The notes under the pieces: generated by a model | Database searches by the model: none | What the model was told of the DNA's origin: nothing | What the model saw: the letters and a program-made list of their open reading frames with translations, nothing else | Made by a program: the position numbers and the translations under genes | Part shown: positions 1-64,000 of the stretch, piece after piece | Position numbering within the stretch: position 1 is the stretch's first letter | Layout of the letters: each line of letters opens with the position of its first letter | Virus record (IMG/VR): IMGVR_UViG_3300048587_000705 | Location: 34,643 to 98,642 of that record | Length of the DNA: 64,000 nucleotides | Reading direction: 5' to 3' (one strand) | Source of the DNA: a virus

Positions 1-3000
1 TACTCATATTGGTGTCTCGCTGTTTTTAATGCGCGTCCACTGTTCAGGTAGTTATATTGTGAAACACCTGCCATCATTTTAGATAGATATCGGAACCTTT
101 CAGTACTTCCCTTATAAGAACCTTGTTTTATTATATCCCCGGAGAACAAATCCTGTGCCTTAAATATATTCTGCACTATATTAAGCCCTATGATAGGCGA
201 TTCCAAAGTGTCGTTCACCGATGTCACCATCCCTATCTTCTGCACCGAACTTGTCTCGTTCAATAATCTCTGGTAGAAGTATGCCACTGCCTGCAATGCG
301 TACTGTTCTCCTTCCTCATCATCGTCCGCCGCGCCTACTATCAAATATCCTATCGCCGCCATAAGCGTCAATACCGATATATCCACCGCCACCCGTTTCA
401 GGTTCCTTCTCTCGGCAACAGAACTGTTCTTCCATTGTTCCTTAAAGGCGCGGATAAAGTTAGCGGTCCCCATTTTTCTCAGTTCCTGTACCGAGGCGTT
501 CAAAAAGTTCGCGGCGCTTCTGTATGTACCCTCTTCAAGTTCCCCCGTCATGGGATTATAGAACTCCGAGCGGGTGCGTCTTGAAATGTTCGTTATAAGG
601 AAACTCCTGTGGGTCAATAATATGGAAAAAAGTGCGTTCCTCTGTGCTGCCACCCTTGTCTCTGTGGGTATCTGTGTATCGACGTTCAGTATTATCTCGC
701 CCATACGGGTCTGTATCCCCTTTACCTTGTTGTCAAGATACTGTTTGAACCTCTCGTCCGACATTGGGTTGCCGTCGGTATCTGTGAGCAAGGTCTTTAA
801 CTTTTGCTCGTCAAAGGACAGTATTCCATCGTTTACATCTATAAAGTTGTAAAAGGCGTTTTCTTCCTGTGCCCTCCAAAGGCTGTCTATCTCCTTTTTG
901 GTCTTTCCTTTGTTCAGATCGTTGAAGTTGTTGCGGTTTATAATGGAGCCGTCCACTACCCTGTAATCGAACAACGTTCCAAGCGCCACCTCTCCGTACA
1001 ATGGGAAGTTCGCAAGTTCGTGCAGCCCCATGGAAATTTTGGGCAAAAACCTTGCGGCGCCCGAGTAGTTACTGTTCTGTAGGCTCTCAAGTGCACTGAA
1101 TGCACGGAAATGTTGTAGAATAACATTGAGCTTTGATTTTTTGCCCAATTTGTTGAAATCCCCCATTGCCTCGGGCATAAGTTTTGTAAGTGCCCTACGA
1201 CCGAGTTTCAGGGAATCCCTGCCTATGTGCTCACCTACAAGGCTCTCTATCAAAAGCTGTACCTTTCCCGTTATGGCGGAAGTGATGGGGATAATTGCGT
1301 TCAGTCCAAGGTTTCGGAACTTTACGTATTTCACTATGTTCCTTACCACCTTTGCCACGTCCACTTTGCCCAAGAACGGTACGTCCACCTCATAAGTCCA
1401 AGTCTCCTTTACCCCAAAGAGCGTGTAGTCCATAAAGTTCTGGAACATTTTGTAGGTGTTGGTGGCGGTCACCTCTTTACCGTTCCCTGTTGTCCTTTTG
1501 TCAATGGCGTCGGAAAGTGCCATGATGTCGCCATAGGCGTTGAGCCTTGCGCGTTTCAAGAACCCTTCTGAATTTCGTGCGGCAATGGACCAGAAAAGGT
1601 CGTCTGATACGTCCTCTTGGTTCTCCAATCTGTTGGTGCCTATGTTGGGTATCACCTTTATACTGTTACCAAACTGTGTTTCCCCTTGTATAAGCTCATC
1701 GGGGGTAAAGGTAATAGCTTCCGTCCAAGCCTCCTTTATACTCTGGGCCGAAAGGTTCTTTGTCAGGTCCTTTGCCCGTTGTATGGTGCCCTTTCTAAAT
1801 TGTGGCATGGTGTACCTGTTATAGGTGCCGCCTATCTGCATCGCATCGAGCCCCTCGCTGTTCCATTCGAGCGTTGCCTTGTATGCCTCGTACAGTTTGG
1901 GGTCGTTCTTTATTTTTTCAAAATCCTTGTTGTAATATTTGGACAGTTTCGGTTGGTCGTACCCACCGTAGAACTCTGGGATAAAATTTGGGTTTAGGTC
2001 GTCCACACCGCCTATCTCCAAAAAGGATGTATTTGGCGCTATCTCTATATAGTTGTAGGTTCCTTGTTTTATGGACTCCACCTTGTTCTTTGCGGGGACG
2101 TTCGGGTCCTGCATTGCCTGTAGGAACACCCCGTACTGTGACGGTGCAAAACGTTTGTAGTATGGCAACAACCTTCTTGTAATAAGCTGTTCCACTACCT
2201 GTTGCTTTACCCGTATGTCCTCCAAGTCCTGCATCTCCCAACCGTTTTCGTCGAGTACGCTGTCGATTGCCTTGTTTGTCTTTTCACCTGTCTTTCCTTC
2301 AAGGTATCGGTTCAGAAAATAGATGGCGTCGGACAGCCCCTTTGCGTTGTCGGCGGTCATATGTTGGCGGGCATACTCCACCTGCTCGTCCAGCTTCCTG
2401 TTTATTTCCTGTGCGCTGTCGTTCTCCTCGATGTTCAGTCCAAGGTCTATCAATATCTTTCGGTAGCTCTCGTTGGTCGTGGTCTCGGTATCAACGTCAC
2501 TAAAGGTCTCGCCCGTCTGTTCCTCTATAAGTTTTGACGCCTTTCTATAGGCGTTGGTGATATCTTCCTGTAGTTTTTTTACCGCGTCCCTTGTAACGGA
2601 CGGCATACGCTGTACGTCTATCTCGGAAGGGTTGTTCTTGTGCTGGAACTGTTTGAGAATTGCCTTTAACGCCTTTCCCTTTGTATCGAGGGTTTCCAAT
2701 ATAGCGTCCACCTCTGCCATATTGTCCCCTGTATACACCTCTGGTGCCGTTATCTTTTCACGCAGGGACTGGTTCTGTTGCAGGTCGTTCCAGAACTGGT
2801 CGGAAAATCCCATGTAAGAGTTCAGTTTCAAAAAACGCATCCCTTCCTCTGGACTTACCTCAAAGGCTTTCTGTAACATATCAAAGAACTTGGGAGATAT
2901 CCTTCTGTCCTTTGACGCCATAAAATCATCTATCTCTTTTTGAGAAGGGTCTTGCCCGTTATTGTTGATTTTATACTGCTCTGTAAACTGCTCAACGGTT

Positions 3001-5744
3001 TTTATAAAATCCCCCTCGAACTTGTTCAGGTCTACCGCTATCTGGGCGTCCTGTGACAAAGTCTGGGCCGGGTCTATCACAACATCCCCGTTGGCATCTA
3101 CTTTCAATCCTTTTTTAAGGTTGCCCACTTCGTCGTAATAGCTTTTCTTGAACTTTTTATCGGCCAAGAAATCCTCATATTTCTGTCTGTCGTATTCGTC
3201 AAGGTTACGTAGGTCTATCACCCCGTCCTTTGTCGCCTTTCTGTTGAGGGATGATATATCGGAATAATATGCCATTATATACCCTATCCCTACCTCGGAT
3301 ACACCACTGTCCTCTATACGTTTCTCAAACTTGTCGTAATAGGCGTCGTTCATCCTTCTCTCTACAAGTGGCTGTTTTCTCTTTTTTATCTGCCTGTTGA
3401 GTTCTCCCTTGTTCTCCGGCGAGAGTTTCTGTTCAAGATTTCGCCTTTCCTTTAATATATCCTCATCGGACATCTGTTTTGTATTGCCCTTTTTATCTGT
3501 TGTCTGGTAATCGGACTTTGGTGCCACTTTTTTGTACTCTTCCAAAAATATATTGTCGAGATCCGCGTTGAACCTTTCCCAGTCGTATTCGCTGATAATG
3601 TTTCCCGATTTTTTGTCAACAAAATCCCGTCCCATGTTGCGCACGTTGTACCCTATCTCCCTGAACCTTTTTAAGGCGTTCTGTAGGCTATTGGTGGTAT
3701 CTTGGTTCCTTTCCTGTTCTATATCCTTTGCCTTTACGCCCAATAGTGCCAGAATAGGGTCACGGGAATGTATTATCTGCCCAAAGTTTTGGTGGAAAAA
3801 TGTGGTGTCGTGCTCGGCTGTCTTTATCCAATTCTGTACCCTCTCCCTATACTCCTCTGGAAGGTTGTGCCTGTCCATTACCTGTTGTACAAGGTTGTCC
3901 ACGGCATCGGTTACGTGCAGTTTCTTTTTTGCCTCAAGGTCGGTCATCTTTTGCCCTATGGTGTCGATGTCCTTTGATATCTTTGCAACGGTCTCCTTGT
4001 TGTAGTCCATCTGGGGGGCAAGTTGCTTTATTTCGGCAAGTGCCTTTGTCAGAACGCCTTTCAAAGAATGGTACACAATGTTCTGTTCCGTTGTAAACGG
4101 TGTCTTGTCCGCTTCCCCTATCGCGGCGTCCATCCTTCGGATATAACTGTTGGTAAGTGATATGAGTCCTGTGATTGCCTCAAGTTCCTCGTTGCGCTCA
4201 AGTTCCTCTTCGAGTTTGTTGAGCTCGGCGCGCTCAAGGTTTGACGTATCGCCCGTTGCCCTGTATGCACGTAGTATCTGCTCCCGTATCTGTCTTGCTG
4301 ATACCTGTACCGCCTTTCTTATCCTTTCCGTTGCACGTTCCTGTTCCGTTTGTGGGTTGTTGGAGATGGCGTAAAGTCTGAACCTGTTGTCCTTGAAATT
4401 ATCGGTATCGAGTACGTTGGAAACATCCTCCATAAAAAGGATGTCCTCTATCTCGTTTTTATAGGTCTCAAGGTCTTTTTGGTACTGGGGCTTGAAATAG
4501 TCTTTTACTTTTTGGAAAAACTCGTTGAACAGCGTCTGTAATCTGTTTATGATATTGGTCTGTGTCTCGGATTGTCCTTCCTGCGCCTGAAACCTGTTCA
4601 GGAGCGCATTTTTCAACACCTTTCCAAGTACTTCCCTGCGTACCGCCTGCTCAAGTTCCTCGCCTTGGTAGTCGTCGCGGTATATCTCCCTATAAACCTG
4701 AGAGTACTGTGCCCATTCCCGTGTACGGTGCACGTTCCTAAGCAAGTTCTCTATTTTTTCCTGTGGCAGTGCCTCGTTTATAAAGTGGGTGGTTTCCTCA
4801 GTTAAATCCTCTAAAGTTATTTCCCCGCCCTCAAAGGCGATTACTTGGTTGGCTATATCGGCCAGTGCCCTTGCCGAAGGGTTTGTACCGTTCCTTTTTG
4901 CGTACTTTGTGTTGTATTCCACTATGGAGGTGGTAGATACTCCCAATTTGTTCAACAGGTCCATCAAAAGGAGTTGTAGCTGTTGTTCTGTCCTTGGTCT
5001 TGCCCGTTCCTCTTGTAATCTTTTTCCGTTCAGTGCCTTTGCCCACTCCCTGCCCGTTACGGCGCCTATGGCAACGTCCTCACCATATTTGTTTTTCACC
5101 TCGGGGAACGGGGCGGTATTTAAGTACTCACTGTCCACATATTCCGTTTTTTCGCCTCTTTGTATCCTTACCTTGTCGTTGGTCTTTTGTAATAAAAACG
5201 TATCCCCGTCACGTCCTACACCTTCGGTTCCAAGGTATAGTCGGGCATCTTCTTCAAGAAGTTCGCTGTTGATTGTCTGGAATATATCTGTCTCCCCTGC
5301 GGACTCAAACCTGTACTCCCCGTTTGATACCTGTTTTTTACGGTCTTTTAATAGGTTGTTTTTAATAGCGTGGTTTATAAAGCCTGTTTGCGTATCGCGA
5401 TTTGCGATGTTGGTTGTTTTTATAAGTGGAAAGAACTTGCCTCCCGTTTCAAGTCCTACTTCTATCTCACCGTTCTCGGGGGTGTTCTTTACGGCCTCTT
5501 TGTACGATGTATAAATGTTGTCGCCGTTTTTGTGCGATACCCTTACGTTGTCCTCCCCGACTGTCTGTTTTTGTACTTTTTTTGAGAACACGTTTTTGTA
5601 AAGTTCCAGAGCGTCCTCTTTTGAGCCTACTAGTGGGTGTGAGGCTATGTCGATAAAAAGACGGCTCTGTTGTCCGCCCTCTTTTCTTACGTCCTGTATG
5701 GCGTTTGTCTTTGGGTCTCTTATTATTTTGCAGTTGCTTGGCAT
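1..5744 (-). CDS. Giant virion cargo/ejection protein (>1900 aa), runs off the left edge of the window
   Basis: Absent from the ORF track because there is no stop in the window. ATG at 5742-5744 gives MPSNCKIIRDPKTNAIQDV...; the frame is open at both ends I translated (...QYNYLNSGRALKTARHQYE at 3-59). Hydrophobic C-proximal segment (RVAVDISVLTLMAAIGYLIVGAADDD), as in the last cargo protein of crAss-like phages. Confidence 0.75.
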   Translation of the reverse strand, partial: MPSNCKIIRDPKTNAIQDVRKEGGQQSRLFIDIASHPLVGSKEDALELYKNVFSKKVQKQTVGEDNVRVSHKNGDNIYTSYKEAVKNTPENGEIEVGLETGGKFFPLIKTTNIANRDTQTGFINHAIKNNLLKDRKKQVSNGEYRFESAGETDIFQTINSELLEEDARLYLGTEGVGRDGDTFLLQKTNDKVRIQRGEKTEYVDSEYLNTAPFPEVKNKYGEDVAIGAVTGREWAKALNGKRLQEERARPRTEQQLQLLLMDLLNKLGVSTTSIVEYNTKYAKRNGTNPSARALADIANQVIAFEGGEITLEDLTEETTHFINEALPQEKIENLLRNVHRTREWAQYSQVYREIYRDDYQGEELEQAVRREVLGKVLKNALLNRFQAQEGQSETQTNIINRLQTLFNEFFQKVKDYFKPQYQKDLETYKNEIEDILFMEDVSNVLDTDNFKDNRFRLYAISNNPQTEQERATERIRKAVQVSARQIREQILRAYRATGDTSNLERAELNKLEEELERNEELEAITGLISLTNSYIRRMDAAIGEADKTPFTTEQNIVYHSLKGVLTKALAEIKQLAPQMDYNKETVAKISKDIDTIGQKMTDLEAKKKLHVTDAVDNLVQQVMDRHNLPEEYRERVQNWIKTAEHDTTFFHQNFGQIIHSRDPILALLGVKAKDIEQERNQDTTNSLQNALKRFREIGYNVRNMGRDFVDKKSGNIISEYDWERFNADLDNIFLEEYKKVAPKSDYQTTDKKGNTKQMSDEDILKERRNLEQKLSPENKGELNRQIKKRKQPLVERRMNDAYYDKFEKRIEDSGVSEVGIGYIMAYYSDISSLNRKATKDGVIDLRNLDEYDRQKYEDFLADKKFKKSYYDEVGNLKKGLKVDANGDVVIDPAQTLSQDAQIAVDLNKFEGDFIKTVEQFTEQYKINNNGQDPSQKEIDDFMASKDRRISPKFFDMLQKAFEVSPEEGMRFLKLNSYMGFSDQFWNDLQQNQSLREKITAPEVYTGDNMAEVDAILETLDTKGKALKAILKQFQHKNNPSEIDVQRMPSVTRDAVKKLQEDITNAYRKASKLIEEQTGETFSDVDTETTTNESYRKILIDLGLNIEENDSAQEINRKLDEQVEYARQHMTADNAKGLSDAIYFLNRYLEGKTGEKTNKAIDSVLDENGWEMQDLEDIRVKQQVVEQLITRRLLPYYKRFAPSQYGVFLQAMQDPNVPAKNKVESIKQGTYNYIEIAPNTSFLEIGGVDDLNPNFIPEFYGGYDQPKLSKYYNKDFEKIKNDPKLYEAYKATLEWNSEGLDAMQIGGTYNRYTMPQFRKGTIQRAKDLTKNLSAQSIKEAWTEAITFTPDELIQGETQFGNSIKVIPNIGTNRLENQEDVSDDLFWSIAARNSEGFLKRARLNAYGDIMALSDAIDKRTTGNGKEVTATNTYKMFQNFMDYTLFGVKETWTYEVDVPFLGKVDVAKVVRNIVKYVKFRNLGLNAIIPITSAITGKVQLLIESLVGEHIGRDSLKLGRRALTKLMPEAMGDFNKLGKKSKLNVILQHFRAFSALESLQNSNYSGAARFLPKISMGLHELANFPLYGEVALGTLFDYRVVDGSIINRNNFNDLNKGKTKKEIDSLWRAQEENAFYNFIDVNDGILSFDEQKLKTLLTDTDGNPMSDERFKQYLDNKVKGIQTRMGEIILNVDTQIPTETRVAAQRNALFSILLTHRSFLITNISRRTRSEFYNPMTGELEEGTYRSAANFLNASVQELRKMGTANFIRAFKEQWKNSSVAERRNLKRVAVDISVLTLMAAIGYLIVGAADDDEEGEQYALQAVAYFYQRLLNETSSVQKIGMVTSVNDTLESPIIGLNIVQNIFKAQDLFSGDIIKQGSYKGSTERFRYLSKMMAGVSQYNYLNSGRALKTARHQYE

Positions 5745-6052
5745 TCCTGTTGGGTCTTTTTAATAATTTTAACCTGTTCTTTTATGTTCGGTGATAGGTA
5801 TTTTCTTTTTATGTTTTCCGCGACGTTCCTTATATGTGTTGGTATGGATATATTTGAACTGTTCTCCTTTCTGAGTTGGTCGGATTTTTGTTGCACCACC
5901 TCGAGTATCAAATGACACTCCTCGTAGTTTTCACTTTGTTCGTACTCCTCTAACAAATATAAAAGGGGAAATATTCCCCACCTATGTGCGTGGGCGAGGT
6001 AGTCTGCCTTTTTTACCTCTTTGATATTGTCGATTTTGTCCTTTAGCCGCAT
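5723..6052 (-). CDS. Small hypothetical protein with a UvrB/C-like helical motif (LEEYEQSENYEECHLI)
   Basis: 109-aa ORF overlapping both neighbours in the operon direction. Confidence 0.6.
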   Translation of the reverse strand: MRLKDKIDNIKEVKKADYLAHAHRWGIFPLLYLLEEYEQSENYEECHLILEVVQQKSDQLRKENSSNISIPTHIRNVAENIKRKYLSPNIKEQVKIIKKTQQECQATAK

Positions 6053-9000
6053 TCGAGTTCGCTGTTTATCTGTTGTTCCTCTTGTTTTGTAAAAAGTTTA
6101 CTAATCTTTATCTCCGGTTCTTTTACTTGTTCGGTATTGTCCATTTCCACATCTATCTCTGGTACCATATCGGTAAGCAGTATATATGGTGATGTATTAT
6201 GTGGGAGTTTTGCGTAATACCCATCGGTGGAGTTTTTTTCTGTCAGTTCATATACCCCGTCCCTTGTTCGTATAAAATTCTCTGTGGGGTTTTTCACCTT
6301 TATCGTACGGGCAGATTTTTGCTCGAACTGCCCCTTGTAGAGTGGTACGGACTTTGGGGAATTTATTGCCCTGTTGCGTTCTGCCAGTACATCGTCCACA
6401 TATGAAGATTCCTCTGCTTGGGTAAAGACATTTGAATCCTTTTTCAGAGAAAAATAATTACGTGTATCCTCGTCCATGTATTCCTCCATAATCTGTATTG
6501 ACAAAGGATCGGTGTTTATCGGTTCTATTCCGTCTTTTGTTATGTTGAAATTACTGTAAAAATCTCGGTATTTCTGCGAGCCTTTTATCTTTTCTTTCAA
6601 GGACTGTTTGTTAAAGTCGGCGATAAAGTCCGTTGACAGATATTGTGTGTCGATTTCTTTGCCCACTATATTTTCCACATTTTTTATATTTTCCTGTATG
6701 TTGGTAGGCGTCCCAAAATAAACGGTGTTCAAAAAGTATACCTTTAGTTTATCGGTATCAAAAAGGTTTCCCGTCTCTATCTCTTGCACCTGTTCGTTGG
6801 CGTAGTTCTCTATCCTGTCCCTTACCTGTGCCATATTGGTCATATTTATCCCGTCAAATATCTCCTGTGGGAACATCTCTGGACGCTTTTCCATAATGTC
6901 CAATGTTTCTTCTAAACTTTTACGGTTGTTGGTGCGCTTGTACAGATTATTTCCTTGGTACAATAGTCCATTCTCGGCGAACATCTCAAAAGCGGTCTTT
7001 TGTTTGTTGTAGATTTTTTCGGTTGTCTGCGTTGCCCCTTTTATCTTTTCCGTCTCAACCGTTTCAGTGTCGATATCAAAGAAACTGTCGTATACCTGTG
7101 CAAAGTTTTCCAAGTTCTGTGCGTTTAGCGTTCTTAGCGCCACCAAGAACCTTGTAAGCTCCCCTATTCCCTTTTCGGTGTATTTTTGACCTATGTCGGT
7201 AAGGTCGAGCCCTATGTCAACGGCTTTTTCTCTTAATTCTTCCAATAAATCAGCTATCTCTGATTGGCTTGTCTGCGCTATATCGGGCGGAATATTCAGT
7301 ATATAGTCAATCTCTTTTCTAAGCTCGTCATTGCTCGGGTCGGTCAGGGTCTCTTGGAACTTTTCTGCCGTCCTGTTCAATTTTCTTTCTGTTATGGTAC
7401 CATCTGGCTGTACTTCCTTTACCGTAAGTTCTGTGTACTGTGACAAATCTTCAAAATCATTTTTTGCCACTTCCATGGAGTTTTCCGCAACGGCGCTGTC
7501 AAATTCATTTCTGTCTTTTATCCCGCCGAGTGTGTCCACTATCTGTTTTTGCGCTATATAGGGATTCGCCTGTTGGTACTTACCAACAAAATTGGGTTCC
7601 ATAGATGAAATGGTGCTGTATGGCATTTCTACCTCGTCTATTGATATAGGTTCTTTGAGGTTCTGTATCTTTGCGATATTCTCTTTTATTCGCGCCTGTA
7701 AAGATATGTCCGATAATATATTTGTCGCCTCGCCTTTTGTGTATCCGTTATTGGTCAGTGTTGACATTGTAGGGGCAAACAGCCCGTTTACATAAAAAGC
7801 CTTTCTTGTCCTTTCCAATAGCGCATCAGAACTTGGTGTCTGTGCGTCAAGCGCCTTTATGATATTTACCCTGTCCTCTTGTGTAGGTCGTATTCCTTCC
7901 GCGTTTTTTCTGTCAACATATTCATACACGTCCTTTGCAAATACCTCTCCGTTCTTGTCAAATTGTGCAGCAATAGGTTTTGGTGTTCTGTTCACGTTCC
8001 TTGCTCTTCTGACCATTTCCTGCGGTAAAAATTGGTCAGACGTAAAACCAAGACTTCTGTAAAAATTTATAAGCCCCTTTTCCGTTGTAGTTTTATCTCT
8101 TGGGTTTGCAAATAAATATACGTCCTGTCCCTCTCTATCTGTCATCAAAAGAAACTCTCGTAAGGCTTTTTTAGCCCTACCCTGTCCTCTCAAATCCTGT
8201 GGGGTATTTATCAATTCGAGTTCTATGCCACCTAATTGTTGGTTTGTAATAGGATTTATCCTTGGGCGATAATTTATGGTCACTCCGTTTGACTTGAAAG
8301 TTCCCGTTAAATTTTCTCCCGACAAAAGGTCTTTTGATACAGCCTCTCCAAATTGTTTCAATGTCATGTTGGACACCTGTTCCGCTGTATATTGCGATAA
8401 TCCAAGTATGTCTCTTACTGCGTTCCAAAAATCCTGCAACCAAGTTTTAAGGTTATTTCCCACGAGCCTTGCACCATTATCCCCAATTACTTGTGCCAAA
8501 ACTTCATTCTTCCACTCCTCTGAACCCTCTTTTAAATCAGGTTGGTTGGTGTTGACAAAATCTATGTAAGACTGTGCCTCCTTTTTATTCTTTTCTATAA
8601 GGGATAATCCTGCATCATAGATTTCTTTGTTGTTTTGATTTAAAAAATCAAGATATAAGTGCCCAAATTCGTGAATACTCGTATTAGGTGACATCTTATC
8701 TTTGTTCAGATATACTTGTCCGTTGTATACGAAACCGTTTGGTGTTGTACCCTCTTTTTGTTGGTAAATATTATTTGATTGTATCGAAAAATCCCCTATG
8801 TTTGCCTCTGCGGATTTTATTTGATTTGGGTCAAATACGGCAAAAGTTTCATGTTCAATATCATTCACTTCATCATCAAAAAAAGTACCATCATAGCCTT
8901 CTTCTTTTATCTTTTCTATAACTCCTTTTGATTCAAGTATTTCCCAAGTTTGAGTGTTTTGAAAATTATATATATCTATCCCGCTCTCCTTATCTAAATA

Positions 9001-10593
9001 TTGCTCTGCGTCACTCCATTTAAACAACGTTTCAGGGTACTTTAATGACAGAAAAACAGGTGTAATGTTATTTCCATGCTCTTTGGCTGCCTTTTTTTTA
9101 GGGGTAAAAAAGAAAGCATCTACCTCTACATCATACTCACTAAAAAGTACCCACCTTTTGGATTTGGATTTTTTAAAAGTGTCAATATTTTTATTAGATG
9201 ATCCATGGTAAACTACAAGGGGTTCCCCATTTTTATCTATTACTTTGCTTGAATTAAATGGGTTTCCTTCCCAATCACCAAACCAATCTTTAAATGCCTG
9301 TGTCCTGACTTGTAACCATTGATTTTCCGTAAGGTTTGTAGGCTTTCCGTTGGGGGCTTTCATAAAAATTCCTTGCGAAATGGCATTCTCTTTGATTTTT
9401 TCCATTTCTGTATTTAACACCTGTTGTTTTTTTACTTCATCTTGTATAGAGCCAAGTTTTTCCTCTATCTCGGAATTGGTCAGTATATTAACTTTTTTTG
9501 CAAGTCCTGTCTTTTCCAACTGTTCCGTGACAGGTAAAGATAGGTTTCTTTTGAGTGATAGTTGTTTGGTTGCTTGGTTTATGTATATTTGGTCCTCTGG
9601 TGTTATATCAAAATCATCTGATATAAGTGAATTGGATATATCAAAATCAAAATAAGTGTTTCTTTTAACTATTGCCCTTGCTTCTACCTCACCACTTATG
9701 GTTTGATACAATTCTTGTTGTACCTGCAATCTTTTAACCCTGTTTGGCTCTTTGTAATATCTTAACACACCTTTTAATATATTTTTATCTGATAGGTTTA
9801 AATTATTGTCTTTTAATTTTTGCTCTATCAATGCTACATTCCCTTCTTCGGGCTCCACCAATAAGTTTTTTCCAATAAGTACTGATGCTCTTTCAAAAAC
9901 CGTTGTAGCTCCTCCTCCTGTACCATATCCCTCAACATATTGTACTTTATGCCCCAATTCGTGAAGCAATGTTTCCCATAGTTCCACATTATGTCCTCCT
10001 TCATTGGTACCTGATTTTTTGGGAAATATATGTTCCATAGTTCTGGCACTGATATTAATTGAGTCACTAACTGGGTCATATCCTCCGTAAACTGTTGTTC
10101 CATCATCTTCAATAATATTTATTTTTAAATCCCCGTATATTTTTATCAAATCGTTTCCTTCTACGATATCTGATAACCTATATGTCTCTCCCTCTTTTAA
10201 ATCAATTGTTTTTAGGTTACCGTCAGGTATCTCGAATCGCCACTTATTGTCAACAGGGTTTCGCTCCCACATAGTGAGTTTTTTTATATACCTTTTTGAT
10301 TTACCCTCTTTTTCAAGCTGTACGGCAAGATTTAAGTTGTCTATCCTGTTTGTAACATTTTCTATGTTATCAAGTTGTGTGGCGCCTTTTATTCCCGTTA
10401 TAGATTTTTTTACCAGTATGTTCTTTGGCTTTACCACTTCCTCTAAAAAATCCTCCGTTACGGTAATAGTGTACAGATCCTCTGCGTTGTCGGGAGTCCT
10501 TTTTTTTAGTTCATCAAAGAGTATGCTCCGCTCACCATTGTTGGCTTCGGCGTACACAGGGTTTCCTTGTTTGTCTTTTATTATACAGGACAT
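6043..10593 (-). CDS. Polyvalent cargo protein: LPD23-like + zincin + ADP-ribosyltransferase-like (ART-PolyVal) + second zincin + GNAT
   Basis: WERNPVDNKWRFEIPD; LLHELGH..Q...GEVEAR; KAPNGKPTNL..QW..VRT..FK.WFGDW...GEPLVVYHGS...GYDG...VFDPNQIKSA; IHEFGH; LRGQGRA...LINFYRSLGF. Confidence 0.8.
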   Translation of the reverse strand: MSCIIKDKQGNPVYAEANNGERSILFDELKKRTPDNAEDLYTITVTEDFLEEVVKPKNILVKKSITGIKGATQLDNIENVTNRIDNLNLAVQLEKEGKSKRYIKKLTMWERNPVDNKWRFEIPDGNLKTIDLKEGETYRLSDIVEGNDLIKIYGDLKINIIEDDGTTVYGGYDPVSDSINISARTMEHIFPKKSGTNEGGHNVELWETLLHELGHKVQYVEGYGTGGGATTVFERASVLIGKNLLVEPEEGNVALIEQKLKDNNLNLSDKNILKGVLRYYKEPNRVKRLQVQQELYQTISGEVEARAIVKRNTYFDFDISNSLISDDFDITPEDQIYINQATKQLSLKRNLSLPVTEQLEKTGLAKKVNILTNSEIEEKLGSIQDEVKKQQVLNTEMEKIKENAISQGIFMKAPNGKPTNLTENQWLQVRTQAFKDWFGDWEGNPFNSSKVIDKNGEPLVVYHGSSNKNIDTFKKSKSKRWVLFSEYDVEVDAFFFTPKKKAAKEHGNNITPVFLSLKYPETLFKWSDAEQYLDKESGIDIYNFQNTQTWEILESKGVIEKIKEEGYDGTFFDDEVNDIEHETFAVFDPNQIKSAEANIGDFSIQSNNIYQQKEGTTPNGFVYNGQVYLNKDKMSPNTSIHEFGHLYLDFLNQNNKEIYDAGLSLIEKNKKEAQSYIDFVNTNQPDLKEGSEEWKNEVLAQVIGDNGARLVGNNLKTWLQDFWNAVRDILGLSQYTAEQVSNMTLKQFGEAVSKDLLSGENLTGTFKSNGVTINYRPRINPITNQQLGGIELELINTPQDLRGQGRAKKALREFLLMTDREGQDVYLFANPRDKTTTEKGLINFYRSLGFTSDQFLPQEMVRRARNVNRTPKPIAAQFDKNGEVFAKDVYEYVDRKNAEGIRPTQEDRVNIIKALDAQTPSSDALLERTRKAFYVNGLFAPTMSTLTNNGYTKGEATNILSDISLQARIKENIAKIQNLKEPISIDEVEMPYSTISSMEPNFVGKYQQANPYIAQKQIVDTLGGIKDRNEFDSAVAENSMEVAKNDFEDLSQYTELTVKEVQPDGTITERKLNRTAEKFQETLTDPSNDELRKEIDYILNIPPDIAQTSQSEIADLLEELREKAVDIGLDLTDIGQKYTEKGIGELTRFLVALRTLNAQNLENFAQVYDSFFDIDTETVETEKIKGATQTTEKIYNKQKTAFEMFAENGLLYQGNNLYKRTNNRKSLEETLDIMEKRPEMFPQEIFDGINMTNMAQVRDRIENYANEQVQEIETGNLFDTDKLKVYFLNTVYFGTPTNIQENIKNVENIVGKEIDTQYLSTDFIADFNKQSLKEKIKGSQKYRDFYSNFNITKDGIEPINTDPLSIQIMEEYMDEDTRNYFSLKKDSNVFTQAEESSYVDDVLAERNRAINSPKSVPLYKGQFEQKSARTIKVKNPTENFIRTRDGVYELTEKNSTDGYYAKLPHNTSPYILLTDMVPEIDVEMDNTEQVKEPEIKISKLFTKQEEQQINSELECG

Positions 10594-10597
10594 TATT

Positions 10598-10693
10598 TTA
10601 TTTATTTTTTAATTTGTTATATATCATATTCGATAATATACCTAACAACATTCCAGTAATTATTGATATGTATATTAATAAAATTATCAACAC
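10598..10693 (-). CDS. Putative 31-aa single-pass membrane peptide
   Basis: Manual translation from GTG: VLIILLIYISIITGMLLGILSNMIYNKLKNK*. Fills the AT-rich gap between two cargo genes; below the ORF track cut-off. Confidence 0.35.
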   Translation of the reverse strand: MLIILLIYISIITGMLLGILSNMIYNKLKNK

Positions 10694-10707
10694 TTATCTC
10701 TACCATA

Positions 10708-13700
10708 CTAATTACAGTTGTTTACTTTTGGTTTATTATCTTTTACCTGTTGTGCCACCGTTTGGTTCTTTATCCCTGCCTTTAGGCTACCAAGTTCTTT
10801 TTCAAGTTGTTCATGGCGGGCTATCTGTTCCCTTATCTTACCTATCTTTGACTGTCCTATGTTGTCGCGCACCTTTTTGGGCATTATCTTTATAACCTCT
10901 TTCAGCATATTTACGTTGGACATCGTTTCAAGTGCGTTGTTCGGCTCTTTTTGTACGTCAGTGCCGTCCATTGCGTCCACGAACCTTCCTTCGGTCATGT
11001 CCTGATATGCGGGATTGGTCAACCAATCTTGGTATATATCCTGCATATCCTGTGACAAGCTCTTTTCAAGGTTGAGTTTCTCCGTTTCGCTGCCCTCAAA
11101 AAGTCCTTTCAGTATATCAAGCTCCCCTACTTGTTCCACGTTTTCAAGGTCAAGTATCATTTTCCCTGTGTTGAACGGTCTGTTGGATATGTCTATGGCT
11201 ATTTCCGCCTGTTGTTGGAGCAAAGATACGTTAAATTTTTCATTTATCCAAGTTTCTATATCGGCAAATTCATTTATTTTTTCAAATCGGTCAAATAATC
11301 TTGTAAGGGTATCTATATTTCCGTCCGATGTAAGCGCCTGTGAGGGGTCGAAAATGTATTCCGAGGGCGACACACCGTTCTGTACCAAAAACTCGTTCAG
11401 ATGCTTTATCTGCTGTGAAACGGGTACGTTCAGGTTCCCTATCTCCACTATCCTGCGGGTAAGGTCAACCTCTGTTTTTATCAATGACACGGGAAAAGCT
11501 ATGTTCCTGCCGTTATAGTCGAACACTATAATAGGTGTCTTTTCGCTGAACTTCTGTACGAACATCTTTTCCGCCTCTATTTTTTTGTTCAGTTTCAGTT
11601 CACCATTCTTTACATACCCCACTGCGACCACTTTTTTCATCATCTCGGGGGTGAATTTCTGTGTCGTGGGCACAAGGGAATTATTTTCTCCCTCTTTCAC
11701 CTTATAATTCGGGCTCCCTATCAATACTTTTTCAATAGGTATGGAAACGTTCATATCGAACCTTCCGCTCTTGCCGTCCATTACGTTCCTTGTGGCGCGC
11801 TCCCTAAGTGCCAAAAGTGTCTGTGTTGCCTCGGAGTTTGCGTTGAAGCTCTGTTGGAACGCCTTGAAACTGCCAAGTATTTCCCCGTTCTCTGTGGTGA
11901 CGAATATATGTAGGTTTTCCTTTAGCTGTTTTTCTGCCTCTCTTAGTTTTTCCTCTTTGTTCTTTGCGCGGGATTTCTTTGCCCTTTGATAGTTGTCTAT
12001 GAGTTTTTTGTTATAATTGTCATTGGTATCCACCTGTAAACTTATCTTGTCACCGGGCTTTTGCCTGTCTACAAGTTCTTTGTTAAGTTGGTTCTCCCCA
12101 TATCCAAAATCGCCCTGTAGGGGAATATACTCGTCCCCCACTTTTTCATAGATGTCAAAGGATGATTTGTCGCCGTAGTCCACTATCTTTATCCTGTCGG
12201 TGGACTCCAACAGAGTGTTCATCTGTTCCTTGCCTACGGTTATCCTCGCCGACTGTCCTATGGTGAACTCTACACTCTCTCCCGTTGGTAGTTGCAGTAC
12301 AAATTTTCTGCCCTGTTCCTTTATGTTGTTCGTGTCAATAGGTACAAGCTCTCCTTTTGCGTTCTTTTCGGACAATATACTGCCCTCAAAATACTGTGGC
12401 AGTGACGTTATGTCCAAATGTGATATCTGGTAGGTGCTCTGCAAACTTTTCACCTTTACGTTGTCGGGCGTCTGTACGGGTCTTGCCGTATCATAGGTGG
12501 ACATTTCCACATCGGGCGCCGATTGTACGGTCAAATAATCTTGTTGGGTCAGTTCAGTCTTTGTATCCTGTTTGTCAAGTTGTGTCTGGTACTGCTCTAT
12601 AAGCTGTAATAGGTCTACAATGGAATTGCCCTCTACCGTTACGCCGTCCAGTACATTCCAGTTGCCGAGTTTTCTGTTCAGCTTGGTAAAATCCTCTATT
12701 TCCTGTTCGTTGAAACCCTCTGCCTTTAACTGCTCGGGGTCTGTGGTTGGTTGCGACATTCTTTGTATGTATCCCGTGTACTTGTCGATGTCTTTCTGCG
12801 ACGGTTTTGATTTCAACAGCTCATCAAATTCCTCCCCCTTATATTCCTTCGTATAGGAGTTGCCCTGTATCATCTGTTTTATCTGTTGGATGATTTTTTG
12901 AATAGGGTCGGTCTGTTCTGTCTGTTCTTTGTTTATGGTATTATTTTCTAAAGCATTTATTTCAGCATCATATTTAGCGTTTATTTCATCACTAACAGAT
13001 TCTCCTGCTTTTAGTTTTGTTTTACCATCTATTTTATCTTGAATCCAATCTTTTACAAAAGAAGCATCTACTTGTTTTCTTCTTATATTATTATCTATAA
13101 GTTTTATATATATATCTTCTGCTGATAAACCTTGTTTAATCCATTTATTAATTAAAGCTTCTACTCTTTTATATTCTGATTCTGTTAAATCAATGTTGTC
13201 TCCATTAGGATTATTTTTAACAAATTTATTTTTAAAAGGAGACTCTTTCTCTAACTCTTCTTGTCTTCTTTTATTTATTTTGTTTATTTTAGACTGATTA
13301 TCTGTTTTCGTTTGTATAGGTGGGGCTTCCATGGTCTCCTCGACAGGTTCTGTTTCTATAGGGGCTCCGTCTTCCTGTGTCTTTGTTACCTCGGCTATGT
13401 TGTCCTGCGTGTAGTTTTCGACAATGTTCTGGAAAAATGCAAGTTCTCCCTCTTCCAGAGATTTGTTCTTTGAAAAAAGTTTTTGTACGTAGCCATTTAT
13501 CTCGGTCATGCGCAGGGACGGATCCACCATTTTCTGTGCGAGGGTGTTGTAGGTCCTTGCATACTCTACCGCCCGTTCGTACTCCTTTAGCTTAGTCTTT
13601 ATCCGTGCATAGGCAGTTGGGTCGGTACTTGATAGGCTCTCTATGGAACCCACAAGTTCTTGAAGGTTTTTTTCCTGATTGTCAAGGTCATCCTGTGTAA

Positions 13701-16056
13701 TCATTTCCTCGGATACCCCGCGCAAGTTCAGTGCGTTGTAGGACGCCTGTTTTTGTGCCTGTGCCCTTTGTACCTCTTGTGCAAGTTCATTGAACTGTTC
13801 CACAAGACGTGCCCTTTCGCTTGCCTCTGTTTCGTTCTCTTGCCTTGTGCTGTTTATCTTGGCTATCCTGTCCTGAATCTTTTTGTACCTTTCTTCAAGA
13901 ACGGACAGTTGTTGTGATTTTTGCCTGTAATCTTTAATGGCGGTCTTGTTCACCTTTCTCAGGGCGTCCGATACATCAAGGGCATTTGCCGTTTCCCTGT
14001 TGCTCAGTATGTTGAGCGACTGTTCCTTTATGTCGTTTATGGTAGCGGTTGCAAGGTTGTCCGCGTTCTTTCCTATCGTAAGATTGTTCGCCACTGCCCT
14101 CACCACCACGTCACGGGCAATTCCCGCATTCCTGAACTCCGCAAATTCCCGTGTACCAAAGGCAGCCTCGGCAAACTCTCGGTTTTTTACGTACTCGTCG
14201 GCAAGCTGCTTGTACTCATTTACCTTTTCCTCTATAAACTGTTTTGTGCCGTCCTCGTCAAGTCCAAGTTCCTCTTGCAGTTCCTGAGCCCTTGTATAAA
14301 GGTATGCGCGGTAATCCTTTGCTCCCTGTTCCACCCCCTCAAAGGCATAGTCACGTTCTATCTTTGCCGTGGTAGCCATATCGTTACCTATCTTTCCACC
14401 AACAATATCACCGTTTTTCAGCGCCTGTTCCGACATCTCGTTTGCCGATTTTGCCTTGTTGGTATAGATAATATTGTTAAAAAGGTTCTTTGCGGTAAAG
14501 GTGTTCCTGTAATCTACAAGGTCGTCCACCGCTTTTCTTTGGTCCGATGTCTGTGAAAAGTTGCCTGATATACCACCACCTATAAGACCTATTATGGCAC
14601 CTATAAATACCTCTTTTCCACCTTCTTTTGTGCCGTAGGTCTCTTTGAACCCTTCCCACATGCTCTCCGCTATACCGAGACTGTCCTTTGTATTGTCCAT
14701 ATCGTACCCAGACAGGGTGTATGCTTTTGCTGCCTTTGCAATGGTTCCTTGCCCACCTTCTTCGTAAAACCCTTCCAAGAACACGGGTCTGAGCACATCG
14801 TAAAACTTTGACCCTACTTTTTGTCTTGCAGTCTGCTCTATTGCCTTTATTGTCCCGTCCGCTCCGACTTTTTCGTACCCTACACCGAGTACGTTCTTTT
14901 TGAACCAATTGTTGGTAAAGGTGCCCGTATTCTTTGAGCCCAGTAACATTTTGCCATAAATTGCCAAATTGGAACTTCCTACCAAGGCTATGTTGGTGGC
15001 GAACACTGCGTTTGCGGAATTTACAAGTCCTTTTCTGAAATTGTCGAGTTCTTGTACCGACGGCTTCTTGCCGTATTTTGCCATGTAGTCGCTTATGTAC
15101 TGTTCCTCGGTTTCCTTCATATAATGGCGTGCCTCGACACCCCCCTCGTATGCCGCAGAGGTATATATAAGCCTTGTGTTGTTCAAGAACTCCGTTGCCT
15201 TTGCGCCTTTTATGGTTGCGTTACGGGCTACGTCAAAAGCCTTTTTTTCCGCCACGTCGTTCAGTAGTGCCTTTCCTATATTTTTTGATTTTGACAGCGC
15301 TCCCATGGCACGTTCCGCCCCGAGCGCTTTTGTGCTCCATCTCGTTGCCTGTCCAAGTGCTCCTTTTGCGAACAAAGATGTTCCTCCCGTTGCGTATGCC
15401 CATACGCCCTCGCTCACTATCATACCGAGGGTAAAGGAAAGTCCTCCCATCACATCGTTCGCCCAAAAATTGGCGGTAAAAGACTGTCCCAAAAGGCTTT
15501 TGTTCTTTTCCTGCTCCGTGTAGTAGTTTGGCAGGTTGTAGTCCATTTTTGTATTGAGGTCATCGAGCCAATCATTAAAGCTGTTATCGTACACCGCGCT
15601 TAAAGACCCTTTGGATATTCCCTCTATGGCGCCAATTACGCTGCCCACGGTTCCACCTACTGCGGATGTTGCAATCTTGCCCCCAAGTTTCTGTATGCCG
15701 TTCCACCATTTACTGCCCGTTGACTGCCCCTGTGCAAGACGCTCGTCGTTGTTGGTGCCGGGGATGTAGTTCTCGTACTTTGCTATCCAATTACCGCTGT
15801 TAAGTTTTACATAGGCGTCTTCCAGCCTCGTGTCGTAGTTCTCGAACTTTGCCCTCTTGTCACCGCCCAATATCTGGCTGTTGAAACTGTCCTGTTGTGT
15901 CTTTATAGTCGAATAGCTCTGTGGGGTAAGTTCCGCGCTCTTTTTTATGTCCACCGACATTTTTTCTATCGGGGGCATTGTCGGTGCAACGGGGGTTATT
16001 GTCTCCGTAAAATCGGGAAGGTATATGTTTGTATTATTTGGAATTAAGTCGTCCAT
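10708..16056 (-). CDS. Large virion cargo/ejection protein with putative membrane-spanning segments
   Basis: 1782 aa. Gly/Ala-rich hydrophobic helices (e.g. VFIGAIIGLIGGGISG) followed by coiled coil; lies in the cargo cluster. Confidence 0.7.
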   Translation of the reverse strand: MDDLIPNNTNIYLPDFTETITPVAPTMPPIEKMSVDIKKSAELTPQSYSTIKTQQDSFNSQILGGDKRAKFENYDTRLEDAYVKLNSGNWIAKYENYIPGTNNDERLAQGQSTGSKWWNGIQKLGGKIATSAVGGTVGSVIGAIEGISKGSLSAVYDNSFNDWLDDLNTKMDYNLPNYYTEQEKNKSLLGQSFTANFWANDVMGGLSFTLGMIVSEGVWAYATGGTSLFAKGALGQATRWSTKALGAERAMGALSKSKNIGKALLNDVAEKKAFDVARNATIKGAKATEFLNNTRLIYTSAAYEGGVEARHYMKETEEQYISDYMAKYGKKPSVQELDNFRKGLVNSANAVFATNIALVGSSNLAIYGKMLLGSKNTGTFTNNWFKKNVLGVGYEKVGADGTIKAIEQTARQKVGSKFYDVLRPVFLEGFYEEGGQGTIAKAAKAYTLSGYDMDNTKDSLGIAESMWEGFKETYGTKEGGKEVFIGAIIGLIGGGISGNFSQTSDQRKAVDDLVDYRNTFTAKNLFNNIIYTNKAKSANEMSEQALKNGDIVGGKIGNDMATTAKIERDYAFEGVEQGAKDYRAYLYTRAQELQEELGLDEDGTKQFIEEKVNEYKQLADEYVKNREFAEAAFGTREFAEFRNAGIARDVVVRAVANNLTIGKNADNLATATINDIKEQSLNILSNRETANALDVSDALRKVNKTAIKDYRQKSQQLSVLEERYKKIQDRIAKINSTRQENETEASERARLVEQFNELAQEVQRAQAQKQASYNALNLRGVSEEMITQDDLDNQEKNLQELVGSIESLSSTDPTAYARIKTKLKEYERAVEYARTYNTLAQKMVDPSLRMTEINGYVQKLFSKNKSLEEGELAFFQNIVENYTQDNIAEVTKTQEDGAPIETEPVEETMEAPPIQTKTDNQSKINKINKRRQEELEKESPFKNKFVKNNPNGDNIDLTESEYKRVEALINKWIKQGLSAEDIYIKLIDNNIRRKQVDASFVKDWIQDKIDGKTKLKAGESVSDEINAKYDAEINALENNTINKEQTEQTDPIQKIIQQIKQMIQGNSYTKEYKGEEFDELLKSKPSQKDIDKYTGYIQRMSQPTTDPEQLKAEGFNEQEIEDFTKLNRKLGNWNVLDGVTVEGNSIVDLLQLIEQYQTQLDKQDTKTELTQQDYLTVQSAPDVEMSTYDTARPVQTPDNVKVKSLQSTYQISHLDITSLPQYFEGSILSEKNAKGELVPIDTNNIKEQGRKFVLQLPTGESVEFTIGQSARITVGKEQMNTLLESTDRIKIVDYGDKSSFDIYEKVGDEYIPLQGDFGYGENQLNKELVDRQKPGDKISLQVDTNDNYNKKLIDNYQRAKKSRAKNKEEKLREAEKQLKENLHIFVTTENGEILGSFKAFQQSFNANSEATQTLLALRERATRNVMDGKSGRFDMNVSIPIEKVLIGSPNYKVKEGENNSLVPTTQKFTPEMMKKVVAVGYVKNGELKLNKKIEAEKMFVQKFSEKTPIIVFDYNGRNIAFPVSLIKTEVDLTRRIVEIGNLNVPVSQQIKHLNEFLVQNGVSPSEYIFDPSQALTSDGNIDTLTRLFDRFEKINEFADIETWINEKFNVSLLQQQAEIAIDISNRPFNTGKMILDLENVEQVGELDILKGLFEGSETEKLNLEKSLSQDMQDIYQDWLTNPAYQDMTEGRFVDAMDGTDVQKEPNNALETMSNVNMLKEVIKIMPKKVRDNIGQSKIGKIREQIARHEQLEKELGSLKAGIKNQTVAQQVKDNKPKVNNCN

Positions 16057-18904
16057 ATAATTTTTCGTAATTTTCTGTGTTTTGGTTCTGTACCTCTATG
16101 GCGATATTTCTAAGAGCAAGTGTAACGAGTATCTGTGGGTCGTAATCTATAATACTCTCTACCTGTTCCCTATCCGCGTCCGTTATCTGTGATATTCGCT
16201 GTCCGTCAAAGTATACGTCGACGTAGTTCCTACCGTTCTTGTTCTTTACCTCTGCCGAGAACCTATTGGCGTTGTCCATGGCGATTTTCATGACTTGTAC
16301 GAGTTGTGGGTTGTCCGTGGTCTGCTGTATCACTCCCAATGCCCCTTGTTTGGTGGCCGAGTAGAACATCGGCGTTCCCTGCCCATATCTTTGCGCAAGA
16401 TAGTCAAGGTTTTCCACATCGAACGGTTTATAGTTAAAATTCTCTACCTTTAACGGTGGTTGGTTCTCCACTACCAATTGGTTATTATTTTCCTCTAAAT
16501 CTATCAGTCTTACGACCTCTGGATAGTTTTGCAATACATTTTTTGGTATCACGGCGGATTTACCACCTTGTGTCACTATAAAATTATCGGTAGATCCGGG
16601 TTGTCTCATAAGTTGTACCCCCACACCGTTTTTAAGTGCCTTCAACATATCATCTTCATCCTGACCTTCCAATGGTATTCCTGCTGCAAGCGGTGCCCGC
16701 AACGATTCAAAAAGAAGCACTTTGTTCTTCTCTCCCGTGGACGGATTTATCGACATGGCATTGTACCCTTTTAATCTTATACCGTTCTGTGTGACCGCTT
16801 CCTTATATTGTTTTTCAAAATTTTCATAACTGAGCGCGCTCCTGAGCGTACTATCGTCCTGAACCGAGTTGTCCATAGAGAAGAGCTCTCCTATAACGGT
16901 CTTTTGTGTGTCCCAAGTGCCGTTGTCAAGTGCCGTCTTTAGTACTTTGTATGCCCTTGTATTGCTTGCTTTGGGGTTGAGTTTTATCCTGTACCTTTCC
17001 TTTAGGTCACCTACGTGTTCTTTTATAAACTCATCATCCACTTTTCTTGTGCTGTTGGGGTTTATCATAAGCCCCGGTGTGCCCGGAGTTACCTCATAGG
17101 ATACGTTCTCTACTTCTAAAAGGTCGGTGATATCCATTTTCTCCCCTGTCACCTTTAAAAGCCTTTCTATCTGCAACAAGAGGTTTTTGTCAATACTCCC
17201 TGCCTCTTTCCCTTTAAGGACGTGTCCTAAATTGTTTTGGGATGCAGCATATGTAGAACCGGTGTTGGCGGATAGTGCGGCGTTTGCCGTTAACTGTTCC
17301 TTAAATGCTTTTGATAATGTCTCGTCTTTTATAAAATTGTTATAGTCCTCTTTTGAATTTATTCCCAATGACCTTAGATATTGGTCGTAGCTCACCACCC
17401 GTCCGTTGGAGTCTGTTAGTGTGATATTTTTGTTGTTCTTCAAAGCATCATAAAAACCTTCCGACTCAAGTGCGTTGGTAAGTGTTGCCTCGTACACCTT
17501 TTGGTCATCCTCAAGGTAGTTTTTGTACTTTCTTGCAAGATTGTTTAGCGCCCCCTGTGCCTGTGGGTCAAGTACTCCTGCGTCCATCATCGCTCTTGTC
17601 CTTTTTTCCCTTTCGTCCAATCCTTGGTACTTTATGTCCGATGTAAGTGCATCCACTTTTTGCTTTTGCTCTTCTGTAAGGTTGTTGTACTGTTGTGTTG
17701 CCGTATTGTAGTATTGCTCTCCTAATTTTTTGCCCGCGGATTTTATCTCGTTATAGGTGTCCACTTTTTCCATAAGGTCACTTGCTATCGGGGCGGTGGT
17801 AACGGAAGGTATTGATTCCTGTCCTACAAGTTCTCTTTCTTTCAGGTCATTGGCTCTTCTTTTCTCGGCAAGCTCCAAGGATTTCCAGTATGCGTTGTCG
17901 GAGAGATATTTTTCAGATGCGCGTGCCTGCAATGTCTGTGACATGGTGGATACAAGGTTCTGCTCTTCAAGGTAACCTCCTATAAACCCAGCGTCGCCCT
18001 CTGATAACCTATTGTAGGTCTTTTGTGTTACCTCTCTCTGTGTTTCAAGGTTTTTTATCTGCTGTCTGTATTTTTCGGTCGTTGCGGTGTCTACGTTTGG
18101 ACTGTCTATCTGTGTCCGTAGGTTCGTTATCTCCGTCTCTATACTTGCAAGCTTTTTTTCATACTGTGGCTGTATACTGTTTACCGCAGCCTCTTTACTG
18201 CCACCGTACCTGTAATATCCGTTTACGTTGAGCTGGGCGCGCATCCTGTCGTCTATGAGTGTGGGAACAAGTGCCTCGAGTTCCGTTTGTGTGAGCCCGT
18301 CTATCTCCCTTTCTATTATGTTCCCCTGTCCGTCCCTTACCTGAACTACTTGCTTTCCACCTTTAATGGCGGTTATATCCTTTAATTTTTTGGTTATTTC
18401 CCCCGTTACGTCAACATGTGGGGTATAGCTTATATCGCCAAGGTCATCTGTATTTCCGTTGATGTAGTCAACGTACCCTGATTTCATAAGCGCAACTTGA
18501 TAGTTCACATCACTGTATTGGTCGGGTTTTGATTTTTTTATCTCCTGCACCTGTGATTGGAACGACTTTATCTTCTGGGTGTTCTGTATTTGTTTTAGTA
18601 CGTTCTCGTCAAGCGCCTTTGATATATGGCCCATGATACCAGATGTGACGTTGGTAGACGACAGGTCGGCGGTAGACAGTCCATTTATGTTGTTTACAAG
18701 CCTATTTAATCTTTCGTACAAATATTCCCTGTCCTCTGGCCTTGCGAGCTCTATATCCCCATAGGCGTTCAACGTCTCCTGTATCTTTGCGGCGTTCGCA
18801 TCGTACCTTCCCTGTTTATAGGACAGTGCTTGGAGGGCAAGTTCTTGGTTGAAGTTGCTCTGCGGTCTGCCGTAATTGTGAATTATTGAATGGTAATTGG
18901 CCAT
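16034..18904 (-). CDS. Virion cargo protein
   Basis: 956 aa, helical. N-terminus (...LSYKQGRYDANAAKIQ) resembles crAss-like internal proteins; gene order agrees. Confidence 0.65.
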   Translation of the reverse strand: MANYHSIIHNYGRPQSNFNQELALQALSYKQGRYDANAAKIQETLNAYGDIELARPEDREYLYERLNRLVNNINGLSTADLSSTNVTSGIMGHISKALDENVLKQIQNTQKIKSFQSQVQEIKKSKPDQYSDVNYQVALMKSGYVDYINGNTDDLGDISYTPHVDVTGEITKKLKDITAIKGGKQVVQVRDGQGNIIEREIDGLTQTELEALVPTLIDDRMRAQLNVNGYYRYGGSKEAAVNSIQPQYEKKLASIETEITNLRTQIDSPNVDTATTEKYRQQIKNLETQREVTQKTYNRLSEGDAGFIGGYLEEQNLVSTMSQTLQARASEKYLSDNAYWKSLELAEKRRANDLKERELVGQESIPSVTTAPIASDLMEKVDTYNEIKSAGKKLGEQYYNTATQQYNNLTEEQKQKVDALTSDIKYQGLDEREKRTRAMMDAGVLDPQAQGALNNLARKYKNYLEDDQKVYEATLTNALESEGFYDALKNNKNITLTDSNGRVVSYDQYLRSLGINSKEDYNNFIKDETLSKAFKEQLTANAALSANTGSTYAASQNNLGHVLKGKEAGSIDKNLLLQIERLLKVTGEKMDITDLLEVENVSYEVTPGTPGLMINPNSTRKVDDEFIKEHVGDLKERYRIKLNPKASNTRAYKVLKTALDNGTWDTQKTVIGELFSMDNSVQDDSTLRSALSYENFEKQYKEAVTQNGIRLKGYNAMSINPSTGEKNKVLLFESLRAPLAAGIPLEGQDEDDMLKALKNGVGVQLMRQPGSTDNFIVTQGGKSAVIPKNVLQNYPEVVRLIDLEENNNQLVVENQPPLKVENFNYKPFDVENLDYLAQRYGQGTPMFYSATKQGALGVIQQTTDNPQLVQVMKIAMDNANRFSAEVKNKNGRNYVDVYFDGQRISQITDADREQVESIIDYDPQILVTLALRNIAIEVQNQNTENYEKLYGRLNSK

Positions 18905-18907
18905 CTA

Positions 18908-21883
18908 TTATTTCTTTTTTGTGGTAGTAGTTGTCGGCACAGTGCCCCTTGAAATCGCAAGCTGTAGTTCCTGCGGGGTGAGTATTATATTACCGTTGCT
19001 ATCGACATTGTAGTTCTCAAACATTTGGTTGATGGTGTTCTGGTTGCGCACGTCGTTAAAATTCTGGGTCCTTACATTTCTAAGATAATCGTAGTATTGG
19101 TTGATGTTCTCGTCATATACCGCTTGTGTCCTGAATACCCTGTCCTCGTAGCTCAGTGCATTCTCCCCTCTCAACAAATCCTCTTTGTCCGCTATCTGCG
19201 CGTTATAGAGCTGTGTCTGGTTGTCAATCTGCGCGTTCTGTATGTTCGCCTGTGAGATGGCTTGATTATTGGCGTTCTGTGTCTGCCCGAGTATCTGTGC
19301 CATCATAGCCGCGCGTTGGTTCGGGGGCAAATCACCTATCAGGCTCTGTATTGCCTGTGCCTGTCTTTGGTTCTCGGCAAGCTGTTGCTCTGGGGATATG
19401 TTTACACTGTCCACCCTCTGCAATCTGTTCTCCACCTTTAACGGTGGTTGCATACTGCTCGGTGGCAATACCGATTGGTCGGGCAACAACGGTAGGTTCT
19501 GTAAAGGGTTCCCTGCCTGTTTTGTGCTGTCGGTGTTTGCTATTCCGTCAACAGGGGGGTCCATTACTGTCTTACTAAAATCGGGAAGTCCGTCCATTGG
19601 ATTTATTTCCTTGTACCCATACGGTAATCCCGTTCCGTTTATTGATATGTTAGGTTGTCTTGGTTGTAAGTCCAATGGCACTTCTTTCTCTTTTTGGTCG
19701 GCGGTTATCTTACTAAGGTCGGTAAAGAAGTAAGTATTTGCGTCCGCCATATCGAACCCTTCTTTTCTTACGTATATTTTTTTGCCGTCCGTATCCCTTA
19801 CCTCAAACGCTTGGTTAAAGTTGTCGGGGTATTTCTTGCGCAGTTTTTCAAGCTGCTCAATGGCTTTTGGGTCTGAGTACTTTATGGTTCCCCCACTTTG
19901 GTAGGATGCCCTGTTCTCAAAGGGTATGTAGTTGGGCACTATTTTTTGGTTTGGATTCAACTGTTTTATCCTGTCGACCATCTTTATATAGTCCACGTAG
20001 TTGTAGGGATTTTTTGGGGTGGGGTTTATGATGTAGTCCTCTCCGTTTCTCTGTACATCTATGTATCCCTCATCCTTGTACCATCCGTAGTTCAACGGGT
20101 CGGTGCTCTCTTGTACCGTTTGTTTTTTCGGCGCCTTTATAAAAAGGGAGTTTGCAGCCTCATCGGAAAAGGTTATTCCCGTTGCCTCGTTTACGCTGGC
20201 TATGTCCTCTGTGGTAAGAGGTCCTCCGTCCTGCATCTTTTTGCACATCTTTTTGTATTCTCCACCTTTTAAAAACTGTTCTATTATGCCCTGCGCCTCC
20301 TCGGGTGCCAGTCTGTTCTGTTGTGCAAGTTGTGCCACTAAGTTCGGATCCGCCAAAGGTTCACTTTTTTCTTTTGGTTTTGATTCTTCCTGTTTTTGAT
20401 AAACTTCCTTCATTGCCTCTATCCTTGCGGGCTCCAATTGCTCTTTTTCCTTTTCGAGGTCGTTTATCTTTTTTGAAAGAAATTCCCTGTTGATGTTCTT
20501 TGTATTGTCGTCCTCGGTGTTCTTTTCCTGTTTTTCAAGTTGTTTAAAGGCTTCCTCTTGCTCTTTTGTCACTTTTGTGATACCAACTTTGTCCTTTACT
20601 TTGTCTATGACCGTGGCATAGGTATCCTTTGCCTTTAGGGTTATACCGTACTTATCGCGGAAATATTTTGCGTTCTTTTTCCCTACCTTTAAATGGTCGG
20701 ATATTACTATTGAGCCTTCTTCTATCTGCTGTGCGGTAAGTTTTTCACCTCCTTGACTGTGCTTTTGCCCTACTACTTCTGATGCGGTTCCGTCGGGTTT
20801 AAGCACATGTTCTCCTTTTTCAAGTTCCACTACCGTTCCTTCTTCTTTCCCATCTGGTTGTCCTTGTAGGTATTCACCTGTCAATGATTGGGCTTGTGAC
20901 ATCTGCCCACCACTCTGCATAAACTGTTGTGGGGATAAAAGTGCCTGTGAAAGATTGAACTGACCACCGTCCTCTAATCCCGTTATGCTGTCGCGGGTCC
21001 TTTGGTCGTATTCATCCTGTAAAAATTTTTGTCTTTTTCCCGCACCTACTCCCGAAGCTATATCCCTTGTTAAAGAAAGAGCTATCTTTCCCGCGGCGAG
21101 TCCTCCCCTATAAGCGGGAGTACCACCACCTATCGCATTACCGAGCGTAAAGGCTGCGCTACTGGTATCATACGAGGAATAAGGATTGTACAGTTGGGAT
21201 TGGTTTGGGTTCTGTACATTGTGCTCTGGTATTGTAGTATTATTTTCAGAATTTTTTAGCCACTGCTCATAATCGTTGCTAAGGTTGGTGTCGTAATTAT
21301 CCGCAGCGTTATCTTTTGGAAGTGTTTTTGCCCAAGCTAAATCTTTCACCGACCTATCATATTGAGCCTGTAAATCAAGTTCTTGTGTATCAATAGGTTG
21401 GTTTATACCTAACTCTTCATCGGTAAGTGACACTATTCCCGGTTGTTGGTTTTGTGATGTAGGGGGAACTAATTGTCGCCCTTGTGACATAATATCAAGA
21501 GCCTGTTGGTTTTTTTGCACTTCTTCCTGCGTCATTACGCCCGTGGATGGTACACTAACAGGATTTCCGTTAGCATCGACTGAATATACACTACCATAAT
21601 TGGGTTGTGGAGAGAAATAGTTTGGTGTGGGTTGATATGGGTACTGCACACCACCGCCCATCTGCATATGTGGTATCTCCATTACGTAATCGGCACCCTC
21701 AAAATTGTACTCCCCACCACGTTTCATCAGAACGGCTTTTTGTGGTTGGCCATTTTTGTAGGGTACTGCGTATATGTATTCGTGGATTGTATCTTTCATG
21801 TCGATTTTATTTGACGGTATTATAACGGACGGTTCTTTGTTGTCGGGTGAATTGTGCCTGTATCCTTCTATTGAGGTCTTCAT
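18908..21883 (-). CDS. Virion cargo protein with repeated xxGG motifs
   Basis: 991 aa. ELEKGE...GQKHSQGG segment typical of crAss-like cargo proteins; Q-rich C-terminus. Confidence 0.65.
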   Translation of the reverse strand: MKTSIEGYRHNSPDNKEPSVIIPSNKIDMKDTIHEYIYAVPYKNGQPQKAVLMKRGGEYNFEGADYVMEIPHMQMGGGVQYPYQPTPNYFSPQPNYGSVYSVDANGNPVSVPSTGVMTQEEVQKNQQALDIMSQGRQLVPPTSQNQQPGIVSLTDEELGINQPIDTQELDLQAQYDRSVKDLAWAKTLPKDNAADNYDTNLSNDYEQWLKNSENNTTIPEHNVQNPNQSQLYNPYSSYDTSSAAFTLGNAIGGGTPAYRGGLAAGKIALSLTRDIASGVGAGKRQKFLQDEYDQRTRDSITGLEDGGQFNLSQALLSPQQFMQSGGQMSQAQSLTGEYLQGQPDGKEEGTVVELEKGEHVLKPDGTASEVVGQKHSQGGEKLTAQQIEEGSIVISDHLKVGKKNAKYFRDKYGITLKAKDTYATVIDKVKDKVGITKVTKEQEEAFKQLEKQEKNTEDDNTKNINREFLSKKINDLEKEKEQLEPARIEAMKEVYQKQEESKPKEKSEPLADPNLVAQLAQQNRLAPEEAQGIIEQFLKGGEYKKMCKKMQDGGPLTTEDIASVNEATGITFSDEAANSLFIKAPKKQTVQESTDPLNYGWYKDEGYIDVQRNGEDYIINPTPKNPYNYVDYIKMVDRIKQLNPNQKIVPNYIPFENRASYQSGGTIKYSDPKAIEQLEKLRKKYPDNFNQAFEVRDTDGKKIYVRKEGFDMADANTYFFTDLSKITADQKEKEVPLDLQPRQPNISINGTGLPYGYKEINPMDGLPDFSKTVMDPPVDGIANTDSTKQAGNPLQNLPLLPDQSVLPPSSMQPPLKVENRLQRVDSVNISPEQQLAENQRQAQAIQSLIGDLPPNQRAAMMAQILGQTQNANNQAISQANIQNAQIDNQTQLYNAQIADKEDLLRGENALSYEDRVFRTQAVYDENINQYYDYLRNVRTQNFNDVRNQNTINQMFENYNVDSNGNIILTPQELQLAISRGTVPTTTTTKKK

Positions 21884-24087
21884 TTTGTAGATTTTTTGTA
21901 TCTTTTATTAAAATTCTTCCACTCATCTTCGTATATTCTATCATAGTAATGTATAGCTTTTTCTTTATCAGGCATACCGTTCCAATCATATACATCACTA
22001 AAAGAGATATATCTTCCTTTTTCATCCTCTCCGGCATCTACTCTGTATCTTCCTAAATTAAATTCTCCTTTAAAACTACCATGTCCAAGATTATACATTC
22101 CTTTATATCCAGCCTTATTTTTTGGGAACGCTTCTTCGGCACTATGTTCTCTATCCTTTCCATTAGACTTTAATCCTTTGTATATATCTTCAAATGTACC
22201 ATTATGGTTATATGCCTTTTTGACTTCTGGTGATATAAAGTCTCTAAAAACATCTTCTTTCATACCTGTTCGAGTATAATATTTTATATTCCCATTATCT
22301 GAATCAGTGGTGACAGTTGGTCTGTAAGAACTTTCTATTAAATCTTTATCCTCTATACCTAAAAAATATTGCCCTACATTTCCAAACATGTTTCCCCAAG
22401 TATTTGCTGTTGGAAACTCTTCTTTTTTAACTTTTATTTTAAGTTTTTCTACCTCTTCATCTCTATCCATTCTTCCACCGTCCTGCATCATTCCATGTTT
22501 TTTCTTTATTTCCAGTACACAACGCTCGTATTTTTCCTTGTCGTCCCTACCAACAGACGCGGTGCATATTGCCCAAGGGTTTATTTTTCCACCGTCTTTT
22601 GCTATAAATATATTATTGTTGTCCATATCTTCTGTGGAAGCTATATTGTTCATTAACCAAATTAAATCATCGTCCTTTACATTATCAAAAACCCTTTTTA
22701 TATCCTTATTTGATTTGTATTTTGATTTAGCTTTATTTAAAAAATATTTATTAAATTCTTGTGTTTTTGTATCATATATTTTATCTTCAAATAATTTATA
22801 TCTTAGCGCATCTATTTCAGCTTTAAGCTCTGATGGCATAGAATCATGTGGGTCAGAGGCATTATTTCTTTTATTTATATTTAGTCTCTCATTATCATTT
22901 AGGTTAAGATTAGGTATTTTTGAATTTCCTCGTATTTCCATACTCCCTATCCCATGGGATATTTCATGGGCAGCTATAGTTGATTTATCTGAATTTCTGT
23001 TTTTAATCTCCCCGTTGTCTACATAGGCTTTATTTGTCCTGTATTTATAACTAGAACCATAGTCACCATAATCCCCTCTTTGGATAGTCATTGTATTAAG
23101 ATTATTGAGTCTGTCTTTAATTACTTGTTCTGTATTTTCCCAACCCATTCCCTCTATTCTTTTTTTGTACACAGGGGAATTCAAGTAATCATTATAAAAT
23201 TGAATTTCTTTTTGAAACTCTTTATTTCTTACAAATAATTGTTCTGGGTCGTTAAAATAATCATAATCTACTTGACCTCCCGATTGCATAACACTCGGTT
23301 GTTGCGCAAATGCGTTTGTCCTTTTGTATTCAGGCGCAACATAATTAAAAGCCCCCTGTTGTAACAGACCTACCAAAAAGTTCCTTTCAGCTATCTTTTT
23401 ATCGAGCGCGGTCTTTGCTGTACTTTCCTCGTCCTCTTTACCATTCTCTTGGCCGTTGTCGTCGGGAATATCAGGTAAAGATACAAATGTACGATTTATT
23501 TTTGGTTCTTCATAAAATGTCAAATTTTCGTCAAATATACTGGGCTGTACTGTTTTTTGCTCGGTCAGTGCTTGGTCAGTGTTTTGTGTCGGAGGTACTG
23601 TTTGTTGTGGCTGTGGTTCAAACTGCATTCCCTCAAAGGTCTGTAAAAGGTTACGTGCGTTGTTTATCCTACGGTCGTTGTGTGCGTAATCTTTGTGTGG
23701 CCTTTCATAGTATTTTGATATAACAAGTGCAGCCTCATCAGGAGTGGTAGCTTTTTGTAAATGTTCTAACCCTAACGCTTTTTTATTTTTTAACTCCCAA
23801 TCCACATAATCAAGCTGTTGTTCAAAAGTACTTTGTCTTATAGGTACTCCATAAAGTTGTTGGAACTTTTCCACTCTTTCGGGGGAACCTTTTGCGTTCC
23901 ATTGTGCGAGCCCCATGGAGTTTTCCACCTTATCGTTCTTTCCAGCTTGATGGTTTAGTGAGCTCTCGGCAATAAGGTTTCCTACTATACCCGCTGATTG
24001 TACGGGTGTGTACCCACGTTCCAAAAAGAATTGGTATGCCTGCTTTTTTCGCTCCTGTATCGGTTTTTGTTTGTCACCTAATCTCAT
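21880..24087 (-). CDS. Virion-associated peptidoglycan hydrolase (phage tail lysozyme domain) + zincin-like module
   Basis: N-terminal GYTPVQSAGIVGNLIAESSLN...GLAQWN...YYERP (Phage_lysozyme2-like); internal AHEISH...E.KA. Confidence 0.75.
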   Translation of the reverse strand: MRLGDKQKPIQERKKQAYQFFLERGYTPVQSAGIVGNLIAESSLNHQAGKNDKVENSMGLAQWNAKGSPERVEKFQQLYGVPIRQSTFEQQLDYVDWELKNKKALGLEHLQKATTPDEAALVISKYYERPHKDYAHNDRRINNARNLLQTFEGMQFEPQPQQTVPPTQNTDQALTEQKTVQPSIFDENLTFYEEPKINRTFVSLPDIPDDNGQENGKEDEESTAKTALDKKIAERNFLVGLLQQGAFNYVAPEYKRTNAFAQQPSVMQSGGQVDYDYFNDPEQLFVRNKEFQKEIQFYNDYLNSPVYKKRIEGMGWENTEQVIKDRLNNLNTMTIQRGDYGDYGSSYKYRTNKAYVDNGEIKNRNSDKSTIAAHEISHGIGSMEIRGNSKIPNLNLNDNERLNINKRNNASDPHDSMPSELKAEIDALRYKLFEDKIYDTKTQEFNKYFLNKAKSKYKSNKDIKRVFDNVKDDDLIWLMNNIASTEDMDNNNIFIAKDGGKINPWAICTASVGRDDKEKYERCVLEIKKKHGMMQDGGRMDRDEEVEKLKIKVKKEEFPTANTWGNMFGNVGQYFLGIEDKDLIESSYRPTVTTDSDNGNIKYYTRTGMKEDVFRDFISPEVKKAYNHNGTFEDIYKGLKSNGKDREHSAEEAFPKNKAGYKGMYNLGHGSFKGEFNLGRYRVDAGEDEKGRYISFSDVYDWNGMPDKEKAIHYYDRIYEDEWKNFNKRYKKSTK

Positions 24088-27000
24088 TATTCCAAGTATA
24101 GATTTTCTTTTGTAAACCCGAGCCTGAACATCTTTTTGTGGCGGGTATCCTTGGATTTAAAGTTTATTAAAAATTCCATCCCGCGCAATCTTTCAAGTGT
24201 CCTCTTGCCGTAGAAGCTCACCGCCTGTTGGTTTATGTGCTTTTGTATCTCGTTCTCGTCGTAGGTAAACAACGGTACGTTATTGTTCTGGTCCTTTGTG
24301 CGGTTATAGAAATAGTTTACGTTCCACACCCCTTCATCGTTTACCTGTAATATTCTTTGTTGGTTCCCCTCAGTAATAGGGTACTTGGATATCTGCGACA
24401 AAGATTTCTGTTTGTCAAGGACAAGGTTTCCGCTTATGTTCGTATTGTTATAAATATACATTTCGTCAAACCCCACTTCCTGTGTCTCGGAATAATCATA
24501 GTCGTTGTGGTATCTCAGGGATTCCATGATATAGGACGTATACTCAAGGAAACGTTTTGACCCCTTGTTCTGTATCGGAACCTCTATCTCCCAATCGTAT
24601 GCCTTTCCGTAGAACACTTGGAAACTCCTGTTGGTAAGTAGGTGGCTCCAAAGACCTTCCTCACTACTGTCATCGTTCGTGGAGTAGTTTACTCCCGATT
24701 GGAAATAGTTGTTCTGTGCCAGATAGTAGTTTGGTTTGAAGTCAAAATAGCTTGCCCACTTACCTGTCTGGAAGTTAAAGGATATGGTCCAAGATACGTC
24801 CTTAAAGTAATTGGTATCTGTGAGTAACACCTCCGGTAGATCCACAAACAGTGCCTCTTGTTCCCCACTACTACCAGCCCTTATTATATTGGTGAGCTCC
24901 TGTCCAAAGGTCTCCGAGGTAAATACTGACGACGCGGGACTTTTTTTGTTGTAGACACCTTTCCACCCGAGTGCATTTAATGGCGTGTATATAGAACTGT
25001 CTGGCATCACTGCGTTGAAATAAGGATTCTCCGAGAGTATTGCCGTAACATCCACCTGCGGATCAAATTCGGCAAGTTCTGTTGGTGTCAATATCTTTCC
25101 CTCTATAGCGGCAATTCCCTGTAGGACAAGATTATCGGTCGGACCTCCTTTTGGTATAGGGTACAGTATGTTTTTCAGAAAAGTAAATTCCTGTAAGCCT
25201 ACTTTGTACATTAAATAATCATCTTTGAATTTGTTGGTAGGTTGCCCTAAGAAATCGTTGGGGATTGAGTTATGGTAATCGGGTTGCACCTCGTCTACAA
25301 AACACAACTGTACCGCACTATCCTCTGGTGTCCATAAAGGGTTGGGGTCATCATTCCCAAGAGAAAAATTGGGTGGCAGTATAGCAAATGCCATATAATT
25401 GTCCCCCGGCCTATCGGGGTTGTTGCCTACCAAGGAGCTTGACCCTCTTCTCAAGAGTATATGTAGTGTAAGGTATGCTTCAGTCAAGATTGGAAGGATA
25501 TACAGATTGCCATCAAACGAGGGGTTATCCTCTTGATATGATGTAAACCAATCTGTTAATGCCCCCGAAGCGGCCTCTACATCTCCTATTCCCATAGATG
25601 TAACGTCAAAGAAAGTATATATATTTGTAGTGCTTGGTAATACACCCTCCTTTATAAACTTTATCCTACATTTCTCTATTGACTCATATGTCCATCCCTC
25701 ACCCTCATATTGGGACACAAGGGGGGTTATTATTTCATCGGATACGTTGTAGAACTTTCCGTCCCTATAGCACAACTCTATATTTTTATCTATCAACTTG
25801 TAGTCGCGCTTGGTCAAAAACAGTCTTTCATATTTGCTGTCCCAACCCATTGCTATCCCTATACCTTTATAGGCGTTATCGGTGTCTATATCCTCGGGAT
25901 TTCCTATCTGGTTGTTCTTTTTTATCTTGAACGGCAGATGTTCCTTGAACCACCTTTTCATGTTGGTTGGTTGGTTGCCCGCAGACTTTGATATCTCCTG
26001 TAACCCGTTTCCTCCCGGTGGCAATAAGAACACCTGTCCTCTTTCGGCATCCACCCATATATGCCCATATTCACAGCTCACTATTGTCCTGTTCTGTGTT
26101 CCGCCATACCCAAGTCCTGTGGTGTTGAAATCTATAGGTCTTTGGTTAAGTAACCTGTTCTCTCCAGCTACCCTTGACTCGGGTGTCATCCTCTCACTGT
26201 TCTCCAACGCGTTGAGTATGGTGAACGCCTTTTCAAAACGTGCCAGTATCTGCTCGGACTCTATCGTGTCCAATGATACAAGACCCCCATTCGATGACTT
26301 GAACTTAAAAAAATTGTTGGGCTTATATATCAGCCAAGGATCTGTAAACCCATATTCGCTGTTGTCGGGCTCGGACGCTATTATCGTACCGTCACCTTTT
26401 GCTATCTTTTCATAAGTATCCTTATCATAGGTAGATGGTAATATCGTATAGGGGTGGCTCTCTATATTCTTTGAATAGGCGTTGTTGTAAAAAAGTGTAT
26501 TTGGCGTCCTTATAGGTCTGTCTACTTGTTCTGTCAGTCTTATATAATCCTGTTCCTGCGGGTAAAAACTGTTCAGCAAGCCTTCCTTTGCATACCTGTT
26601 GTTACAGTTTATCTCGCTTTCCACAAGATAGGATGCTATACCATGACTGTATAGGTAAAACTTGGCGGGAGGTTTTATATAAAACCCGTTCTGTCCACGT
26701 AAGCAGTCAAAATTATACTTTGAATCTAAGTCGGGGAAAAGTATGTCACCAAAATTGGTATCCGAGCCAAATTCATAATCACAGTAGTACGTAGGTCTTG
26801 TGCCCAGATTACTGTACTTCTCATAGTCAAACGGTGTAAGTGATGCTTGCCCCATAGCCGTTGTCAAGAAAAACGGTATCTTACGTATTTCTGCAAATCT
26901 GGATATAAAGACGTCCCCACCGAATATTCTTGGTGTTGTGTTCGGGCTTTTCAGGTTCCCATTATAAGAAGTCGTGAGCCATACCACACTATCTATCGTA

Positions 27001-30000
27001 CCATATTGTGCGGGGACATAATTTTTAAGGGAAAAATAGGGGGATGCAACATTTTTTATATATTCTTCTGATTTTCCCTCTGGGCAATTCTCCTCTCCCG
27101 CCGTAAACCTACTCGAAGAGCTATAATTTCTTTCATTATTATCGTAGTTTATATACTCGCTTGGATACTCTATGTGTATCGGTTGGTCATTATCATCATA
27201 TCCAAAAGAAATATACAAGCTCTGTTCCCTATCTATGTTGTTTATGTGGGATATGTTTCCCTGTTTATCGGTTATGTTGTTTATACCGCTGTTTATCTTT
27301 CCTATCCCGGATATCCCTCTTAACCTTTGTTCGGGCTGGTGCTCGTTGAGCATGTAATTGTAGTGTCCTACCCCTGTGTTGCGTGAGGCAAAATTATACG
27401 GTGTCCCAAGGTCCTTTATCGTTTTTAACCATTGTAGCCTATACTGCCCTACTTTTACAAAAGCGTTCGCTATAACAGCTATCGCACGGAGTATGTACAG
27501 TATTATACCCGCCACGTTCAGGGAGACCACAAAGCCAAAGTCGAGTCGGAATACCTCCATACTCTCCGTAAGGCCGAGCGCCACCTCTATCACACCCTCT
27601 ATAACGGCTAGTTTTGTAGCGGTCTTTTTTGCGTCCTTGCCCAATATTACCCATTTGGGGTGATCCTTTACTTCGGTAATAGTGTTCGTTGAGTCGCCAA
27701 AAAGGTACCCTTCTATGTTCACCTCGGTGGGGTTAAGTTGTATGTTGCTGTATATGTCTGGTGACATAAACATAAACTTGTGGTTCTTTTCACTGTTAAA
27801 AGGATGTTCCAATGGGTCGTCACTGTTGTCCTTGAAATATTTGTTCTTTCCGAGGTCGTTAAATGGAAAATTGGAGTACTCTACATCTTTTCCTTTTTCT
27901 GTATATTTCATACTATCAAAGGCCACTCCTTTTGCCTGTATACTTTTGTTGCCGACCCTGTTACCGTACATTATCTCGTACCCCACTATGGAATCCCTTT
28001 GTGCTTGGGTTATCAAAGAATTGTTAACAGCTATATCCAAAAAAGAGTTTATAATATTCTCGTCTATGGTCATACCTATGGGGTACACTATCGAGTCGGT
28101 AAACGGTGCCATCTCTATAGGTGATATGAAAGGGGATACCGCTGAATCTGGATACTTAAAATGTCTTATCGGCTGACATATAAAATTTGAATCTTTTAAA
28201 GTGTATATTTCCGCAGTTCCTGTTGTGTATGTTTCCTCAAACTCGTCCACTATGCTCTCTGGAATGTCATCTGGCGTTATTATAAGTCCAGAAGAATCAT
28301 ACAGTTGTGTGTTGTCTGGATATGTCTCTATACTCTCCCAATAGGAAAACTTACCTGTCTCAAATGATTGTGGTGCACAGTCATTTGGTTGTGGCACTTC
28401 ATACATACAGGTGGCAACATATTTTTGGCTCTTGTTAATCCCTATACTATCAAATGTCACCCGTACCTCTGAAAACTCTATTGGGCGGGTAAAAATAGAA
28501 AAGCAGTCCCAAGGGGGTACTGTCATATAAATATCTGGTTCTATATCTCCAGAAAAAGAAACAGAATTATATATAGGTGCTTCAACCGAAACTAAAAAAC
28601 TTTTTCTTGTAAGCGGTAGGTAATCAGGACTGAGTGTGTCTTCCGTATCAAATATTTGAAATATTCCATCATCTTTTTCAAATATATACGTTCTAATAGG
28701 TTCTCGTGAACTGCAATTGTCCCATATACTTACCCTCAAAGACGATTCCACTTTTAAAACCGCTTGTATTTGCCGAACTATGTCCAATCTTCTGGCAAAA
28801 GTCTCTCCATTTTGTGGAACTTCATACCAAGGCTTTTTTGTAAGGGGTGTCATGTCAAATACAAACCTTGGCTCATCTGGTTGTACAAATCCTTTGAACC
28901 ATATTGCTCCCTTATGTAGCCCCGGATACCATCCATTGGCACTTGGCCCCAATACTACAGTGCCATTTAAATCTCCTGTTAGATTTATTATCGTAATAGT
29001 AGATGACGATGATATAAATGTAAGTGTCTCCCCATCAGCCGTAACAGTGATATCAAGCGCGTCCAATGCAGCAGCGTGGTCAGTTACAAAATCTGTAGCT
29101 GTCTGTGTAAGCGACGTGTTGAAAGTAGAAAGGTAGTCTACGCCTCCTACATTGATGTTGGCCGTTCCAGATGTTCCTGTTAAGGTTACAGAATTACTTA
29201 CCGTAAAAGTATAGCTTGTATCATAAAGGTCTGCCAGCACTATCTCATCCCCCTCTCCCGGCTCCGTTTCAGGTAAAGTGCCATATATCGCTAAATGATA
29301 AGCCTGTCCTACTATATCTTCATCAACTTTATGTACTATTTCTTCCGCGTAGTTACACTTTTCTTGGAATTCTGTCGAGACTCTTACTCCTAAAAATAGC
29401 GTCTCCGTTGTTGTTGTAGGATCTAACCACCTGTTTGGAATAAGAAGGTCTATACGTTCATCCTGTATAACTTGTCCGTCATCACCATATTCGTTTACAT
29501 AACAGTATTCTGGTGGGGTGGATGGTATGTATTCTTCGATTTCTTTTTCTATAAACATCGCGACCTCTCCCTCTACACCATTTATTGATAGTTTTGGGTC
29601 ACCATCCTTTTCTGGGTATTCACATGTGTCGGGAAATAATGTTTCCGATACCTCGCCGTCAAGGTCGCCTGTCAAGGTGGTAATAGTTATAACCGTTGGG
29701 TACATACCTTTAAAGGCGAGTATTCCCACATCTGCCGTTACCGTCACACCCTCTATTAATAATGCGGCGGCGTGCGTTGTTACAAAATTGTCCGCCGTAG
29801 TGGTGAGGTCGGACGCGAACGTTACGAGATAATCAACTCCCTCTACGTTAATATTGGCCGTACCTGATGTACCTTCTAATTCCACGAGCCTGTCCACGTC
29901 GGGGCAGTCTGGGTATGTGGTGTTAAGATATTCCTGTATAAGGAGTATAGTGGTGTCCCCTCCATTGTAATAGTATATATACTCGTAATTGTCGTTTATA

Positions 30001-31580
30001 AAACTTTCAAGGTCAATATATTCCTCAAATTCTTCAAGATTTATAATAAGCAATTCTCCTGCGCCGGGTATCTGCCCTATATTTTCCTGTATACAGTATT
30101 TTGTCGATTGCCTGTAAGCTTGTATACCACTTCCGTCATAGGAGTCAAGTATTCCCTCATTTGTAGCAGTATTGTAGAACTGCCATCTTTTTGTGCGTTC
30201 GGTGGCTTCACAGCCTATATTGTTCCTCAGTACGCTCTGTGTCTCATCGTTATCTACTTCTTCCAGTTCGTCCGTTGTAGGGGGGCGGGATATGAGTGGG
30301 TAGACAGGTGTGGTGTACCTATCAGATGTCTTGAACCTTATTCCGTGGGGATATACCTCGTCCCGCATCCTGCTTTTGTACTTGGCACTAAGGACACCGT
30401 TCTCGTACAACTTTTCACTTGCCTCCACCGTGAGCCATTTTGCAAAAGTACCCATAAAGTTTACAACGGGCTGTAGGTTCCAATCGACCTCCTGTTGTAC
30501 ATTGGCTTGGTAAAGTTTGTTGTTGGACTCGGTAAATATACCTGCTTTTCTATATACGGGAAATACTTGGTTGAGAGTCGTTATATCAAACCTTTGTTTA
30601 TTGTCCTCTGTTGTGAATATCACCGTACCGTCGGTTGTACCATGTATACCCTCTACAAAATATTGCGTGGCTTGGTCGGTGGTCATCGTTACCACCACTT
30701 TATAATACCTAAAGTCCTTGTCAAGGTTGGATACGTTCAGTTTTATCGCATAAGAAGTCCTTTCAGAAAGTTCTGTCTGTGATAGTACGTTGTTCTCCTT
30801 GTCAAATATATGTATAGGCTGTGTGAAGGAATGGTACTCAGTTAGTTCGACACCCTCTTTATTACAATATGCGCCCGCGAACTCGTATACGGCCCTTCTA
30901 AGGTTTCCCCCAGATTGTAGTGTGTCTGGCTCTATCACCATATGCTCACTTTGGGCGAACATCCTTAATTTGTCGCAATCAAGACAGGTCTCCTCTGTAT
31001 GGTCCTCCCCGCACACTATGTCTCCCGTATATTTGTACTCGTCCAACCTGTTTAGGTCAAGATACCTCTGCACGTTATAATTGTCTGTCCAATATATCCG
31101 TGTGCCAGTGACCTCCTCCTTTATCACTATAAAATGTATCGGATGGTCTATAGAGAAGTTCAGGCATCCGTTGCAACTGTCCTCTATAAGTGTCGTAAAG
31201 GTATGCGTAGGTGTCTGTACGGTATCTTCCAAGGGTTCTGAAAGGACGTTCTTTATGTTGCAGTCTCCACAATCCATTTGGATATCATCCTCGTTCTCTA
31301 TATATTGCAGGTTGGATATGGATGCTATCTCCGAATACCCCGTTGTGGGGTTGGTCAAGAAAAAGTAGGTAATATCTTTGTTGTTATGGTTCTTTAGACC
31401 TATGACCTTGTACCCCGGTCTTTTGGCGGTCAGTATGTTGGAATGCTCGCTCTGTAAAAACCCCTCGACAACGTTTGTGTTTCGGGCAAGCCTGTACTCT
31501 TCCTGACGTAGGGCAGATATATGCCCGTCACGGTTCATTCCTATTTTGCCTATGGATGTGGAAAATTCTTTTTTGGCCAT
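24087..31580 (-). CDS. Tail stabilisation/muzzle protein (P22 gp10-like in crAss-like phages) with inserted domains
   Basis: 2497 aa. GMNRD...YRLARN N-terminus, IYWTDNYNVQRYLDL, FGGDVFISRF, WTISF...WASYFDFKP; follows the ring gene. Confidence 0.75.
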   Translation of the reverse strand: MAKKEFSTSIGKIGMNRDGHISALRQEEYRLARNTNVVEGFLQSEHSNILTAKRPGYKVIGLKNHNNKDITYFFLTNPTTGYSEIASISNLQYIENEDDIQMDCGDCNIKNVLSEPLEDTVQTPTHTFTTLIEDSCNGCLNFSIDHPIHFIVIKEEVTGTRIYWTDNYNVQRYLDLNRLDEYKYTGDIVCGEDHTEETCLDCDKLRMFAQSEHMVIEPDTLQSGGNLRRAVYEFAGAYCNKEGVELTEYHSFTQPIHIFDKENNVLSQTELSERTSYAIKLNVSNLDKDFRYYKVVVTMTTDQATQYFVEGIHGTTDGTVIFTTEDNKQRFDITTLNQVFPVYRKAGIFTESNNKLYQANVQQEVDWNLQPVVNFMGTFAKWLTVEASEKLYENGVLSAKYKSRMRDEVYPHGIRFKTSDRYTTPVYPLISRPPTTDELEEVDNDETQSVLRNNIGCEATERTKRWQFYNTATNEGILDSYDGSGIQAYRQSTKYCIQENIGQIPGAGELLIINLEEFEEYIDLESFINDNYEYIYYYNGGDTTILLIQEYLNTTYPDCPDVDRLVELEGTSGTANINVEGVDYLVTFASDLTTTADNFVTTHAAALLIEGVTVTADVGILAFKGMYPTVITITTLTGDLDGEVSETLFPDTCEYPEKDGDPKLSINGVEGEVAMFIEKEIEEYIPSTPPEYCYVNEYGDDGQVIQDERIDLLIPNRWLDPTTTTETLFLGVRVSTEFQEKCNYAEEIVHKVDEDIVGQAYHLAIYGTLPETEPGEGDEIVLADLYDTSYTFTVSNSVTLTGTSGTANINVGGVDYLSTFNTSLTQTATDFVTDHAAALDALDITVTADGETLTFISSSSTITIINLTGDLNGTVVLGPSANGWYPGLHKGAIWFKGFVQPDEPRFVFDMTPLTKKPWYEVPQNGETFARRLDIVRQIQAVLKVESSLRVSIWDNCSSREPIRTYIFEKDDGIFQIFDTEDTLSPDYLPLTRKSFLVSVEAPIYNSVSFSGDIEPDIYMTVPPWDCFSIFTRPIEFSEVRVTFDSIGINKSQKYVATCMYEVPQPNDCAPQSFETGKFSYWESIETYPDNTQLYDSSGLIITPDDIPESIVDEFEETYTTGTAEIYTLKDSNFICQPIRHFKYPDSAVSPFISPIEMAPFTDSIVYPIGMTIDENIINSFLDIAVNNSLITQAQRDSIVGYEIMYGNRVGNKSIQAKGVAFDSMKYTEKGKDVEYSNFPFNDLGKNKYFKDNSDDPLEHPFNSEKNHKFMFMSPDIYSNIQLNPTEVNIEGYLFGDSTNTITEVKDHPKWVILGKDAKKTATKLAVIEGVIEVALGLTESMEVFRLDFGFVVSLNVAGIILYILRAIAVIANAFVKVGQYRLQWLKTIKDLGTPYNFASRNTGVGHYNYMLNEHQPEQRLRGISGIGKINSGINNITDKQGNISHINNIDREQSLYISFGYDDNDQPIHIEYPSEYINYDNNERNYSSSSRFTAGEENCPEGKSEEYIKNVASPYFSLKNYVPAQYGTIDSVVWLTTSYNGNLKSPNTTPRIFGGDVFISRFAEIRKIPFFLTTAMGQASLTPFDYEKYSNLGTRPTYYCDYEFGSDTNFGDILFPDLDSKYNFDCLRGQNGFYIKPPAKFYLYSHGIASYLVESEINCNNRYAKEGLLNSFYPQEQDYIRLTEQVDRPIRTPNTLFYNNAYSKNIESHPYTILPSTYDKDTYEKIAKGDGTIIASEPDNSEYGFTDPWLIYKPNNFFKFKSSNGGLVSLDTIESEQILARFEKAFTILNALENSERMTPESRVAGENRLLNQRPIDFNTTGLGYGGTQNRTIVSCEYGHIWVDAERGQVFLLPPGGNGLQEISKSAGNQPTNMKRWFKEHLPFKIKKNNQIGNPEDIDTDNAYKGIGIAMGWDSKYERLFLTKRDYKLIDKNIELCYRDGKFYNVSDEIITPLVSQYEGEGWTYESIEKCRIKFIKEGVLPSTTNIYTFFDVTSMGIGDVEAASGALTDWFTSYQEDNPSFDGNLYILPILTEAYLTLHILLRRGSSSLVGNNPDRPGDNYMAFAILPPNFSLGNDDPNPLWTPEDSAVQLCFVDEVQPDYHNSIPNDFLGQPTNKFKDDYLMYKVGLQEFTFLKNILYPIPKGGPTDNLVLQGIAAIEGKILTPTELAEFDPQVDVTAILSENPYFNAVMPDSSIYTPLNALGWKGVYNKKSPASSVFTSETFGQELTNIIRAGSSGEQEALFVDLPEVLLTDTNYFKDVSWTISFNFQTGKWASYFDFKPNYYLAQNNYFQSGVNYSTNDDSSEEGLWSHLLTNRSFQVFYGKAYDWEIEVPIQNKGSKRFLEYTSYIMESLRYHNDYDYSETQEVGFDEMYIYNNTNISGNLVLDKQKSLSQISKYPITEGNQQRILQVNDEGVWNVNYFYNRTKDQNNNVPLFTYDENEIQKHINQQAVSFYGKRTLERLRGMEFLINFKSKDTRHKKMFRLGFTKENLYLE

Positions 31581-31592
31581 CTAATGGTGCTG

Positions 31593-32459
31593 TTATCGGG
31601 GGAACATGTTGGAAACAGCGGTGTACTTGTATCTGTTCCTTTTTTTGAGTTCTTGGAAAGTGTCCTTTGTAAGGGTCTCCATTTTTGTCTCGGTCATCGC
31701 AAGGGAAAAGAGTTCCTGTTGTTTTTGGTCGAGGTATTGTATCTTATTGGTTATGTTGGGGTCATCATTGTTGAGCCATATGTCCCTTGCCACCCTATAC
31801 TCAAGATAGGCAATTATGTACTCCTTTAACCTGTCATGTTGTGTGGTGGGAACGTACATCTCGCCGTTTTCATCCATTGGAAGTGCCTTGTATATCACAT
31901 ATATGTACCCCTCCCTAAAATCGCATTGTATATAATCACCAAGTATGTTTATCTCGTTGTACCTTTTTTCGGTGAGTTTGTGTGGGAGGTTGGCGCAGTC
32001 CGTCTCCACCGCCTTTCTGTTGAAACCTTTTGTAAGTTTTAGGATTTGGGGGTTGGAATAGTGTAGTGTTACCCTTATGTCGTTTATATAATAGTCCTCT
32101 TTAACGGTGTTCTTTACCGTTGTGGTCACAAGATTTCCGTCCACAAAGGTCTGTGTCTTGTCTGTTGTGTTTATCCAAAAAGCGGTCTTTTTTATAAATT
32201 CTTTGTCCTTTTCATCGCACTCGTAGTGTGATGGACTATATTTTACCGCGGCCTTTAACTTCCAAAAATCATCCGGGAGCTTTCCTTTGCCATTCCTTAC
32301 ATGCACCACATCATCGGTGTAAACCATTATATTATTACCGAATCTTTTTAGCTCGGACTTCATCCACCTCTCCATTGATATTTCGTCCAGAAGGCTTTCC
32401 GAATCGTACGCCTTGAATGTATTCTTTACCTCGGCGAATATTTGTTGCTGTGTGGTCAT
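31593..32459 (-). CDS. Tail tubular/ring protein
   Basis: 288 aa, LPDDFWKL and YIQCDFREGYIYVIYKALPMDENG motifs; directly upstream of the muzzle gene. Confidence 0.7.
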   Translation of the reverse strand: MTTQQQIFAEVKNTFKAYDSESLLDEISMERWMKSELKRFGNNIMVYTDDVVHVRNGKGKLPDDFWKLKAAVKYSPSHYECDEKDKEFIKKTAFWINTTDKTQTFVDGNLVTTTVKNTVKEDYYINDIRVTLHYSNPQILKLTKGFNRKAVETDCANLPHKLTEKRYNEINILGDYIQCDFREGYIYVIYKALPMDENGEMYVPTTQHDRLKEYIIAYLEYRVARDIWLNNDDPNITNKIQYLDQKQQELFSLAMTETKMETLTKDTFQELKKRNRYKYTAVSNMFPR

Positions 32460-32929
32460 TATTTGCCCGTTTTTAGTTTTTTTAGCAAGGTGTAGTATAT
32501 CTTAGGTTTTTTTCTGTCGTACTGCAACATGTTGTACAGGCATTTTTTTGCGTATTTTGAAAATGACCTGTCCATAGACATATACCTTATGCAACTGTTC
32601 TTTGTAGCATCGGTAAACATCTGCAATGTGTATATCTTGTCGTTGACAAATGTTTTGTTGTGGTGCAATGTATCCTTGTCACGTATGTACTTTACCTCTA
32701 CCGCTGCCAAGTATCCATACTCATCGAGCCAAAGACCCCCTTCATGATCACAAGCTACTTCCGACATTGCCCTGAAAATCTCGCACACTGCTTCCTTGAA
32801 TCGCGTCCTGTGTTCTCCTATGGGATTATCCGTCTTTCTGTGGCGCCTGTAAAAAAAATACGCTGTCTGGTCGTGGGGGAAGAGATGCCCTGTCGTACGT
32901 CTTTTAGAGCTCAATTTTTTATCGCTCAT
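32459..32929 (-). CDS. IHF/HU-like protein
   Basis: Helix then G.L.L..YG.L strand pattern; same position as the IHF-like gene between tail genes in crAss-like phages. Confidence 0.45.
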   Translation of the reverse strand: MSDKKLSSKRRTTGHLFPHDQTAYFFYRRHRKTDNPIGEHRTRFKEAVCEIFRAMSEVACDHEGGLWLDEYGYLAAVEVKYIRDKDTLHHNKTFVNDKIYTLQMFTDATKNSCIRYMSMDRSFSKYAKKCLYNMLQYDRKKPKIYYTLLKKLKTGK

Positions 32930-33600
32930 GTGTTCTCATTGTTGTTTGGGTTGTTGTCGGTCGGTATCTGCATGTAGCTCCCCAAAAGTTCCTTTAATGT
33001 CTCCTGCACCACCAATTCCTGTAGCTTGTCACTCCCTACAAACTCCATGTCCAACGGGGATATGCACTCATCACATTTCTCGCACGATGCTTTTTTTGCA
33101 CCCATTCTATCAAGTGTCAATGGTTGCACGTTCACTACCTCTATATATCTATCCACTATGTAAAGATGTCCGTCCTCCCTTACATAATAATATGGTTTGT
33201 TGTTGTTAGGTTTTCTTTTTCTGTCGTTTATATATTTTAGGGGGGTGGTCCTGTCTATCTTTTCAGAATCATCCACGTTGGATACAAGCCTTATTGAATC
33301 ACCATATCTTGAAAAGATAAGTTCTGGAAGTTTTTCCTTGGATTTCATAATAATGCTGCACCTTTTGAACTCTACTATAGGGCAATCTACGGAACGTATC
33401 TGTTCCATCTCAAGACATGGTATGTCGGTAAAGATATTCTCCTCCCTGTACAATGTCATGTCAGAGAGCTTTTGCGCCAAAAAGAACTTCATTTTCTCTC
33501 GGGCAATATGGAGTACGTACCTTCTGGACATAAACCTGTCCTTAGACTTTCTGCGCAGGGCGTTCAATAACCTGTCCGCCAATTTACCTTCTGTAGCCAT
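32926..33600 (-). CDS. Tail ring/adaptor protein
   Basis: 224 aa, KSKEKLPELI...YYYVREDGHLYI...P.DN.PN; gene order. Confidence 0.65.
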   Translation of the reverse strand: MATEGKLADRLLNALRRKSKDRFMSRRYVLHIAREKMKFFLAQKLSDMTLYREENIFTDIPCLEMEQIRSVDCPIVEFKRCSIIMKSKEKLPELIFSRYGDSIRLVSNVDDSEKIDRTTPLKYINDRKRKPNNNKPYYYVREDGHLYIVDRYIEVVNVQPLTLDRMGAKKASCEKCDECISPLDMEFVGSDKLQELVVQETLKELLGSYMQIPTDNNPNNNENT

Positions 33601-33614
33601 AATGTTGCAAATAT

Positions 33615-33750
33615 AGTTATAAATTTTAATGATAAATAATATTCATTTTAATTCTCAACGCTTCTACGAAATTAGCCTCCATTTCACATCGCTGTGAACT
33701 TTTGGTCTTACTATCTCTCCACGTTTATAATCCGCATTAACTCCTACGGT
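33615..33750 (-). ncRNA. Putative cis omegaRNA scaffold of the TnpB; guide about 33595-33614
   Basis: Overlaps the tnpB 3' end. Hairpin CCGUA/UGCGG whose loop AGUUA complements the terminal UAACU (pseudoknot); ACGUGGAG...GUAAGAC...GAAGCGU core. Confidence 0.7.
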
Positions 33751-34827
33751 TTTTCTTTTTATTGTTTTGGAAGCGTTCAAATCTCTGTCCATTTTTATGT
33801 TACCACATCCTGTACATACAAATTCCCTGTCTGATAATTTCACATGTTGTATATTTTCACACTCGTGGCACTCTTTTGTTGATGGCTCAAAAGTACCTAA
33901 AAGAACCACATCTTTATTGTAACCAAATTTTTGCTTGTAGCTTATAAAAGTTTTAAGTTTAGACATTGACGTATCAGATATTGATTTTGACATTGTTTTG
34001 GATGTTAGCATTCTGGTTATATCCAAATTTTCCATTCCTATTTCGTTATAGTTATCAACTATATACCTACTTATGTTGTGTAGATGCCACTCTCTCTGAT
34101 TTTTTATTTTTTTGTGTACTTTGGCAACTTTTAATTTTTGCTTCTTATATCTGTTACTTCCTTTTTTCTTTCGACTTAAATGTCGTTGTGCCCTTTTTAG
34201 TTCTGCGTGGTTCTTGTCAAAACATCTTGGGTTATCAAATTGTAATCCATCACTTAATGTTACAAGTGATGAAACACCTAAATCTATACCTACATTGGGT
34301 TTTTGTTTTTTATTTTCATAGTTTGTTTTCTCTATTTCAAATGATATTGATACATAATAGTCGCCACAAGACTCTTTTGATATCGTGGCTCTTAAAAGAT
34401 AGGCATCTTTGGGTATATTCCTATCTTTTTTAAACTTAACTTTACCAATTTTTTCAAGTTGTATTGTATTTCCCTTTATTTTAAATTTTTGATTGGGGAG
34501 TCTATAGGTTTGCCTTGAATATTTATTTTTATATTTGGGTGCGCCTATTAATTTCTTACGTTTATTGTTAAAGAATTGTGTTTTAGTTTGTTGAAAGTCT
34601 CTTATTTTTTGTTGTAGTGCTGCTTGACTTACCTCCCCTATCCACTCAAACTCTTGTTTTAGTTCTTTTGGAGTTCTGTAAATAGGTTTAGGAAGATTTT
34701 CTTTATGATAGCTTTTAAATACATCTACGTAGTGATTCCATATAAATCTTACACAACCAAAGGTTTTAGAAAATAACTCTTGTTGTGTTTTATTGGGATT
34801 TAATTTATATTTAAAAGATAATACCAC
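33664..34827 (-). CDS. tnpB: TnpB RNA-guided endonuclease (IS200/IS605 superfamily), no TnpA in the window
   Basis: HTH FKYKLNPNKTQ..FGCVRFIWN; RuvC-I GIDLG, RuvC-II MENL, zinc finger CHEC...CTGC, RuvC-III DRDLNAS, all intact. AT-rich relative to flanks. Confidence 0.95.
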   Translation of the reverse strand: MVLSFKYKLNPNKTQQELFSKTFGCVRFIWNHYVDVFKSYHKENLPKPIYRTPKELKQEFEWIGEVSQAALQQKIRDFQQTKTQFFNNKRKKLIGAPKYKNKYSRQTYRLPNQKFKIKGNTIQLEKIGKVKFKKDRNIPKDAYLLRATISKESCGDYYVSISFEIEKTNYENKKQKPNVGIDLGVSSLVTLSDGLQFDNPRCFDKNHAELKRAQRHLSRKKKGSNRYKKQKLKVAKVHKKIKNQREWHLHNISRYIVDNYNEIGMENLDITRMLTSKTMSKSISDTSMSKLKTFISYKQKFGYNKDVVLLGTFEPSTKECHECENIQHVKLSDREFVCTGCGNIKMDRDLNASKTIKRKTVGVNADYKRGEIVRPKVHSDVKWRLIS

Positions 34828-34848
34828 TTAAAAATTATTTATTTTCAA

Positions 34849-34888
34849 CAAATATACGTTTATTATTTGTCCTGTACAAAAATGTCAA
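34849..34888 (-). promoter_or_regulatory. Bacteroidota -33/-7 promoter with upstream TTGACA
   Basis: TTGACA-TT-TTTG-N20-TATATTTG. Confidence 0.75.
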
Positions 34889-34893
34889 TTTTT

Positions 34894-34928
34894 AAACAAG
34901 AAAAGGGAAGAGGTCTATCCTCTTCCCT
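34894..34928 (-). terminator. Intrinsic terminator
   Basis: GGGAAGAGG-ATAGA-CCTCTTCCC followed by TTTTCTTGTTT. Confidence 0.8.
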
Positions 34929-34966
34929 CCCTTTCAAAGAGGAAAACCAAAAACCCCTTTTTGTTC

Positions 34967-36508
34967 TTATATCACTATGTCCACAAACCAAGTCGTGTTG
35001 TCCACGTTGTCCGAGTTTGTGTTAAGGAAAAGGCTTCCCGTTGTGAGGGCGGACGTCGCGGCAGATCTGTTGGCGTACCTTGAGAGTGTAGCTATGTTCC
35101 TGCCTCCTATAAGGTTGGAAGTGGAGACCGTGTTGGCGTTGGTAAGGTCTGCGGAGACCACCCCGCCGCCAGTATCGTTGGCAAGCCTCCCCCCTGAGAA
35201 TATATTGTACCTGAAATATATCCCCGTCCATATACCAGATGCCGTGTTGAAGATATTGGTCAGCGGTATGGAATTGGTCGTGGACGTATATTGGCATATC
35301 ACCGTTGGGTTGTTCGTGCCATACCTGTAAAAAAAGTTGGTTATGGTATCGGGAAACAAAAGACTGCATTTGTCAAGTGTGAGGGTGCATCCAAAAGATG
35401 TCTCTTTTTCAAGGGTAAAGCAGTTTGTCCTTTCCGTGCCGTTTATATAGAACTCACAATTGGTGCACGTTATATTCCCCCCAACTTGGTCAAAGGACTC
35501 CGATGCTATGTTTATAGTAGAACCTTTATAAGAGTGCCTTATCTTACAGTTGGTAAATATGGTCTCGGATTCCCTCCCCATGTTCCAAAAATCCTTTTCC
35601 ACAGACACCAGTTCCGTGCCCTCCACTATAAAATTTTGGAAAGCGGGCATCCCATACCCAGAGGCATTCGAATAGTTGGACTCAAACAATGTGTACCCCG
35701 ATGCCCTTGCGCCGCTGAGTTGTATTTTTCCTGAGCCGTTTATCTTTATAATATTTAACTGTTCCGCTCCACCAGTACTTCCTATGTTCCTAAACCCTTT
35801 TTGGTTAAGTGTCAGTACCGCACCCTCTTTAACGGTTAGGTTGAGCGTCGATTTTATGTTGGTCAAAGTATCATAATCGACAAACCAAGATCCTGTTGAC
35901 GGTGTATGGTTTACGACTGCCCCTTCTTCCAATATTACGTTAAGGTTCCTGTAAGAGAGGTTTCCAGTGAAGGTATAGGTATTTCCTTTTTGTACTATAA
36001 TGGTGGCGTTCTGGTTCTCGGGCGCATCGGCGGTACCGTTACCAACAAAAGCCGTAATGGCGTTCGCAATGGTCTTGAAGGGTTTTCCCAATGTACCGAG
36101 TTCCTCCGAGCCAGTATAAAGGTTGTTCACTATATATTGTTCTATACCTAAGTCTGAAATCTCTATGGTTATGTTGTCGCCTACCGTAGATATATTCAAA
36201 CTGTCCGATTTTAGAGTCCTGAACTGTCTTATTCCACTAGGGGAGATACCTTTGTACACCTCTGCCTCGCCTCCTACGTTCTGTATGACAAAACTACCTG
36301 CGCTCTGTATAAGGTCAAGCAGTTCGCACAGGTACTCATCAATAGCGGTAAGTGCATCCTGTAATGTACCACCACGTGCAAAATCGACACACTCAAGGTC
36401 TATGTTCAGGGTAACGCACTCTGTCCCTGTCTTTATTGCGCAGCCGCAGGAAGATTTTGTTTTGCACCCGCAGTTGGGCACAGTATTGTTACATTTATTA
36501 CATCCCAT
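34967..36508 (-). CDS. Tail spike/fibre with Cys-rich N-terminus and probable beta-helix
   Basis: MGCNKCNN...CVTL; GT..KPFKTIANAI motif that typically opens pectin-lyase-like beta-helices. Confidence 0.65.
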   Translation of the reverse strand: MGCNKCNNTVPNCGCKTKSSCGCAIKTGTECVTLNIDLECVDFARGGTLQDALTAIDEYLCELLDLIQSAGSFVIQNVGGEAEVYKGISPSGIRQFRTLKSDSLNISTVGDNITIEISDLGIEQYIVNNLYTGSEELGTLGKPFKTIANAITAFVGNGTADAPENQNATIIVQKGNTYTFTGNLSYRNLNVILEEGAVVNHTPSTGSWFVDYDTLTNIKSTLNLTVKEGAVLTLNQKGFRNIGSTGGAEQLNIIKINGSGKIQLSGARASGYTLFESNYSNASGYGMPAFQNFIVEGTELVSVEKDFWNMGRESETIFTNCKIRHSYKGSTINIASESFDQVGGNITCTNCEFYINGTERTNCFTLEKETSFGCTLTLDKCSLLFPDTITNFFYRYGTNNPTVICQYTSTTNSIPLTNIFNTASGIWTGIYFRYNIFSGGRLANDTGGGVVSADLTNANTVSTSNLIGGRNIATLSRYANRSAATSALTTGSLFLNTNSDNVDNTTWFVDIVI

Positions 36509-36510
36509 TT

Positions 36511-36735
36511 CTATAAGTTATTTTCTATTGTTGTTACTCTTTCCGTAAGGCTTATTATCCTTGTGGAAATATATTCCACCACTTCGTTGAGCGTGGGTGT
36601 GTCACCCCATCCAAAATATATGTTGATATCATTGGGCAATTCTATCATTTGTACACATTTGGAGTTGTGGAAATCTTCGCATTCCAGTTCGGTGTTGTCC
36701 ACTGTCGGTATTGTCGTTGTTTGGCAGGTTTTCAT
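36511..36735 (-). CDS. Small Cys-containing tail protein
   Basis: 74 aa, C...SKCV motif plus coiled-coil C-terminus. Confidence 0.55.
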   Translation of the reverse strand: MKTCQTTTIPTVDNTELECEDFHNSKCVQMIELPNDINIYFGWGDTPTLNEVVEYISTRIISLTERVTTIENNL

Positions 36736-36737
36736 TT

Positions 36738-37169
36738 TTATGCTGTGTTTGTGTTTATCTGTGTTATCATGGTCTGCAACAGTCCTTTTAACGTTGTTGG
36801 CACTTCACCGCAACTGTCTACTAGACTGCCGAGTTCCAAATCGCAGGGTTCGATGGACATGTCACATATTGCGGTAGATTCAAGTGTTGCTACTTTTTCC
36901 TTTAACATGCAAATTTCCTCCTCGTATTTCTGTACAACTTTTTTGATGTCCTTGTCGCCTATATAAGAAAGGCAATCGTTCGGCACCTCTGATAAATCCA
37001 CTTTGTCAAAAAGGTCGTCTACCAGTTCGTATAAGTCTTTCGTGGTGTCGTCGAGTGTTATACATGGTTGGTTTAGTTTTGTATTATCTCCCAATGTATT
37101 TTCATAATCCACACAGGTAGCAAATGTACTATCGGGACAGGTATTCTTTATTTTATTACAGTTTCCCAT
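36738..37169 (-). CDS. Cys-rich tail fibre-associated protein
   Basis: 143 aa, ATCVDY motif, many cysteines. Confidence 0.6.
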   Translation of the reverse strand: MGNCNKIKNTCPDSTFATCVDYENTLGDNTKLNQPCITLDDTTKDLYELVDDLFDKVDLSEVPNDCLSYIGDKDIKKVVQKYEEEICMLKEKVATLESTAICDMSIEPCDLELGSLVDSCGEVPTTLKGLLQTMITQINTNTA

Positions 37170-37212
37170 TTTTTATATATTCTTAGATTAAGTTTTTTAT
37201 CAAAAGTGTCTT

Positions 37213-37395
37213 TTACATAAACAATAAGCACGTTGACTCGACTTCCTTTTTCTTTACTTTTTCGGTACTGTTGAACCGCTCGTATATGCCGTACACAATT
37301 CCGCCGAATGCCACAGCAAAGACTTCTTTGTCAAAAAGGTATAGTACAAGTGTGCCAATAGCTCCTATTATTCCGAAAATTAGTTTGTTTTTCAT
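37213..37395 (-). CDS. Small two-TM membrane protein
   Basis: Two hydrophobic helices; ATGA overlap with the upstream gene. Confidence 0.5.
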   Translation of the reverse strand: MKNKLIFGIIGAIGTLVLYLFDKEVFAVAFGGIVYGIYERFNSTEKVKKKEVESTCLLFM

Positions 37396-37583
37396 AGTTC
37401 CTTCAATTTAATTTTATAATATTCAACTTTAATCGTGTCGTTCCGTTGTTCGTATTTCTCAATCAAAACGGTGTAAATCTGTTTGCTTTCGTACCCCATT
37501 AATACATCTTCATAAACTTTCACAACGTCTATTTCAGTTTGTGCGAAGGTTAGGAACGGGATTAATAGGAATAGGGTTTTCAT
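37392..37583 (-). CDS. Small protein with a signal peptide
   Basis: MKTLFLLIPFLTFAQ resembles a Bacteroidota Sec signal. Confidence 0.5.
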   Translation of the reverse strand: MKTLFLLIPFLTFAQTEIDVVKVYEDVLMGYESKQIYTVLIEKYEQRNDTIKVEYYKIKLKEL

Positions 37584-37587
37584 AGGT

Positions 37588-39531
37588 TTATATTAAAGGT
37601 ATTCCATTTCTAACTCTATAATCTATTTCTATTGCTTCCGCACCAGTGAACAAAGGTCTATCTCTCCACATTGCCCATTCTTTTCCTTTTGCTTTTAGGG
37701 GAAGAGCATTATTGTATAGTGATCCAAAATAGACATCGTTTGTATCTGTAGACATTCCCGTATATGTTCCCGTCATTGATGTTGTGCCTACTGATGTGTT
37801 GCCATCTAAAATTGCGGAAAGACCCGTATGCACCTTTGAACCATCATATTTAAAAAGAATGGTATGTAAAGTTCCTGCCGTAAACAATGAATCGGGTATT
37901 GTTAAGACAAGGTAATTAGTTAATGATGTTGCTATATAAAATAGTAGATTTGAACCGATTTTAACTATTTGATATTGCTTAAGCGAACCTCCCCTTTTAC
38001 TTATAAAGAACTGATTTCCGCTTTTATCATCCCAAATAAAGGAAATAAGAAACATTGCGCTATAATCTGAAGCACCATTGTCAAGATTAAGTCCAGCAGC
38101 GTTCGGTATTCTTATATTTCTTGTATCACCAAACTGCGCATAACCCGCAGAATATGTCATTGCCGTATCAATTCCATTATTACCGTTACCACTTGAATCA
38201 TTGGAATTGGTCGCAAGTTTCCAATAACCAATCATATCAGTAGCAAAATCAAAAGCACCCGTTGTAGCCTGCGTAACCTCATTACTAAACCCGCTTTTGT
38301 TTCCTACGTCATCAACGGTCTTTAAAGTAATATCGTAGGAAGTGGAAGCGGTCAATCCAGTAATTACCCATCCTTCCGTTGCATCGGTTGTATTCTCTAA
38401 AAACACACCATCAAGCCAAACCTCGTAATAATCAATAGGATTATCAGCACTTGGCGTAGTCCAATCCAAAGTGATTGAGGTATCGTCAAAAGCCGTTACG
38501 TTTAAATCTGCTATTTCACCTACGATTAGTGTTGAAAATGTTATTTCGTTTGAATATGCTGGCGTTTCACTTAATCCGCTACCATTATAAAACTCATCGC
38601 AAGCAGCGATTTTTATAGTATAAGATGTTCCTAAAACTAACCCTATTAATATCTGCCCACTTGCATATATTTCTTTAAAAGGTGTGTATAGTTGTATAGG
38701 GTCATCTGTTCCATCACTTAACCAAACCTCATAAAAAGAAAGTGAGTTTGTTGATGTTGGGGGTGTAAAATTTAATATAACAGTTGTAGATGTAATAACA
38801 CTCACGCTTAAATCCGTAATATTTGCAGGTGGTGTTGTGTTTGCTATAAAATGTGCTTCACCGCCATTTAATACTAATTTATCAATATCTCCATCTTGAC
38901 TACCTCCGTTATTAGTTTCATTAAGAATATTGGTGTATAATTGTAAATTTGAATCTACAAGTAGAAAAGTATTATTGTCTCCAGATGATATTCCAAGTTC
39001 AGCCAAAGGCGCATACAATCTTTGTCCTGAAAATATAGGTTTGTAATTTCCTAATGTTACACGTTGTAGTTTAGGTAAATATCTGTAAAGTATTGGTGTA
39101 TTGTAACAAAAGAAATTATCAGCCGATTTTAATCTAGGGAAATATATTGCTTTTAAATTGGTTTGGACACGCATAAAGTTTGTTCCAACACCCTCAATTT
39201 TTCCCTGTAAATCAAACCAATAAGTAATTATATTATCATAAAATCCAGGGGCATAAAACCTATTATTAGATAATACTAATTTCTTGTTTATTTTACAAGC
39301 AACATTATTGCTACCATCTACTGAAAAATCAGTAATATCTGATTCGGCAATTCCACCTAAAGCAGTAGCTAACAAAGCGGGCGTATTTGCTACTGCTCCA
39401 ATACCACCTATAAAGGTGTTTGGTCCTATCCAAGGTTCATATACTAAAACATCACCTAAGTAGGCTTTATTTATCTCTACACTACCAAGATAGATTTTAT
39501 CTATATCTGTATTTCCTAATTTAATTCCCAT
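37588..39531 (-). CDS. Adhesin/receptor-binding protein: two FN3 domains + LamG/concanavalin-like domain
   Basis: ITDLSVS...L..GTSYTIKI.A.D; GLTASTSYDITLKTVDDVGNKSGFSN; IGYWKL..NSNDSSGNGNNG. Confidence 0.75.
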   Translation of the reverse strand: MGIKLGNTDIDKIYLGSVEINKAYLGDVLVYEPWIGPNTFIGGIGAVANTPALLATALGGIAESDITDFSVDGSNNVACKINKKLVLSNNRFYAPGFYDNIITYWFDLQGKIEGVGTNFMRVQTNLKAIYFPRLKSADNFFCYNTPILYRYLPKLQRVTLGNYKPIFSGQRLYAPLAELGISSGDNNTFLLVDSNLQLYTNILNETNNGGSQDGDIDKLVLNGGEAHFIANTTPPANITDLSVSVITSTTVILNFTPPTSTNSLSFYEVWLSDGTDDPIQLYTPFKEIYASGQILIGLVLGTSYTIKIAACDEFYNGSGLSETPAYSNEITFSTLIVGEIADLNVTAFDDTSITLDWTTPSADNPIDYYEVWLDGVFLENTTDATEGWVITGLTASTSYDITLKTVDDVGNKSGFSNEVTQATTGAFDFATDMIGYWKLATNSNDSSGNGNNGIDTAMTYSAGYAQFGDTRNIRIPNAAGLNLDNGASDYSAMFLISFIWDDKSGNQFFISKRGGSLKQYQIVKIGSNLLFYIATSLTNYLVLTIPDSLFTAGTLHTILFKYDGSKVHTGLSAILDGNTSVGTTSMTGTYTGMSTDTNDVYFGSLYNNALPLKAKGKEWAMWRDRPLFTGAEAIEIDYRVRNGIPLI

Positions 39532-42012
39532 CTAAGCGTCTGTTATAATGTATAAGGTAGTTTCTATTTTTGTTCCTGACGCATATTCAGTCGTTGTGCA
39601 ACTAACTACGTTTTTAATTTTATCAGAACCACTTGGCTCTCCGTAAGTTGACGATAAAAGCGAACTATCATTAAATGTTGTTTTTGAATTTCTAATTAAA
39701 AATGCTTTGGAAATAATATCAGCAAACAAAGTATGCCCATCTTCGTTAGGGTGTAGTCCATCTGTTGTATAAGTTGCTATTGTTTGTAAATTAAATCCAG
39801 AAAGAGAGTATAAATCAATACATTGAACTGAGTAGTCTAAACATATCTGCATTATCAAATCTCTTAAATCTACCATTCCCCAACCATTCCCGTTTTTATC
39901 TCTGTATGTAAACGCCCCACCACCTGATTGATTTATTTCAGGTGGTGTAATAATATAAATCTCTAATTTTGGATTTGAAGTTTTTAGAACTTCAATAAAA
40001 TGCTTTAATTTACCTGCGTAACTTTCAGAATTTACAGTTGCATTACGTTTACCAAGTTCAATTGAATAACGAACATCATTATACCCTAGAAAAATGGAGC
40101 AAATATCAAAACCTAAAAAATAACTAGAATCGCCTAAAATTAGCGCATCTAAATCTTCCGATTGATTTAGAATGTTGTCCCCAGGAACGGCGTTTGAAAC
40201 CGTACCTGTGAATCCTAAAATTTCAGCAACCTTTCCTGTATATTTTATCGTTGAAGTAGTGTATGAAACACTATCGCCAAATATTACCCATTTTTTTTCG
40301 CTAATATCAAGATTATCTGGTAAACTCCCTATATTCCCATAAGGCGCACTAACCAATCTGTAATCGGTCATATCTCCGTTGGTGGTGCCTAAGTACTGGT
40401 AGTAGGCGTACTTTCTTGTTTCGCCTGTGGGGAAGGTTAGGTTTGTGTCTGCGGAAGCATCGGTGACTTTAACTATTTGTTGGTCGGTTTGATTTGCTTG
40501 GTCTAATAACATTAAAGTTATTGTACCATAGGGGTTGTATACTTCTTGTATAGCGCTGTCCGCTAAGTCCAAGGATGCATTTATCTCTGTTGTAAGTTTT
40601 ACCCTTCCTACGCTTCCGTTTTTTATCTCCGCGGTTATATCCTGCCCCGTCAAGGTAAAGTCTATATCTGTACTATCGGTCACGGTAACGGGGTCGTGCA
40701 TACTTTCGGTTATGTTGTCCTGCAACTCCTCTATTGCGGACTGTACGTCCGTTGACACTATATCCCCAAAAGGTGTTACCGATACATTGTCTGCCTCTGG
40801 ATTGAGTGCCTGTTCCTTCTCATCCTGCGTCAAGTGTTGATAATCGCCTACATTAAGCCCGTTCAAGCTGTTGTGCTGCAAGTTGTTGCCTTGTGACACC
40901 CCTGACTGCAACCTTATGTCGTCCAAGAAATATCCTATCGGGTAGGTTCCAAAGGTGGGTCTTGTATGTTTTATATATATTTTTTGTGCCGTGCCCGTTA
41001 TCGTAAAAAGTTCTTTCTGTACCGCCGTGAACTGGTAGCTTCCAGTCAAGTCCCTGTTTATTGGGAGCTGTACTTGGTTGGACACAGGGTTGTCCGTTAT
41101 GTCAAGGTACCCTACGACAAGATAAAGATCTTTTTCGACCGGCTGTTTTAGGTTTATCTTTAAGCTGAGGGTATCCCAATCATCTGGTTCAAAAGGTGAG
41201 CCCTTGTCAAATATGATAAGGTTGTCCTTTTCTACGTCCGTAGACTCTACCGAATAAACACCGCTTTCAGGGTCTGTCGTAGACTCAAAGTCCACTGTAC
41301 CGATACCCGTAAAACTGCCAACCCATTCTTGGTTTTCCCTGTACACCCATTCTGTAACGACCTCCCCGCCGGGCTCCACAGTGTTTGCGGACACTATTAT
41401 GGACGTAAGGTACACCTGTTCACCCACGTTTACCTGCGGTGTGACAGGCTCTTCTGCGGGGATTCCCGTCAGGACGTCAAACCCGTTTATGTCAACGTAC
41501 ACCACATCTATCCTGTCGAGGGATGGGTGCGAGCCCTGTAGTGTTACCTGCCCTGATGGTATGTTATAGACCGTCCCATTTATTTTGACCGTGGCTTCAC
41601 TAACATCGTACACGTACCCACTCCCGCTCCAAGTGACGATACCTCCCGATATAAGACCATTGGGTATCAAGGAATTTATATAGTCCACCATTGTCTGTAC
41701 CGATGGGTACAATGTGTGGTTTATAATAGATACGTCCTGTACCTTGTTGGTCTTGTCCTCTTTTAGGTTCAGTAAGGTTACCAAGTCTGTTTGGTCGGAT
41801 ATGTCACCGCCTATATTGCCCCAATCTACTCCCCTTTCGTTGATAATATCTATTATCATCTGGGTGTTGCCCACTCTCTTTGGTACCCCCGATTGGCTCG
41901 TTACATAGCATTCCACGTCATTTCCGCCAAGGTATATGGCATAGAAATAATCGGGCTTCCATTTTGTTGGAACCTTTGTGTCAGCTATGAATCTAAGTGG
42001 TCTCTCTGCCAT
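39532..42012 (-). CDS. Tail fibre/spike with C-terminal SGNH/GDSL esterase
   Basis: WGNIGGDISDQTDL and HNSLNGL..GDYQHLT fibre motifs; FGDSV...LGYND...DGLHPN. Confidence 0.8.
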   Translation of the reverse strand: MAERPLRFIADTKVPTKWKPDYFYAIYLGGNDVECYVTSQSGVPKRVGNTQMIIDIINERGVDWGNIGGDISDQTDLVTLLNLKEDKTNKVQDVSIINHTLYPSVQTMVDYINSLIPNGLISGGIVTWSGSGYVYDVSEATVKINGTVYNIPSGQVTLQGSHPSLDRIDVVYVDINGFDVLTGIPAEEPVTPQVNVGEQVYLTSIIVSANTVEPGGEVVTEWVYRENQEWVGSFTGIGTVDFESTTDPESGVYSVESTDVEKDNLIIFDKGSPFEPDDWDTLSLKINLKQPVEKDLYLVVGYLDITDNPVSNQVQLPINRDLTGSYQFTAVQKELFTITGTAQKIYIKHTRPTFGTYPIGYFLDDIRLQSGVSQGNNLQHNSLNGLNVGDYQHLTQDEKEQALNPEADNVSVTPFGDIVSTDVQSAIEELQDNITESMHDPVTVTDSTDIDFTLTGQDITAEIKNGSVGRVKLTTEINASLDLADSAIQEVYNPYGTITLMLLDQANQTDQQIVKVTDASADTNLTFPTGETRKYAYYQYLGTTNGDMTDYRLVSAPYGNIGSLPDNLDISEKKWVIFGDSVSYTTSTIKYTGKVAEILGFTGTVSNAVPGDNILNQSEDLDALILGDSSYFLGFDICSIFLGYNDVRYSIELGKRNATVNSESYAGKLKHFIEVLKTSNPKLEIYIITPPEINQSGGGAFTYRDKNGNGWGMVDLRDLIMQICLDYSVQCIDLYSLSGFNLQTIATYTTDGLHPNEDGHTLFADIISKAFLIRNSKTTFNDSSLLSSTYGEPSGSDKIKNVVSCTTTEYASGTKIETTLYIITDA

Positions 42013-42032
42013 TTTTGGTCTTTATGTTTTTG

Positions 42033-42401
42033 CTACCAACTCTTGTTTTCCCAGTTTACGCAATCTGCACACTCACTATTTGAAACGGTTGTTGCTTGGG
42101 AGTAGTTGTGGTAGGTATTTTCTCTTGATACTATCTTTTCGAGTTCACTTTTTTCCTCTGGTACGTATGCTGCGCCGTCACATCCATTTAACTGTGCGTT
42201 TATACTGTCTATCAGCTCACAGTTCTCGGTACAGATATAGGACAATGTCATAAGTGCGTGGTTTCGCTGTTTTCTGTCGGTTCCATTGCCCAACATAAAC
42301 CTTTCTTTCAACAAAAAGTTTTTGGCCTGTTTCAACATGTCCTTCTCAAGGGTGTTCCTTACGCTGTCTATTGTCTTTATGTATATTGATTGGCTCGACA
42401 T
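42033..42401 (-). CDS. Hypothetical tail-region protein
   Basis: 122-aa ORF in the operon. Confidence 0.55.
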   Translation of the reverse strand: MSSQSIYIKTIDSVRNTLEKDMLKQAKNFLLKERFMLGNGTDRKQRNHALMTLSYICTENCELIDSINAQLNGCDGAAYVPEEKSELEKIVSRENTYHNYSQATTVSNSECADCVNWENKSW

Positions 42402-42402
42402 G

Positions 42403-42981
42403 CTATTTGTTTGGTTTTTTGTGCTTTACCTTGTATATGTAGCGGTTCTTGTCCTCTGTTCCCGATGCGCCAAATTGGACGTTCTGTATTCTTTTCCATA
42501 TCCACAGCAGTTTTACCTCTTTTGTATGGCTGTACCTAAAGTGTTTCTGCCCGTCTATCTCGTAGGTGGTGTATATTGTTCCTCTATCGTTATAGTCGCA
42601 CCATTTTAGCCCGTCCTTTTCTGTGGTATTTATTTTGTACTGTATGTTTTCCAATGTGCCGATTTTTGGAATAATTACATGTAACTTAAAATAAAAGAAA
42701 CTATTGCGTACTATGTTCCATTTCAAATACCACCAAAATTTGGTAAAAAGATTTCTGCTCTCTATGTCATATATACCCCACTCAATCCTCTGTTTGTCCG
42801 CTCCGTAATTATTTTCCGTGTCTGTGGGTTCGTCTGTATTTACAAACCATATTAAAAATGGTGTCTTGTTCTTTCTTATCTTATTTACCCACGGGAATAT
42901 AAGTGGGCAGACTATAAGATTCAAGAACCACATAAAAACGTACAGTAATCCTATCAGTATATGTCTTAGTATTGGGTTCAT
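42403..42981 (-). CDS. Hypothetical membrane-anchored phage protein
   Basis: N-terminal TM helix; W..RN aromatic-rich domain. Confidence 0.6.
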   Translation of the reverse strand: MNPILRHILIGLLYVFMWFLNLIVCPLIFPWVNKIRKNKTPFLIWFVNTDEPTDTENNYGADKQRIEWGIYDIESRNLFTKFWWYLKWNIVRNSFFYFKLHVIIPKIGTLENIQYKINTTEKDGLKWCDYNDRGTIYTTYEIDGQKHFRYSHTKEVKLLWIWKRIQNVQFGASGTEDKNRYIYKVKHKKPNK

Positions 42982-43067
42982 TATATTGGTCTATATATTT
43001 TTGGTTATTATAATTGTTCGTTTACCATAATTAAAAATATAATACCCATATTGCTTGTGTATTCATA

Positions 43068-44144
43068 TTAAGCTAACTCTAATTTACCAAATAAATCATA
43101 TTCATCTGTTGCAACACAATCTAATCCCCAAACGCTAAACTGCTCCAATGTTTTGTTGGTTTCACTTGCGCCCACGTTTATGGTTACTCCACTTGCTCCA
43201 ACAAAAGTTATTTGACCTGTCCCCCGCTGTTTGCCCTCATACCGATTGTTGATTGGTAGAGAAGCGGGAACGGTAACGGTACATCCCGTGGCGTTGGTGA
43301 AATGGATTATTAAATCCTTGTCCGTTGCTAATAAGGTGTAGGTTGATGCGGAAACTTCTTTGATGTTTTTTCTTGAAGTATATTCCTCAGTTGAAAGCCT
43401 AAAGTTCGTGCTTACACCAAAATAATTATCTCTCGGGTAATAATACGTTACAGGACCTGATGAGTACCCTTTGGTTAGTCTGTCTATGTAAAAGACAGCC
43501 GAGCCAGTATAAGATGTTGTCGTAAAAACCAAACGACCTTCCGTCAATTGAGTAATTATGCCTGAATATATGGTTTCAAAGCCTTCTTTTTTGTACCAAC
43601 TCTGACGAGACAAATCTGTACTTTTTAAATAAATATCTTTATCCGATATATTTCCTACGTTTAAAACTTCATCCAAATCAGGTATATATACTTCTGGAAT
43701 ATCCCCCATTGTAGCAACAGGATTAGCACCGCTAAGTCCGTTTGCGTTTTGGATGCCCGCTAATTCGTCTGGGGTCAATTCGTCATCAACCGAAACTTCA
43801 ACCCATTCTGCATCTTTTCTTCCATAAATATTTCCATCTTCGGGTGCTTCCTCAATCCCTGCCCCGCTACCTCCCGAGGCTGACTTAAAACCCGTGTTGG
43901 CGAATATAAAGGTGTCAAATGCTTCCTGTGATGCAAACCTTGAACCCTCGTTGGTAAACTTTTTCCAACTGTTCCCTGATATCTCTGTCTGTAGTTTGTC
44001 GTTTATCAGGATATTGTACCGTTCGGTGTCCTTTACATTGTTGTCGAACCTTACATGTATCTTGTACTCTGTCCATTTTTTTTCACCTTTTTCTATAAAA
44101 AAGTAGTTGCCTTTTGCGTATATCTCTATCATCTTTTTTAACAA
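43068..44144 (-). CDS. Short tail fibre with foldon-like trimerisation motif
   Basis: GIEEAPEDGNIYGRKDAEWVEV resembles the T4 fibritin foldon; C-terminal YTL..TD...VTVP...GTGQITF domain. Confidence 0.65.
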   Translation of the reverse strand: MLKKMIEIYAKGNYFFIEKGEKKWTEYKIHVRFDNNVKDTERYNILINDKLQTEISGNSWKKFTNEGSRFASQEAFDTFIFANTGFKSASGGSGAGIEEAPEDGNIYGRKDAEWVEVSVDDELTPDELAGIQNANGLSGANPVATMGDIPEVYIPDLDEVLNVGNISDKDIYLKSTDLSRQSWYKKEGFETIYSGIITQLTEGRLVFTTTSYTGSAVFYIDRLTKGYSSGPVTYYYPRDNYFGVSTNFRLSTEEYTSRKNIKEVSASTYTLLATDKDLIIHFTNATGCTVTVPASLPINNRYEGKQRGTGQITFVGASGVTINVGASETNKTLEQFSVWGLDCVATDEYDLFGKLELA

Positions 44145-44671
44145 TTAATTTTGCTGTCCACTATTCTTTTTGCCTGTTTGTAGTAATCCGCAGCCATTGC
44201 TATCTCACCGAGCCTTGCCGATGCGTCCGCCGCCTCTATCAAAAGCTTACACGTCCATAATACCTCTGCCGTTTCTTTGTCCTGCCGTGATATATCAAAT
44301 CCCAAGGACGTGTATATCTTGTCAAGATTAAGTTGCAGTCTCTCACTGCGCATGTAGTAACGCTCCTTGTAAAACTTGTCGGGAGAACCTTTTACCTTTA
44401 TATGGTATATTCCGTCGGGTAGTTCCACTTGCTCTTCCTCACAACCCGCACCACAGGTTATACCCAAGAGCGTTGAGTTGAATACAAGTATCGTGTTCTT
44501 TTTGTCTATGTAGCTTACGTGCGCGTTTGAGCTTCCCGGCAACGTCACCTCGATTATGGCGGGCTTGTCATAAATATGGCTCCACTGGCTCGTATCAGCT
44601 ATCAACAGTTTTTTTGGGTCATATGTTTTTATGACCTGAAAATCTATTTCTATTTTGTTCAGGTTTGCCAT
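44138..44671 (-). CDS. Tail hub/structural protein
   Basis: D.S.W...LPDGIY.IK pattern; gene order. Confidence 0.55.
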   Translation of the reverse strand: MANLNKIEIDFQVIKTYDPKKLLIADTSQWSHIYDKPAIIEVTLPGSSNAHVSYIDKKNTILVFNSTLLGITCGAGCEEEQVELPDGIYHIKVKGSPDKFYKERYYMRSERLQLNLDKIYTSLGFDISRQDKETAEVLWTCKLLIEAADASARLGEIAMAADYYKQAKRIVDSKINC

Positions 44672-44964
44672 TATTCTTTGCAGGTTATTCCCTCTATTTC
44701 TGTTTTAAGTATTTTTATGGCCTGTACAAGGTCAAACCATTGGAATTTTATGTTCGGTAAATCTTCCAGACCGTTATAGTCCTCCGTTTTTTTGGAGAGT
44801 TCCTCCACGGCAATCTTTATCCTGTAGGGGAGGTTGAACCAAGTTATATCCTGAACAAGGCTCTTGTAAAACGCATTATCGCTGCAAGAATCTATATTCT
44901 GTGGAATGGTCATTATCTGTTTTGTTGCCGATGGAAGATTCCACCATTGTACGGTTGTAGCCAT
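44671..44964 (-). CDS. Hypothetical protein with three W(W/F)(N/D)L repeats
   Basis: QWWNLP, TWFNLP, QWFDLV. Confidence 0.55.
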   Translation of the reverse strand: MATTVQWWNLPSATKQIMTIPQNIDSCSDNAFYKSLVQDITWFNLPYRIKIAVEELSKKTEDYNGLEDLPNIKFQWFDLVQAIKILKTEIEGITCKE

Positions 44965-45606
44965 TTATATGTTTTTTAGTATGTTGTAATAGTGGTTGGT
45001 TCTCTCTATACGCTCTTTTAAGTGGTTTGGTGTATATCTTGAATTTGGGTTGCCGAGGTTTACATGTTTTGACACTTTTGTAATGTTCTGCGTGTTCACT
45101 GTCTTGGTATTGTCCCACACATCGTTTTCGTTGAAATAGTACAGGGCGGATTCAAAGTAGTATTTATCAGCGATTTTTTCAGGGTTGTCCAATATGGACA
45201 TATCTCCCATCTTTTGGGCAAAACGCTCGTGGTTGTTTTTAAATGTTATTTGAATTGCCCCTTGCCCCCTATATCTCCATCCATCACCTGACTCCTCGTC
45301 TCCGTTCCCACCTTGGTTAGCGTACACTCTGTTAGCTATTTTCTCAGGCTTACGAGCATATTTATCAGCCAACTCTTTCGTAGGGAAGTATTTACCAAAC
45401 GTAGCTAACAGCCCTTGTGCAGAATAATTTAAATTCTCCGTTCCATACCTAAAACCCCCAGTTTCCACATCAGCTTGCCCAAGCAAAAAAGCTGTTTCTT
45501 CTTTGTTGGTGCCGAACAGTTCCATCATTTTTGTCAAGGTCTTTTTGCCTATTATACCGTCAGGATAAAGCCCGTTCTCTTTTTGAAATTTTTTTATGTA
45601 CTTCAA
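44965..45606 (-). CDS. Endolysin: peptidoglycan-binding domain + glycoside hydrolase family 19
   Basis: FQKENGLYPDGIIGKKT; ETGGF...ENLNYS...IANRVYA..GNGD..SGDGWRYRGQGAIQIT. TTG start supplied by the 99-bp element. Confidence 0.9.
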   Translation of the reverse strand: MKYIKKFQKENGLYPDGIIGKKTLTKMMELFGTNKEETAFLLGQADVETGGFRYGTENLNYSAQGLLATFGKYFPTKELADKYARKPEKIANRVYANQGGNGDEESGDGWRYRGQGAIQITFKNNHERFAQKMGDMSILDNPEKIADKYYFESALYYFNENDVWDNTKTVNTQNITKVSKHVNLGNPNSRYTPNHLKERIERTNHYYNILKNI

Positions 45607-45703
45607 AATTGTATGTATTAAGTTAATAATGTTTACTTACTGCTTCACTGGATGCCCGTCGGCGTGTCCTCCACAGTCACTTCGGGTATTTTTAGCCCTG
45701 TTT
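45605..45703 (-). mobile_element. 99-bp protein-less omegaRNA-like element, copy 1
   Basis: 5 mismatches to 59679-59777; GGG/CCC hairpin with AAAAU loop, ACUGUGGAG...GAAGCAGU core, AUUUU end. Confidence 0.7.
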
Positions 45704-45730
45704 ATTAAATCTTTATTATGAAATAACTAC

Positions 45731-46141
45731 CTATTTTCTTTTGTACGGTTGTTTTGTATTGTGGTGATGGTCATTGTCGCCGTAGTCATATCTATCGTAT
45801 CTTCCACTACCTTCGTTTCCAGATCCATATACCTCTCCGCGCCCACCAAGCATCCTGTTTACCTTGTCGAGTACTATATCAGGCATCTTCTCTATCGCCA
45901 CCTTTACCAGCCCTATACCTATTATTCCCCCAACTATCCCTATGATACCCACCCATCCACGTATGTCAAAGTTTATGGAAAGCTCGTAGTCCAAAAAGGC
46001 TATGGCAAAGGCCGTTATTATTATGAACATCAATTTTGTGCGGCTGTTCGTATGGTTGTTTATCTCGTAGAACGCTCTTACCAACGACCCCACCAAAGAT
46101 GTTATCAGTGCTATGGCAAGCACGTTGTATTCGAGTTCCAT
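45731..46141 (-). CDS. Putative holin
   Basis: Three TM helices and a charged tail; adjacent to the endolysin. Confidence 0.65.
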   Translation of the reverse strand: MELEYNVLAIALITSLVGSLVRAFYEINNHTNSRTKLMFIIITAFAIAFLDYELSINFDIRGWVGIIGIVGGIIGIGLVKVAIEKMPDIVLDKVNRMLGGRGEVYGSGNEGSGRYDRYDYGDNDHHHNTKQPYKRK

Positions 46142-46155
46142 AAAATACTGGTTTT

Positions 46156-46350
46156 TTAGATTTTTTTAAAATATTCCTTTGTGTCTTTTACTATGTGGTA
46201 GAGCCCATATGCACACAGTATCGAAGATATCAGTGCACCTATTATAAAAACGTAGTTGACCTGCAATACCACTTGTTCCGTGCTGAACAGAAGTCCTACG
46301 GTACCAAGTATCGCGGCACCTATCTTTCCTATATAATCCATTTGTCTCAA
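46156..46350 (-). CDS. Small two-TM protein (lysis-associated?)
   Basis: Two hydrophobic helices with a basic C-terminus. Confidence 0.5.
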   Translation of the reverse strand: MRQMDYIGKIGAAILGTVGLLFSTEQVVLQVNYVFIIGALISSILCAYGLYHIVKDTKEYFKKI

Positions 46351-46360
46351 AATTCTTTGT

Positions 46361-46395
46361 AGAAAAAAGGGAGGAGTTGTTGTTTCTCCTCCCTT
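46361..46395 (-). terminator. Intrinsic terminator
   Basis: AAGGGAGGAG...CTCCTCCCTT followed by a T run on the minus strand. Confidence 0.8.
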
Positions 46396-46430
46396 GTCCT
46401 CTGGTTAAAAAATATGTGTGTCTGTTGTTC

Positions 46431-48656
46431 TTACACTGCTGCTCCGTAGGCTTGTACCCCGTTTACTCCCGCTGCTCCCGCAAGGTCGTTCAAGAGTGCC
46501 TCCAAAGGTAGGTGCTTCCCTACTTCCACGGCTATTTGATAGTTGAATTTCTCAACATGGTCAGGCAACAATTCCCCTTGGTCAAGTCTCGGCGCCACTG
46601 TCACGGTGTAGATTACGTACTGTGCGTTTGCCTTTAATACGCTCTCCTCGCCCAAAATCTGCTTGGTGTACTCGTTCATGTGCCCGTCAGCTATGTTTCT
46701 GTGGCGTGGGTACCCGTTAAAGTAGGTAAAGTCCCTGTCCTCAAATGCCCAAAGCTGTCCACCAAGGTTCTCAAGTTCCGTTGCTCTTGACAGTACCTTT
46801 ACGTTGAAACGTTTTCTTCCTGTCTTAAAGGAGTTGTAGGTCTCGGTAGGATATCCGCCCGCTACCTCGATACGAACCGAGCTGTTGTAGAACGGTACGG
46901 CATCTCTTAAATCCTCTCCCGGAGCAGAGATTGTTTCCTTGCCCTTGATACGGATTCCCATCAAAGCTGTCTCGCTATATACAGGCTCTTCTTTTACCCA
47001 GTCTGTAAAATCAAATGGGTCTGGTGCCTCTGATGTAAATGCGTCGGTAAAGATAACGTCGCACTCATCGCACACAATATTCGTGGTAACGGTTGTGGAG
47101 TACACTGTCTGGCATCCACCTTCTATATTACCCTCTACATTTGATTGTTCCGCCACTGTTCCCGCAAGGTCGCCCGATGCGTTTGTGATGGTGATATCGA
47201 CCGCATCCTCGTCCTCGTTTACAAAGGTAAGTACCGCTGCGTTTGCTGTTACGGTTATACCAAGCGCGGCAAGATCGTCCTCATGTGCTGTAACAAAATC
47301 CGTTGCTGTCTGTGTAAGCGAGCTGTTAAAGGTGGCAAGATAATTTGTTCCCTCAACGTTTATGTTCGCGGTTCCAGATGTTCCAGTAAGTGTAATCGCT
47401 TGGCTAACTGCCCCTGCGTCCATCTGTGCAATGGCTATGGTCAGGTCTGGATAAGCTTCCTGTACCTCTGCCAATCGGCTGTTGCCACAACCGTCGTCCT
47501 TCAACTGTAATGTGTAAGTCTCGCTCTTTGCGTAGCATACGTCACCAGCTACCCAAGAAACGGTTGTCTCTGTCTCCTCAATACAAAGTTTTGAAAGATC
47601 CCCCACGAGGTCTACGGTCGCTGTCGGGTTAGCTGTCACGAAGGTGCCCACCTCTACGTCGGTCAGTTTGTCGTCCAACACGATTGTGTAGGTTCCCTTA
47701 CCGCTGTCAGAGCCCTGTCTTACTACCGAGCCCGCAACAAACCCCGGAAGGTTGTCCACGGTCGTGGATAGGTCTGCCCCGTCGTCCTCTAAGGTGACGT
47801 TGTACAGAAAACCTTCTGTGTACCCGTCATATCCGTCAGGACAGTCCTCACAGTTCTGTAGTACGGAAGTCGTGGTCATTGTATAGTCGGCAGGTGCGTC
47901 GTCCGCTGTCGGTTGCAATATTGTGTACTTACCGTCAACAAAGTTTACCTTTATCCCGTTGTACTGTGCCTGAACGTCCCCCAAAGAGTTTGAGTTCTGG
48001 TCACCGCTAAGGGCAAGTGTATAGAAAGTGTGCGATACACCGTTCTCGGTCAAATCTGCCTTTTCGCTGTTTGTGGGGAAGATGTCGATGTAGTTGGTGA
48101 TAGGGGTACTCTCCTTTAACCAAGTGTTCTTTAGTCTTTCCACCGCTTTTTCAACGATTTCCTGATTGGTCTGCTCGTCGTTCTCCTTGTCGAAGTAAAG
48201 ACGTACTGTCTCGGTTGCGCCCGGATATCCAAGGATACCAAGACCCGCTCCCGAAATGGTGATATCAAGTACCTCATGGTCACCCGTCTCAAAGGTAAGT
48301 GCCGTTGATGCGTTTATCCCATCGTATCCGATAAGAAGTTCGTCCACGGTCTTTTTCAACGATGGTGCATGTACGTCAATACCTACTACCTCGCTCAGTT
48401 TAAAGGCGCGTGTGGACTTTGCCTTGCTGTCCTGTGTACGTGCAGCGCCCAAGGGTGCCACACCTACCCTGATTTCATATTCTCGGTTCTTTGGCGCGCC
48501 AGCAAAATTGCTCACCGCTTTCAATCCGTTCTTGGTGTTGTTCTTTGTCTCAAAGATACCTAATTGACCTTTTGCAAGGTTCAATGATCCACCGCTTGTA
48601 AGTACGTTACCGTTCAATGTTGGCAAGAAACGGTCCATTCCTCTGTTTACTCCCAT
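46431..48656 (-). CDS. Major structural/auxiliary capsid-type protein
   Basis: 741 aa, acidic, beta-rich; third gene after the capsid gene, followed by a terminator. Confidence 0.6.
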   Translation of the reverse strand: MGVNRGMDRFLPTLNGNVLTSGGSLNLAKGQLGIFETKNNTKNGLKAVSNFAGAPKNREYEIRVGVAPLGAARTQDSKAKSTRAFKLSEVVGIDVHAPSLKKTVDELLIGYDGINASTALTFETGDHEVLDITISGAGLGILGYPGATETVRLYFDKENDEQTNQEIVEKAVERLKNTWLKESTPITNYIDIFPTNSEKADLTENGVSHTFYTLALSGDQNSNSLGDVQAQYNGIKVNFVDGKYTILQPTADDAPADYTMTTTSVLQNCEDCPDGYDGYTEGFLYNVTLEDDGADLSTTVDNLPGFVAGSVVRQGSDSGKGTYTIVLDDKLTDVEVGTFVTANPTATVDLVGDLSKLCIEETETTVSWVAGDVCYAKSETYTLQLKDDGCGNSRLAEVQEAYPDLTIAIAQMDAGAVSQAITLTGTSGTANINVEGTNYLATFNSSLTQTATDFVTAHEDDLAALGITVTANAAVLTFVNEDEDAVDITITNASGDLAGTVAEQSNVEGNIEGGCQTVYSTTVTTNIVCDECDVIFTDAFTSEAPDPFDFTDWVKEEPVYSETALMGIRIKGKETISAPGEDLRDAVPFYNSSVRIEVAGGYPTETYNSFKTGRKRFNVKVLSRATELENLGGQLWAFEDRDFTYFNGYPRHRNIADGHMNEYTKQILGEESVLKANAQYVIYTVTVAPRLDQGELLPDHVEKFNYQIAVEVGKHLPLEALLNDLAGAAGVNGVQAYGAAV

Positions 48657-48687
48657 TTTTTTGTGTTTTGATTAAAATTTGTGTTTG

Positions 48688-49362
48688 TTATTGTATATTC
48701 TCTTTTTCTCTGAGTTTGTCCGCTTGGAACGCGGGGTTCTCGTTGTTGAGCTTGAAGTCCCCTACCATTGCCGATATTATCCTGTCGAGCACTTGGTCTG
48801 GAAGCTCTATTTTCTTTGATGGGTCAAATCCCGATTCTGGGTTGTCCTCGTCAAGTAGCCCTATCTGGTTGGGGCGTCTGTAGTATGAAAGGTACATGTC
48901 CTTTACCTCGCTGTCCTTTTCCTTGTAGACTTTTATCCTGTCCTGTGAAAGGTGGTAGGGAAACTCTCTGTAGTCAAAGGAGGGTCCAAAAAAGCTGTCT
49001 GTCAGTATCTGCCCCCTGTCCTCGTCGCGTATCTCAAAAAGCTCTATGCGTACGTTGGTGCACTTTCCCTTCTGTGCCCTTGCCCAAGCATAGGATCCCT
49101 CTAAGTAATCCTCCGGCAACTTGAAATCGACGTGGTCGTTGTGCGTGTTGGAAGGGTCTATCCTCTTGTCGTCAACAAGCAGTACCTGAATATCCTTTAA
49201 CTCATCGTACTGCCTGTTGTTGAGGTACCATTTTATGTGCCTTACCGACAGTTCGTTGTACATGACCACGAACCTTTCCCTGTTTGTGCTGAGGTTGCTG
49301 TTCGTTCCGTTCTTTTCGGACTTTATTATATAGCGTTTGTACGCTTCCTCGGCGGTGGTCAT
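48688..49362 (-). CDS. Head-tail ring/adaptor protein
   Basis: LPEDYL...PSFDYRE...YYRRP...ELP pattern; gene order. Confidence 0.65.
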   Translation of the reverse strand: MTTAEEAYKRYIIKSEKNGTNSNLSTNRERFVVMYNELSVRHIKWYLNNRQYDELKDIQVLLVDDKRIDPSNTHNDHVDFKLPEDYLEGSYAWARAQKGKCTNVRIELFEIRDEDRGQILTDSFFGPSFDYREFPYHLSQDRIKVYKEKDSEVKDMYLSYYRRPNQIGLLDEDNPESGFDPSKKIELPDQVLDRIISAMVGDFKLNNENPAFQADKLREKENIQ

Positions 49363-49372
49363 TTACTATATT

Positions 49373-50338
49373 TTATTGTTCGAGTGCTACGATAATCTCC
49401 TGTAGTTTTGGGTTTTTGGCTATTGTCCTTGCCACTTCTTTTAGGTTTGTGCCCAATTGCTCCTCACCTATTACGTACATCTCGCGCTCTTTTGCAATCT
49501 TCTTTGTGCGTACGAGCTTCTGTACCTTTTGGTAAAATGAAAGTTCTTGATAGCCGTTCTTTTCGGAACCGAGCTCTACTGCGGATATAAAGTTCTTTTT
49601 GTTCTGGTAGGCGTTCTTTTTGTCGTCCACGTACATTTTAAAAGCGGACGATGCTAACTGTTTGTCCATATCCTTTCCGCCGGGGATAGGTATGCCAATA
49701 TAGTTCATTACCAACGAAAGAAGTTCCGTGTCGCCATTTAGCAATGAGTAGAACATACCTGACGCTTGTATATCCAAAGAATCGTTTTCCTGTTGTACGG
49801 TCTTTGCCTGTTCCTTGTTCTCTATCGAAAACTGTGCATATCTGTAGTTGGGGTTGCTGTCCTCTCCTTTTGGTGCCACTTTTCCGTGGAGTGCCACTTG
49901 GAACAGTTCGAGTAGGTGGTCTGGACGCTCTGTGTTGAATATCCGTCCCCTGTGCAGTTTTACGCCATAATCGAGCCAAAAATCATTGTCTGCCTTATAG
50001 TCAAGTTTTCCTTTTCCCAAGGTCTTTTCAAGTGGCTCGACGATATTCTGTCTTGCGGTGTTAACCAACCTCTTTACCTCATCGGAGGGCATTCCCGCAT
50101 AGCATGGCGACTCCTCGTAGAGTCCTGTGTCCCACACACCCATGTCCCTGTTGAAAGGGACTGCCTCTATGTTCATTCCATATTCGGCCAAATATTTTGT
50201 TGTACGGTGTTCTTTGAACCCATCGGGCGCGCTACCGTCATACTTTGGGCTCACCTGATAGATGTTCCCTTTTTCAATGGATATGTCCTTTACCTGTAAG
50301 GTGCTGGGTACCACTGATGTCTTTTTTGCTGTTGCCAT
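49373..50338 (-). CDS. Conserved head-module protein downstream of the capsid gene
   Basis: 321 aa; same position as in crAss-like capsid modules. Confidence 0.6.
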   Translation of the reverse strand: MATAKKTSVVPSTLQVKDISIEKGNIYQVSPKYDGSAPDGFKEHRTTKYLAEYGMNIEAVPFNRDMGVWDTGLYEESPCYAGMPSDEVKRLVNTARQNIVEPLEKTLGKGKLDYKADNDFWLDYGVKLHRGRIFNTERPDHLLELFQVALHGKVAPKGEDSNPNYRYAQFSIENKEQAKTVQQENDSLDIQASGMFYSLLNGDTELLSLVMNYIGIPIPGGKDMDKQLASSAFKMYVDDKKNAYQNKKNFISAVELGSEKNGYQELSFYQKVQKLVRTKKIAKEREMYVIGEEQLGTNLKEVARTIAKNPKLQEIIVALEQ

Positions 50339-50368
50339 TATTGTTTGGTTTTTGGTTTTTAGGTCGTT

Positions 50369-50393
50369 CCCCTCCTCCGTTGTGGAAGAGGGG
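50369..50393 (-). other. GC-rich hairpin after the capsid gene (mRNA stabiliser or weak terminator)
   Basis: CCCCTCTTCC...GGAGGAGGGG with no U tract. Confidence 0.5.
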
Positions 50394-50410
50394 TGTTTCC
50401 TATTTTATTC

Positions 50411-52111
50411 TTAGTTAAAGCCTTTTCGCTCTGACTTTTCAAGTTCAATCATCACAAACTTGCTCGGATCCTCTAACCACACCGAACAGTTGTTGTATGC
50501 CCAGAACTCCTGTGCAATGGTCTTGTTGGATGCCACGATGTCGGATGATTTTCTCATGTCGTAACGTCCATTTATCATACCACTGTACTGCATCGGTCCT
50601 TCTGGTTTCACGATGTACACGTTTGAGTTTGCGTTGCCGCCCGCTACAAGTGAAGTGTTCTTTGGAAGGTTCTTCTGGTTGTTAGAGTAAACTTGGTCTG
50701 TCGCGTTCCATATAATCATAGAGTATGTAGTGTGCGCCTTGTTCTCTCCGTGCATACCTTTTGAAAAACGGTCCTGCATCATTCCGTGGTCAAGGGATGC
50801 GTCGCGCTCGATCTCTACCTGACCTAATTGTGGAACGTACACGGAAGTAAATCGTATCGGTCTCCAAGAAAGGTTCGTAGGGTCGGTTCCCTGAACTGGG
50901 TTCGGTATCTGTCTGTCCGCTCCAAGGAATGGTCCAAGTGCCGTTTGTTGTGCCAATATTTCCTTTTGGAAAAGGTCTATCATGTTCTCGAAGGCCAACG
51001 TACCGCACTTGAATTTTATACGTCTCTGTTCATACTCAAGGTCTGGGTTCATACGGAACACATATTCCGCTGCCTGTTTTACGTGGGTAAAGGTGATTCC
51101 TCCCGGCTTACCGTACTTGATGATAAATCCTCGGCGAAGTTGGTGCCAAAGTCCCTCGTTGAAACGGATAACACCGTTGGTATCTTTTATGGTACCAGCT
51201 CTTTGGAAAAGAATCTGCGTACCAGTCAATTTGTTCAACTGTTTTCCTACAAGGTATTCAACTGTAGAACCAATGTTGGCGGTAGATTTGATAGGTCCGT
51301 TTGCACCTAAGTCCATACGTACGGCAAATTCGCCGTAACCGTTCATATCCATCTCACCCTGTATCTTGTTCAAATAGTCCTTTGCGGTAGCCTCTGCGCG
51401 CCCAAGGTTCTTTGAGTCGGCCATACCCGTTACCCAACCTTCCACACCTCGTGTAGAACCTAACCTGAACTCACATCGCATTGACCCTACTTGGTCGGGC
51501 ATCTGTAATTTTGCAAATTTTGTGCCGTATTCCGATACACCATGACCGATTACAAAGTATTCGATACCTTTTGCAAGCTTATAAGGTTGGTACCACTCGG
51601 CAGGGTCGTTCGTTACAAGTTTCACTGGGTGGATATATCCCGTTCCCGTGAACTTTACCTCTTCCTCCTCGGCGACCATAATCTGCTGCCCGTCAAAAGA
51701 GTCGTAGGTCAAAGTCGTTCCCGGGGCAAATTCCTTGTTCAGGGCTATGTAAAAAATAGAACCGTCGACACCAGCGTAGTTCTGGTTGGACATATCCGCC
51801 TCTGTATAGCATCCCCTGTCCTCGTAGATAGGTACGTCATATGTAAATGCACCGTCCCATCCGTTTACCTCGATTACGGCCTTGCTGTTTACAAGGTCGT
51901 CGTAGATAGATTTTGTCTGGTTGGGGGAACCTTGGTTCCAGAACTGCATAAGTCCCCTATGGTTCTCCATGGGGTCTTCCATATACCATGAATGTAGGGA
52001 AGGGTTGTCAAAATATCCCTGAAAGGCCTTGCTGACCTCTTTCTGCCCCATAAAAGCGATAACTTGGTTACCGTTTCTTATGGTCGGAATTCCTTGTTGT
52101 TGTATTGCCAT
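50411..52111 (-). CDS. Major capsid protein (HK97 fold, crAss-like)
   Basis: 566 aa, GLWHQL...G, C-terminal ..WLEDPSKFVMIE; order terminase-portal-scaffold-capsid; biased codon use. Confidence 0.85.
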   Translation of the reverse strand: MAIQQQGIPTIRNGNQVIAFMGQKEVSKAFQGYFDNPSLHSWYMEDPMENHRGLMQFWNQGSPNQTKSIYDDLVNSKAVIEVNGWDGAFTYDVPIYEDRGCYTEADMSNQNYAGVDGSIFYIALNKEFAPGTTLTYDSFDGQQIMVAEEEEVKFTGTGYIHPVKLVTNDPAEWYQPYKLAKGIEYFVIGHGVSEYGTKFAKLQMPDQVGSMRCEFRLGSTRGVEGWVTGMADSKNLGRAEATAKDYLNKIQGEMDMNGYGEFAVRMDLGANGPIKSTANIGSTVEYLVGKQLNKLTGTQILFQRAGTIKDTNGVIRFNEGLWHQLRRGFIIKYGKPGGITFTHVKQAAEYVFRMNPDLEYEQRRIKFKCGTLAFENMIDLFQKEILAQQTALGPFLGADRQIPNPVQGTDPTNLSWRPIRFTSVYVPQLGQVEIERDASLDHGMMQDRFSKGMHGENKAHTTYSMIIWNATDQVYSNNQKNLPKNTSLVAGGNANSNVYIVKPEGPMQYSGMINGRYDMRKSSDIVASNKTIAQEFWAYNNCSVWLEDPSKFVMIELEKSERKGFN

Positions 52112-52143
52112 TTTTGTGTGTGTTTGTTATGTATTGATTAATT

Positions 52144-53283
52144 TTAGTTTATGTACCTTAATACGAGCGGGTCCTTTTCCTCTTTTGGCTGTTGCTTGCC
52201 CGCCTTTGTTTCCTGTTTCTTTGGAATAAGGTTCAATGTTCTCAAAACATTTACGTCCTTTCCCTTTGTGGCCTTTTCACCTATTGCCTTTAGATATTCC
52301 TCTTTGTTGTTCAGGTAAAAAAGGAAGTCGGACAATGCCTCGGGGTCTTTTTTGAGTTCCTCTACCGCCTGCATAATAGGGTCGTTCCCTTTGTCGGCGG
52401 ATATAAAATCGAGCATCGGCTTTATTGCCGTATCTTTCAACCCGTATTTGGAAAGGTGTTCCTTTACCTGTTTTCTTGTGGACTTTACCGTTTCTTTAAA
52501 ATCCTCCTGTGCCTTCAACGCCTTGTCGTTCTCGGATTTTAAAAAGTCGTCAAATCCTTTTTTCAGTGCCTCTGCGTATTCCTCTGCTTCTTTGTCAAGG
52601 CTCAAGTCCTCCTTGCGGTTTTTTATAATAGTGTCAAGGTCTTTTTGTGATAATTTGCCGTTGCTCTCTATCATATACTTTTGACGTACCAGTGCCTCTT
52701 GGTGCGATTCCTGCGTTAGGTCAAACTTTTCAAGGGGGTCGATATAGTTCTTCTTGGCGTTCAATATCTTTGTAAGGTCGCCCTTGTTCTTTGATATCTC
52801 CAATATCTGTAGCGATATGTCGTCAAGTTCCTCTTTGTTGATGTACTTGTCCCTTAAATCCTCGTTGCGCGAGGCTTCCTGTGACTGCTGTATCTGTAAG
52901 AACGTTTCCTCGTCGATATTATCGAGTTCGGACAATATTACTTCCTCTCCGTCTATCTCTATCTTGGCGTCCTGCCAAGAGCCCATCTCTATATATTTTT
53001 TTGCAAGACCTGCGTAGACCGACGGTTGGGTGTTTTCAAGTTCCACCGTTTTTTCTGTACCTTCCTTTTCCTTGGTCGGTGGTGTATTTCTATCTTTTTT
53101 GGGGTCAGTTGCCTGCTCCTCTTGTTCCTGCTCTTCCTCTTCTTGGTTATTGTCACCTTCTACGTTAAAGATGATATCCTCGTTTTCTGATTCCTCTGTT
53201 GTAGGTTCTTCGCTAAACAAGTCAGAAAAATTGAAGTTACCGATTCCGTTAGGTATTTCTAATGTATTCTCTTGGTTTTTCAT
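52144..53283 (-). CDS. Capsid scaffold-like acidic protein
   Basis: Highly acidic and helical, between portal and capsid genes. ATG at 53281-53283 preferred because the TTG at 53289 lies inside the -7 box. Confidence 0.7.
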   Translation of the reverse strand: MKNQENTLEIPNGIGNFNFSDLFSEEPTTEESENEDIIFNVEGDNNQEEEEQEQEEQATDPKKDRNTPPTKEKEGTEKTVELENTQPSVYAGLAKKYIEMGSWQDAKIEIDGEEVILSELDNIDEETFLQIQQSQEASRNEDLRDKYINKEELDDISLQILEISKNKGDLTKILNAKKNYIDPLEKFDLTQESHQEALVRQKYMIESNGKLSQKDLDTIIKNRKEDLSLDKEAEEYAEALKKGFDDFLKSENDKALKAQEDFKETVKSTRKQVKEHLSKYGLKDTAIKPMLDFISADKGNDPIMQAVEELKKDPEALSDFLFYLNNKEEYLKAIGEKATKGKDVNVLRTLNLIPKKQETKAGKQQPKEEKDPLVLRYIN

Positions 53284-53286
53284 TTG

Positions 53287-53318
53287 CAAAGCTATGTATT
53301 AAGTTTTATTCTGCCAAA
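53287..53318 (-). promoter_or_regulatory. Bacteroidota -33/-7 promoter
   Basis: TTTG-N20-TAGCTTTG, 3 nt before the ATG. Confidence 0.65.
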
Positions 53319-53374
53319 TAAGTTAATATTTGACCTCGTTAATTATTTATTGACTTTTATTTGTCAATTTTTTG

Positions 53375-56167
53375 TTAATTTTTATTTACTATACTATTAA
53401 ATCTATCAGCGGCGATTTCCTGTTTTTTTACTTCAAGCCGTTCACGTTCCAATTGTAGTTTTTCTTCTTCTAAAGATATCTTTCTGTTATCGTTGGTAGT
53501 CTTTCTGTTTATCTCCTTGTCTTTCAATTCATTGGTCTTATTGGATTGGTTTTCTCTTTCAACCCTATCCGCCGTGTCGTTTATATATTTAAGATGGTCA
53601 AAGGTGGCGTTTGAATCAGCTGACTTGGCGACCGCAGAAATTCTCGTGCTATCGAGCTTGTTATCACGGTCAAGTGCGTTCTCTCTTGCCTTGAACGCTT
53701 TATCCTGTTTATCTAGTATTATCTCTTTCTGAGCCTCTGTTTCTATCAATTTCTGTTCGTGCGCTCTTTGAGCTTCTATTTCTTTTTGTCGCTCTATTCT
53801 GGACTCTTTTAGTAACTGTATTGTTTCTGTCATAGATTTGCTCGATATAACGCGGGCAAAATCCTCGAGATCGTTGCTAAAAGTATTGTTGTTGAGCAGG
53901 AAACTTCGGAAGGTTTCGAGTTCCTTGCGCTTGGAGGAAGAGCTCAGGGGCCTCAACCCAAACTTCCTTAAATGGAACCATTCATCCGAGAACTGCATTA
54001 ATTGTAAAACTCCGTCACCGTCCATAAAATCGACAGAAATGTCCTTGTCGTTGGTCTGGCAATATTGCGCGACGGCAAGATACGTTTCGAGGTCCTTTAG
54101 CCTTGACGCGTCCATTTTTTGAAATATGTGTTCTATCTGGTTAAAAGAGTTCTGGTTCCCTACCTTTACTCCCTCTGCCGTTACGTATTCCTGTGGCGTT
54201 CCAAGGTCCTGAGGTGTTACCCCTATCTGTTCGAGCATCAGCCTTTTGTAGTACTCGGCCATCTGCATCTTTTGCTGTATCTGCGGGACAAACGTTATGT
54301 CCTGAGCCATCATCGTGTTGTACTGTACCCCTTGTTTGTCGCGGAGGTTCTGTTTTGACGCATCTATCGGCACCATCCCCACATCCCTTGCCATGTCCAC
54401 CATATTGAGCAGTGCCTCCCTTGAATCGCCCATCTCGGCAAAGTCGCTTGTCAAGAAGTTCACGTCAAAAAGAAAGAACATCCCTATTTCCTTTTCGGAC
54501 AGTGAGTGCATAAGGTTCATCTGGTAGTTGTACTCTATCTGGTATGGTCTTAATTTTGCCGCCTCGGAGTTTGTTATAAGCCCCGTTACGGGAAGTTCCA
54601 CGTTATAAAGGTTCGAGTTCCCCTTTATCTGGAACGGCATTGGTCCTACACCCAAGTACAAATCCTCTTTTAGGTATCCGTTGGATGCACATATTTTTAC
54701 ACCTTTGTATACGCGCGGGGCGTAGGTAAAGCAAATAGTGTTCGGTTCAAGTTCCCCATTTCTTTCCTTTACCTCTAGTTCGGCTATTGACAGGCTGCGG
54801 AGTTTTTTTATCCCTTTTTCTTCCAAGAACCCTTCCAATATTTCATCCGTTACAAGTTCTCGCGCCATTATCCCAGAATCGGTCTCGTAGTAAAGGACGC
54901 CTATCCTTTCGAAGGAGCGCCAGTATGCCTCCACTACCCTTATGGTATCGGTACGCACGTCTATGTCCCTTCTTATCCCCGTCAAGCTCGATATGGTTGT
55001 CGGGCCGTCGTGGTAGCTTGGTATCCAGCTTGCCTTTGTTACTTCCTCCCCATCGGAGTTGGTGTAGGTCAGCTCCCCCATTGGACGCCCGAACATCTCC
55101 TGTATTGCAACGTTCGCCTCCCTGTCGTAATAATCCTCTCCGGGCAGGCTCTCAGTCTCTACAAAGTTGCTCTTCATCATCTTTTCAAATGATGGTTCGT
55201 CCCCTGTACTATCACCCCCGTCATAATCAAAGGCGTTCAGAAGTTTTTTCTGGTCGCGCTCGTTTATCATGTACCCGTACAGGTTCACGATGTCCGAGGG
55301 GGAAAGTTCGTGTATCCTGCCTATGTACTCACCGTTCTGTGGGTACTCTATCTCTATGTCCTGTGAAAAGAATGTCGTGATAGGGCTCCACCTTTCGGAT
55401 TCGTGGTAGTCGTACCCTATGCGGTAGTGCTTGAACCACCTTCCAGTCAAGAACTTGTCTATGAAATATTGGTGGTCCTTTACGTCGGCATCGTGTCTTA
55501 AAAGTTCTTTTTCCAAAGTCTTTTCAGCCCACTTTGCCGCAAGTGGCTTCCAGTCGCGCCTCATCGCCTCGTTTATCTGCGGAGGGGTGGCGAGTTGTTG
55601 TTTCTGTTGTTCTAAATATTGTAGGTACTGTTCCTGTTCCTTTGGGTCCTCGAACTGTTTGTTGGGGTCTATCCCCCTTCTTATAAGTGTAGAGTCGAGT
55701 TCGAGCTTGAATCTCTTTTGGGAATATTCGTGCAACCTGTTGGTCAGCTCCCTGTCAAACTCGTTCCTTGAAATCGGGTCCAAGAAATCGACGCGGAACT
55801 TGTCCTTTACGTCGTTGTACTTTCCCGCCAAGTGGTTGCCCAATTGTCCCAGAAGGTCATAGTGGGATACGTATGCGGGTATCTCCGCCGCCTCCATCAT
55901 GTCGGTAATGGGGCGCATTGAATCGGGCGGTCTTTCGTAGTCGGTAGCGGCAAGGTTCCCCTCCACCATAGAGTACAGGTCATTGAACTTCCAGTTGTGT
56001 CGTAGCTGTTGGAGCCCTATTTCCTCCAACCTGTCCATACACGCCCTTTGCCACTTTTTGCCCTTTCTGTGCAATGGGATTGCCTGTGGCGGGAGCGCGG
56101 AGCTGTAGCTTCCCGTCCCTATACCTTGGTACATTTTATAAATGTTGCCCTGTTCTCCGCTATCCAA
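53375..56167 (-). CDS. Portal protein
   Basis: 930 aa, LPPQAIP..K...W; LRPYQIEYN; GVTPQDLG; coiled-coil C-terminal barrel; follows the terminase. Confidence 0.85.
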   Translation of the reverse strand: MDSGEQGNIYKMYQGIGTGSYSSALPPQAIPLHRKGKKWQRACMDRLEEIGLQQLRHNWKFNDLYSMVEGNLAATDYERPPDSMRPITDMMEAAEIPAYVSHYDLLGQLGNHLAGKYNDVKDKFRVDFLDPISRNEFDRELTNRLHEYSQKRFKLELDSTLIRRGIDPNKQFEDPKEQEQYLQYLEQQKQQLATPPQINEAMRRDWKPLAAKWAEKTLEKELLRHDADVKDHQYFIDKFLTGRWFKHYRIGYDYHESERWSPITTFFSQDIEIEYPQNGEYIGRIHELSPSDIVNLYGYMINERDQKKLLNAFDYDGGDSTGDEPSFEKMMKSNFVETESLPGEDYYDREANVAIQEMFGRPMGELTYTNSDGEEVTKASWIPSYHDGPTTISSLTGIRRDIDVRTDTIRVVEAYWRSFERIGVLYYETDSGIMARELVTDEILEGFLEEKGIKKLRSLSIAELEVKERNGELEPNTICFTYAPRVYKGVKICASNGYLKEDLYLGVGPMPFQIKGNSNLYNVELPVTGLITNSEAAKLRPYQIEYNYQMNLMHSLSEKEIGMFFLFDVNFLTSDFAEMGDSREALLNMVDMARDVGMVPIDASKQNLRDKQGVQYNTMMAQDITFVPQIQQKMQMAEYYKRLMLEQIGVTPQDLGTPQEYVTAEGVKVGNQNSFNQIEHIFQKMDASRLKDLETYLAVAQYCQTNDKDISVDFMDGDGVLQLMQFSDEWFHLRKFGLRPLSSSSKRKELETFRSFLLNNNTFSNDLEDFARVISSKSMTETIQLLKESRIERQKEIEAQRAHEQKLIETEAQKEIILDKQDKAFKARENALDRDNKLDSTRISAVAKSADSNATFDHLKYINDTADRVERENQSNKTNELKDKEINRKTTNDNRKISLEEEKLQLERERLEVKKQEIAADRFNSIVNKN

Positions 56168-56197
56168 TGTGTGTTATTAAAGTGTTAAAAATAACTG

Positions 56198-56237
56198 CAA
56201 AAGTACATATATTCTTTCTATCTTCCAAAAATGTCAA
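56198..56237 (-). promoter_or_regulatory. Bacteroidota -33/-7 promoter with upstream TTGACA
   Basis: TTGACA-TT-TTTG-N20-TACTTTTG. Confidence 0.75.
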
Positions 56238-56244
56238 TTTTTCG

Positions 56245-58944
56245 CTACCATTGTCTCCTTCTTCCCTGCGGAAAAAGTCCTCTTGGCTTACGGTTGTTTT
56301 TTAGTTCTTGCAAGCGTTTTTCTTTTAGTCTTATCTCTTCGTCGGTGAGGGGAACTTTTGGGTACATCCCGTTAGCGCTAAAATAATAGTCCGCTCCCGT
56401 CGCACTCATCAAGGATATGATAGTATCCACGTTCTCTCCGGGCCTATAATTTATCATCTCATCGAGTACCCTTATATCTTTATACCTCTCAAATCCCCAT
56501 TTTATTTGTGGGTTGCCGTTTTCATCTTCATAAGTATCCGTTTTTTTAGTGATTGTATTTAAAATACCAAAAAATAAATCTTTGTTCTTTTTTGTAGGAG
56601 TCCATCCAAATTGTCTTCTGCCGTTGTTGTCTATATCTATCTCTGATGTCCCGTCAAAAGATTTTATAAGGTATTTGTCGGTTATGTGGCTACCCAGACC
56701 GTCCAAGAATGTCTTGAAGCCCATATCGGCATTTTCCATAAATACGGGTGCGTTGTACATCTGTATCAACATGTAGATAGTCTTGTAAAACAGGGCGTGG
56801 GGATCCGGCCTTGTATGGAGTGACGCAACTATTTTTCCGTTATCCCTTCTTATTATCGTAAATGACCCAAGTGAGTCGCCGTCAGCTTCTTCAAACTTAT
56901 AATCGTCGAGACCGCAGAGGTAGAAACCGAACGGGGCATTTGGTAAAGGCTCTTCATATATAGTTGGTGGGGAGTCATGAAAACCACCGCTAAAGGGTAC
57001 GTCTGGGTAATCTTTGTCAGATAGTCCTGTTATGACAATATTGTCCTGTTTATCATATCCGAGTACCACTTTTCTCCCAACATCACCTGTTTCTATAAGT
57101 TTTTCTTTATAGAGTTTTATTTCCTCTTGGGGAAAGGGGTTTGTCTTTCCTGAAAGAAATATTTCTTCTGGGTTTATGGGAAAATATACTTTCTCTTTTG
57201 TAAGGGATAATTTGTTGTTTTTTCTGTCCTCTCTTCTTTGCTTTAATATTTTATAGGATTCCCCCCAATCAGTTACTTGTATCTTTATTTTACTCAATTT
57301 TTTACCTTCTTTAGACAGATATTCGTTTAAAGAGATCTCTTTTCTAGTGTGCAATGTTATCACGCTCATCTGTGCGGGAAGAAAAGTTCCAAATTTTCTC
57401 CTTTTCCAAGTAATGTGCTCTTTTGGTATATTTCTTTCGAGCGCGTCCCAGTCCATCTCTGTTATATCCTCTTTCTCTGGATCTTTTAATACTGTCAAGG
57501 CATCTTTTGAAAGGTTTTCATTACCCCCGGTCCCAGAAAGTATGGGAACGCACCTTTTTACGCCCCCGGATTCAAAAGCAGGTTTTGCAGCTTCGAGTTG
57601 TTTTATGAACGGCGCTTTCATACATTCGTCAAGTACAAAGGCGTCGGGCGTAAACCCCGCAAGTACCTCTGACTTACTGTCCCCGCCACTATCAAGGTTT
57701 ATAATGTTCAGGGTACAGAAGGTAATGTTTTTTTGGTTTCTTTTCTTTACCCCCAGTTCTATTTTTTTTGTCCAGTCACCCGATGTATTTGGCAGTTCAA
57801 ATGCTGGGTTGCAGTTTATTACGGTTTTTTTAAAATTTTTCTCTATCTGCCCCAAATCCTTTGCGCTTCCCCCTGCAACTATAAGTTCTTTTCCGCCCTT
57901 TAACGCCGACCATTGTAGGTGCGATGCTATCAATGTTGTCTTTGCGGCACGTCGGGTGGCACATAAAAACATCATTCTGTTTTCTTTTTGTGCGTTCTGA
58001 AAACTGTCCTGTATTATGAACCACTCATTGTCCCTAAGCGGTGGGTTCATCATCTCATCATTGGACTCCATTATACCAGACCTCTCGTTGAATTTAAGTA
58101 CTGGTATGTCTGTTTTAAAAACATTCAGGTGGCAGTACATCCAAGGTGTTATATATACACCGTCGATTGTTATACCGTTTCTTATTTTTTTAAATTCATC
58201 AACGTAAAATTGCAGCGTCTTTTTATCCTGCTCAAAATAATGTTTTTCCTCGTTCCATACTGGTGGGTTTTCGATGTGTATCAACATCTCGTTTTTTGGC
58301 GGGCTTGTAAAATCTATCCCTAAAGACTCTACTTTTTTTCTCACCTCGGGGTATTCATTCTCTATCGCCTCACGTAGACTTAACGGAGCTTTTTTATTAT
58401 CCCTTAATTCAAGTATTGAGTCGTTGTTCTGGTTGTCAATATTGAGCTTGGTTATCTCATCATTTAGTTTTGCCTGATTTTTATAGAGCATGTCATCGAA
58501 CTCGATCTCGTCGCTCTGGTAATCCTTTTGCGTCTTCTTTTCGTCGTTCTCCGTGATTTCGACCTCCCCCAAAACAGAAGAAGACGATATATAATCGTCT
58601 ATCCTGTTGATGTGTATCTTTATAATAGACAACATCCTGTTTATTTCAGTCTTTACTTTGCTATCGTGCCTGTCAGCTTCCGTATTTTGTACAAAATGCT
58701 TTAACCTGTCAAGTATCGTGGTCGCTATCTTATGCTGTATCTTATATTCGGGCTCCTTTCCCTCAGCGAGCGTTTCTCCTTTGAATTTTATGTCCTTTAT
58801 GTAGTAGTATTTGGAATAGGTTATTTTCCCCTCGTTATTCCTTACCACCTGTGGCTTTGACCAATCGTTGTCCTTAAAGTACTTTTGGTATTTTTGGAAT
58901 TGGGGCTTGTTCTTTTTGACGAAAGATTTTAAAAAAGTGCTCAT
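56245..58944 (-). CDS. terL: Terminase large subunit with long N-terminal extension
   Basis: PPLRDNEW, Walker A RRAAKTT, Walker B FVLDE, SGTGG, nuclease GLDDY...SLGS, N.D. Confidence 0.9.
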   Translation of the reverse strand: MSTFLKSFVKKNKPQFQKYQKYFKDNDWSKPQVVRNNEGKITYSKYYYIKDIKFKGETLAEGKEPEYKIQHKIATTILDRLKHFVQNTEADRHDSKVKTEINRMLSIIKIHINRIDDYISSSSVLGEVEITENDEKKTQKDYQSDEIEFDDMLYKNQAKLNDEITKLNIDNQNNDSILELRDNKKAPLSLREAIENEYPEVRKKVESLGIDFTSPPKNEMLIHIENPPVWNEEKHYFEQDKKTLQFYVDEFKKIRNGITIDGVYITPWMYCHLNVFKTDIPVLKFNERSGIMESNDEMMNPPLRDNEWFIIQDSFQNAQKENRMMFLCATRRAAKTTLIASHLQWSALKGGKELIVAGGSAKDLGQIEKNFKKTVINCNPAFELPNTSGDWTKKIELGVKKRNQKNITFCTLNIINLDSGGDSKSEVLAGFTPDAFVLDECMKAPFIKQLEAAKPAFESGGVKRCVPILSGTGGNENLSKDALTVLKDPEKEDITEMDWDALERNIPKEHITWKRRKFGTFLPAQMSVITLHTRKEISLNEYLSKEGKKLSKIKIQVTDWGESYKILKQRREDRKNNKLSLTKEKVYFPINPEEIFLSGKTNPFPQEEIKLYKEKLIETGDVGRKVVLGYDKQDNIVITGLSDKDYPDVPFSGGFHDSPPTIYEEPLPNAPFGFYLCGLDDYKFEEADGDSLGSFTIIRRDNGKIVASLHTRPDPHALFYKTIYMLIQMYNAPVFMENADMGFKTFLDGLGSHITDKYLIKSFDGTSEIDIDNNGRRQFGWTPTKKNKDLFFGILNTITKKTDTYEDENGNPQIKWGFERYKDIRVLDEMINYRPGENVDTIISLMSATGADYYFSANGMYPKVPLTDEEIRLKEKRLQELKNNRKPRGLFPQGRRRQW

Positions 58945-58947
58945 TCT

Positions 58948-59445
58948 TTATCCGCCGTTTTTCTCCATCTGGTCAACTACCATTTGCATAACCTGTTTGT
59001 ACATTGGGTTCTGTTCAAATTCTTTGACAAATTTGTCCCTACCTCCTTTTATGCGCTCCTCCAATTTTTTTCCGTCGACAAAGAACGTACATTTGTTGCC
59101 CTCCGCGTCCATTGCCCTCTGCATCTTTTCGTTCAGGCTGTCGGTGAAATGTGTAGTAAGGTCAAGTGCCTCGGCTACCTTGTACATCCCTATCAATTGG
59201 TTCAAAAGCAGGCGAAGGTCGGACAAATGTTTTTCATAGCTGTACTGTATAAAAATCATGGCGTCCTTTGCCTGTTCGCTGTTTGGGTTTTCCTTTAATT
59301 GCCTTGTAATATCGTTCTTTTTGTCGCCGAACTCTTTTTCCTTTTCTTGAAAAATGTTCAGGTACGCCTGCCAATATTGGAAGTCGGTAACTATTTTTTT
59401 AATTAAAAATTCTGCTTCTTTTGATATCTCTTTTTCTGTTGCCAT
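58948..59445 (-). CDS. Hypothetical helical protein
   Basis: 165-aa ORF in the operon. Confidence 0.65.
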   Translation of the reverse strand: MATEKEISKEAEFLIKKIVTDFQYWQAYLNIFQEKEKEFGDKKNDITRQLKENPNSEQAKDAMIFIQYSYEKHLSDLRLLLNQLIGMYKVAEALDLTTHFTDSLNEKMQRAMDAEGNKCTFFVDGKKLEERIKGGRDKFVKEFEQNPMYKQVMQMVVDQMEKNGG

Positions 59446-59449
59446 GTCT

Positions 59450-59680
59450 CTACTGTGTAAAAAGTTCTGTTTCTGCCGTTTCTTTTGTCTTTGCGCTCTC
59501 TATGGCGTTCAATATCTGCTCGTTGGTGAGTTCTTTTACGTCCGATAGTTTTCCCGTGCCGTTCTCGAAAGTCGCTATCCTCAGAAAACTGAAAAGGATT
59601 TCACCCAACGTATATTCTGGGTATTCACCTATCAATGCCTTTATCTCGTTTATCGCGGCGATTTTATGTGTACTGCTCAA
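59450..59680 (-). CDS. Hypothetical protein; TTG start supplied by the 99-bp element
   Basis: 76 aa, YPEYTLGEILFS. Confidence 0.65.
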   Translation of the reverse strand: MSSTHKIAAINEIKALIGEYPEYTLGEILFSFLRIATFENGTGKLSDVKELTNEQILNAIESAKTKETAETELFTQ

Positions 59681-59777
59681 AATTGTATGTATTAAGTTGA
59701 TAATATTTACTTACTGCTTCACTGGATGCCCATTGGCGCGTCCTCCACAGTCACTTCGGGTATTTTTAGCCCTGTTT
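59679..59777 (-). mobile_element. 99-bp protein-less omegaRNA-like element, copy 2
   Basis: Near-identical to 45605-45703; fills almost the whole intergenic space. Confidence 0.7.
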
Positions 59778-59780
59778 ATA

Positions 59781-60128
59781 TTATTTGTCTGAAATTTTTC
59801 CTGTTAGTCTTAGTGTCGTTTTGTGGCGCTCACCGTTCTCGGTGTACATAATGTGGATGTCTTTCTGTATCTGCCCCGCGTCCTTGTTCTTTACCCACTC
59901 TATATCAGCGGTAAAATTTTTTCCGTCAATTTTGTTGAGTTTAGATTTTACACGGCAGGTGCAACCACTCTGTATGCTCACGGCGGAAGCGTCACTGTCA
60001 AAGACTAAAGAAATGTTAAACTTACTTTGAAAGCCTTTTTGTTTTGTGCCGTAATCGGCGACAAACTTATGGTCACCTTCTTTTGTAAGTGTGACCATCT
60101 GTGGTGTGTTATTTGTTATGTTCAGCAT
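59781..60128 (-). CDS. Ig-like (DUF1573-like) protein
   Basis: DYG...SGCTC...K.I......L.LTGK. Start uncertain; the internal ATG (MLNIT) is preferred over 60191. Confidence 0.55.
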   Translation of the reverse strand: MLNITNNTPQMVTLTKEGDHKFVADYGTKQKGFQSKFNISLVFDSDASAVSIQSGCTCRVKSKLNKIDGKNFTADIEWVKNKDAGQIQKDIHIMYTENGERHKTTLRLTGKISDK

Positions 60129-60147
60129 TTTTATGTTTATATTAAAT

Positions 60148-60429
60148 TCAGTTTTCCTCTTCTTCGGTCCATTTTGGTTCAAGCCCCTCATCCTTTAGCG
60201 AGCAGTATTCCTCGGGAAGTATTGCTTTGTACTTTATCCCGCAGTCACACAGTGTGCATTGTGCGTTGAACCAGTTGAGTACGTACCATTTCCAGTCGTG
60301 CCAAGTCTTGTTTTTCTTGTTGTGGAAATATAGGGGGCACCCCCTGCAAATATCAAGCCTTTTTTGGTACCAGTCCGGTGCCTTGCTTTTTTTCTTTAAA
60401 CGGGATTTAATTATCTTTTTCCAGTCCAT
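60148..60429 (-). CDS. Small zinc-finger protein
   Basis: RLDICRGCP...CTLCDC.I..K......C....KW. Confidence 0.7.
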   Translation of the reverse strand: MDWKKIIKSRLKKKSKAPDWYQKRLDICRGCPLYFHNKKNKTWHDWKWYVLNWFNAQCTLCDCGIKYKAILPEEYCSLKDEGLEPKWTEEEEN

Positions 60430-60860
60430 TAATTATCATTATTCTGGTCTTCCTCTATATCCTCTATCGTCCACCCCGCTTTCTTGTTCCTGTACGCGAT
60501 GCTCTTTATCGTGTGCAGTACCTTGAATCTCTTGGCGCGGTTGACAAGTTTTTTGTTACTGTCCTTGTAATCCTGTATTATATCGTACCTGTCCTCCCAT
60601 ATCTTGAACCGTTTCGGCGTGTTGTTGAATCTCCATTTTACTTCCTTGCAGGTCTTTAGCTGATAGAACGCTGTTCCCAAAAAGTTCATCTGCACCGAGC
60701 AGAAAGGTTTTTCCCTTAATTTTTCGGCTATGTATTTTGCGGTGATGTCGTAGAGTTCTTCTGTTTCCTCTTCCGTCAGGTCTATATTATAGTTCTCGGC
60801 GAGGTTCTTTCTTGCGCGCTCCAATACCTCTTCCTTTCCCGCTACGTTCGATAACACCAT
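60429..60860 (-). CDS. IHF/HU-like or other DNA-binding protein
   Basis: LAENYNI...I...L....SV.MNFLGT pattern; basic. Confidence 0.45.
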   Translation of the reverse strand: MVLSNVAGKEEVLERARKNLAENYNIDLTEEETEELYDITAKYIAEKLREKPFCSVQMNFLGTAFYQLKTCKEVKWRFNNTPKRFKIWEDRYDIIQDYKDSNKKLVNRAKRFKVLHTIKSIAYRNKKAGWTIEDIEEDQNNDN

Positions 60861-60864
60861 GCTT

Positions 60865-61245
60865 TTACTTTTTTACAAACCCTATTGGAAAGAGCCTTCC
60901 CTTTTTTTCGACAAATTCTTTTTTTATCTTTTTCATTTCCTCTGAAAGGTGGTTCTTTTGTGTGTTGTTAATGTCTTTTATCAAATATCCCTTTTTTCTC
61001 AGGTTGTTGTTTATGGTGCGGACGTATCCGTTGCTTATGTCCTTTGACAGGCCCGTTTCAAGGTCCTTTACCGTTTCTTTGTTGTAACCGTATATTATGT
61101 AGTATGCCAGCGCCTGTTTTTCGCGGATTATCAGTTTCTTTGCCTTGGGCGTCACCATGACATATATGTCGAGTATCATCTCTATGAGTTGCAGGTCGTT
61201 GCTGTAACTGCACATAGCGCCGAATGACAATTGATTTTTGGACAT
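60865..61245 (-). CDS. Winged-helix DNA-binding protein
   Basis: ISNGYVRTINNNLRKKGYLIK; first gene of the minus-strand arm. Confidence 0.55.
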   Translation of the reverse strand: MSKNQLSFGAMCSYSNDLQLIEMILDIYVMVTPKAKKLIIREKQALAYYIIYGYNKETVKDLETGLSKDISNGYVRTINNNLRKKGYLIKDINNTQKNHLSEEMKKIKKEFVEKKGRLFPIGFVKK

Positions 61246-61274
61246 ATTTTAAGAAAGCTTTAACTTAATTTGTG

Positions 61275-61306
61275 CAAATATACAACAAATATTTTACATA
61301 TGCAAA
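61275..61306 (-). promoter_or_regulatory. Leftward promoter of the divergent control region
   Basis: TTTG-N20-TATATTTG. Confidence 0.75.
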
Positions 61307-61330
61307 TTTTTTTGTAAAAATTTAAAATTA

Positions 61331-61370
61331 TTGACAAATTTTTTTATCTCGGAACCTTTTTGTATATTTG
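61331..61370 (+). promoter_or_regulatory. Rightward promoter with upstream TTGACA
   Basis: TTGACA-AA-TTTT-N20-TATATTTG. Confidence 0.65.
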
Positions 61371-61389
61371 TACTTTAAAGCAAAAACCA

Positions 61390-61659
61390 ATGGAAAGACA
61401 ACTGAACTCAGAGGAATTTTTCGACGAGATGTGGATGAAGATACCCGAGGAACTTATATCCAACAAGTACATAGACGAAAACTCGGATATGTGGCGCGAC
61501 ATAGTTTTTAAGTTTTATGAACATTACGCGGAAGATAGGATAACGGTAAACCTCGCGGCAAAGATAATCGCCGACACCTTTTATATGCTTTTTAAATATA
61601 AGCCTCTTCTGTGCAACGTTGTCGATGATTATCTCGTCAACAGCCTTGATGAGGAGTAA
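61390..61659 (+). CDS. Hypothetical acidic protein
   Basis: ATG at 61390 (MERQLNS), downstream of the promoter. Confidence 0.65.
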   Translation: MERQLNSEEFFDEMWMKIPEELISNKYIDENSDMWRDIVFKFYEHYAEDRITVNLAAKIIADTFYMLFKYKPLLCNVVDDYLVNSLDEE

Positions 61660-61694
61660 AGATATTTTTGATTTGTGTTTGTTTTGTTATTAAC

Positions 61695-61727
61695 GGACCG
61701 TTCTTTTTAAGAGGGCGGTCCTTATTT
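61695..61727 (+). terminator. Probable intrinsic terminator
   Basis: GGACCGTTCT...GAGGGCGGTCC followed by TTATTT. Confidence 0.55.
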
Positions 61728-61734
61728 AAAAATT

Positions 61735-61929
61735 ATGGAAAAACTTAAAAAATGGTGGGAGTCCACTGGAATGACCAACCTCGCTTTCTTGGCGGTGGGT
61801 ATCGGGGGAAAGATTTTGATGGGGAGCAACCTTATCTTGGGCGCGGGACTCGGAATATTTTTGTACGTCAACTTTAATGTCATACGTAAACTGTTCAAAG
61901 AGAGCCAGTTGGAAAATAAAAGTGAATAA
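61735..61929 (+). CDS. Small two-TM membrane protein
   Basis: 64 aa with Gly-rich hydrophobic helices. Confidence 0.6.
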   Translation: MEKLKKWWESTGMTNLAFLAVGIGGKILMGSNLILGAGLGIFLYVNFNVIRKLFKESQLENKSE

Positions 61930-61934
61930 AAAGT

Positions 61935-61974
61935 TTGACAAATTTGGAATTGTTAAATAAAAGTCGTATGTTTG
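61935..61974 (+). promoter_or_regulatory. Bacteroidota -33/-7 promoter with upstream TTGACA
   Basis: TTGACA-AA-TTTG-N20-TATGTTTG. Confidence 0.75.
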
Positions 61975-61998
61975 TATTTTAAATCATAAAATTTAATT

Positions 61999-62272
61999 AT
62001 GAAAGAGGATAGGGATTACGATGATATTATAGAGTTTGGAAAAACTGGTATGAATATTGTAGGAGATACCGAATACAGTCCTGTAAAACAAGATTTTTCT
62101 TGGGATAAAATGGGCGGAGGCTCAACAATATGATATCAATCCCCCGCACGCCTCTGACACAAGCGCAATTTGCGGGGCTTTATTAAAAAATAAAAAGACA
62201 GGACAGGTGAATCTGAACAGCGAAAGCAGGATTACAAAGTCTGAACAGTCTTTTTTTAAAATAAAGGAGTAA
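61999..62272 (+). pseudogene. 44-aa ORF (61999-62133) with a possible +1 frame continuation to 62272
   Basis: MKEDRDY...FSWDK, then after the AAAA run WAEAQQYDINPP...FKIKE* in the +1 frame. Confidence 0.35.
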
Positions 62273-62367
62273 TAAACAAAAACACCGTACCCCGTAAGGT
62301 AAGTGCTGTCGGGGCGAATACAAGAAAACCTATAAGGCACTGGCTGTGAGGTGACACAGACTCCTTT
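62263..62367 (+). ncRNA. Candidate structured RNA
   Basis: GC-rich island: AAAGGAGT/ACTCCTTT closing stem, CCCCG/CGGGG and CTGTG/CACAG hairpins, AGTGCT/GGCACT pseudoknot. Confidence 0.4.
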
Positions 62368-62404
62368 TTTAGTTCTTTACATACGAATACATCGGTATTA
62401 AAAT

Positions 62405-62517
62405 ATTGTTTTAGTTGGGACAAACAATGTAGAAATACAATAAAATAATATTTGATTATTTACCGAAAACCCTCTACGGATAAGACTGTCCCAACTTTAA
62501 GTCTTCTGTAGGGGGTT
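62405..62517 (+). promoter_or_regulatory. Two hairpins with complementary loops in the leader of the PolA-fold gene
   Basis: Loops contain AGTTGGGAC (62413-62421) and GTCCCAACT (62488-62496). Confidence 0.6.
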
Positions 62518-62540
62518 CTTCATTTTATATTATTTTAATC

Positions 62541-64000
62541 TTGCGGAAAACTAAAAAATACACTTACTCCCTTCCCTCGGCACTTGTCGGGGAAATAAAG
62601 CGTATTTTTCCAAAAGACAGCGTCATGTCAAAAAACGACAGAAAAAGGGCGTTCCGTTTTTTCCATACTCTCACTACAAAATCACAGTTGCAGAACGGTA
62701 CCCCGGACGGGTATGTCGAGCTTTCGGCAAGCTACCTTAGAAAAATGTACTCTGGAAACTATCTAAGGTTCCTTAACTCTCTTAGAGAAAACGGTCTTAT
62801 AGAAGGGTACTCCACCGACACGTCAAAAGATTCCTATACAACAGCAAGGGCGACAAACGACTTCACCATGATAAAAGGCAAAGAAAGGAAACCTGTTGCA
62901 AAAAAAATGCGTCTTTGCCCAAAATATTCTTTTGTCTTTTCTTTTATTAACAAAGATAATATAAAAATAAATTCAAATAACAACATTAAATTACAGGATG
63001 ATTTTAAGTTGTTGCCAACTTTTTGCCAAGCCCCGTTAACACAGGTGTCGTACGAGTATTCATCAAAGTCAAAAAAAGAGGATGACGTACTTTTTGAGCA
63101 GGAGTTCTCGGACATGGTGTCAAAGGTAAATATAGACTACCAAAAACTTTATAAAAAGGCACAAGATATTTGTGACAACATTGATGTAAAAAAATACATT
63201 GCCAGCGAGTACGAGGATATGGACAACGTGGTGCCAGTCACCGTGGTCACTTGGGGAAGTTCCGTCCCAATGTCCATATCCTCTGCGTTTAAACTGGCAG
63301 AGAGTAGGTACGAGACACTTTTCAAGGTAAAAGGACGTTATTATATAGCTGGAAGGGAACAGTTCTCAGAGAGGCTGAAAACAAGTAAGTACGCGTCGTA
63401 CGTAAGTTCGATAGACAGGTTGATGGGCGGGGACCTTACGGCAAAAAGAAACGGAACGAACAGAAGGCTCGATACCAATTTTACAAACATGAAGTCCGAC
63501 CTTTTCGGGATAATATGCAAGGACAACGACCTTGTGCAGATAGACCTGTCCAACAGCCAGTTCGCCATACTCGCAAACTACCTGAAAAACGTAAAAGAAA
63601 TGGATACCCCTGATTTTGATATGTTCTATAAAGATGCCATATCTGGAAACCTGTACGAAAAGATATCCAAAAGGACGGGGATAGCCAGAGAGGATGCAAA
63701 GACACTTATGTTCCAGATAATGTTCAACAAGACGGGGGCAAGGATAAAGCACAAAGAGCTTCTTTACGAAATGTACCCTTCGGTCATGGAATATATAGAT
63801 TCTTTTAAAAAACACAGGGGGTATAAAAAATTTTCCGTATATTTGCAGAACCTTGAATCAAAGATATTTATAGACGGTCTGTACCCGTTGATAAAACAGT
63901 GTACGGATATTGTATTTACAAAGCATGATTCGGTTGTTTGCAGAAAAAGGGATTTGGATATAGTTACCGATACCATAAAAGAATATTTCGAGGATAAAGG
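62541..64000 (+). CDS. PolA/T7-polymerase-fold replication protein with no evident exonuclease domain; runs off the window
   Basis: Absent from the ORF track (no stop in window). TTG 62541 or in-frame ATG 62625. Manual translation: NRRLDTNFTN, IDLSNSQ (motif A), REDAKTLMFQIMF (motif B), LQNLES, TKHDS (motif C). Confidence 0.75.
   Translation, partial: MRKTKKYTYSLPSALVGEIKRIFPKDSVMSKNDRKRAFRFFHTLTTKSQLQNGTPDGYVELSASYLRKMYSGNYLRFLNSLRENGLIEGYSTDTSKDSYTTARATNDFTMIKGKERKPVAKKMRLCPKYSFVFSFINKDNIKINSNNNIKLQDDFKLLPTFCQAPLTQVSYEYSSKSKKEDDVLFEQEFSDMVSKVNIDYQKLYKKAQDICDNIDVKKYIASEYEDMDNVVPVTVVTWGSSVPMSISSAFKLAESRYETLFKVKGRYYIAGREQFSERLKTSKYASYVSSIDRLMGGDLTAKRNGTNRRLDTNFTNMKSDLFGIICKDNDLVQIDLSNSQFAILANYLKNVKEMDTPDFDMFYKDAISGNLYEKISKRTGIAREDAKTLMFQIMFNKTGARIKHKELLYEMYPSVMEYIDSFKKHRGYKKFSVYLQNLESKIFIDGLYPLIKQCTDIVFTKHDSVVCRKRDLDIVTDTIKEYFEDK

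Follow-up and report, generated by a model that had tools for sequence, protein, structure and literature searches.

A transposase-less TnpB element in the promoter of a crAss-like phage tail ring gene and its probable affinity to IS607

The occurrence of a tnpB gene directly upstream of a tail ring protein gene in a phage genome raises the question of what kind of element it belongs to, how that element came to occupy a promoter and what might maintain it there. Cas12 descends from TnpB elements, the persistence of which in the compact genomes of lytic phages is, to our knowledge, poorly documented. The locus lies in a stretch of 64,000 nucleotides (the window), which belongs to an IMG/VR virus record of 98.6 kb with an estimated completeness of 65%. 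The host of the element is a crAss-like phage, and crAss-type tail ring proteins 1 and 2 are encoded in the window, as judged by Pfam.

All features of the locus are on the minus strand. In the direction of transcription, a 513-aa structural gene (34967-36508), which has neither Pfam nor PHROG matches and whose N-terminus is homologous to the gene preceding ring 2 in relatives, is followed by its intrinsic terminator hairpin (34901-34931), then by a TTTG (34877-34880) that, on comparison with relatives, corresponds to the -33 element of the ancestral ring-2 promoter and, 20 nt further on, by a -7 box reading TATATTTG (34849-34856). After another 21 nt comes the GTG start of a 387-aa open reading frame, tnpB (33664-34827), the stop codon of which is separated by 48 nt from a second TATATTTG (33608-33615), which stands 7 nt before the ATG, at 33600, of the gene for tail ring protein 2 (32926-33600; 224 aa; Pfam CrAss_Ring_2, E 1e-26). 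It had been predicted that the same box occurs on both sides of tnpB, at 34856-34849 and 33615-33608, and a reading of the minus strand confirmed this. The GC content is about 30% between the two boxes as against about 42% outside them. When measured against the Bacteroidota-type promoter (-33 TTTG, a spacer of some 19-21 nt and -7 TAnnTTTG), the left copy is complete, with its 20-nt spacer, and is now upstream of tnpB, whereas the right copy is a -7 box only, with no -33 TTTG upstream of it. A terminator scan found no terminator between tnpB and ring 2. The 8-nt repeat alone is not remarkable here, TATATTTG being present 15 times in the window against an expectation of four, and several chance repeats of 9-11 nt being found within the same AT-rich 1.9 kb; its weight comes from its location at the borders of the element and from the comparison with relatives.

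An alignment of ring-2 homologues from 13 crAss-like loci (38-51% identity) provided that comparison for the site of insertion. TnpB was upstream of ring 2 in none of the 13, and in these loci a TAnnTTTG is followed 4-29 nt on by the ring-2 ATG, the distance shrinking to 4-5 nt in five of them, with a hairpin in most cases and a -33-type TTTG in many. Most of them have a conserved stretch resembling GGTTTTTGGTTTTCC ahead of the terminator hairpin, TTTGCAA is found in several, as it is in the right copy in the window, and a homologue of the 513-aa gene is kept in four. The terminator hairpin of the window belongs to this shared ancestral intergenic layout. The suggestion that collapsing the two boxes into one would yield a complete promoter before the ring-2 ATG agrees with the layout of all 13 TnpB-free relatives, and the predicted empty site, ...GTATATTTGCAAC..., is well supported by these alignments; it comes out identical whatever crossover register is chosen within the 8 nt. 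An exact search for the 28-mer spanning the predicted empty site gave no hit in IMG/VR, from which records very close to the window may have been withheld, a DNA search of the 4.2-kb region against GenBank phages gave no match and neither ring 2 nor TnpB found anything when used in a single-sequence scan of IMG/VR. Ring-2 homologues of 75-81% identity do occur in public assemblies. In five of the 13 relatives (L087-L099), as in the window, the -7 box is only 4-7 nt from the ring-2 ATG, which implies leaderless or near-leaderless mRNAs.

The protein itself has the features of an intact TnpB. Pfam identified HTH_OrfB_IS605, OrfB_IS605 and Cas12f1-like_TNB domains (E 8e-14, 3e-27 and 3e-11), in the order HTH/WED, RuvC (OrfB_IS605) and zinc ribbon that is found in TnpB. 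The RuvC triad and the zinc finger are intact: residues D182, E266 and D349, together with C320, C323, C338 and C341, show no variation among 12 relatives and align with the motifs of ISDra2-type TnpB. The start codon is GTG, and ATG in the relatives. No match to Resolvase or to the Y1 transposase (PF01797) was found in the 98.6-kb record, so that the original description of an intact RuvC D/E/D site with no accompanying tnpA was upheld. Its description of the TnpB as "solo" needs one qualification, a second TnpB being encoded elsewhere in the record. This second open frame, at G000:C1:28696-29751 and outside the window, encodes 378 aa and its product is 33% identical to the first. The phage carries several unrelated TnpB elements as well as mini-elements.

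As to the origin of the element, a protein search found relatives of the TnpB at 54-78% identity on metagenomic and viral contigs only, and in a scan of prokaryote species genomes the nearest TnpB was 44% identical, in Methylococcales and Chromatiales MAGs, with no close chromosomal source. One relative, L008, whose TnpB is 75% identical, has directly upstream a 189-aa tnpA with Resolvase and HTH domains that overlaps the start of tnpB, and is the closest autonomous relative, while a C-terminal remnant of the serine recombinase is kept in L010, L017, L021-L023, L026 and L046. By virtue of the recombinase in L008 and the remnants in the others, the sequences place the lineage within the IS607 type. 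Neither this copy nor the record carries the serine-recombinase TnpA that marks IS607 elements. A matching core without inverted repeats or duplication, another property of such elements, is seen in the TAT that this element, L007, L008 and L011 have at each junction, the longer 8-nt identity being accounted for by the ATTTG of the left end. The third property, a GG terminus with a G-rich TAM, is replaced by a terminal ACTAT. The Y1 (HUH) TnpA that defines the IS200/IS605 group was not found, and relatives of at least 43% identity carry serine TnpA remnants instead. As far as can be judged from the sequences, the element, non-autonomous and devoid of tnpA, belongs to an AT-ended IS607-type lineage, so far encountered only on phage-like and metagenomic contigs. 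In L011 (1346-1471), and also in L004, the place of tnpA is taken by a 41-aa ribbon-helix-helix ORF (NikA/CopG-like) starting 9 nt after the left junction, which may encode a small regulator that travels with the element.

The borders of the element, which is taken to extend from 33613 to 34853 (1241 bp, 30% GC), are ambiguous within the shared TAT, and their placement depends on the relatives. Among those of 54-78% identity, conservation runs past the tnpB stop codon and through a short hairpin up to ...TTATAACTAT, the flanks beyond being unrelated. Altogether more than 20 relatives end in ACTAT, with divergence starting immediately beyond, and even distant relatives (43-48% identity) retain it. 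The next base is G in six independent close insertions, giving TAT followed by G, and in four of these six, and additionally in L015 (making five independent cases), the ATG rebuilt in this way opens a real downstream ORF of between 51 and more than 900 aa. In two independent cases, the window and L011/L004, the right end is followed by ATTTG and it is a -7 box that is rebuilt. The latter pair, 58% identical to the element described here, has a TTTG, 20 nt and then TATATTTG on the left, and TATATTTG on both sides, in an unrelated phage locus with a DUF6371 gene on one side and a DUF5906/VapE-like gene on the other; from its sequence it represents another insertion event, independent of the first, into a different promoter box. 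The original prediction, which envisaged a capture of the tail-operon promoter, has to be corrected in this respect: the repeat is best taken as the element's own ends, and not as the outcome of a single capture.

On the left side, the window, L009 and L011 share a TAT followed by ATTTGT with a TTTG of the -33 type exactly 20 nt upstream, the spacers being unrelated, and in L008 the 44 nt that separate tnpA from the neighbouring gene contain a single TAT, which precedes TTTTG, 14 nt before the tnpA ATG. The left end thus appears to start with (A/T)TTTG, which would make a -7 box with a flanking TAT. With a right end in ACTAT and a left end of this kind the termini would be the two halves of a -7 box, and the repeat is probably formed by the element's own ends (right ...TAT, left ATTTG...) meeting a split -7 box, rather than by duplication of a target. 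The left-end assignment is the weakest link in this reading of the borders: it is based on four short junctions and an 18/27 identity to L009, and the left ends of L007 and L005 do not begin with ATTTG. A TATATTTG at about position 175 of L008 was considered as its left junction and rejected, as it is inside the upstream exoribonuclease ORF, and the intergenic 44 nt were taken to contain the junction instead. The value of L009 as proof that ATTTG is borne by the element was likewise weakened, L007 and L009 being mosaics. In this pair (L007:1475-3270 and L009:2022-3640) identity is 83-100% across the 3' halves, the right ends and the right flanks and 51-78% in the 5' halves, and the left flanks are unrelated, which looks like recombination between two different insertions; in L009 an ATT occupies the place expected for the start codon. 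The right end reads CTAT and the left flanks read GTAT in four of six cases, position -4 of the left flank being G in those four, C in L008 and A in L005. The logic is that of published IS607 elements transposed to AT-rich sequence, and the TAM of the clade is probably AT-rich.

The guide RNA can be delimited from the same end. The 51 non-coding nucleotides that lead from the stop codon to the right end are conserved and, together with the overlapping 3' end of tnpB, outline a putative omega RNA scaffold (33613-33763) terminating at the right end, as is usual for TnpB, with compensatory changes in its stems and covariation in a pseudoknot. The last 150 nt before 33613 are predicted to fold into a hairpin with an AGUUA loop, a long-range stem and a terminal hairpin, and four stem pairs show compensatory changes among nine relatives. 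The AGUUA of the loop (33739-33743) would form the pseudoknot with UAACU (33615-33619), after which only the terminal AU (33614-33613) follows. Among 22 relatives the fourth pair of this helix changes from U-A to C-G in two and to A-U in one, the fifth changes from A-U to G-C in three and the helix is extended to 7 bp in three; the pairing of each sequence with its own partner was matched or beaten by only 11 of 10000 shuffles, a figure that is inflated by the relatedness of the sequences. The pairing of AGUUA with UAACU beside the guide, an element of the original prediction, is supported by these compensatory changes. The start of the guide is more likely to be at 33612 than at 33614, 2 nt later than had been supposed, because the conservation of ACTAT extends to its final base and the fixed end dinucleotide of IS607 elements counts as scaffold (10.1101/2023.11.20.567912; PMC10711439). 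Pseudoknots adjoining the guide have been described for the right-end RNAs of IS607 elements (PMC10711439). A guide of 16-20 nt (33593-33612), predicted by analogy with published elements (10.1101/2023.11.20.567912), would comprise the 3' half of the promoter box, the 7-nt spacer and the first ring-2 codons.

Rfam, at gathering and at permissive thresholds, contained no family for the scaffold, RAGATH-18 included, and sequence and covariance-model searches of the genome recovered no copy other than the scaffold itself, so that the mini-elements of the window use other scaffolds, as had been expected. A GC-rich mini-element at 59679-59777 of the window, for example, has no similarity to this scaffold by either approach. 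The covariance model also gave a non-significant match (24.6 bits, E 0.16) at G000:C1:25236-25303.

The overall explanation that we regard as probable is that an AT-ended, tnpA-less IS607-type TnpB element lies in the -7 box of the ring-2 promoter, with both junctions reading TATATTTG and a guide directed at the empty allele, against which it may home. The element would have integrated into the box between TAT and ATTTG, and its right end (...ACTAT) and left end (ATTTG) would then have restored TATATTTG at each junction. The ancestral -33 and -7 elements, now 21 nt upstream of tnpB, would transcribe tnpB, and ring 2 would be expressed by read-through, from the rebuilt -7 box without a -33, or by both. 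Read-through of the right end would also yield an RNA in which a scaffold ending ...UAACUAU is joined to the next 16-20 nt, from 33612 onward, as guide. The target of such a guide adjoins a motif of the left-flank type (...GTAT) only in the TnpB-free allele, so that TnpB could cut the promoter wherever it is uninterrupted in a co-infecting relative, recombination then copying the element in, which would amount to homing or gene drive, as work on IS605 and IS607 elements would suggest, whilst the occupied allele, with CTAT in place of GTAT beside the target, would be spared. Homing against empty alleles is plausible by that analogy, and the mosaic L007/L009 pair shows that elements of this kind recombine between genomes. 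A more far-reaching version, which we put forward tentatively, holds that the ends have evolved as two halves of a -7 box, such that each insertion makes a -7 box for the element's own genes and spares the host signal (a promoter, or the start codon at TAT followed by G), while the guides drive spread between co-infecting phages.

An important consideration is whether the element does anything at all. It may have inserted once, lost its transposase and been kept simply because ring 2 stays expressed, in which case there would be no homing and the boxes would have no further function. The missing tnpA, the GTG start where relatives use ATG and a genome without a second copy of either scaffold or guide target all sit comfortably with such an immobile relic. 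However, the 387-aa frame is fully open with every catalytic and zinc residue in place, the 51 non-coding nucleotides of the scaffold are conserved and the L007/L009 mosaics are what would be expected of elements recombining between genomes; a relic is rather unlikely. Far less probable is it that a transposase of a different type generated the repeat by genuine target-site duplication, or that the repeat is due to mere chance, for which the 15 copies of the box and the chance repeats of 9-11 nt in the same region might be cited: the TAT of the right copy is part of a terminus conserved in more than 20 relatives with differing flanks, nothing beyond TAT is duplicated in the clade's other insertions, none of the inverted repeats listed stands out as terminal at the ends of the element and the pattern on both sides was repeated independently in L011/L004.

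It had also been proposed that TnpB and its guide might bind other promoters, and a TldR-like regulator acting on many -7 boxes would be attractive in so far as TAT plus the first five guide nucleotides constitutes the commonest -7 box and TATATTTGCA is common to three sites. TldR proteins have an inactivated RuvC site, whereas the triad is intact here, and at the other two TATATTTGCA sites the match to the guide ends after 7 nt, with no site elsewhere within two mismatches of the 16-mer. The proposal consequently finds no backing in the genome and regulation of this kind is considered highly improbable.

The element favoured here, inserted in the ring-2 promoter and directed at its empty allele, is not a new system. 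It is a variant on a known kind of selfish element: an AT-ended IS607-type TnpB element with ends that rebuild a split promoter box or start codon. A terminus that regenerates the split signal, whether -7 box or ATG, suggests a route by which TnpB could persist in lytic phages, the cost of insertion being low and a promoter being gained. A clade of the IS607 type in which the end, and probably the TAM as well, is AT-rich would fall outside the G-rich IS607 rule and, if this is true, would widen the known natural range of TAMs. The locus also offers a candidate phage-versus-phage homing system with a defined target that is directly testable.

Of the systems described to date, IS607 elements carrying TnpB, such as the Clostridium botulinum IStron/IS607 and ISXfa1, are the closest parallel, having a serine-recombinase tnpA upstream of tnpB, as in the relative L008, the same short sequence at both junctions, a scaffold ending in a fixed sequence with a pseudoknot just before the guide and a right-end motif one base removed from that of the left flank. 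In published IS607 elements each junction carries the GG dinucleotide at which recombination takes place and in which the scaffold ends, and the TAM abuts the left end, self being told from non-self by one base, TGGG versus TCGG (10.1101/2023.11.20.567912; PMC10711439); known members have GG ends and G-rich TAMs, TGGG and GGG (review PMC13565253). The present clade differs in ending in ACTAT and abutting TAT, and this copy in having no tnpA. The domain order and D/E/D triad are those of ISDra2 TnpB of the IS200/IS605 group, whose guide is likewise drawn from the DNA immediately beyond the right end, but ISDra2 is moved by a Y1 transposase and inserts after TTGAT, whereas the relatives of the present element carry a serine recombinase. 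ISDra2 TnpB was also the best match among natural solved structures (PDB 8exa, 8h1j; E 5e-49 over residues 5-361). TnpB genes are on record in epsilon crAss-like phages and, as here, occur in some crAss-like genomes but not in close relatives (PMC11054128), that report containing no analysis of borders, guide or insertion site. The free-standing homing endonuclease genes of phages, such as Seg and Mob of T4, resemble the present arrangement in that a nuclease gene lies between conserved phage genes and is predicted to cut the allele without it during co-infection, the predicted difference being that here the target is set by an RNA guide and that self and non-self are told apart by the insertion itself.

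What the first reader, a model, noticed from the sequence alone, without database searches (positions are those of the whole stretch)
45603..45705. Protein-less 99-bp omegaRNA-like element inserted inside the endolysin start codon (AT^G)
Seen: this segment recurs at 59677-59779 with 5 mismatches in 103 bp. On the minus strand it has a GGG-CUAAAAAUA-CCC hairpin, an ACUG-UGGAG...GAAG-CAGU core, a GCC/GGC hairpin whose loop differs between copies, and a final AUUUU that complements the AAAAU loop. Removing 45605-45703 joins TTTAAT to GAAGTAC, recreating ATG AAG TAC; with the element present the gene starts at TTG. Known: TnpB omegaRNAs have this layout, with the pseudoknot marking the scaffold end and flanking DNA acting as guide. 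Inference: a minimal guide-RNA cassette whose guide (GAAGUACAUAAAAAAAUUUC) targets the empty allele of a related phage, while its own allele is protected because ATTTT replaces the TAM. This would be an RNA-only homing or phage-competition element, and it also rewrites the endolysin leader. Two independent clues (pseudoknot end and ATG reconstruction) give the same junction.
Basis: partly seen in the sequence, partly recalled or inferred. Interest (0 to 1): 0.9.

Follow-up and report, generated by a model that had tools for sequence, protein, structure and literature searches.

The report
Gene-less TnpB guide-RNA module in start codons
A 99-base remnant of a jumping gene, keeping only the guide-RNA scaffold of the nuclease TnpB, sits exactly inside the start codons of two genes of a marine Flavobacteriaceae-type phage and rebuilds them as TTG; it is an unusually small variant of a known kind of element.

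Summary
The repeat is real: two copies, 5 mismatches in 103 nt, and no others in the 98.6-kb viral record. Both lie on the gene (minus) strand. Removing 99 nt restores ATG-AAG-TAC (endolysin) and TAA-T-ATG-AGC (76-aa gene). Fourteen related phages have ATG directly at these junctions and lack the element, so it is an insertion.

The core of the element (5' hairpin, CUGUGGAGGA, variable hairpin, CCAGUGAAGCAG) matches RNA modules found immediately 3' of tnpB genes in Serratia, Bradymonadia, cyanobacteria and a class-level sample of MAGs centred on a Muribaculaceae genome. That structure covaries strongly. A covariance model built only from ten tnpB-linked examples finds exactly these two sites in the phage (E about 9e-5). 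The omegaRNA-like reading is therefore supported.

Several points are not supported or were not tested:
- The element has no recognisable left end, no GC-rich right-end hairpin and no conserved TAM.
- The proposed pseudoknot is no better than chance.
- None of the phage's three TnpB loci carries this scaffold class.
- Guide function, homing and phage competition remain inference.

Gene-less omegaRNA elements (PATEs) are already described, and this scan has noted similar mini-elements and start-codon-rebuilding TnpB elements on other DNA. Verdict: a new variant of a known kind, of moderate interest.

The parts
45605..45703 (-). Copy A, minimal 99-nt insertion (equivalently 45606-45704). The shared block is 45603-45705.
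   Evidence: Alignment. Deletion restores ATG AAG TAC, and relative L003 starts ATG AAG TAC ATT AAA AAA TTT CAG. Model hits: R1 E 1.6e-17, R2 E 9e-5.
59679..59777 (-). Copy B, minimal 99-nt insertion. The shared block is 59677-59779.
   Evidence: Alignment. Deletion gives TAA-T-ATG-AGC. Thirteen relatives have the stop abutting or overlapping ATG here. Model hits: R1 and R2.
45684..45698 (-). Hairpin 1 of copy A (GGG-CUAAAAAUA-CCC). Copy B equivalent: 59758-59772.
   Evidence: It aligns with hairpin 1 of tnpB-linked scaffolds. All 4 pairs of this helix covary in the protein-selected set.
45640..45676 (-). Conserved core of copy A: CUGUGGAGGA, variable hairpin, UCCAGUGAAGCAG. Copy B equivalent: 59714-59750.
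   Evidence: The same words lie at tnpB 3' ends in L027, L029, L030, L032 and L028. The outer stem covaries as AU, CG and UA. Three of the 5 differences between copies lie in the loop or bulge of the variable hairpin.
45605..45639 (-). AU-rich 3' tail of copy A with a weak AUUA/UAAU hairpin. Its last two U's form the TT of the TTG start. Copy B equivalent: 59679-59713.
   Evidence: Sequence and fold. It lacks the GC-rich hairpin and the GUUC(AC) terminus of its relatives.
44965..45606 (-). Endolysin gene (PG_binding_1 + GH19 lysozyme/chitinase-like), TTG start. The putative guide would be its first 16-20 nt.
   Evidence: ORF, Pfam, homologues with the same N-terminus.
45731..46141 (-). Upstream 136-aa hydrophobic protein (holin-like by position). 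Its stop lies 25 nt before the reconstructed ATG.
   Evidence: ORF. No Pfam match.
59450..59680 (-). 76-aa gene upstream of the terminase module. TTG start, no in-frame ATG anywhere.
   Evidence: ORF. Homologues in 13 related phage loci, all starting with ATG.
59781..60191 (-). Upstream 136-aa gene. Its TAA stop lies 3 nt before copy B.
   Evidence: ORF. In the homologues, the stop abuts the next ATG.
33664..34827 (-). Resident TnpB ORF (one of three in the record). A possible trans partner, but not of this scaffold class.
   Evidence: Pfam PF07282 hit, ORF, no R1 or R2 hit and no BLAST similarity to the element. It is 33-36% identical to TnpBs of the broader family.

Best explanation
The element is a stand-alone copy of the guide-RNA (omegaRNA) scaffold and right-end module of an IS200/IS605-type TnpB transposon. 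It has lost tnpB and any recognisable left end. It entered this phage lineage and now sits at two gene junctions, co-oriented with the genes, exactly within the ATGA of a start codon. Its U-rich 3' end turns ATG into TTG and supplies an AU-rich, unstructured leader, so both interrupted genes (endolysin and a 76-aa gene next to the terminase module) remain translatable. That is why these two insertions survive in a tightly packed genome. Shown: the repeat, the insertion relative to relatives, the ATG reconstruction, and homology plus shared covarying structure with tnpB-linked RNAs. Inferred: mobilisation in trans (the mechanism is unresolved), and that it is transcribed within the operon. If a compatible TnpB is available, the resulting RNA would carry the first codons of the downstream gene as its guide, giving the standard TnpB retention or homing logic.
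For: There are two copies at 95% identity with unrelated flanks, and they are the only ones in the record. All 13 terminase-region relatives, plus Cellulophaga phage phi17:2, have the stop abutting ATG at site B. The endolysin relative L003 has ATG at the same codon. The scaffold was not found in 10 related phage records. The core motif lands at tnpB 3' ends in 4 of 5 genome hits and in 3 of 7 metagenome hits (L025, L026 and L027). A model search found further tnpB-linked examples. Ten of 30 tnpB loci chosen by protein similarity carry it, always just 3' of tnpB. In those ten, 98% of cells are paired against 79% in shuffles, and 8 of 12 pairs show double changes. Model R2, built without the element, finds only the two copies in 100 kb (E 9e-5). 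An unbiased BLAST against GenBank phages hits only the edge of an IS1341-family transposase gene. A second tnpB-less, left-end-less module with the same 5' boundary exists in a Muribaculaceae MAG. At 99 nt, the scaffold is about the size of the trimmed, still active ISDra2 omegaRNA.
Against: There is no adjacent tnpB. None of the three resident TnpB loci, nor the PATE reported earlier in this genome, shares the scaffold. No counterpart exists of the left end mapped in sister families, nor of their GUUC(AC) terminus or GC-rich terminal hairpin. The left flanks share only AT, so insertion next to a TAM, as TnpA would do, is not evident. The pseudoknot is not above chance and the fold energy is unremarkable. 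R1 and the first hits were ascertained with words taken from the element itself, and A4 was selected by R1, so the tests are not fully independent. The relatives showing empty sites are distant (34-56% terminase identity, 49% endolysin identity).
Confidence: 0.75

Rival explanations
1. Active RNA-only guide cassette. The scaffold plus the first 16-20 nt of the downstream gene is loaded in trans onto a TnpB, either from this phage, from the missing 35% of its genome, or from the host. The complex cuts element-free alleles in co-infecting relatives, driving homing or excluding competitors.
For: The core motifs are 100% intact in both copies, whereas the solo copy L039 has decayed in them. All 5 differences between copies fall at unpaired positions (chance about 0.07). 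The phage carries three TnpB ORFs of the same broad family. PATE omegaRNAs used in trans are an accepted idea.
Against: No cognate scaffold is present at any resident TnpB. The conserved terminus and terminal hairpin seen in tnpB-linked relatives are missing. No TAM is shared by the two empty sites beyond AT (or ATGA in another register). No expression or binding data exist. Homing alone does not explain copies at two different loci.
Confidence: 0.25
2. Inert relic that is merely tolerated. The module has no RNA function now, and selection acts only on the TTG and the AU-rich leader that keep the two genes expressed.
For: It lacks tnpB, a left end and the canonical right-end terminus. There is no thermodynamic signal. 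A comparable decaying solo copy exists elsewhere. With only two copies, 95% identity may simply reflect recent duplication.
Against: The core words are perfectly preserved in both copies and are identical to those of distant tnpB-linked RNAs. Substitutions avoid paired positions, although this is weak evidence.
Confidence: 0.45
3. Native cis-regulatory leader or portable promoter/translation cassette (like the PeSL cassettes of T4-type phages) duplicated in front of two genes and unrelated to transposons.
For: The element lies exactly 5' of two start codons and includes the start codon. It has an AU-rich 3' half suited to Shine-Dalgarno-independent initiation in Bacteroidota (general knowledge, not tested here).
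Against: Homology and shared covarying structure with tnpB 3' modules. Relatives lack any spacer at these junctions. No other copies precede other genes.
Confidence: 0.1

Closest known systems
PATE-like, protein-less IS200/IS605 mini-elements that encode omegaRNAs (Geobacillus stearothermophilus ISGst families; Meers et al. 2023, PMC10055086)
   Same: It has no protein gene, keeps the TnpB guide-RNA scaffold, would have to be served in trans by a TnpB encoded elsewhere, and is present in several copies with different flanks.
   Different: PATEs keep both transposon ends with TnpA-recognised hairpins and sit next to a conserved TAM. This element is only 99 nt, shows no left end, no GC-rich terminal hairpin and no shared TAM, and lies inside start codons of phage genes.
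ISDra2 TnpB omegaRNA (116-nt scaffold, pseudoknot; trimmed ~98-nt version active; Nakagawa et al. 2023, PMC10097598)
   Same: Similar scaffold size. A multi-stem scaffold is followed directly by flanking DNA that would serve as the guide. The proposed 3'-end to 5'-region pairing has the same topology.
   Different: No sequence similarity was tested or claimed. The pseudoknot here is not statistically supported, and there is no adjacent tnpB.
tnpB-linked scaffolds of the class found here (L027, L029, L030, L032, L028/L036, L040-L043, L064-L066), weakly related to Rfam sot0042
   Same: The same hairpin 1, CUGUGGA core, variable hairpin, GAAGCAG and A-rich linker. The element is detected by a model built from these sequences alone.
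   Different: Those RNAs follow or overlap a tnpB ORF and end in a strong hairpin plus GUUC(AC). The element's tail is 35 nt of AU-rich sequence ending in UUUU.
Solo scaffold module L039 in a Muribaculaceae MAG
   Same: It lacks tnpB and a left end, and it starts 4-5 nt before hairpin 1, like the phage element.
   Different: It is 126 nt with the full right end, its core motifs have decayed, and it is not at a start codon.

Membership tests
TnpB omegaRNA / right-end RNA scaffold (IS200/IS605 superfamily) | Sequence and secondary structure shared with RNAs encoded at the 3' end of tnpB genes | tested here: met
   Alignment and RNAalifold. Ten protein-selected tnpB flanks covary. Model R2, built without the element, finds both copies at E about 9e-5 and nothing else in 100 kb.
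TnpB omegaRNA / right-end RNA scaffold (IS200/IS605 superfamily) | Encoded at or overlapping the 3' end of a tnpB gene | tested here: not met
   The upstream genes are a 136-aa membrane protein and a 136-aa phage protein. The TnpB ORFs lie elsewhere.
TnpB omegaRNA / right-end RNA scaffold (IS200/IS605 superfamily) | Pseudoknot between nucleotides just 5' of the guide and the 5' part of the scaffold | tested here: inconclusive
   An AAAAU/AUUUU pairing is possible, but equal or longer helices arise in 234-327 of 500 tail shuffles. The same test is also non-significant for the relatives.
TnpB omegaRNA / right-end RNA scaffold (IS200/IS605 superfamily) | Bound by a TnpB and guiding TAM-dependent DNA cleavage | not testable with these tools
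   This needs RIP-seq and TAM-library or plasmid-interference assays.
PATE / non-autonomous IS200/IS605 mini-transposon | No protein-coding gene; several copies with different flanks; empty sites in relatives | tested here: met
PATE / non-autonomous IS200/IS605 mini-transposon | Both left and right ends with subterminal hairpins like those of a TnpA-mobilised parent | tested here: not met
   The left ends mapped in sister families (...TATACTAGGAA...) and the right-end terminus UUUUGUUC / GUUCAC with its hairpin have no counterpart in the element. No Y1 TnpA is present in the record.
PATE / non-autonomous IS200/IS605 mini-transposon | Insertion immediately 3' of a conserved 4-5-nt TAM | tested here: inconclusive
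   The left flanks TTTAAT and AATAT share only AT. Both reconstructed empty sites contain ATGA, but the element splits it. Two sites are too few to decide.
Any curated Rfam family (including sot0042, HgcC, HEARO) | Score at or above the gathering threshold | tested here: not met
   No hit at gathering threshold in the window and none at E<=10 within the element. Rfam also misses the three resident TnpB loci, so this is weak negative evidence.

The most novel reading that the evidence does not exclude
A 99-nt, RNA-only guide cassette that borrows a TnpB encoded elsewhere (another element of the phage, the host, or a co-infecting phage). It is embedded in start codons so that it costs its carrier nothing, and it directs cleavage of element-free alleles of essential late genes in competing phages. 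It would then be a minimal, transposase-free and nuclease-free homing or exclusion device, spread by a route that needs no conventional left end.
Probability: 0.2. Interest if true: 0.8.

Novelty: new variant of a known kind. Interest (0 to 1): 0.45.

Why it matters
The element shows how far a TnpB element can be stripped down and still persist. Ninety-nine nucleotides, essentially the guide-RNA scaffold alone, sit inside the start codons of essential genes in a tightly packed phage genome, and the element itself repairs the damage by rebuilding ATG as TTG and adding an AU-rich leader. If the scaffold is still loaded by a TnpB in trans, the phage offers a compact natural case for testing RNA-guided homing or competition between phages, with guides aimed at the 5' ends of an endolysin and a terminase-module gene. 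It also matters for annotation: the collection's own gene call for the endolysin is a truncated 135-aa protein.

Tried and rejected
Searches and tools that gave nothing:
- Rfam at gathering threshold and at E<=10: nothing on the element.
- Exact and gapped core patterns and a codon-degenerate pattern in IMG/VR: no hits.
- Capsid-like and 76-aa proteins as probes for close relatives in IMG/VR: none.
- 'relatives' is not available for viral records.

Readings I considered and dropped:
- I first read the element's frame INRAKNTRSDCGG..PVKQ* as a TnpB C-terminus starting at the RuvC-III motif. I rejected the INRAKN part as coincidence once the alignment showed that hairpin 1 corresponds to a hairpin about 8 codons before CGG. 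The CGG...PVKQ correspondence with L027 and L030 stands.
- N-terminal truncation of the endolysin, suggested by the partial PG_binding_1 match, was rejected because L003 starts at the same residue.
- Intron, bypass, attC and terminal-inverted-repeat readings were considered from the sequence and dropped. The element is too small for known self-splicing introns, has no attC core sites and has no terminal inverted repeats.
- Alternative excision registers of 97 or 103 nt give a native TTG or a broken frame. They were judged less likely because all relatives use ATG.
- BLAST of the element against the three TnpB loci and the PATE gave only chance words.
- The crude start-codon survey was too noisy to use.

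Full report
OBSERVATION. The segment 45603-45705 recurs at 59677-59779 with 5 mismatches in 103 nt, and the flanks are unrelated. Two core words of 18 and 32 nt occur exactly twice in the window, where about zero matches are expected. BLAST finds only these two copies in the whole record. The window is bases 34643-98642 of a 98.6-kb IMG/VR viral record estimated to be 65% complete. All genes around both copies run on the minus strand.

Copy A lies between a 136-aa hydrophobic protein (45731-46141) and the endolysin (44965-45606), which carries PG_binding_1 and a sub-threshold GH19 match. Copy B lies between a 136-aa gene (59781-60191) and a 76-aa gene (59450-59680). That gene precedes a 165-aa gene and the 899-aa large terminase, which is 47% identical to TerL of Cellulophaga phages phi17:2 and phi4:1. 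Both downstream ORFs begin with a TTG whose two T's are the last two bases of the repeat, and the 76-aa ORF has no in-frame ATG at all.

IT IS AN INSERTION AT A START CODON. Deleting 45605-45703 yields GATTTA-ATG-AAG-TAC, and deleting 59679-59777 yields TAA-T-ATG-AGC-AGT (read). The junction is ambiguous by one T. The one IMG/VR endolysin relative, L003 (49% identity), begins ATG AAG TAC ATT AAA AAA TTT CAG, giving the same first eight residues as ours. This also removes the worry, raised by a partial PG_binding_1 match, that the gene is truncated at its N-terminus.

Thirteen loci related through the terminase (34-56% identity) all carry the 76-aa gene. In every one, the upstream stop abuts or overlaps its ATG, as TAATG, TAAATG or TAGATG. 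Cultured Cellulophaga phage phi17:2 reads TAA-GA-ATG at the equivalent junction. The scaffold model finds nothing convincing in ten related phage records, two of them at least 91% complete. The ~100-nt spacer is therefore specific to this lineage, and the ATG reconstruction is the most economical reading.

Other excision registers exist: 97 nt would give a native TTG, and 103 nt would break the frame. I consider them less likely because every relative uses ATG. The relatives are distant, however.

WHAT THE ELEMENT IS. Rfam gave nothing, and exact patterns found no copy in IMG/VR. A gapped pattern of the core (CTGTGGAGGA, 8-24 nt, TCCAGTGAAGC) found seven metagenome hits. One of them, L027, lies at the 3' end of a complete tnpB (...ADINGARNILAAGHAVLACGGTVQSDRPVKQEP...) just before a typical right end. 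That region weakly matches Rfam sot0042, the sense-overlapping transcript of IS1341-type tnpB (E 0.0013).

A similar pattern in one genome per species gave five hits:
- Two lie at the 3' end of full-length tnpB genes: L030 in Serratia (...ACGGMVQSGHPVKQEP) and L029 in Bradymonadia.
- One follows a decayed tnpB in a cyanobacterium (L032, the same sequence as metagenome hits L025 and L026).
- One lies downstream of a TnpB zinc-ribbon domain in a Muribaculaceae MAG (L028).
- One looks random (L031).

In the element the same frame reads CGG(H/R)A(D/N)GHPVKQ-stop.

Alignment and RNAalifold show a shared architecture: hairpin 1, a 4-5-bp outer stem, an inner GGA/UCC stem and a variable hairpin. The closing pair of the outer stem appears as AU in the element, CG in the proteobacterial type and UA in the Muribaculaceae and cyanobacterial examples.

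LESS CIRCULAR TESTS. Because the first hits were found with the element's own words, I ran three further tests.
- Model search. Covariance model R1 was searched in 151 genomes of the Muribaculaceae MAG's class. It found further examples directly 3' of TnpB ORFs (L037, L038). In L037 the 5' end AUACAUAGGG-loop-CCCGAA mirrors the element's AUAAACAGGG-loop-CCCGAA.
- Protein-selected loci. I collected 30 tnpB loci by protein similarity alone. Ten carry the core, always immediately 3' of tnpB. On these ten, 98% of cells pair, against 79% in shuffles and 36-53% when partners are slid, and 8 of 12 pairs show compensatory double changes.
- Model without the element. Model R2, built only from those ten sequences, finds exactly two places in the 100-kb phage record, the two copies, at 31.7 bits and E about 9e-5.

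In addition, a plain BLAST of the element against all GenBank phages returns one weak hit. It covers positions 30-69 of the shared 103-nt block at the edge of an annotated IS891/IS1136/IS1341 family transposase gene.

I conclude that the element is homologous to the guide-RNA scaffold module of a widespread TnpB clade. Some ascertainment bias remains, because A4 was selected by R1.

WHAT IT LACKS. Comparing three sister copies in each of two genomes fixed the transposon ends in the nearest architectures. The right end stops at ...UUUUGUUC, and the left end reads ...TATACTAGGAA.... Other relatives end in a GC-rich hairpin followed by GUUCAC. The phage element has none of these features. It starts 5 nt before hairpin 1, and after GAAGCAG it has only 35 AU-rich nucleotides with a weak AUUA/UAAU hairpin, ending in UUUU.

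Its left flanks, TTTAAT and AATAT, share only AT. Both empty sites contain ATGA, but the element splits that motif rather than following it. TnpA-type insertion next to a TAM is therefore not evident, and no Y1 transposase is encoded in the record.

Neither BLAST nor R1 or R2 links any of these to the element. TnpB1 and TnpB3 are 33-39% identical to TnpBs of the broad family, including scaffold-positive ones.

The proposed AAAAU/AUUUU pseudoknot has the topology of the ISDra2 pseudoknot. However, helices of that length arise in about half of tail shuffles, and the same test is non-significant in the relatives. The single-sequence fold energy is also unremarkable.

A PARALLEL CASE. In the Muribaculaceae MAG, L039 is 86.5% identical over 126 nt to the tnpB-linked module L036. 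The homology runs from 4-5 nt before hairpin 1 to the right end, and L039 has neither tnpB nor a left end. Solo scaffold modules with the same 5' boundary therefore recur. L039's core words have decayed, whereas both phage copies keep them intact. All five differences between the phage copies fall at unpaired positions. That is weak evidence (chance about 0.07) for constraint or for recent origin.

HOW IT MOST LIKELY WORKS.
- Shown: a tnpB-less scaffold module was inserted at two ATGA start sites, and its U-rich end rebuilds a TTG.
- Inferred: in a genome where stops and starts abut, only insertions that preserve both neighbouring genes survive, which explains the position. The AU-rich tail would serve Shine-Dalgarno-independent initiation typical of Bacteroidota (general knowledge, not tested here).
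- Inferred: the module is transcribed with the operon. The RNA scaffold would then be followed by the first codons of the endolysin or the 76-aa gene, which is where an omegaRNA guide sits.

Under the published model, TnpB guided by such an RNA cuts the element-free allele and so favours retention or homing (Meers 2023), and PATE omegaRNAs are thought to act in trans. Whether any TnpB loads this trimmed scaffold is untested. I put that at about 0.25. How the 99-nt unit moved to two loci without a left end is unresolved.

COMPARISON AND NOVELTY. The closest known things are PATE-like, protein-less IS200/IS605 elements that encode omegaRNAs. The phage element differs in several ways: it is only 99 nt, about the size of the trimmed active ISDra2 scaffold; it has no recognisable ends and no TAM; it sits inside start codons; and it rebuilds those codons as TTG.

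Earlier notes of this scan report gene-less omegaRNA mini-elements in phages, and TnpB elements that sit on start codons and rebuild them as GTG, on other DNA. I used these as leads only. I rate the element a new variant of a known kind, of moderate interest.

LIMITS. There are only two copies. The relatives are distant.

Noticed in passing
window 33664-34827 (-); G000 28651-29787 (+) and 481-1656 (+), both outside the window: The 98.6-kb phage record carries three TnpB-like ORFs (Pfam PF07282 hits) and no Y1 TnpA. TnpB1 and TnpB3 are 31% identical to each other. TnpB2 lacks a clear zinc ribbon in its C-terminus.
   Followed up: partly
L039 (G001:C52:6353-6427, minus) versus L036 (G001:C83): A Muribaculaceae MAG holds a tnpB-less, left-end-less 126-nt copy of its own tnpB-linked guide-RNA module (86.5% identity), with decayed core motifs and the same 5' boundary as the phage element.
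   Followed up: partly
window 44965-45606 (-): The protein collection's own call for this endolysin (P0003) is only 135 aa, 63% of the ORF. Automatic gene calling therefore seems to have missed the TTG start created by the element.
   Followed up: no
L070-L075 (G197 and G379 tnpB copies): In two sister IS families the octamer GAACAAAA lies just 5' of hairpin 1 and is the exact complement of the right-end terminus UUUUGUUC. This looks like an ISDra2-type pseudoknot, but a shuffle test in this AT-rich sequence was not significant.
   Followed up: partly
window 61728-61983, 62124-62376, 63368-63857 (-): A crude ORF survey lists further minus-strand ORFs of 80-160 codons with no in-frame ATG near the end of the window. 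Either non-ATG starts are not rare in this phage or these ORFs are spurious.
   Followed up: no
window 56245-58944 (-): The 899-aa ORF has no Pfam hit but is 47% identical to the annotated large terminase of Cellulophaga phages phi17:2 and phi4:1. This places the phage near that group of marine Flavobacteriaceae myoviruses.
   Followed up: partly
L032, L025, L026 (Xenococcaceae cyanobacterium and metagenome contigs): The same scaffold core follows a frame-shifted RuvC-III remnant (RDLNASLNLEN), so this appears to be a decaying tnpB with a preserved guide-RNA module.
   Followed up: no

Follow-up and report, generated by a model that had tools for sequence, protein, structure and literature searches.

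A 99-nt protein-less mobile DNA element seamlessly inserted inside the ATG start codons of a 76-aa gene and of the endolysin gene of a phage

The window, the whole 64,000-nt stretch of DNA analyzed here, comprises bases 34643–98642 of a 98,642-bp viral record. On its minus strand lies a 76-aa gene (59450–59680; phrog_37769) of unassigned function, which was placed two genes ahead of the gene for the large terminase by the list of open reading frames and by syntenic homologues. The gene upstream of it (59781–60191, minus strand; 136 aa, phrog_37411, from the same list and the annotation) ends with a TAA stop codon 3 nt before a 99-nt mini-element (59679–59777, minus strand), which belongs to repeat family D1 and whose core is missing from related strains. 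The order on the gene strand is TAA (59783–59781), T-A-T, the core (59777–59679) and G (59678). The AT at 59778–59779 represents the first two bases of the ancestral ATG, now parted from its G, as evaluated from the sequence, from the empty alleles described below and from the literal Met of a homologous protein (P0001). The present start codon of the 76-aa gene is TTG (59678–59680), composed of the 3′ TT of the element and the ancestral G (open reading frame list, sequence and the protein entry P0003). Removing the core 59679–59777 in silico gave TAA-T-ATG-AGC-AGT. At both copies of the element an in-frame ATG was regained only by a cut at AT^G or by the equivalent cut at A^TG, so that the ambiguity of the cut amounts to one T. 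The window's own 76-aa protein (P0003) is stored with an initial Leu, i.e. with the TTG start called, and a Logan protein 97% identical to it (P0001) begins with MNSTHK, a literal Met. Since the collection stores L for the TTG of the window's protein and thus spells start codons literally, the start codon of the empty allele is ATG.

On the gene strand, the element starts with AA and finishes with TTTT. It has no genes; its sense frames contain stops, and a protein-coding element was rejected because of these stops and because three of the five changes from one copy to the other would be non-synonymous in an antisense open reading frame. Neither a target-site duplication nor terminal inverted repeats were present, as judged from both copies and from the empty alleles. 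The scan of the element for tRNA and tmRNA found none, and Rfam gave no match at the element either at the gathering threshold over the window or at E values up to 10 over both loci, a negative result that says little because Rfam failed to match the termini of the resident TnpB elements as well. Scanning for sigma-70-type promoters and terminators found nothing within the element, and no Bacteroidota −7 box was seen in it by eye. The approximately 45 nt before the TTG are rich in A and U, with no predicted structure other than a weak AU hairpin.

The other copy of the element in the window (45605–45703, minus strand; repeat and alignment) lies within the ATG of a GH19 endolysin gene. Alignment of 45603–45705 with 59677–59779 gave 95% identity over 103 nt, in agreement with the preliminary description of this DNA, which had taken the latter as the second copy of one mini-element. 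Its length of 103 nt, four more than the core, is due to bases common to both loci, namely AT at the left end and GA at the right. Beyond these, the two copies have unrelated flanks: the left ones aligned no better than shuffled sequences, and the right ones were borderline (p about 0.05). The copies are 14,074 nt apart and were the only two found in the whole 98,642-bp record by BLAST, nhmmer and a covariance model. They differ at 5 of the 99 positions, every difference being a transition, which indicates that neither copy is a fresh duplicate of the other. This divergence between copies is about the same as that between strains.

Copy 1 is located between the gene for a holin-like membrane protein and that for the endolysin (44965–45606, minus strand; annotation and homologues), which has a GH19 domain and a short peptidoglycan-binding N-terminus and takes its TTG start from copy 1. 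Endolysin homologues (P0004, P0005, P0007, P0008 and L048; 50–82% identical) start with a literal Met at the same residue, followed by Asp, Asn or Ser, and the full 213-aa frame read from the element-made TTG aligned with the homologues end to end. In the source annotation, the endolysin is a 135-aa fragment (P0006) beginning at an internal TTG; the gene caller shortened it to 135 aa because of the element-made TTG, so the insertion has a consequence for annotation as well. The full-length endolysin is predicted from the reading frame to depend on the TTG supplied by the element, including the ETGG segment, which we take to hold the catalytic Glu of GH19 enzymes. Damage by the insertion was considered as the reason why only the second half of the peptidoglycan-binding domain (PF01471) is present, and was rejected because the homologues share the same N-terminus. 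Upstream of copy 1 is a 27-nt spacer (45704–45730, minus strand; alignment to related strains), the last AT of which is part of the split codon; the other 25 nt are AT-rich and missing in related strains, which have CC there instead, and the holin stop codon is TAG here and TAA in the relatives. The spacer is unique within the window. The two left flanks resembled each other, and the 25-nt spacer the element, only at the level of chance, so that kinship was rejected in both cases.

Empty alleles at both loci were found in close relatives. Contigs from four public sequencing runs of three studies (X1, X2, X5 and X9) were aligned to 44800–60400 of the window; they were about 85–99% identical to it, piece by piece, and lacked the element at both loci. 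At the 76-aa gene, the X1 and X2 contigs joined 59679 to 59781 via TG, replacing 101 nt, to give TAA-C-ATG-AGC-AGT on the gene strand, and a 427-nt contig of X5, for which the empty allele and the third site described below were read from alignment tables, skipped exactly 99 nt with 7 differences over 427 nt (~98% identical). At the endolysin gene, the X1, X2 and X9 contigs joined 45605 to 45732 via TGGT, skipping 126 nt, to give AAA-TAA-CC-ATG-AAG-TAC. Filled and empty alleles coexist among strains that are 93–98% identical. Presence and absence of the element may be a long-standing polymorphism that recombination between strains has reshuffled. At window 59674–59678, the X5 empty allele reads ATG-AAC-AG and so resembles the filled left junction AT-AAACAG, which is probably a coincidence, the X1 and X2 empty alleles reading ATG-AGC-AG.

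The arrangement without the element was also seen in more distant phages. All 13 distant phage contigs (TerL 34–56% identical) had the same gene order, and in each of them the upstream stop codon abuts or overlaps the ATG of the homologue of the 76-aa gene, the junctions taking the form TAATG, TAA-ATG or TAG-ATG; the homologous proteins begin with M-N-F/Y-K or M-Q-Q at the same position. In a complete relative (G002), the gap between the holin and endolysin genes is 5 nt. Hence the orthologues without the element, namely those on the X1 and X2 contigs, that encoding P0001 and those of the 13 distant relatives, do begin with ATG here. The preliminary description had argued that an ancestral ATG was split, that the end of the element gives the TT of the TTG, and that excision of 59679–59777 restores TAA-T-ATG-AGC-AGT; the empty alleles bear out all of this, reading ATG at the split codon and, in X1 and X2, differing from the predicted junction only by C for T. 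The insertion is decisively shown by the empty alleles of the close relatives, and also by the distant relatives and the homologous proteins. These observations establish a 99-nt piece of protein-less mobile DNA that was seamlessly inserted inside the ATG of the 76-aa gene in the lineage of this phage, with a 95% identical copy inside the ATG of the endolysin gene, and we consider it highly probable that the insertion is genuine and mobile and repairs the start codon it cuts.

In run X5, a contig matched 59678–59774 of the element with foreign sequence on both sides as loose ends. Its junctions on the gene strand were ...GAATAT^CAGGGC... and ...CAATTTTG^GAAACAC..., which we read as one site from two loose ends. 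This third site has AT before and G after the element, and its frame is open past the TTG, as far as can be seen in the 30 letters visible on each side. The third copy was without the first AAA of the element, which reflects either a variable end or a small deletion, and its flanks were absent from this genome and from the viral collection. In the same run the locus 59679–59777 was empty while the element was located elsewhere, showing that strains 98% alike differ in the location of the element.

Regarding the choice of target, all three known junctions have only A-T-G in common. The left 5-mers were TTAAT, AATAT and AATAT, which share only the AT, and the flanks on the opposite strand were CTTC, GCTC and TTCC. 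The base following the G at the X5 site is G, so the common motif is ATG and not ATGA. The genome has about 105 genes by a crude count, is 95% coding, and contains about 2,700 ATG triplets on both strands; start codons (~100 of 2,700) account for about 4% of these triplets, and the spacers total roughly 5 kb. Insertion indifferent to sequence, with selection acting only against gene disruption, would be expected to place copies anywhere in the ~5 kb of spacers and not three times inside A-T-G; if insertion were specific for ATG, only about 4% of the sites would be starts, with selection clearing the remainder. What the data support is selection acting together with specificity for a short sequence, namely ATG in an AT-rich context; they fall short of showing that start codons as such are recognized. 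The earlier proposal of start-codon targeting at AT^GA is accordingly borne out in part: a further copy does sit at AT^G, the next base there is G instead of A, and targeting and survivorship are inseparable.

Folding of the element was evaluated on both strands. On the sense strand, the folding energy was no better than that of shuffled sequences (z = +0.4). RNAalifold predicted a central imperfect hairpin on the plus strand (59724–59743) with 8 pairs, one bulged C and one or two G-T/G-U wobbles, in which a C/T difference between the copies keeps its pair only on the plus strand. The copies differ at five positions, two of which fall in a loop; the remaining three fall in stems of the antisense (plus) strand fold, where all of them are wobble-compatible (G-C to G-U, A-U to G-U), whereas on the sense strand they would be C-A mismatches. 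This gives a hint that the folded strand would be the antisense strand, and so speaks against a guide RNA read from the sense strand, although only three changes are concerned, of which chance would put half on that side, and the structure was chosen to fit. Besides this single GC-rich imperfect hairpin in the center, there were two weak hairpins unlike each other; a pair of similar subterminal hairpins on one strand was not found.

The genome carries three TnpB genes (PF07282), one in the window (33664–34827, minus strand), whose ends are unlike the mini-element by alignment, and two upstream of the window (28696–29751 and 481–1656 of the genome), and none was present in 14 related phage records (G001–G014). 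The lineage of this phage thus seems unusually colonized by IS605-family elements. In local alignments, the element scored no better than shuffled sequences against the termini of the three resident TnpB elements or against the PATE of this genome, and sequence flanking 28 related TnpB genes of bacterial genomes showed no similarity to it either. The covariance model of the element found only its own two copies in 339 kb, which included TnpB1, TnpB2 and the loci of all but one of the 28 relatives, TnpB3 and the PATE being covered by sequence comparison. Pairing of a guide with a cleavage site by the IS608 rule was applied by hand on both strands and gave no convincing fit. No Y1 transposase (PF01797) was present in this 65%-complete record or in the 14 related phage records; the preliminary description had noted the lack of a transposase, correctly as far as Y1 is concerned.

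Searches for further copies or for a parent element gave no match to the element in the phage GenBank collection by blastn. Exact patterns (a 21-mer, a gapped hairpin pattern and a 16-mer) in the viral_contigs collection gave chance matches only, as checked by BLAST and by eye, and a 20-mer in metagenome_contigs and a 23-mer in genome_contigs gave none. BLAST against the 14 related phage records found AT-rich chance matches only, and chance matches were likewise all that appeared in nine metagenome loci by local blastn and in 401 sampled Bacteroidota genomes. No close relative of TnpB1 was found in viral_contigs by a peptide-pattern method, and no RNA data set was among the sequencing runs listed.

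Based on these observations, the element may be envisaged to work as follows. Insertion would cut the ancestral ATG at AT^G (or A^TG) without duplication, and the terminal TTTT together with the orphaned G would provide an in-frame TTG in the old frame. Where a start overlaps the preceding stop as ATGA, the initial AA would also turn the stop TGA into TAA, a type of site to which none of the three known ones belongs. Insertion would be tolerated in a genome that is 95% coding because the ends rebuild the start codon (and the stop codon). An enzyme encoded elsewhere would move the element in trans, and the chemistry could be single-strand HUH/Y1 transposition of the IS200/IS605 type, HUH single-strand transposases being known to insert seamlessly beside a short motif, with neither duplications nor inverted repeats; specificity for ATG and purifying selection would then leave only the copies in start codons. 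The absence of a duplication and of a shared core of at least two bases excludes DDE transposition, as in MITEs, and serine or tyrosine recombination, and a MITE derived from a DDE element was also rejected for having neither terminal inverted repeats nor a target-site duplication here. Regarding the traits of IS200/IS605 elements, insertion was seamless with a precise empty site (exactly the 99-nt core, with AT and G unduplicated). The three sites did not show a fixed 4–5-nt target at the left end, however, and paired end hairpins, ends homologous to a transposase or TnpB parent, and a sense-strand scaffold related to the omegaRNA of a TnpB partner were not found. We rank IS200/IS605-like mobilization first because three TnpB genes and a PATE are present here and TnpB is present in none of the 14 relatives, and propose it only tentatively. 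The broader description, a miniature element mobilized in trans with codon-healing ends, to which IS200/IS605-like transposition is the nearest known fit, appears to us about evenly balanced between right and wrong. The element is filed as a miniature trans-mobilized element and not as a member of IS200/IS605.

Several other explanations have to be weighed against this trans-mobilized miniature element. An undescribed kind of mobile element might be involved, in which an enzyme or an RNA mechanism recognizes ATG, perhaps as W-W-A-T-G-R, and in which the folded strand is antisense to the genes. Such an element would be consistent with the finding that, seamless insertion aside, the testable defining features of IS200/IS605 were not observed, with A-T-G as the only sequence common to the three junctions, with the lack of a homologue in the collections searched and with changes that are wobble-compatible on the plus strand only; on the other hand, no candidate enzyme was identified, only three sites, namely two complete copies and a third seen in part, define its target rules, and the co-occurrence with TnpB elements points to that superfamily, so we consider it possible but rather unlikely. 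We give similarly limited credence to the bolder statement that the element stands for a new class, which is protein-less and ATG-specific, survives only inside start codons owing to its codon-healing ends and moves outside the IS200/IS605 rules, or else that it is a portable guide for a TnpB drive into competitors. A version of the latter takes the element as an orphan omegaRNA scaffold, in which the operon transcript would load a resident TnpB with ~20 nt of the downstream gene as the guide, and empty alleles would be cut and converted by homing. The seamless insertion and the left flank ending in AT, like the TAMs TTTAT, TTCAT and TTGAT (10.1101/2023.03.14.532601), are in line with this, as are the three TnpB genes that the relatives lack and the natural coexistence of filled and empty alleles, which is the setting for homing. 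Nevertheless, neither sequence nor covariance comparison matched the element to the 3′ ends of TnpB1 and TnpB2 or to the flanks of the 28 relatives, nor did sequence comparison match it to TnpB3 and the PATE; the sense strand folded no better than shuffled sequences (z = +0.4), and the three stem substitutions are tolerated on the antisense strand only. In addition, the left flanks TTAAT and AATAT differ at three of five positions, and single TAM changes reportedly abolish TnpB cleavage (10.1101/2023.03.14.532601). Both transposon ends and a scaffold would also have to fit in 99 nt. We regard homing by such a scaffold as improbable. The terms TAM and guide, which had been used in the preliminary description, found no support in these comparisons: the left 5-mers differ, no TnpB or PATE end matches and the variation fits folding of the opposite strand.

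The repeat could also be a regulatory cassette, i.e. a structured leader or an antisense RNA gene that was duplicated before two late genes and spread by recombination. Both copies are indeed located directly before late genes (that of the endolysin and a small gene ahead of the terminase genes), and the 3′ 45 nt have the character of an AU-rich leader as expected for initiation without a Shine-Dalgarno sequence; in Bacteroidota, initiation proceeds without Shine-Dalgarno and AU-rich leaders are expected. The flanks, however, have no homology on which recombination could act, strains 98% identical do without the element, neither a promoter- or terminator-like site nor an Rfam family was found inside, and nothing in this reading accounts for three insertions lying exactly at AT^G; we consider a cassette very unlikely. 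Removal at the RNA level, by a mini-intron or a bypass element that is cut out of the mRNA to leave AUG, would agree with the fact that precise loss of the 99 nt regains AUG. No ribozyme or intron family matched even at E values up to 10, to our knowledge 99 nt is far below the size of known self-splicing introns, and the in-frame TTG makes splicing needless; we consider removal from the mRNA hardly credible.

Bacterial MITEs (Correia, ERIC and RUP) and the mycobacteriophage MPME elements are small, gene-less, multi-copy, mobilized in trans and often co-transcribed with their neighbors, and they have terminal inverted repeats and target-site duplications; the 99-nt element differs from them in that the empty alleles show neither. 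Phage mobile introns and free-standing homing endonuclease cassettes (PMC13565253) share with it the presence/absence polymorphism at precise sites and the harmlessness achieved by restoring expression, whereas the 99-nt element has neither a ribozyme nor an endonuclease gene, and its start codon is rebuilt in the DNA without splicing. PATE-like mini-elements of IS200/IS605 (related to ISGst1/ISGst5, Geobacillus stearothermophilus; 10.1101/2023.03.14.532601) are alike in being gene-less and seamless with neither duplication nor inverted repeats, in a left flank ending in AT (cf. TTTAT/TTCAT), in a genome bearing TnpB and in their precise absence from sister alleles. In contrast to them, the 99-nt element has no paired end hairpins, no fixed left 5-mer and no similarity to a TnpB-bearing relative, it lies inside ATG and not after a fixed pentanucleotide, and no cognate TnpA is known; it is also roughly half as long as the 228-bp PATE of this genome. 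A TnpB-only IS element of the same phage (TnpB at 28696–29751 of the genome) likewise occupies a gene junction by a start codon, with neither gene broken. It is inserted at an ATGA gene overlap, and its left flank TTCAT is the complement of ATGAA. This element differs from the 99-nt element in lying beside the ATG, in encoding a 378-aa TnpB, in having GC-rich end hairpins and in sequence, the two showing no similarity. In its behavior, the 99-nt element is closest to the PATE-like IS200/IS605 derivatives and to this TnpB-only element beside ATG.

Phage genomes are nearly roomless for parasites, and the known solutions are self-splicing introns, inteins and intergenic homing cassettes. Cutting a start codon and regrowing it would be a different and very economical route to harmlessness for an element of 99 nt, by which even an essential gene, such as that of the endolysin, can come to rely on a parasite for its start codon. 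Since filled and empty alleles coexist, the mobility of the element, the cost of the change from ATG to TTG and any homing driven by TnpB are directly testable.

Two further observations were made in the window. A three-member repeat on the minus strand (23484–23528, 34849–34893 and 56198–56242) shows the pattern TTG...TAnnTTTG of Bacteroidota-type promoters upstream of minus-strand genes, and points to a Bacteroidota host. Moreover, the segment 53136–54177, inside a 930-aa gene (53375–56167), was poorly covered by the related strains of the four runs and contained several joints between diverged segments, as if it were a hypervariable part of a large virion gene.
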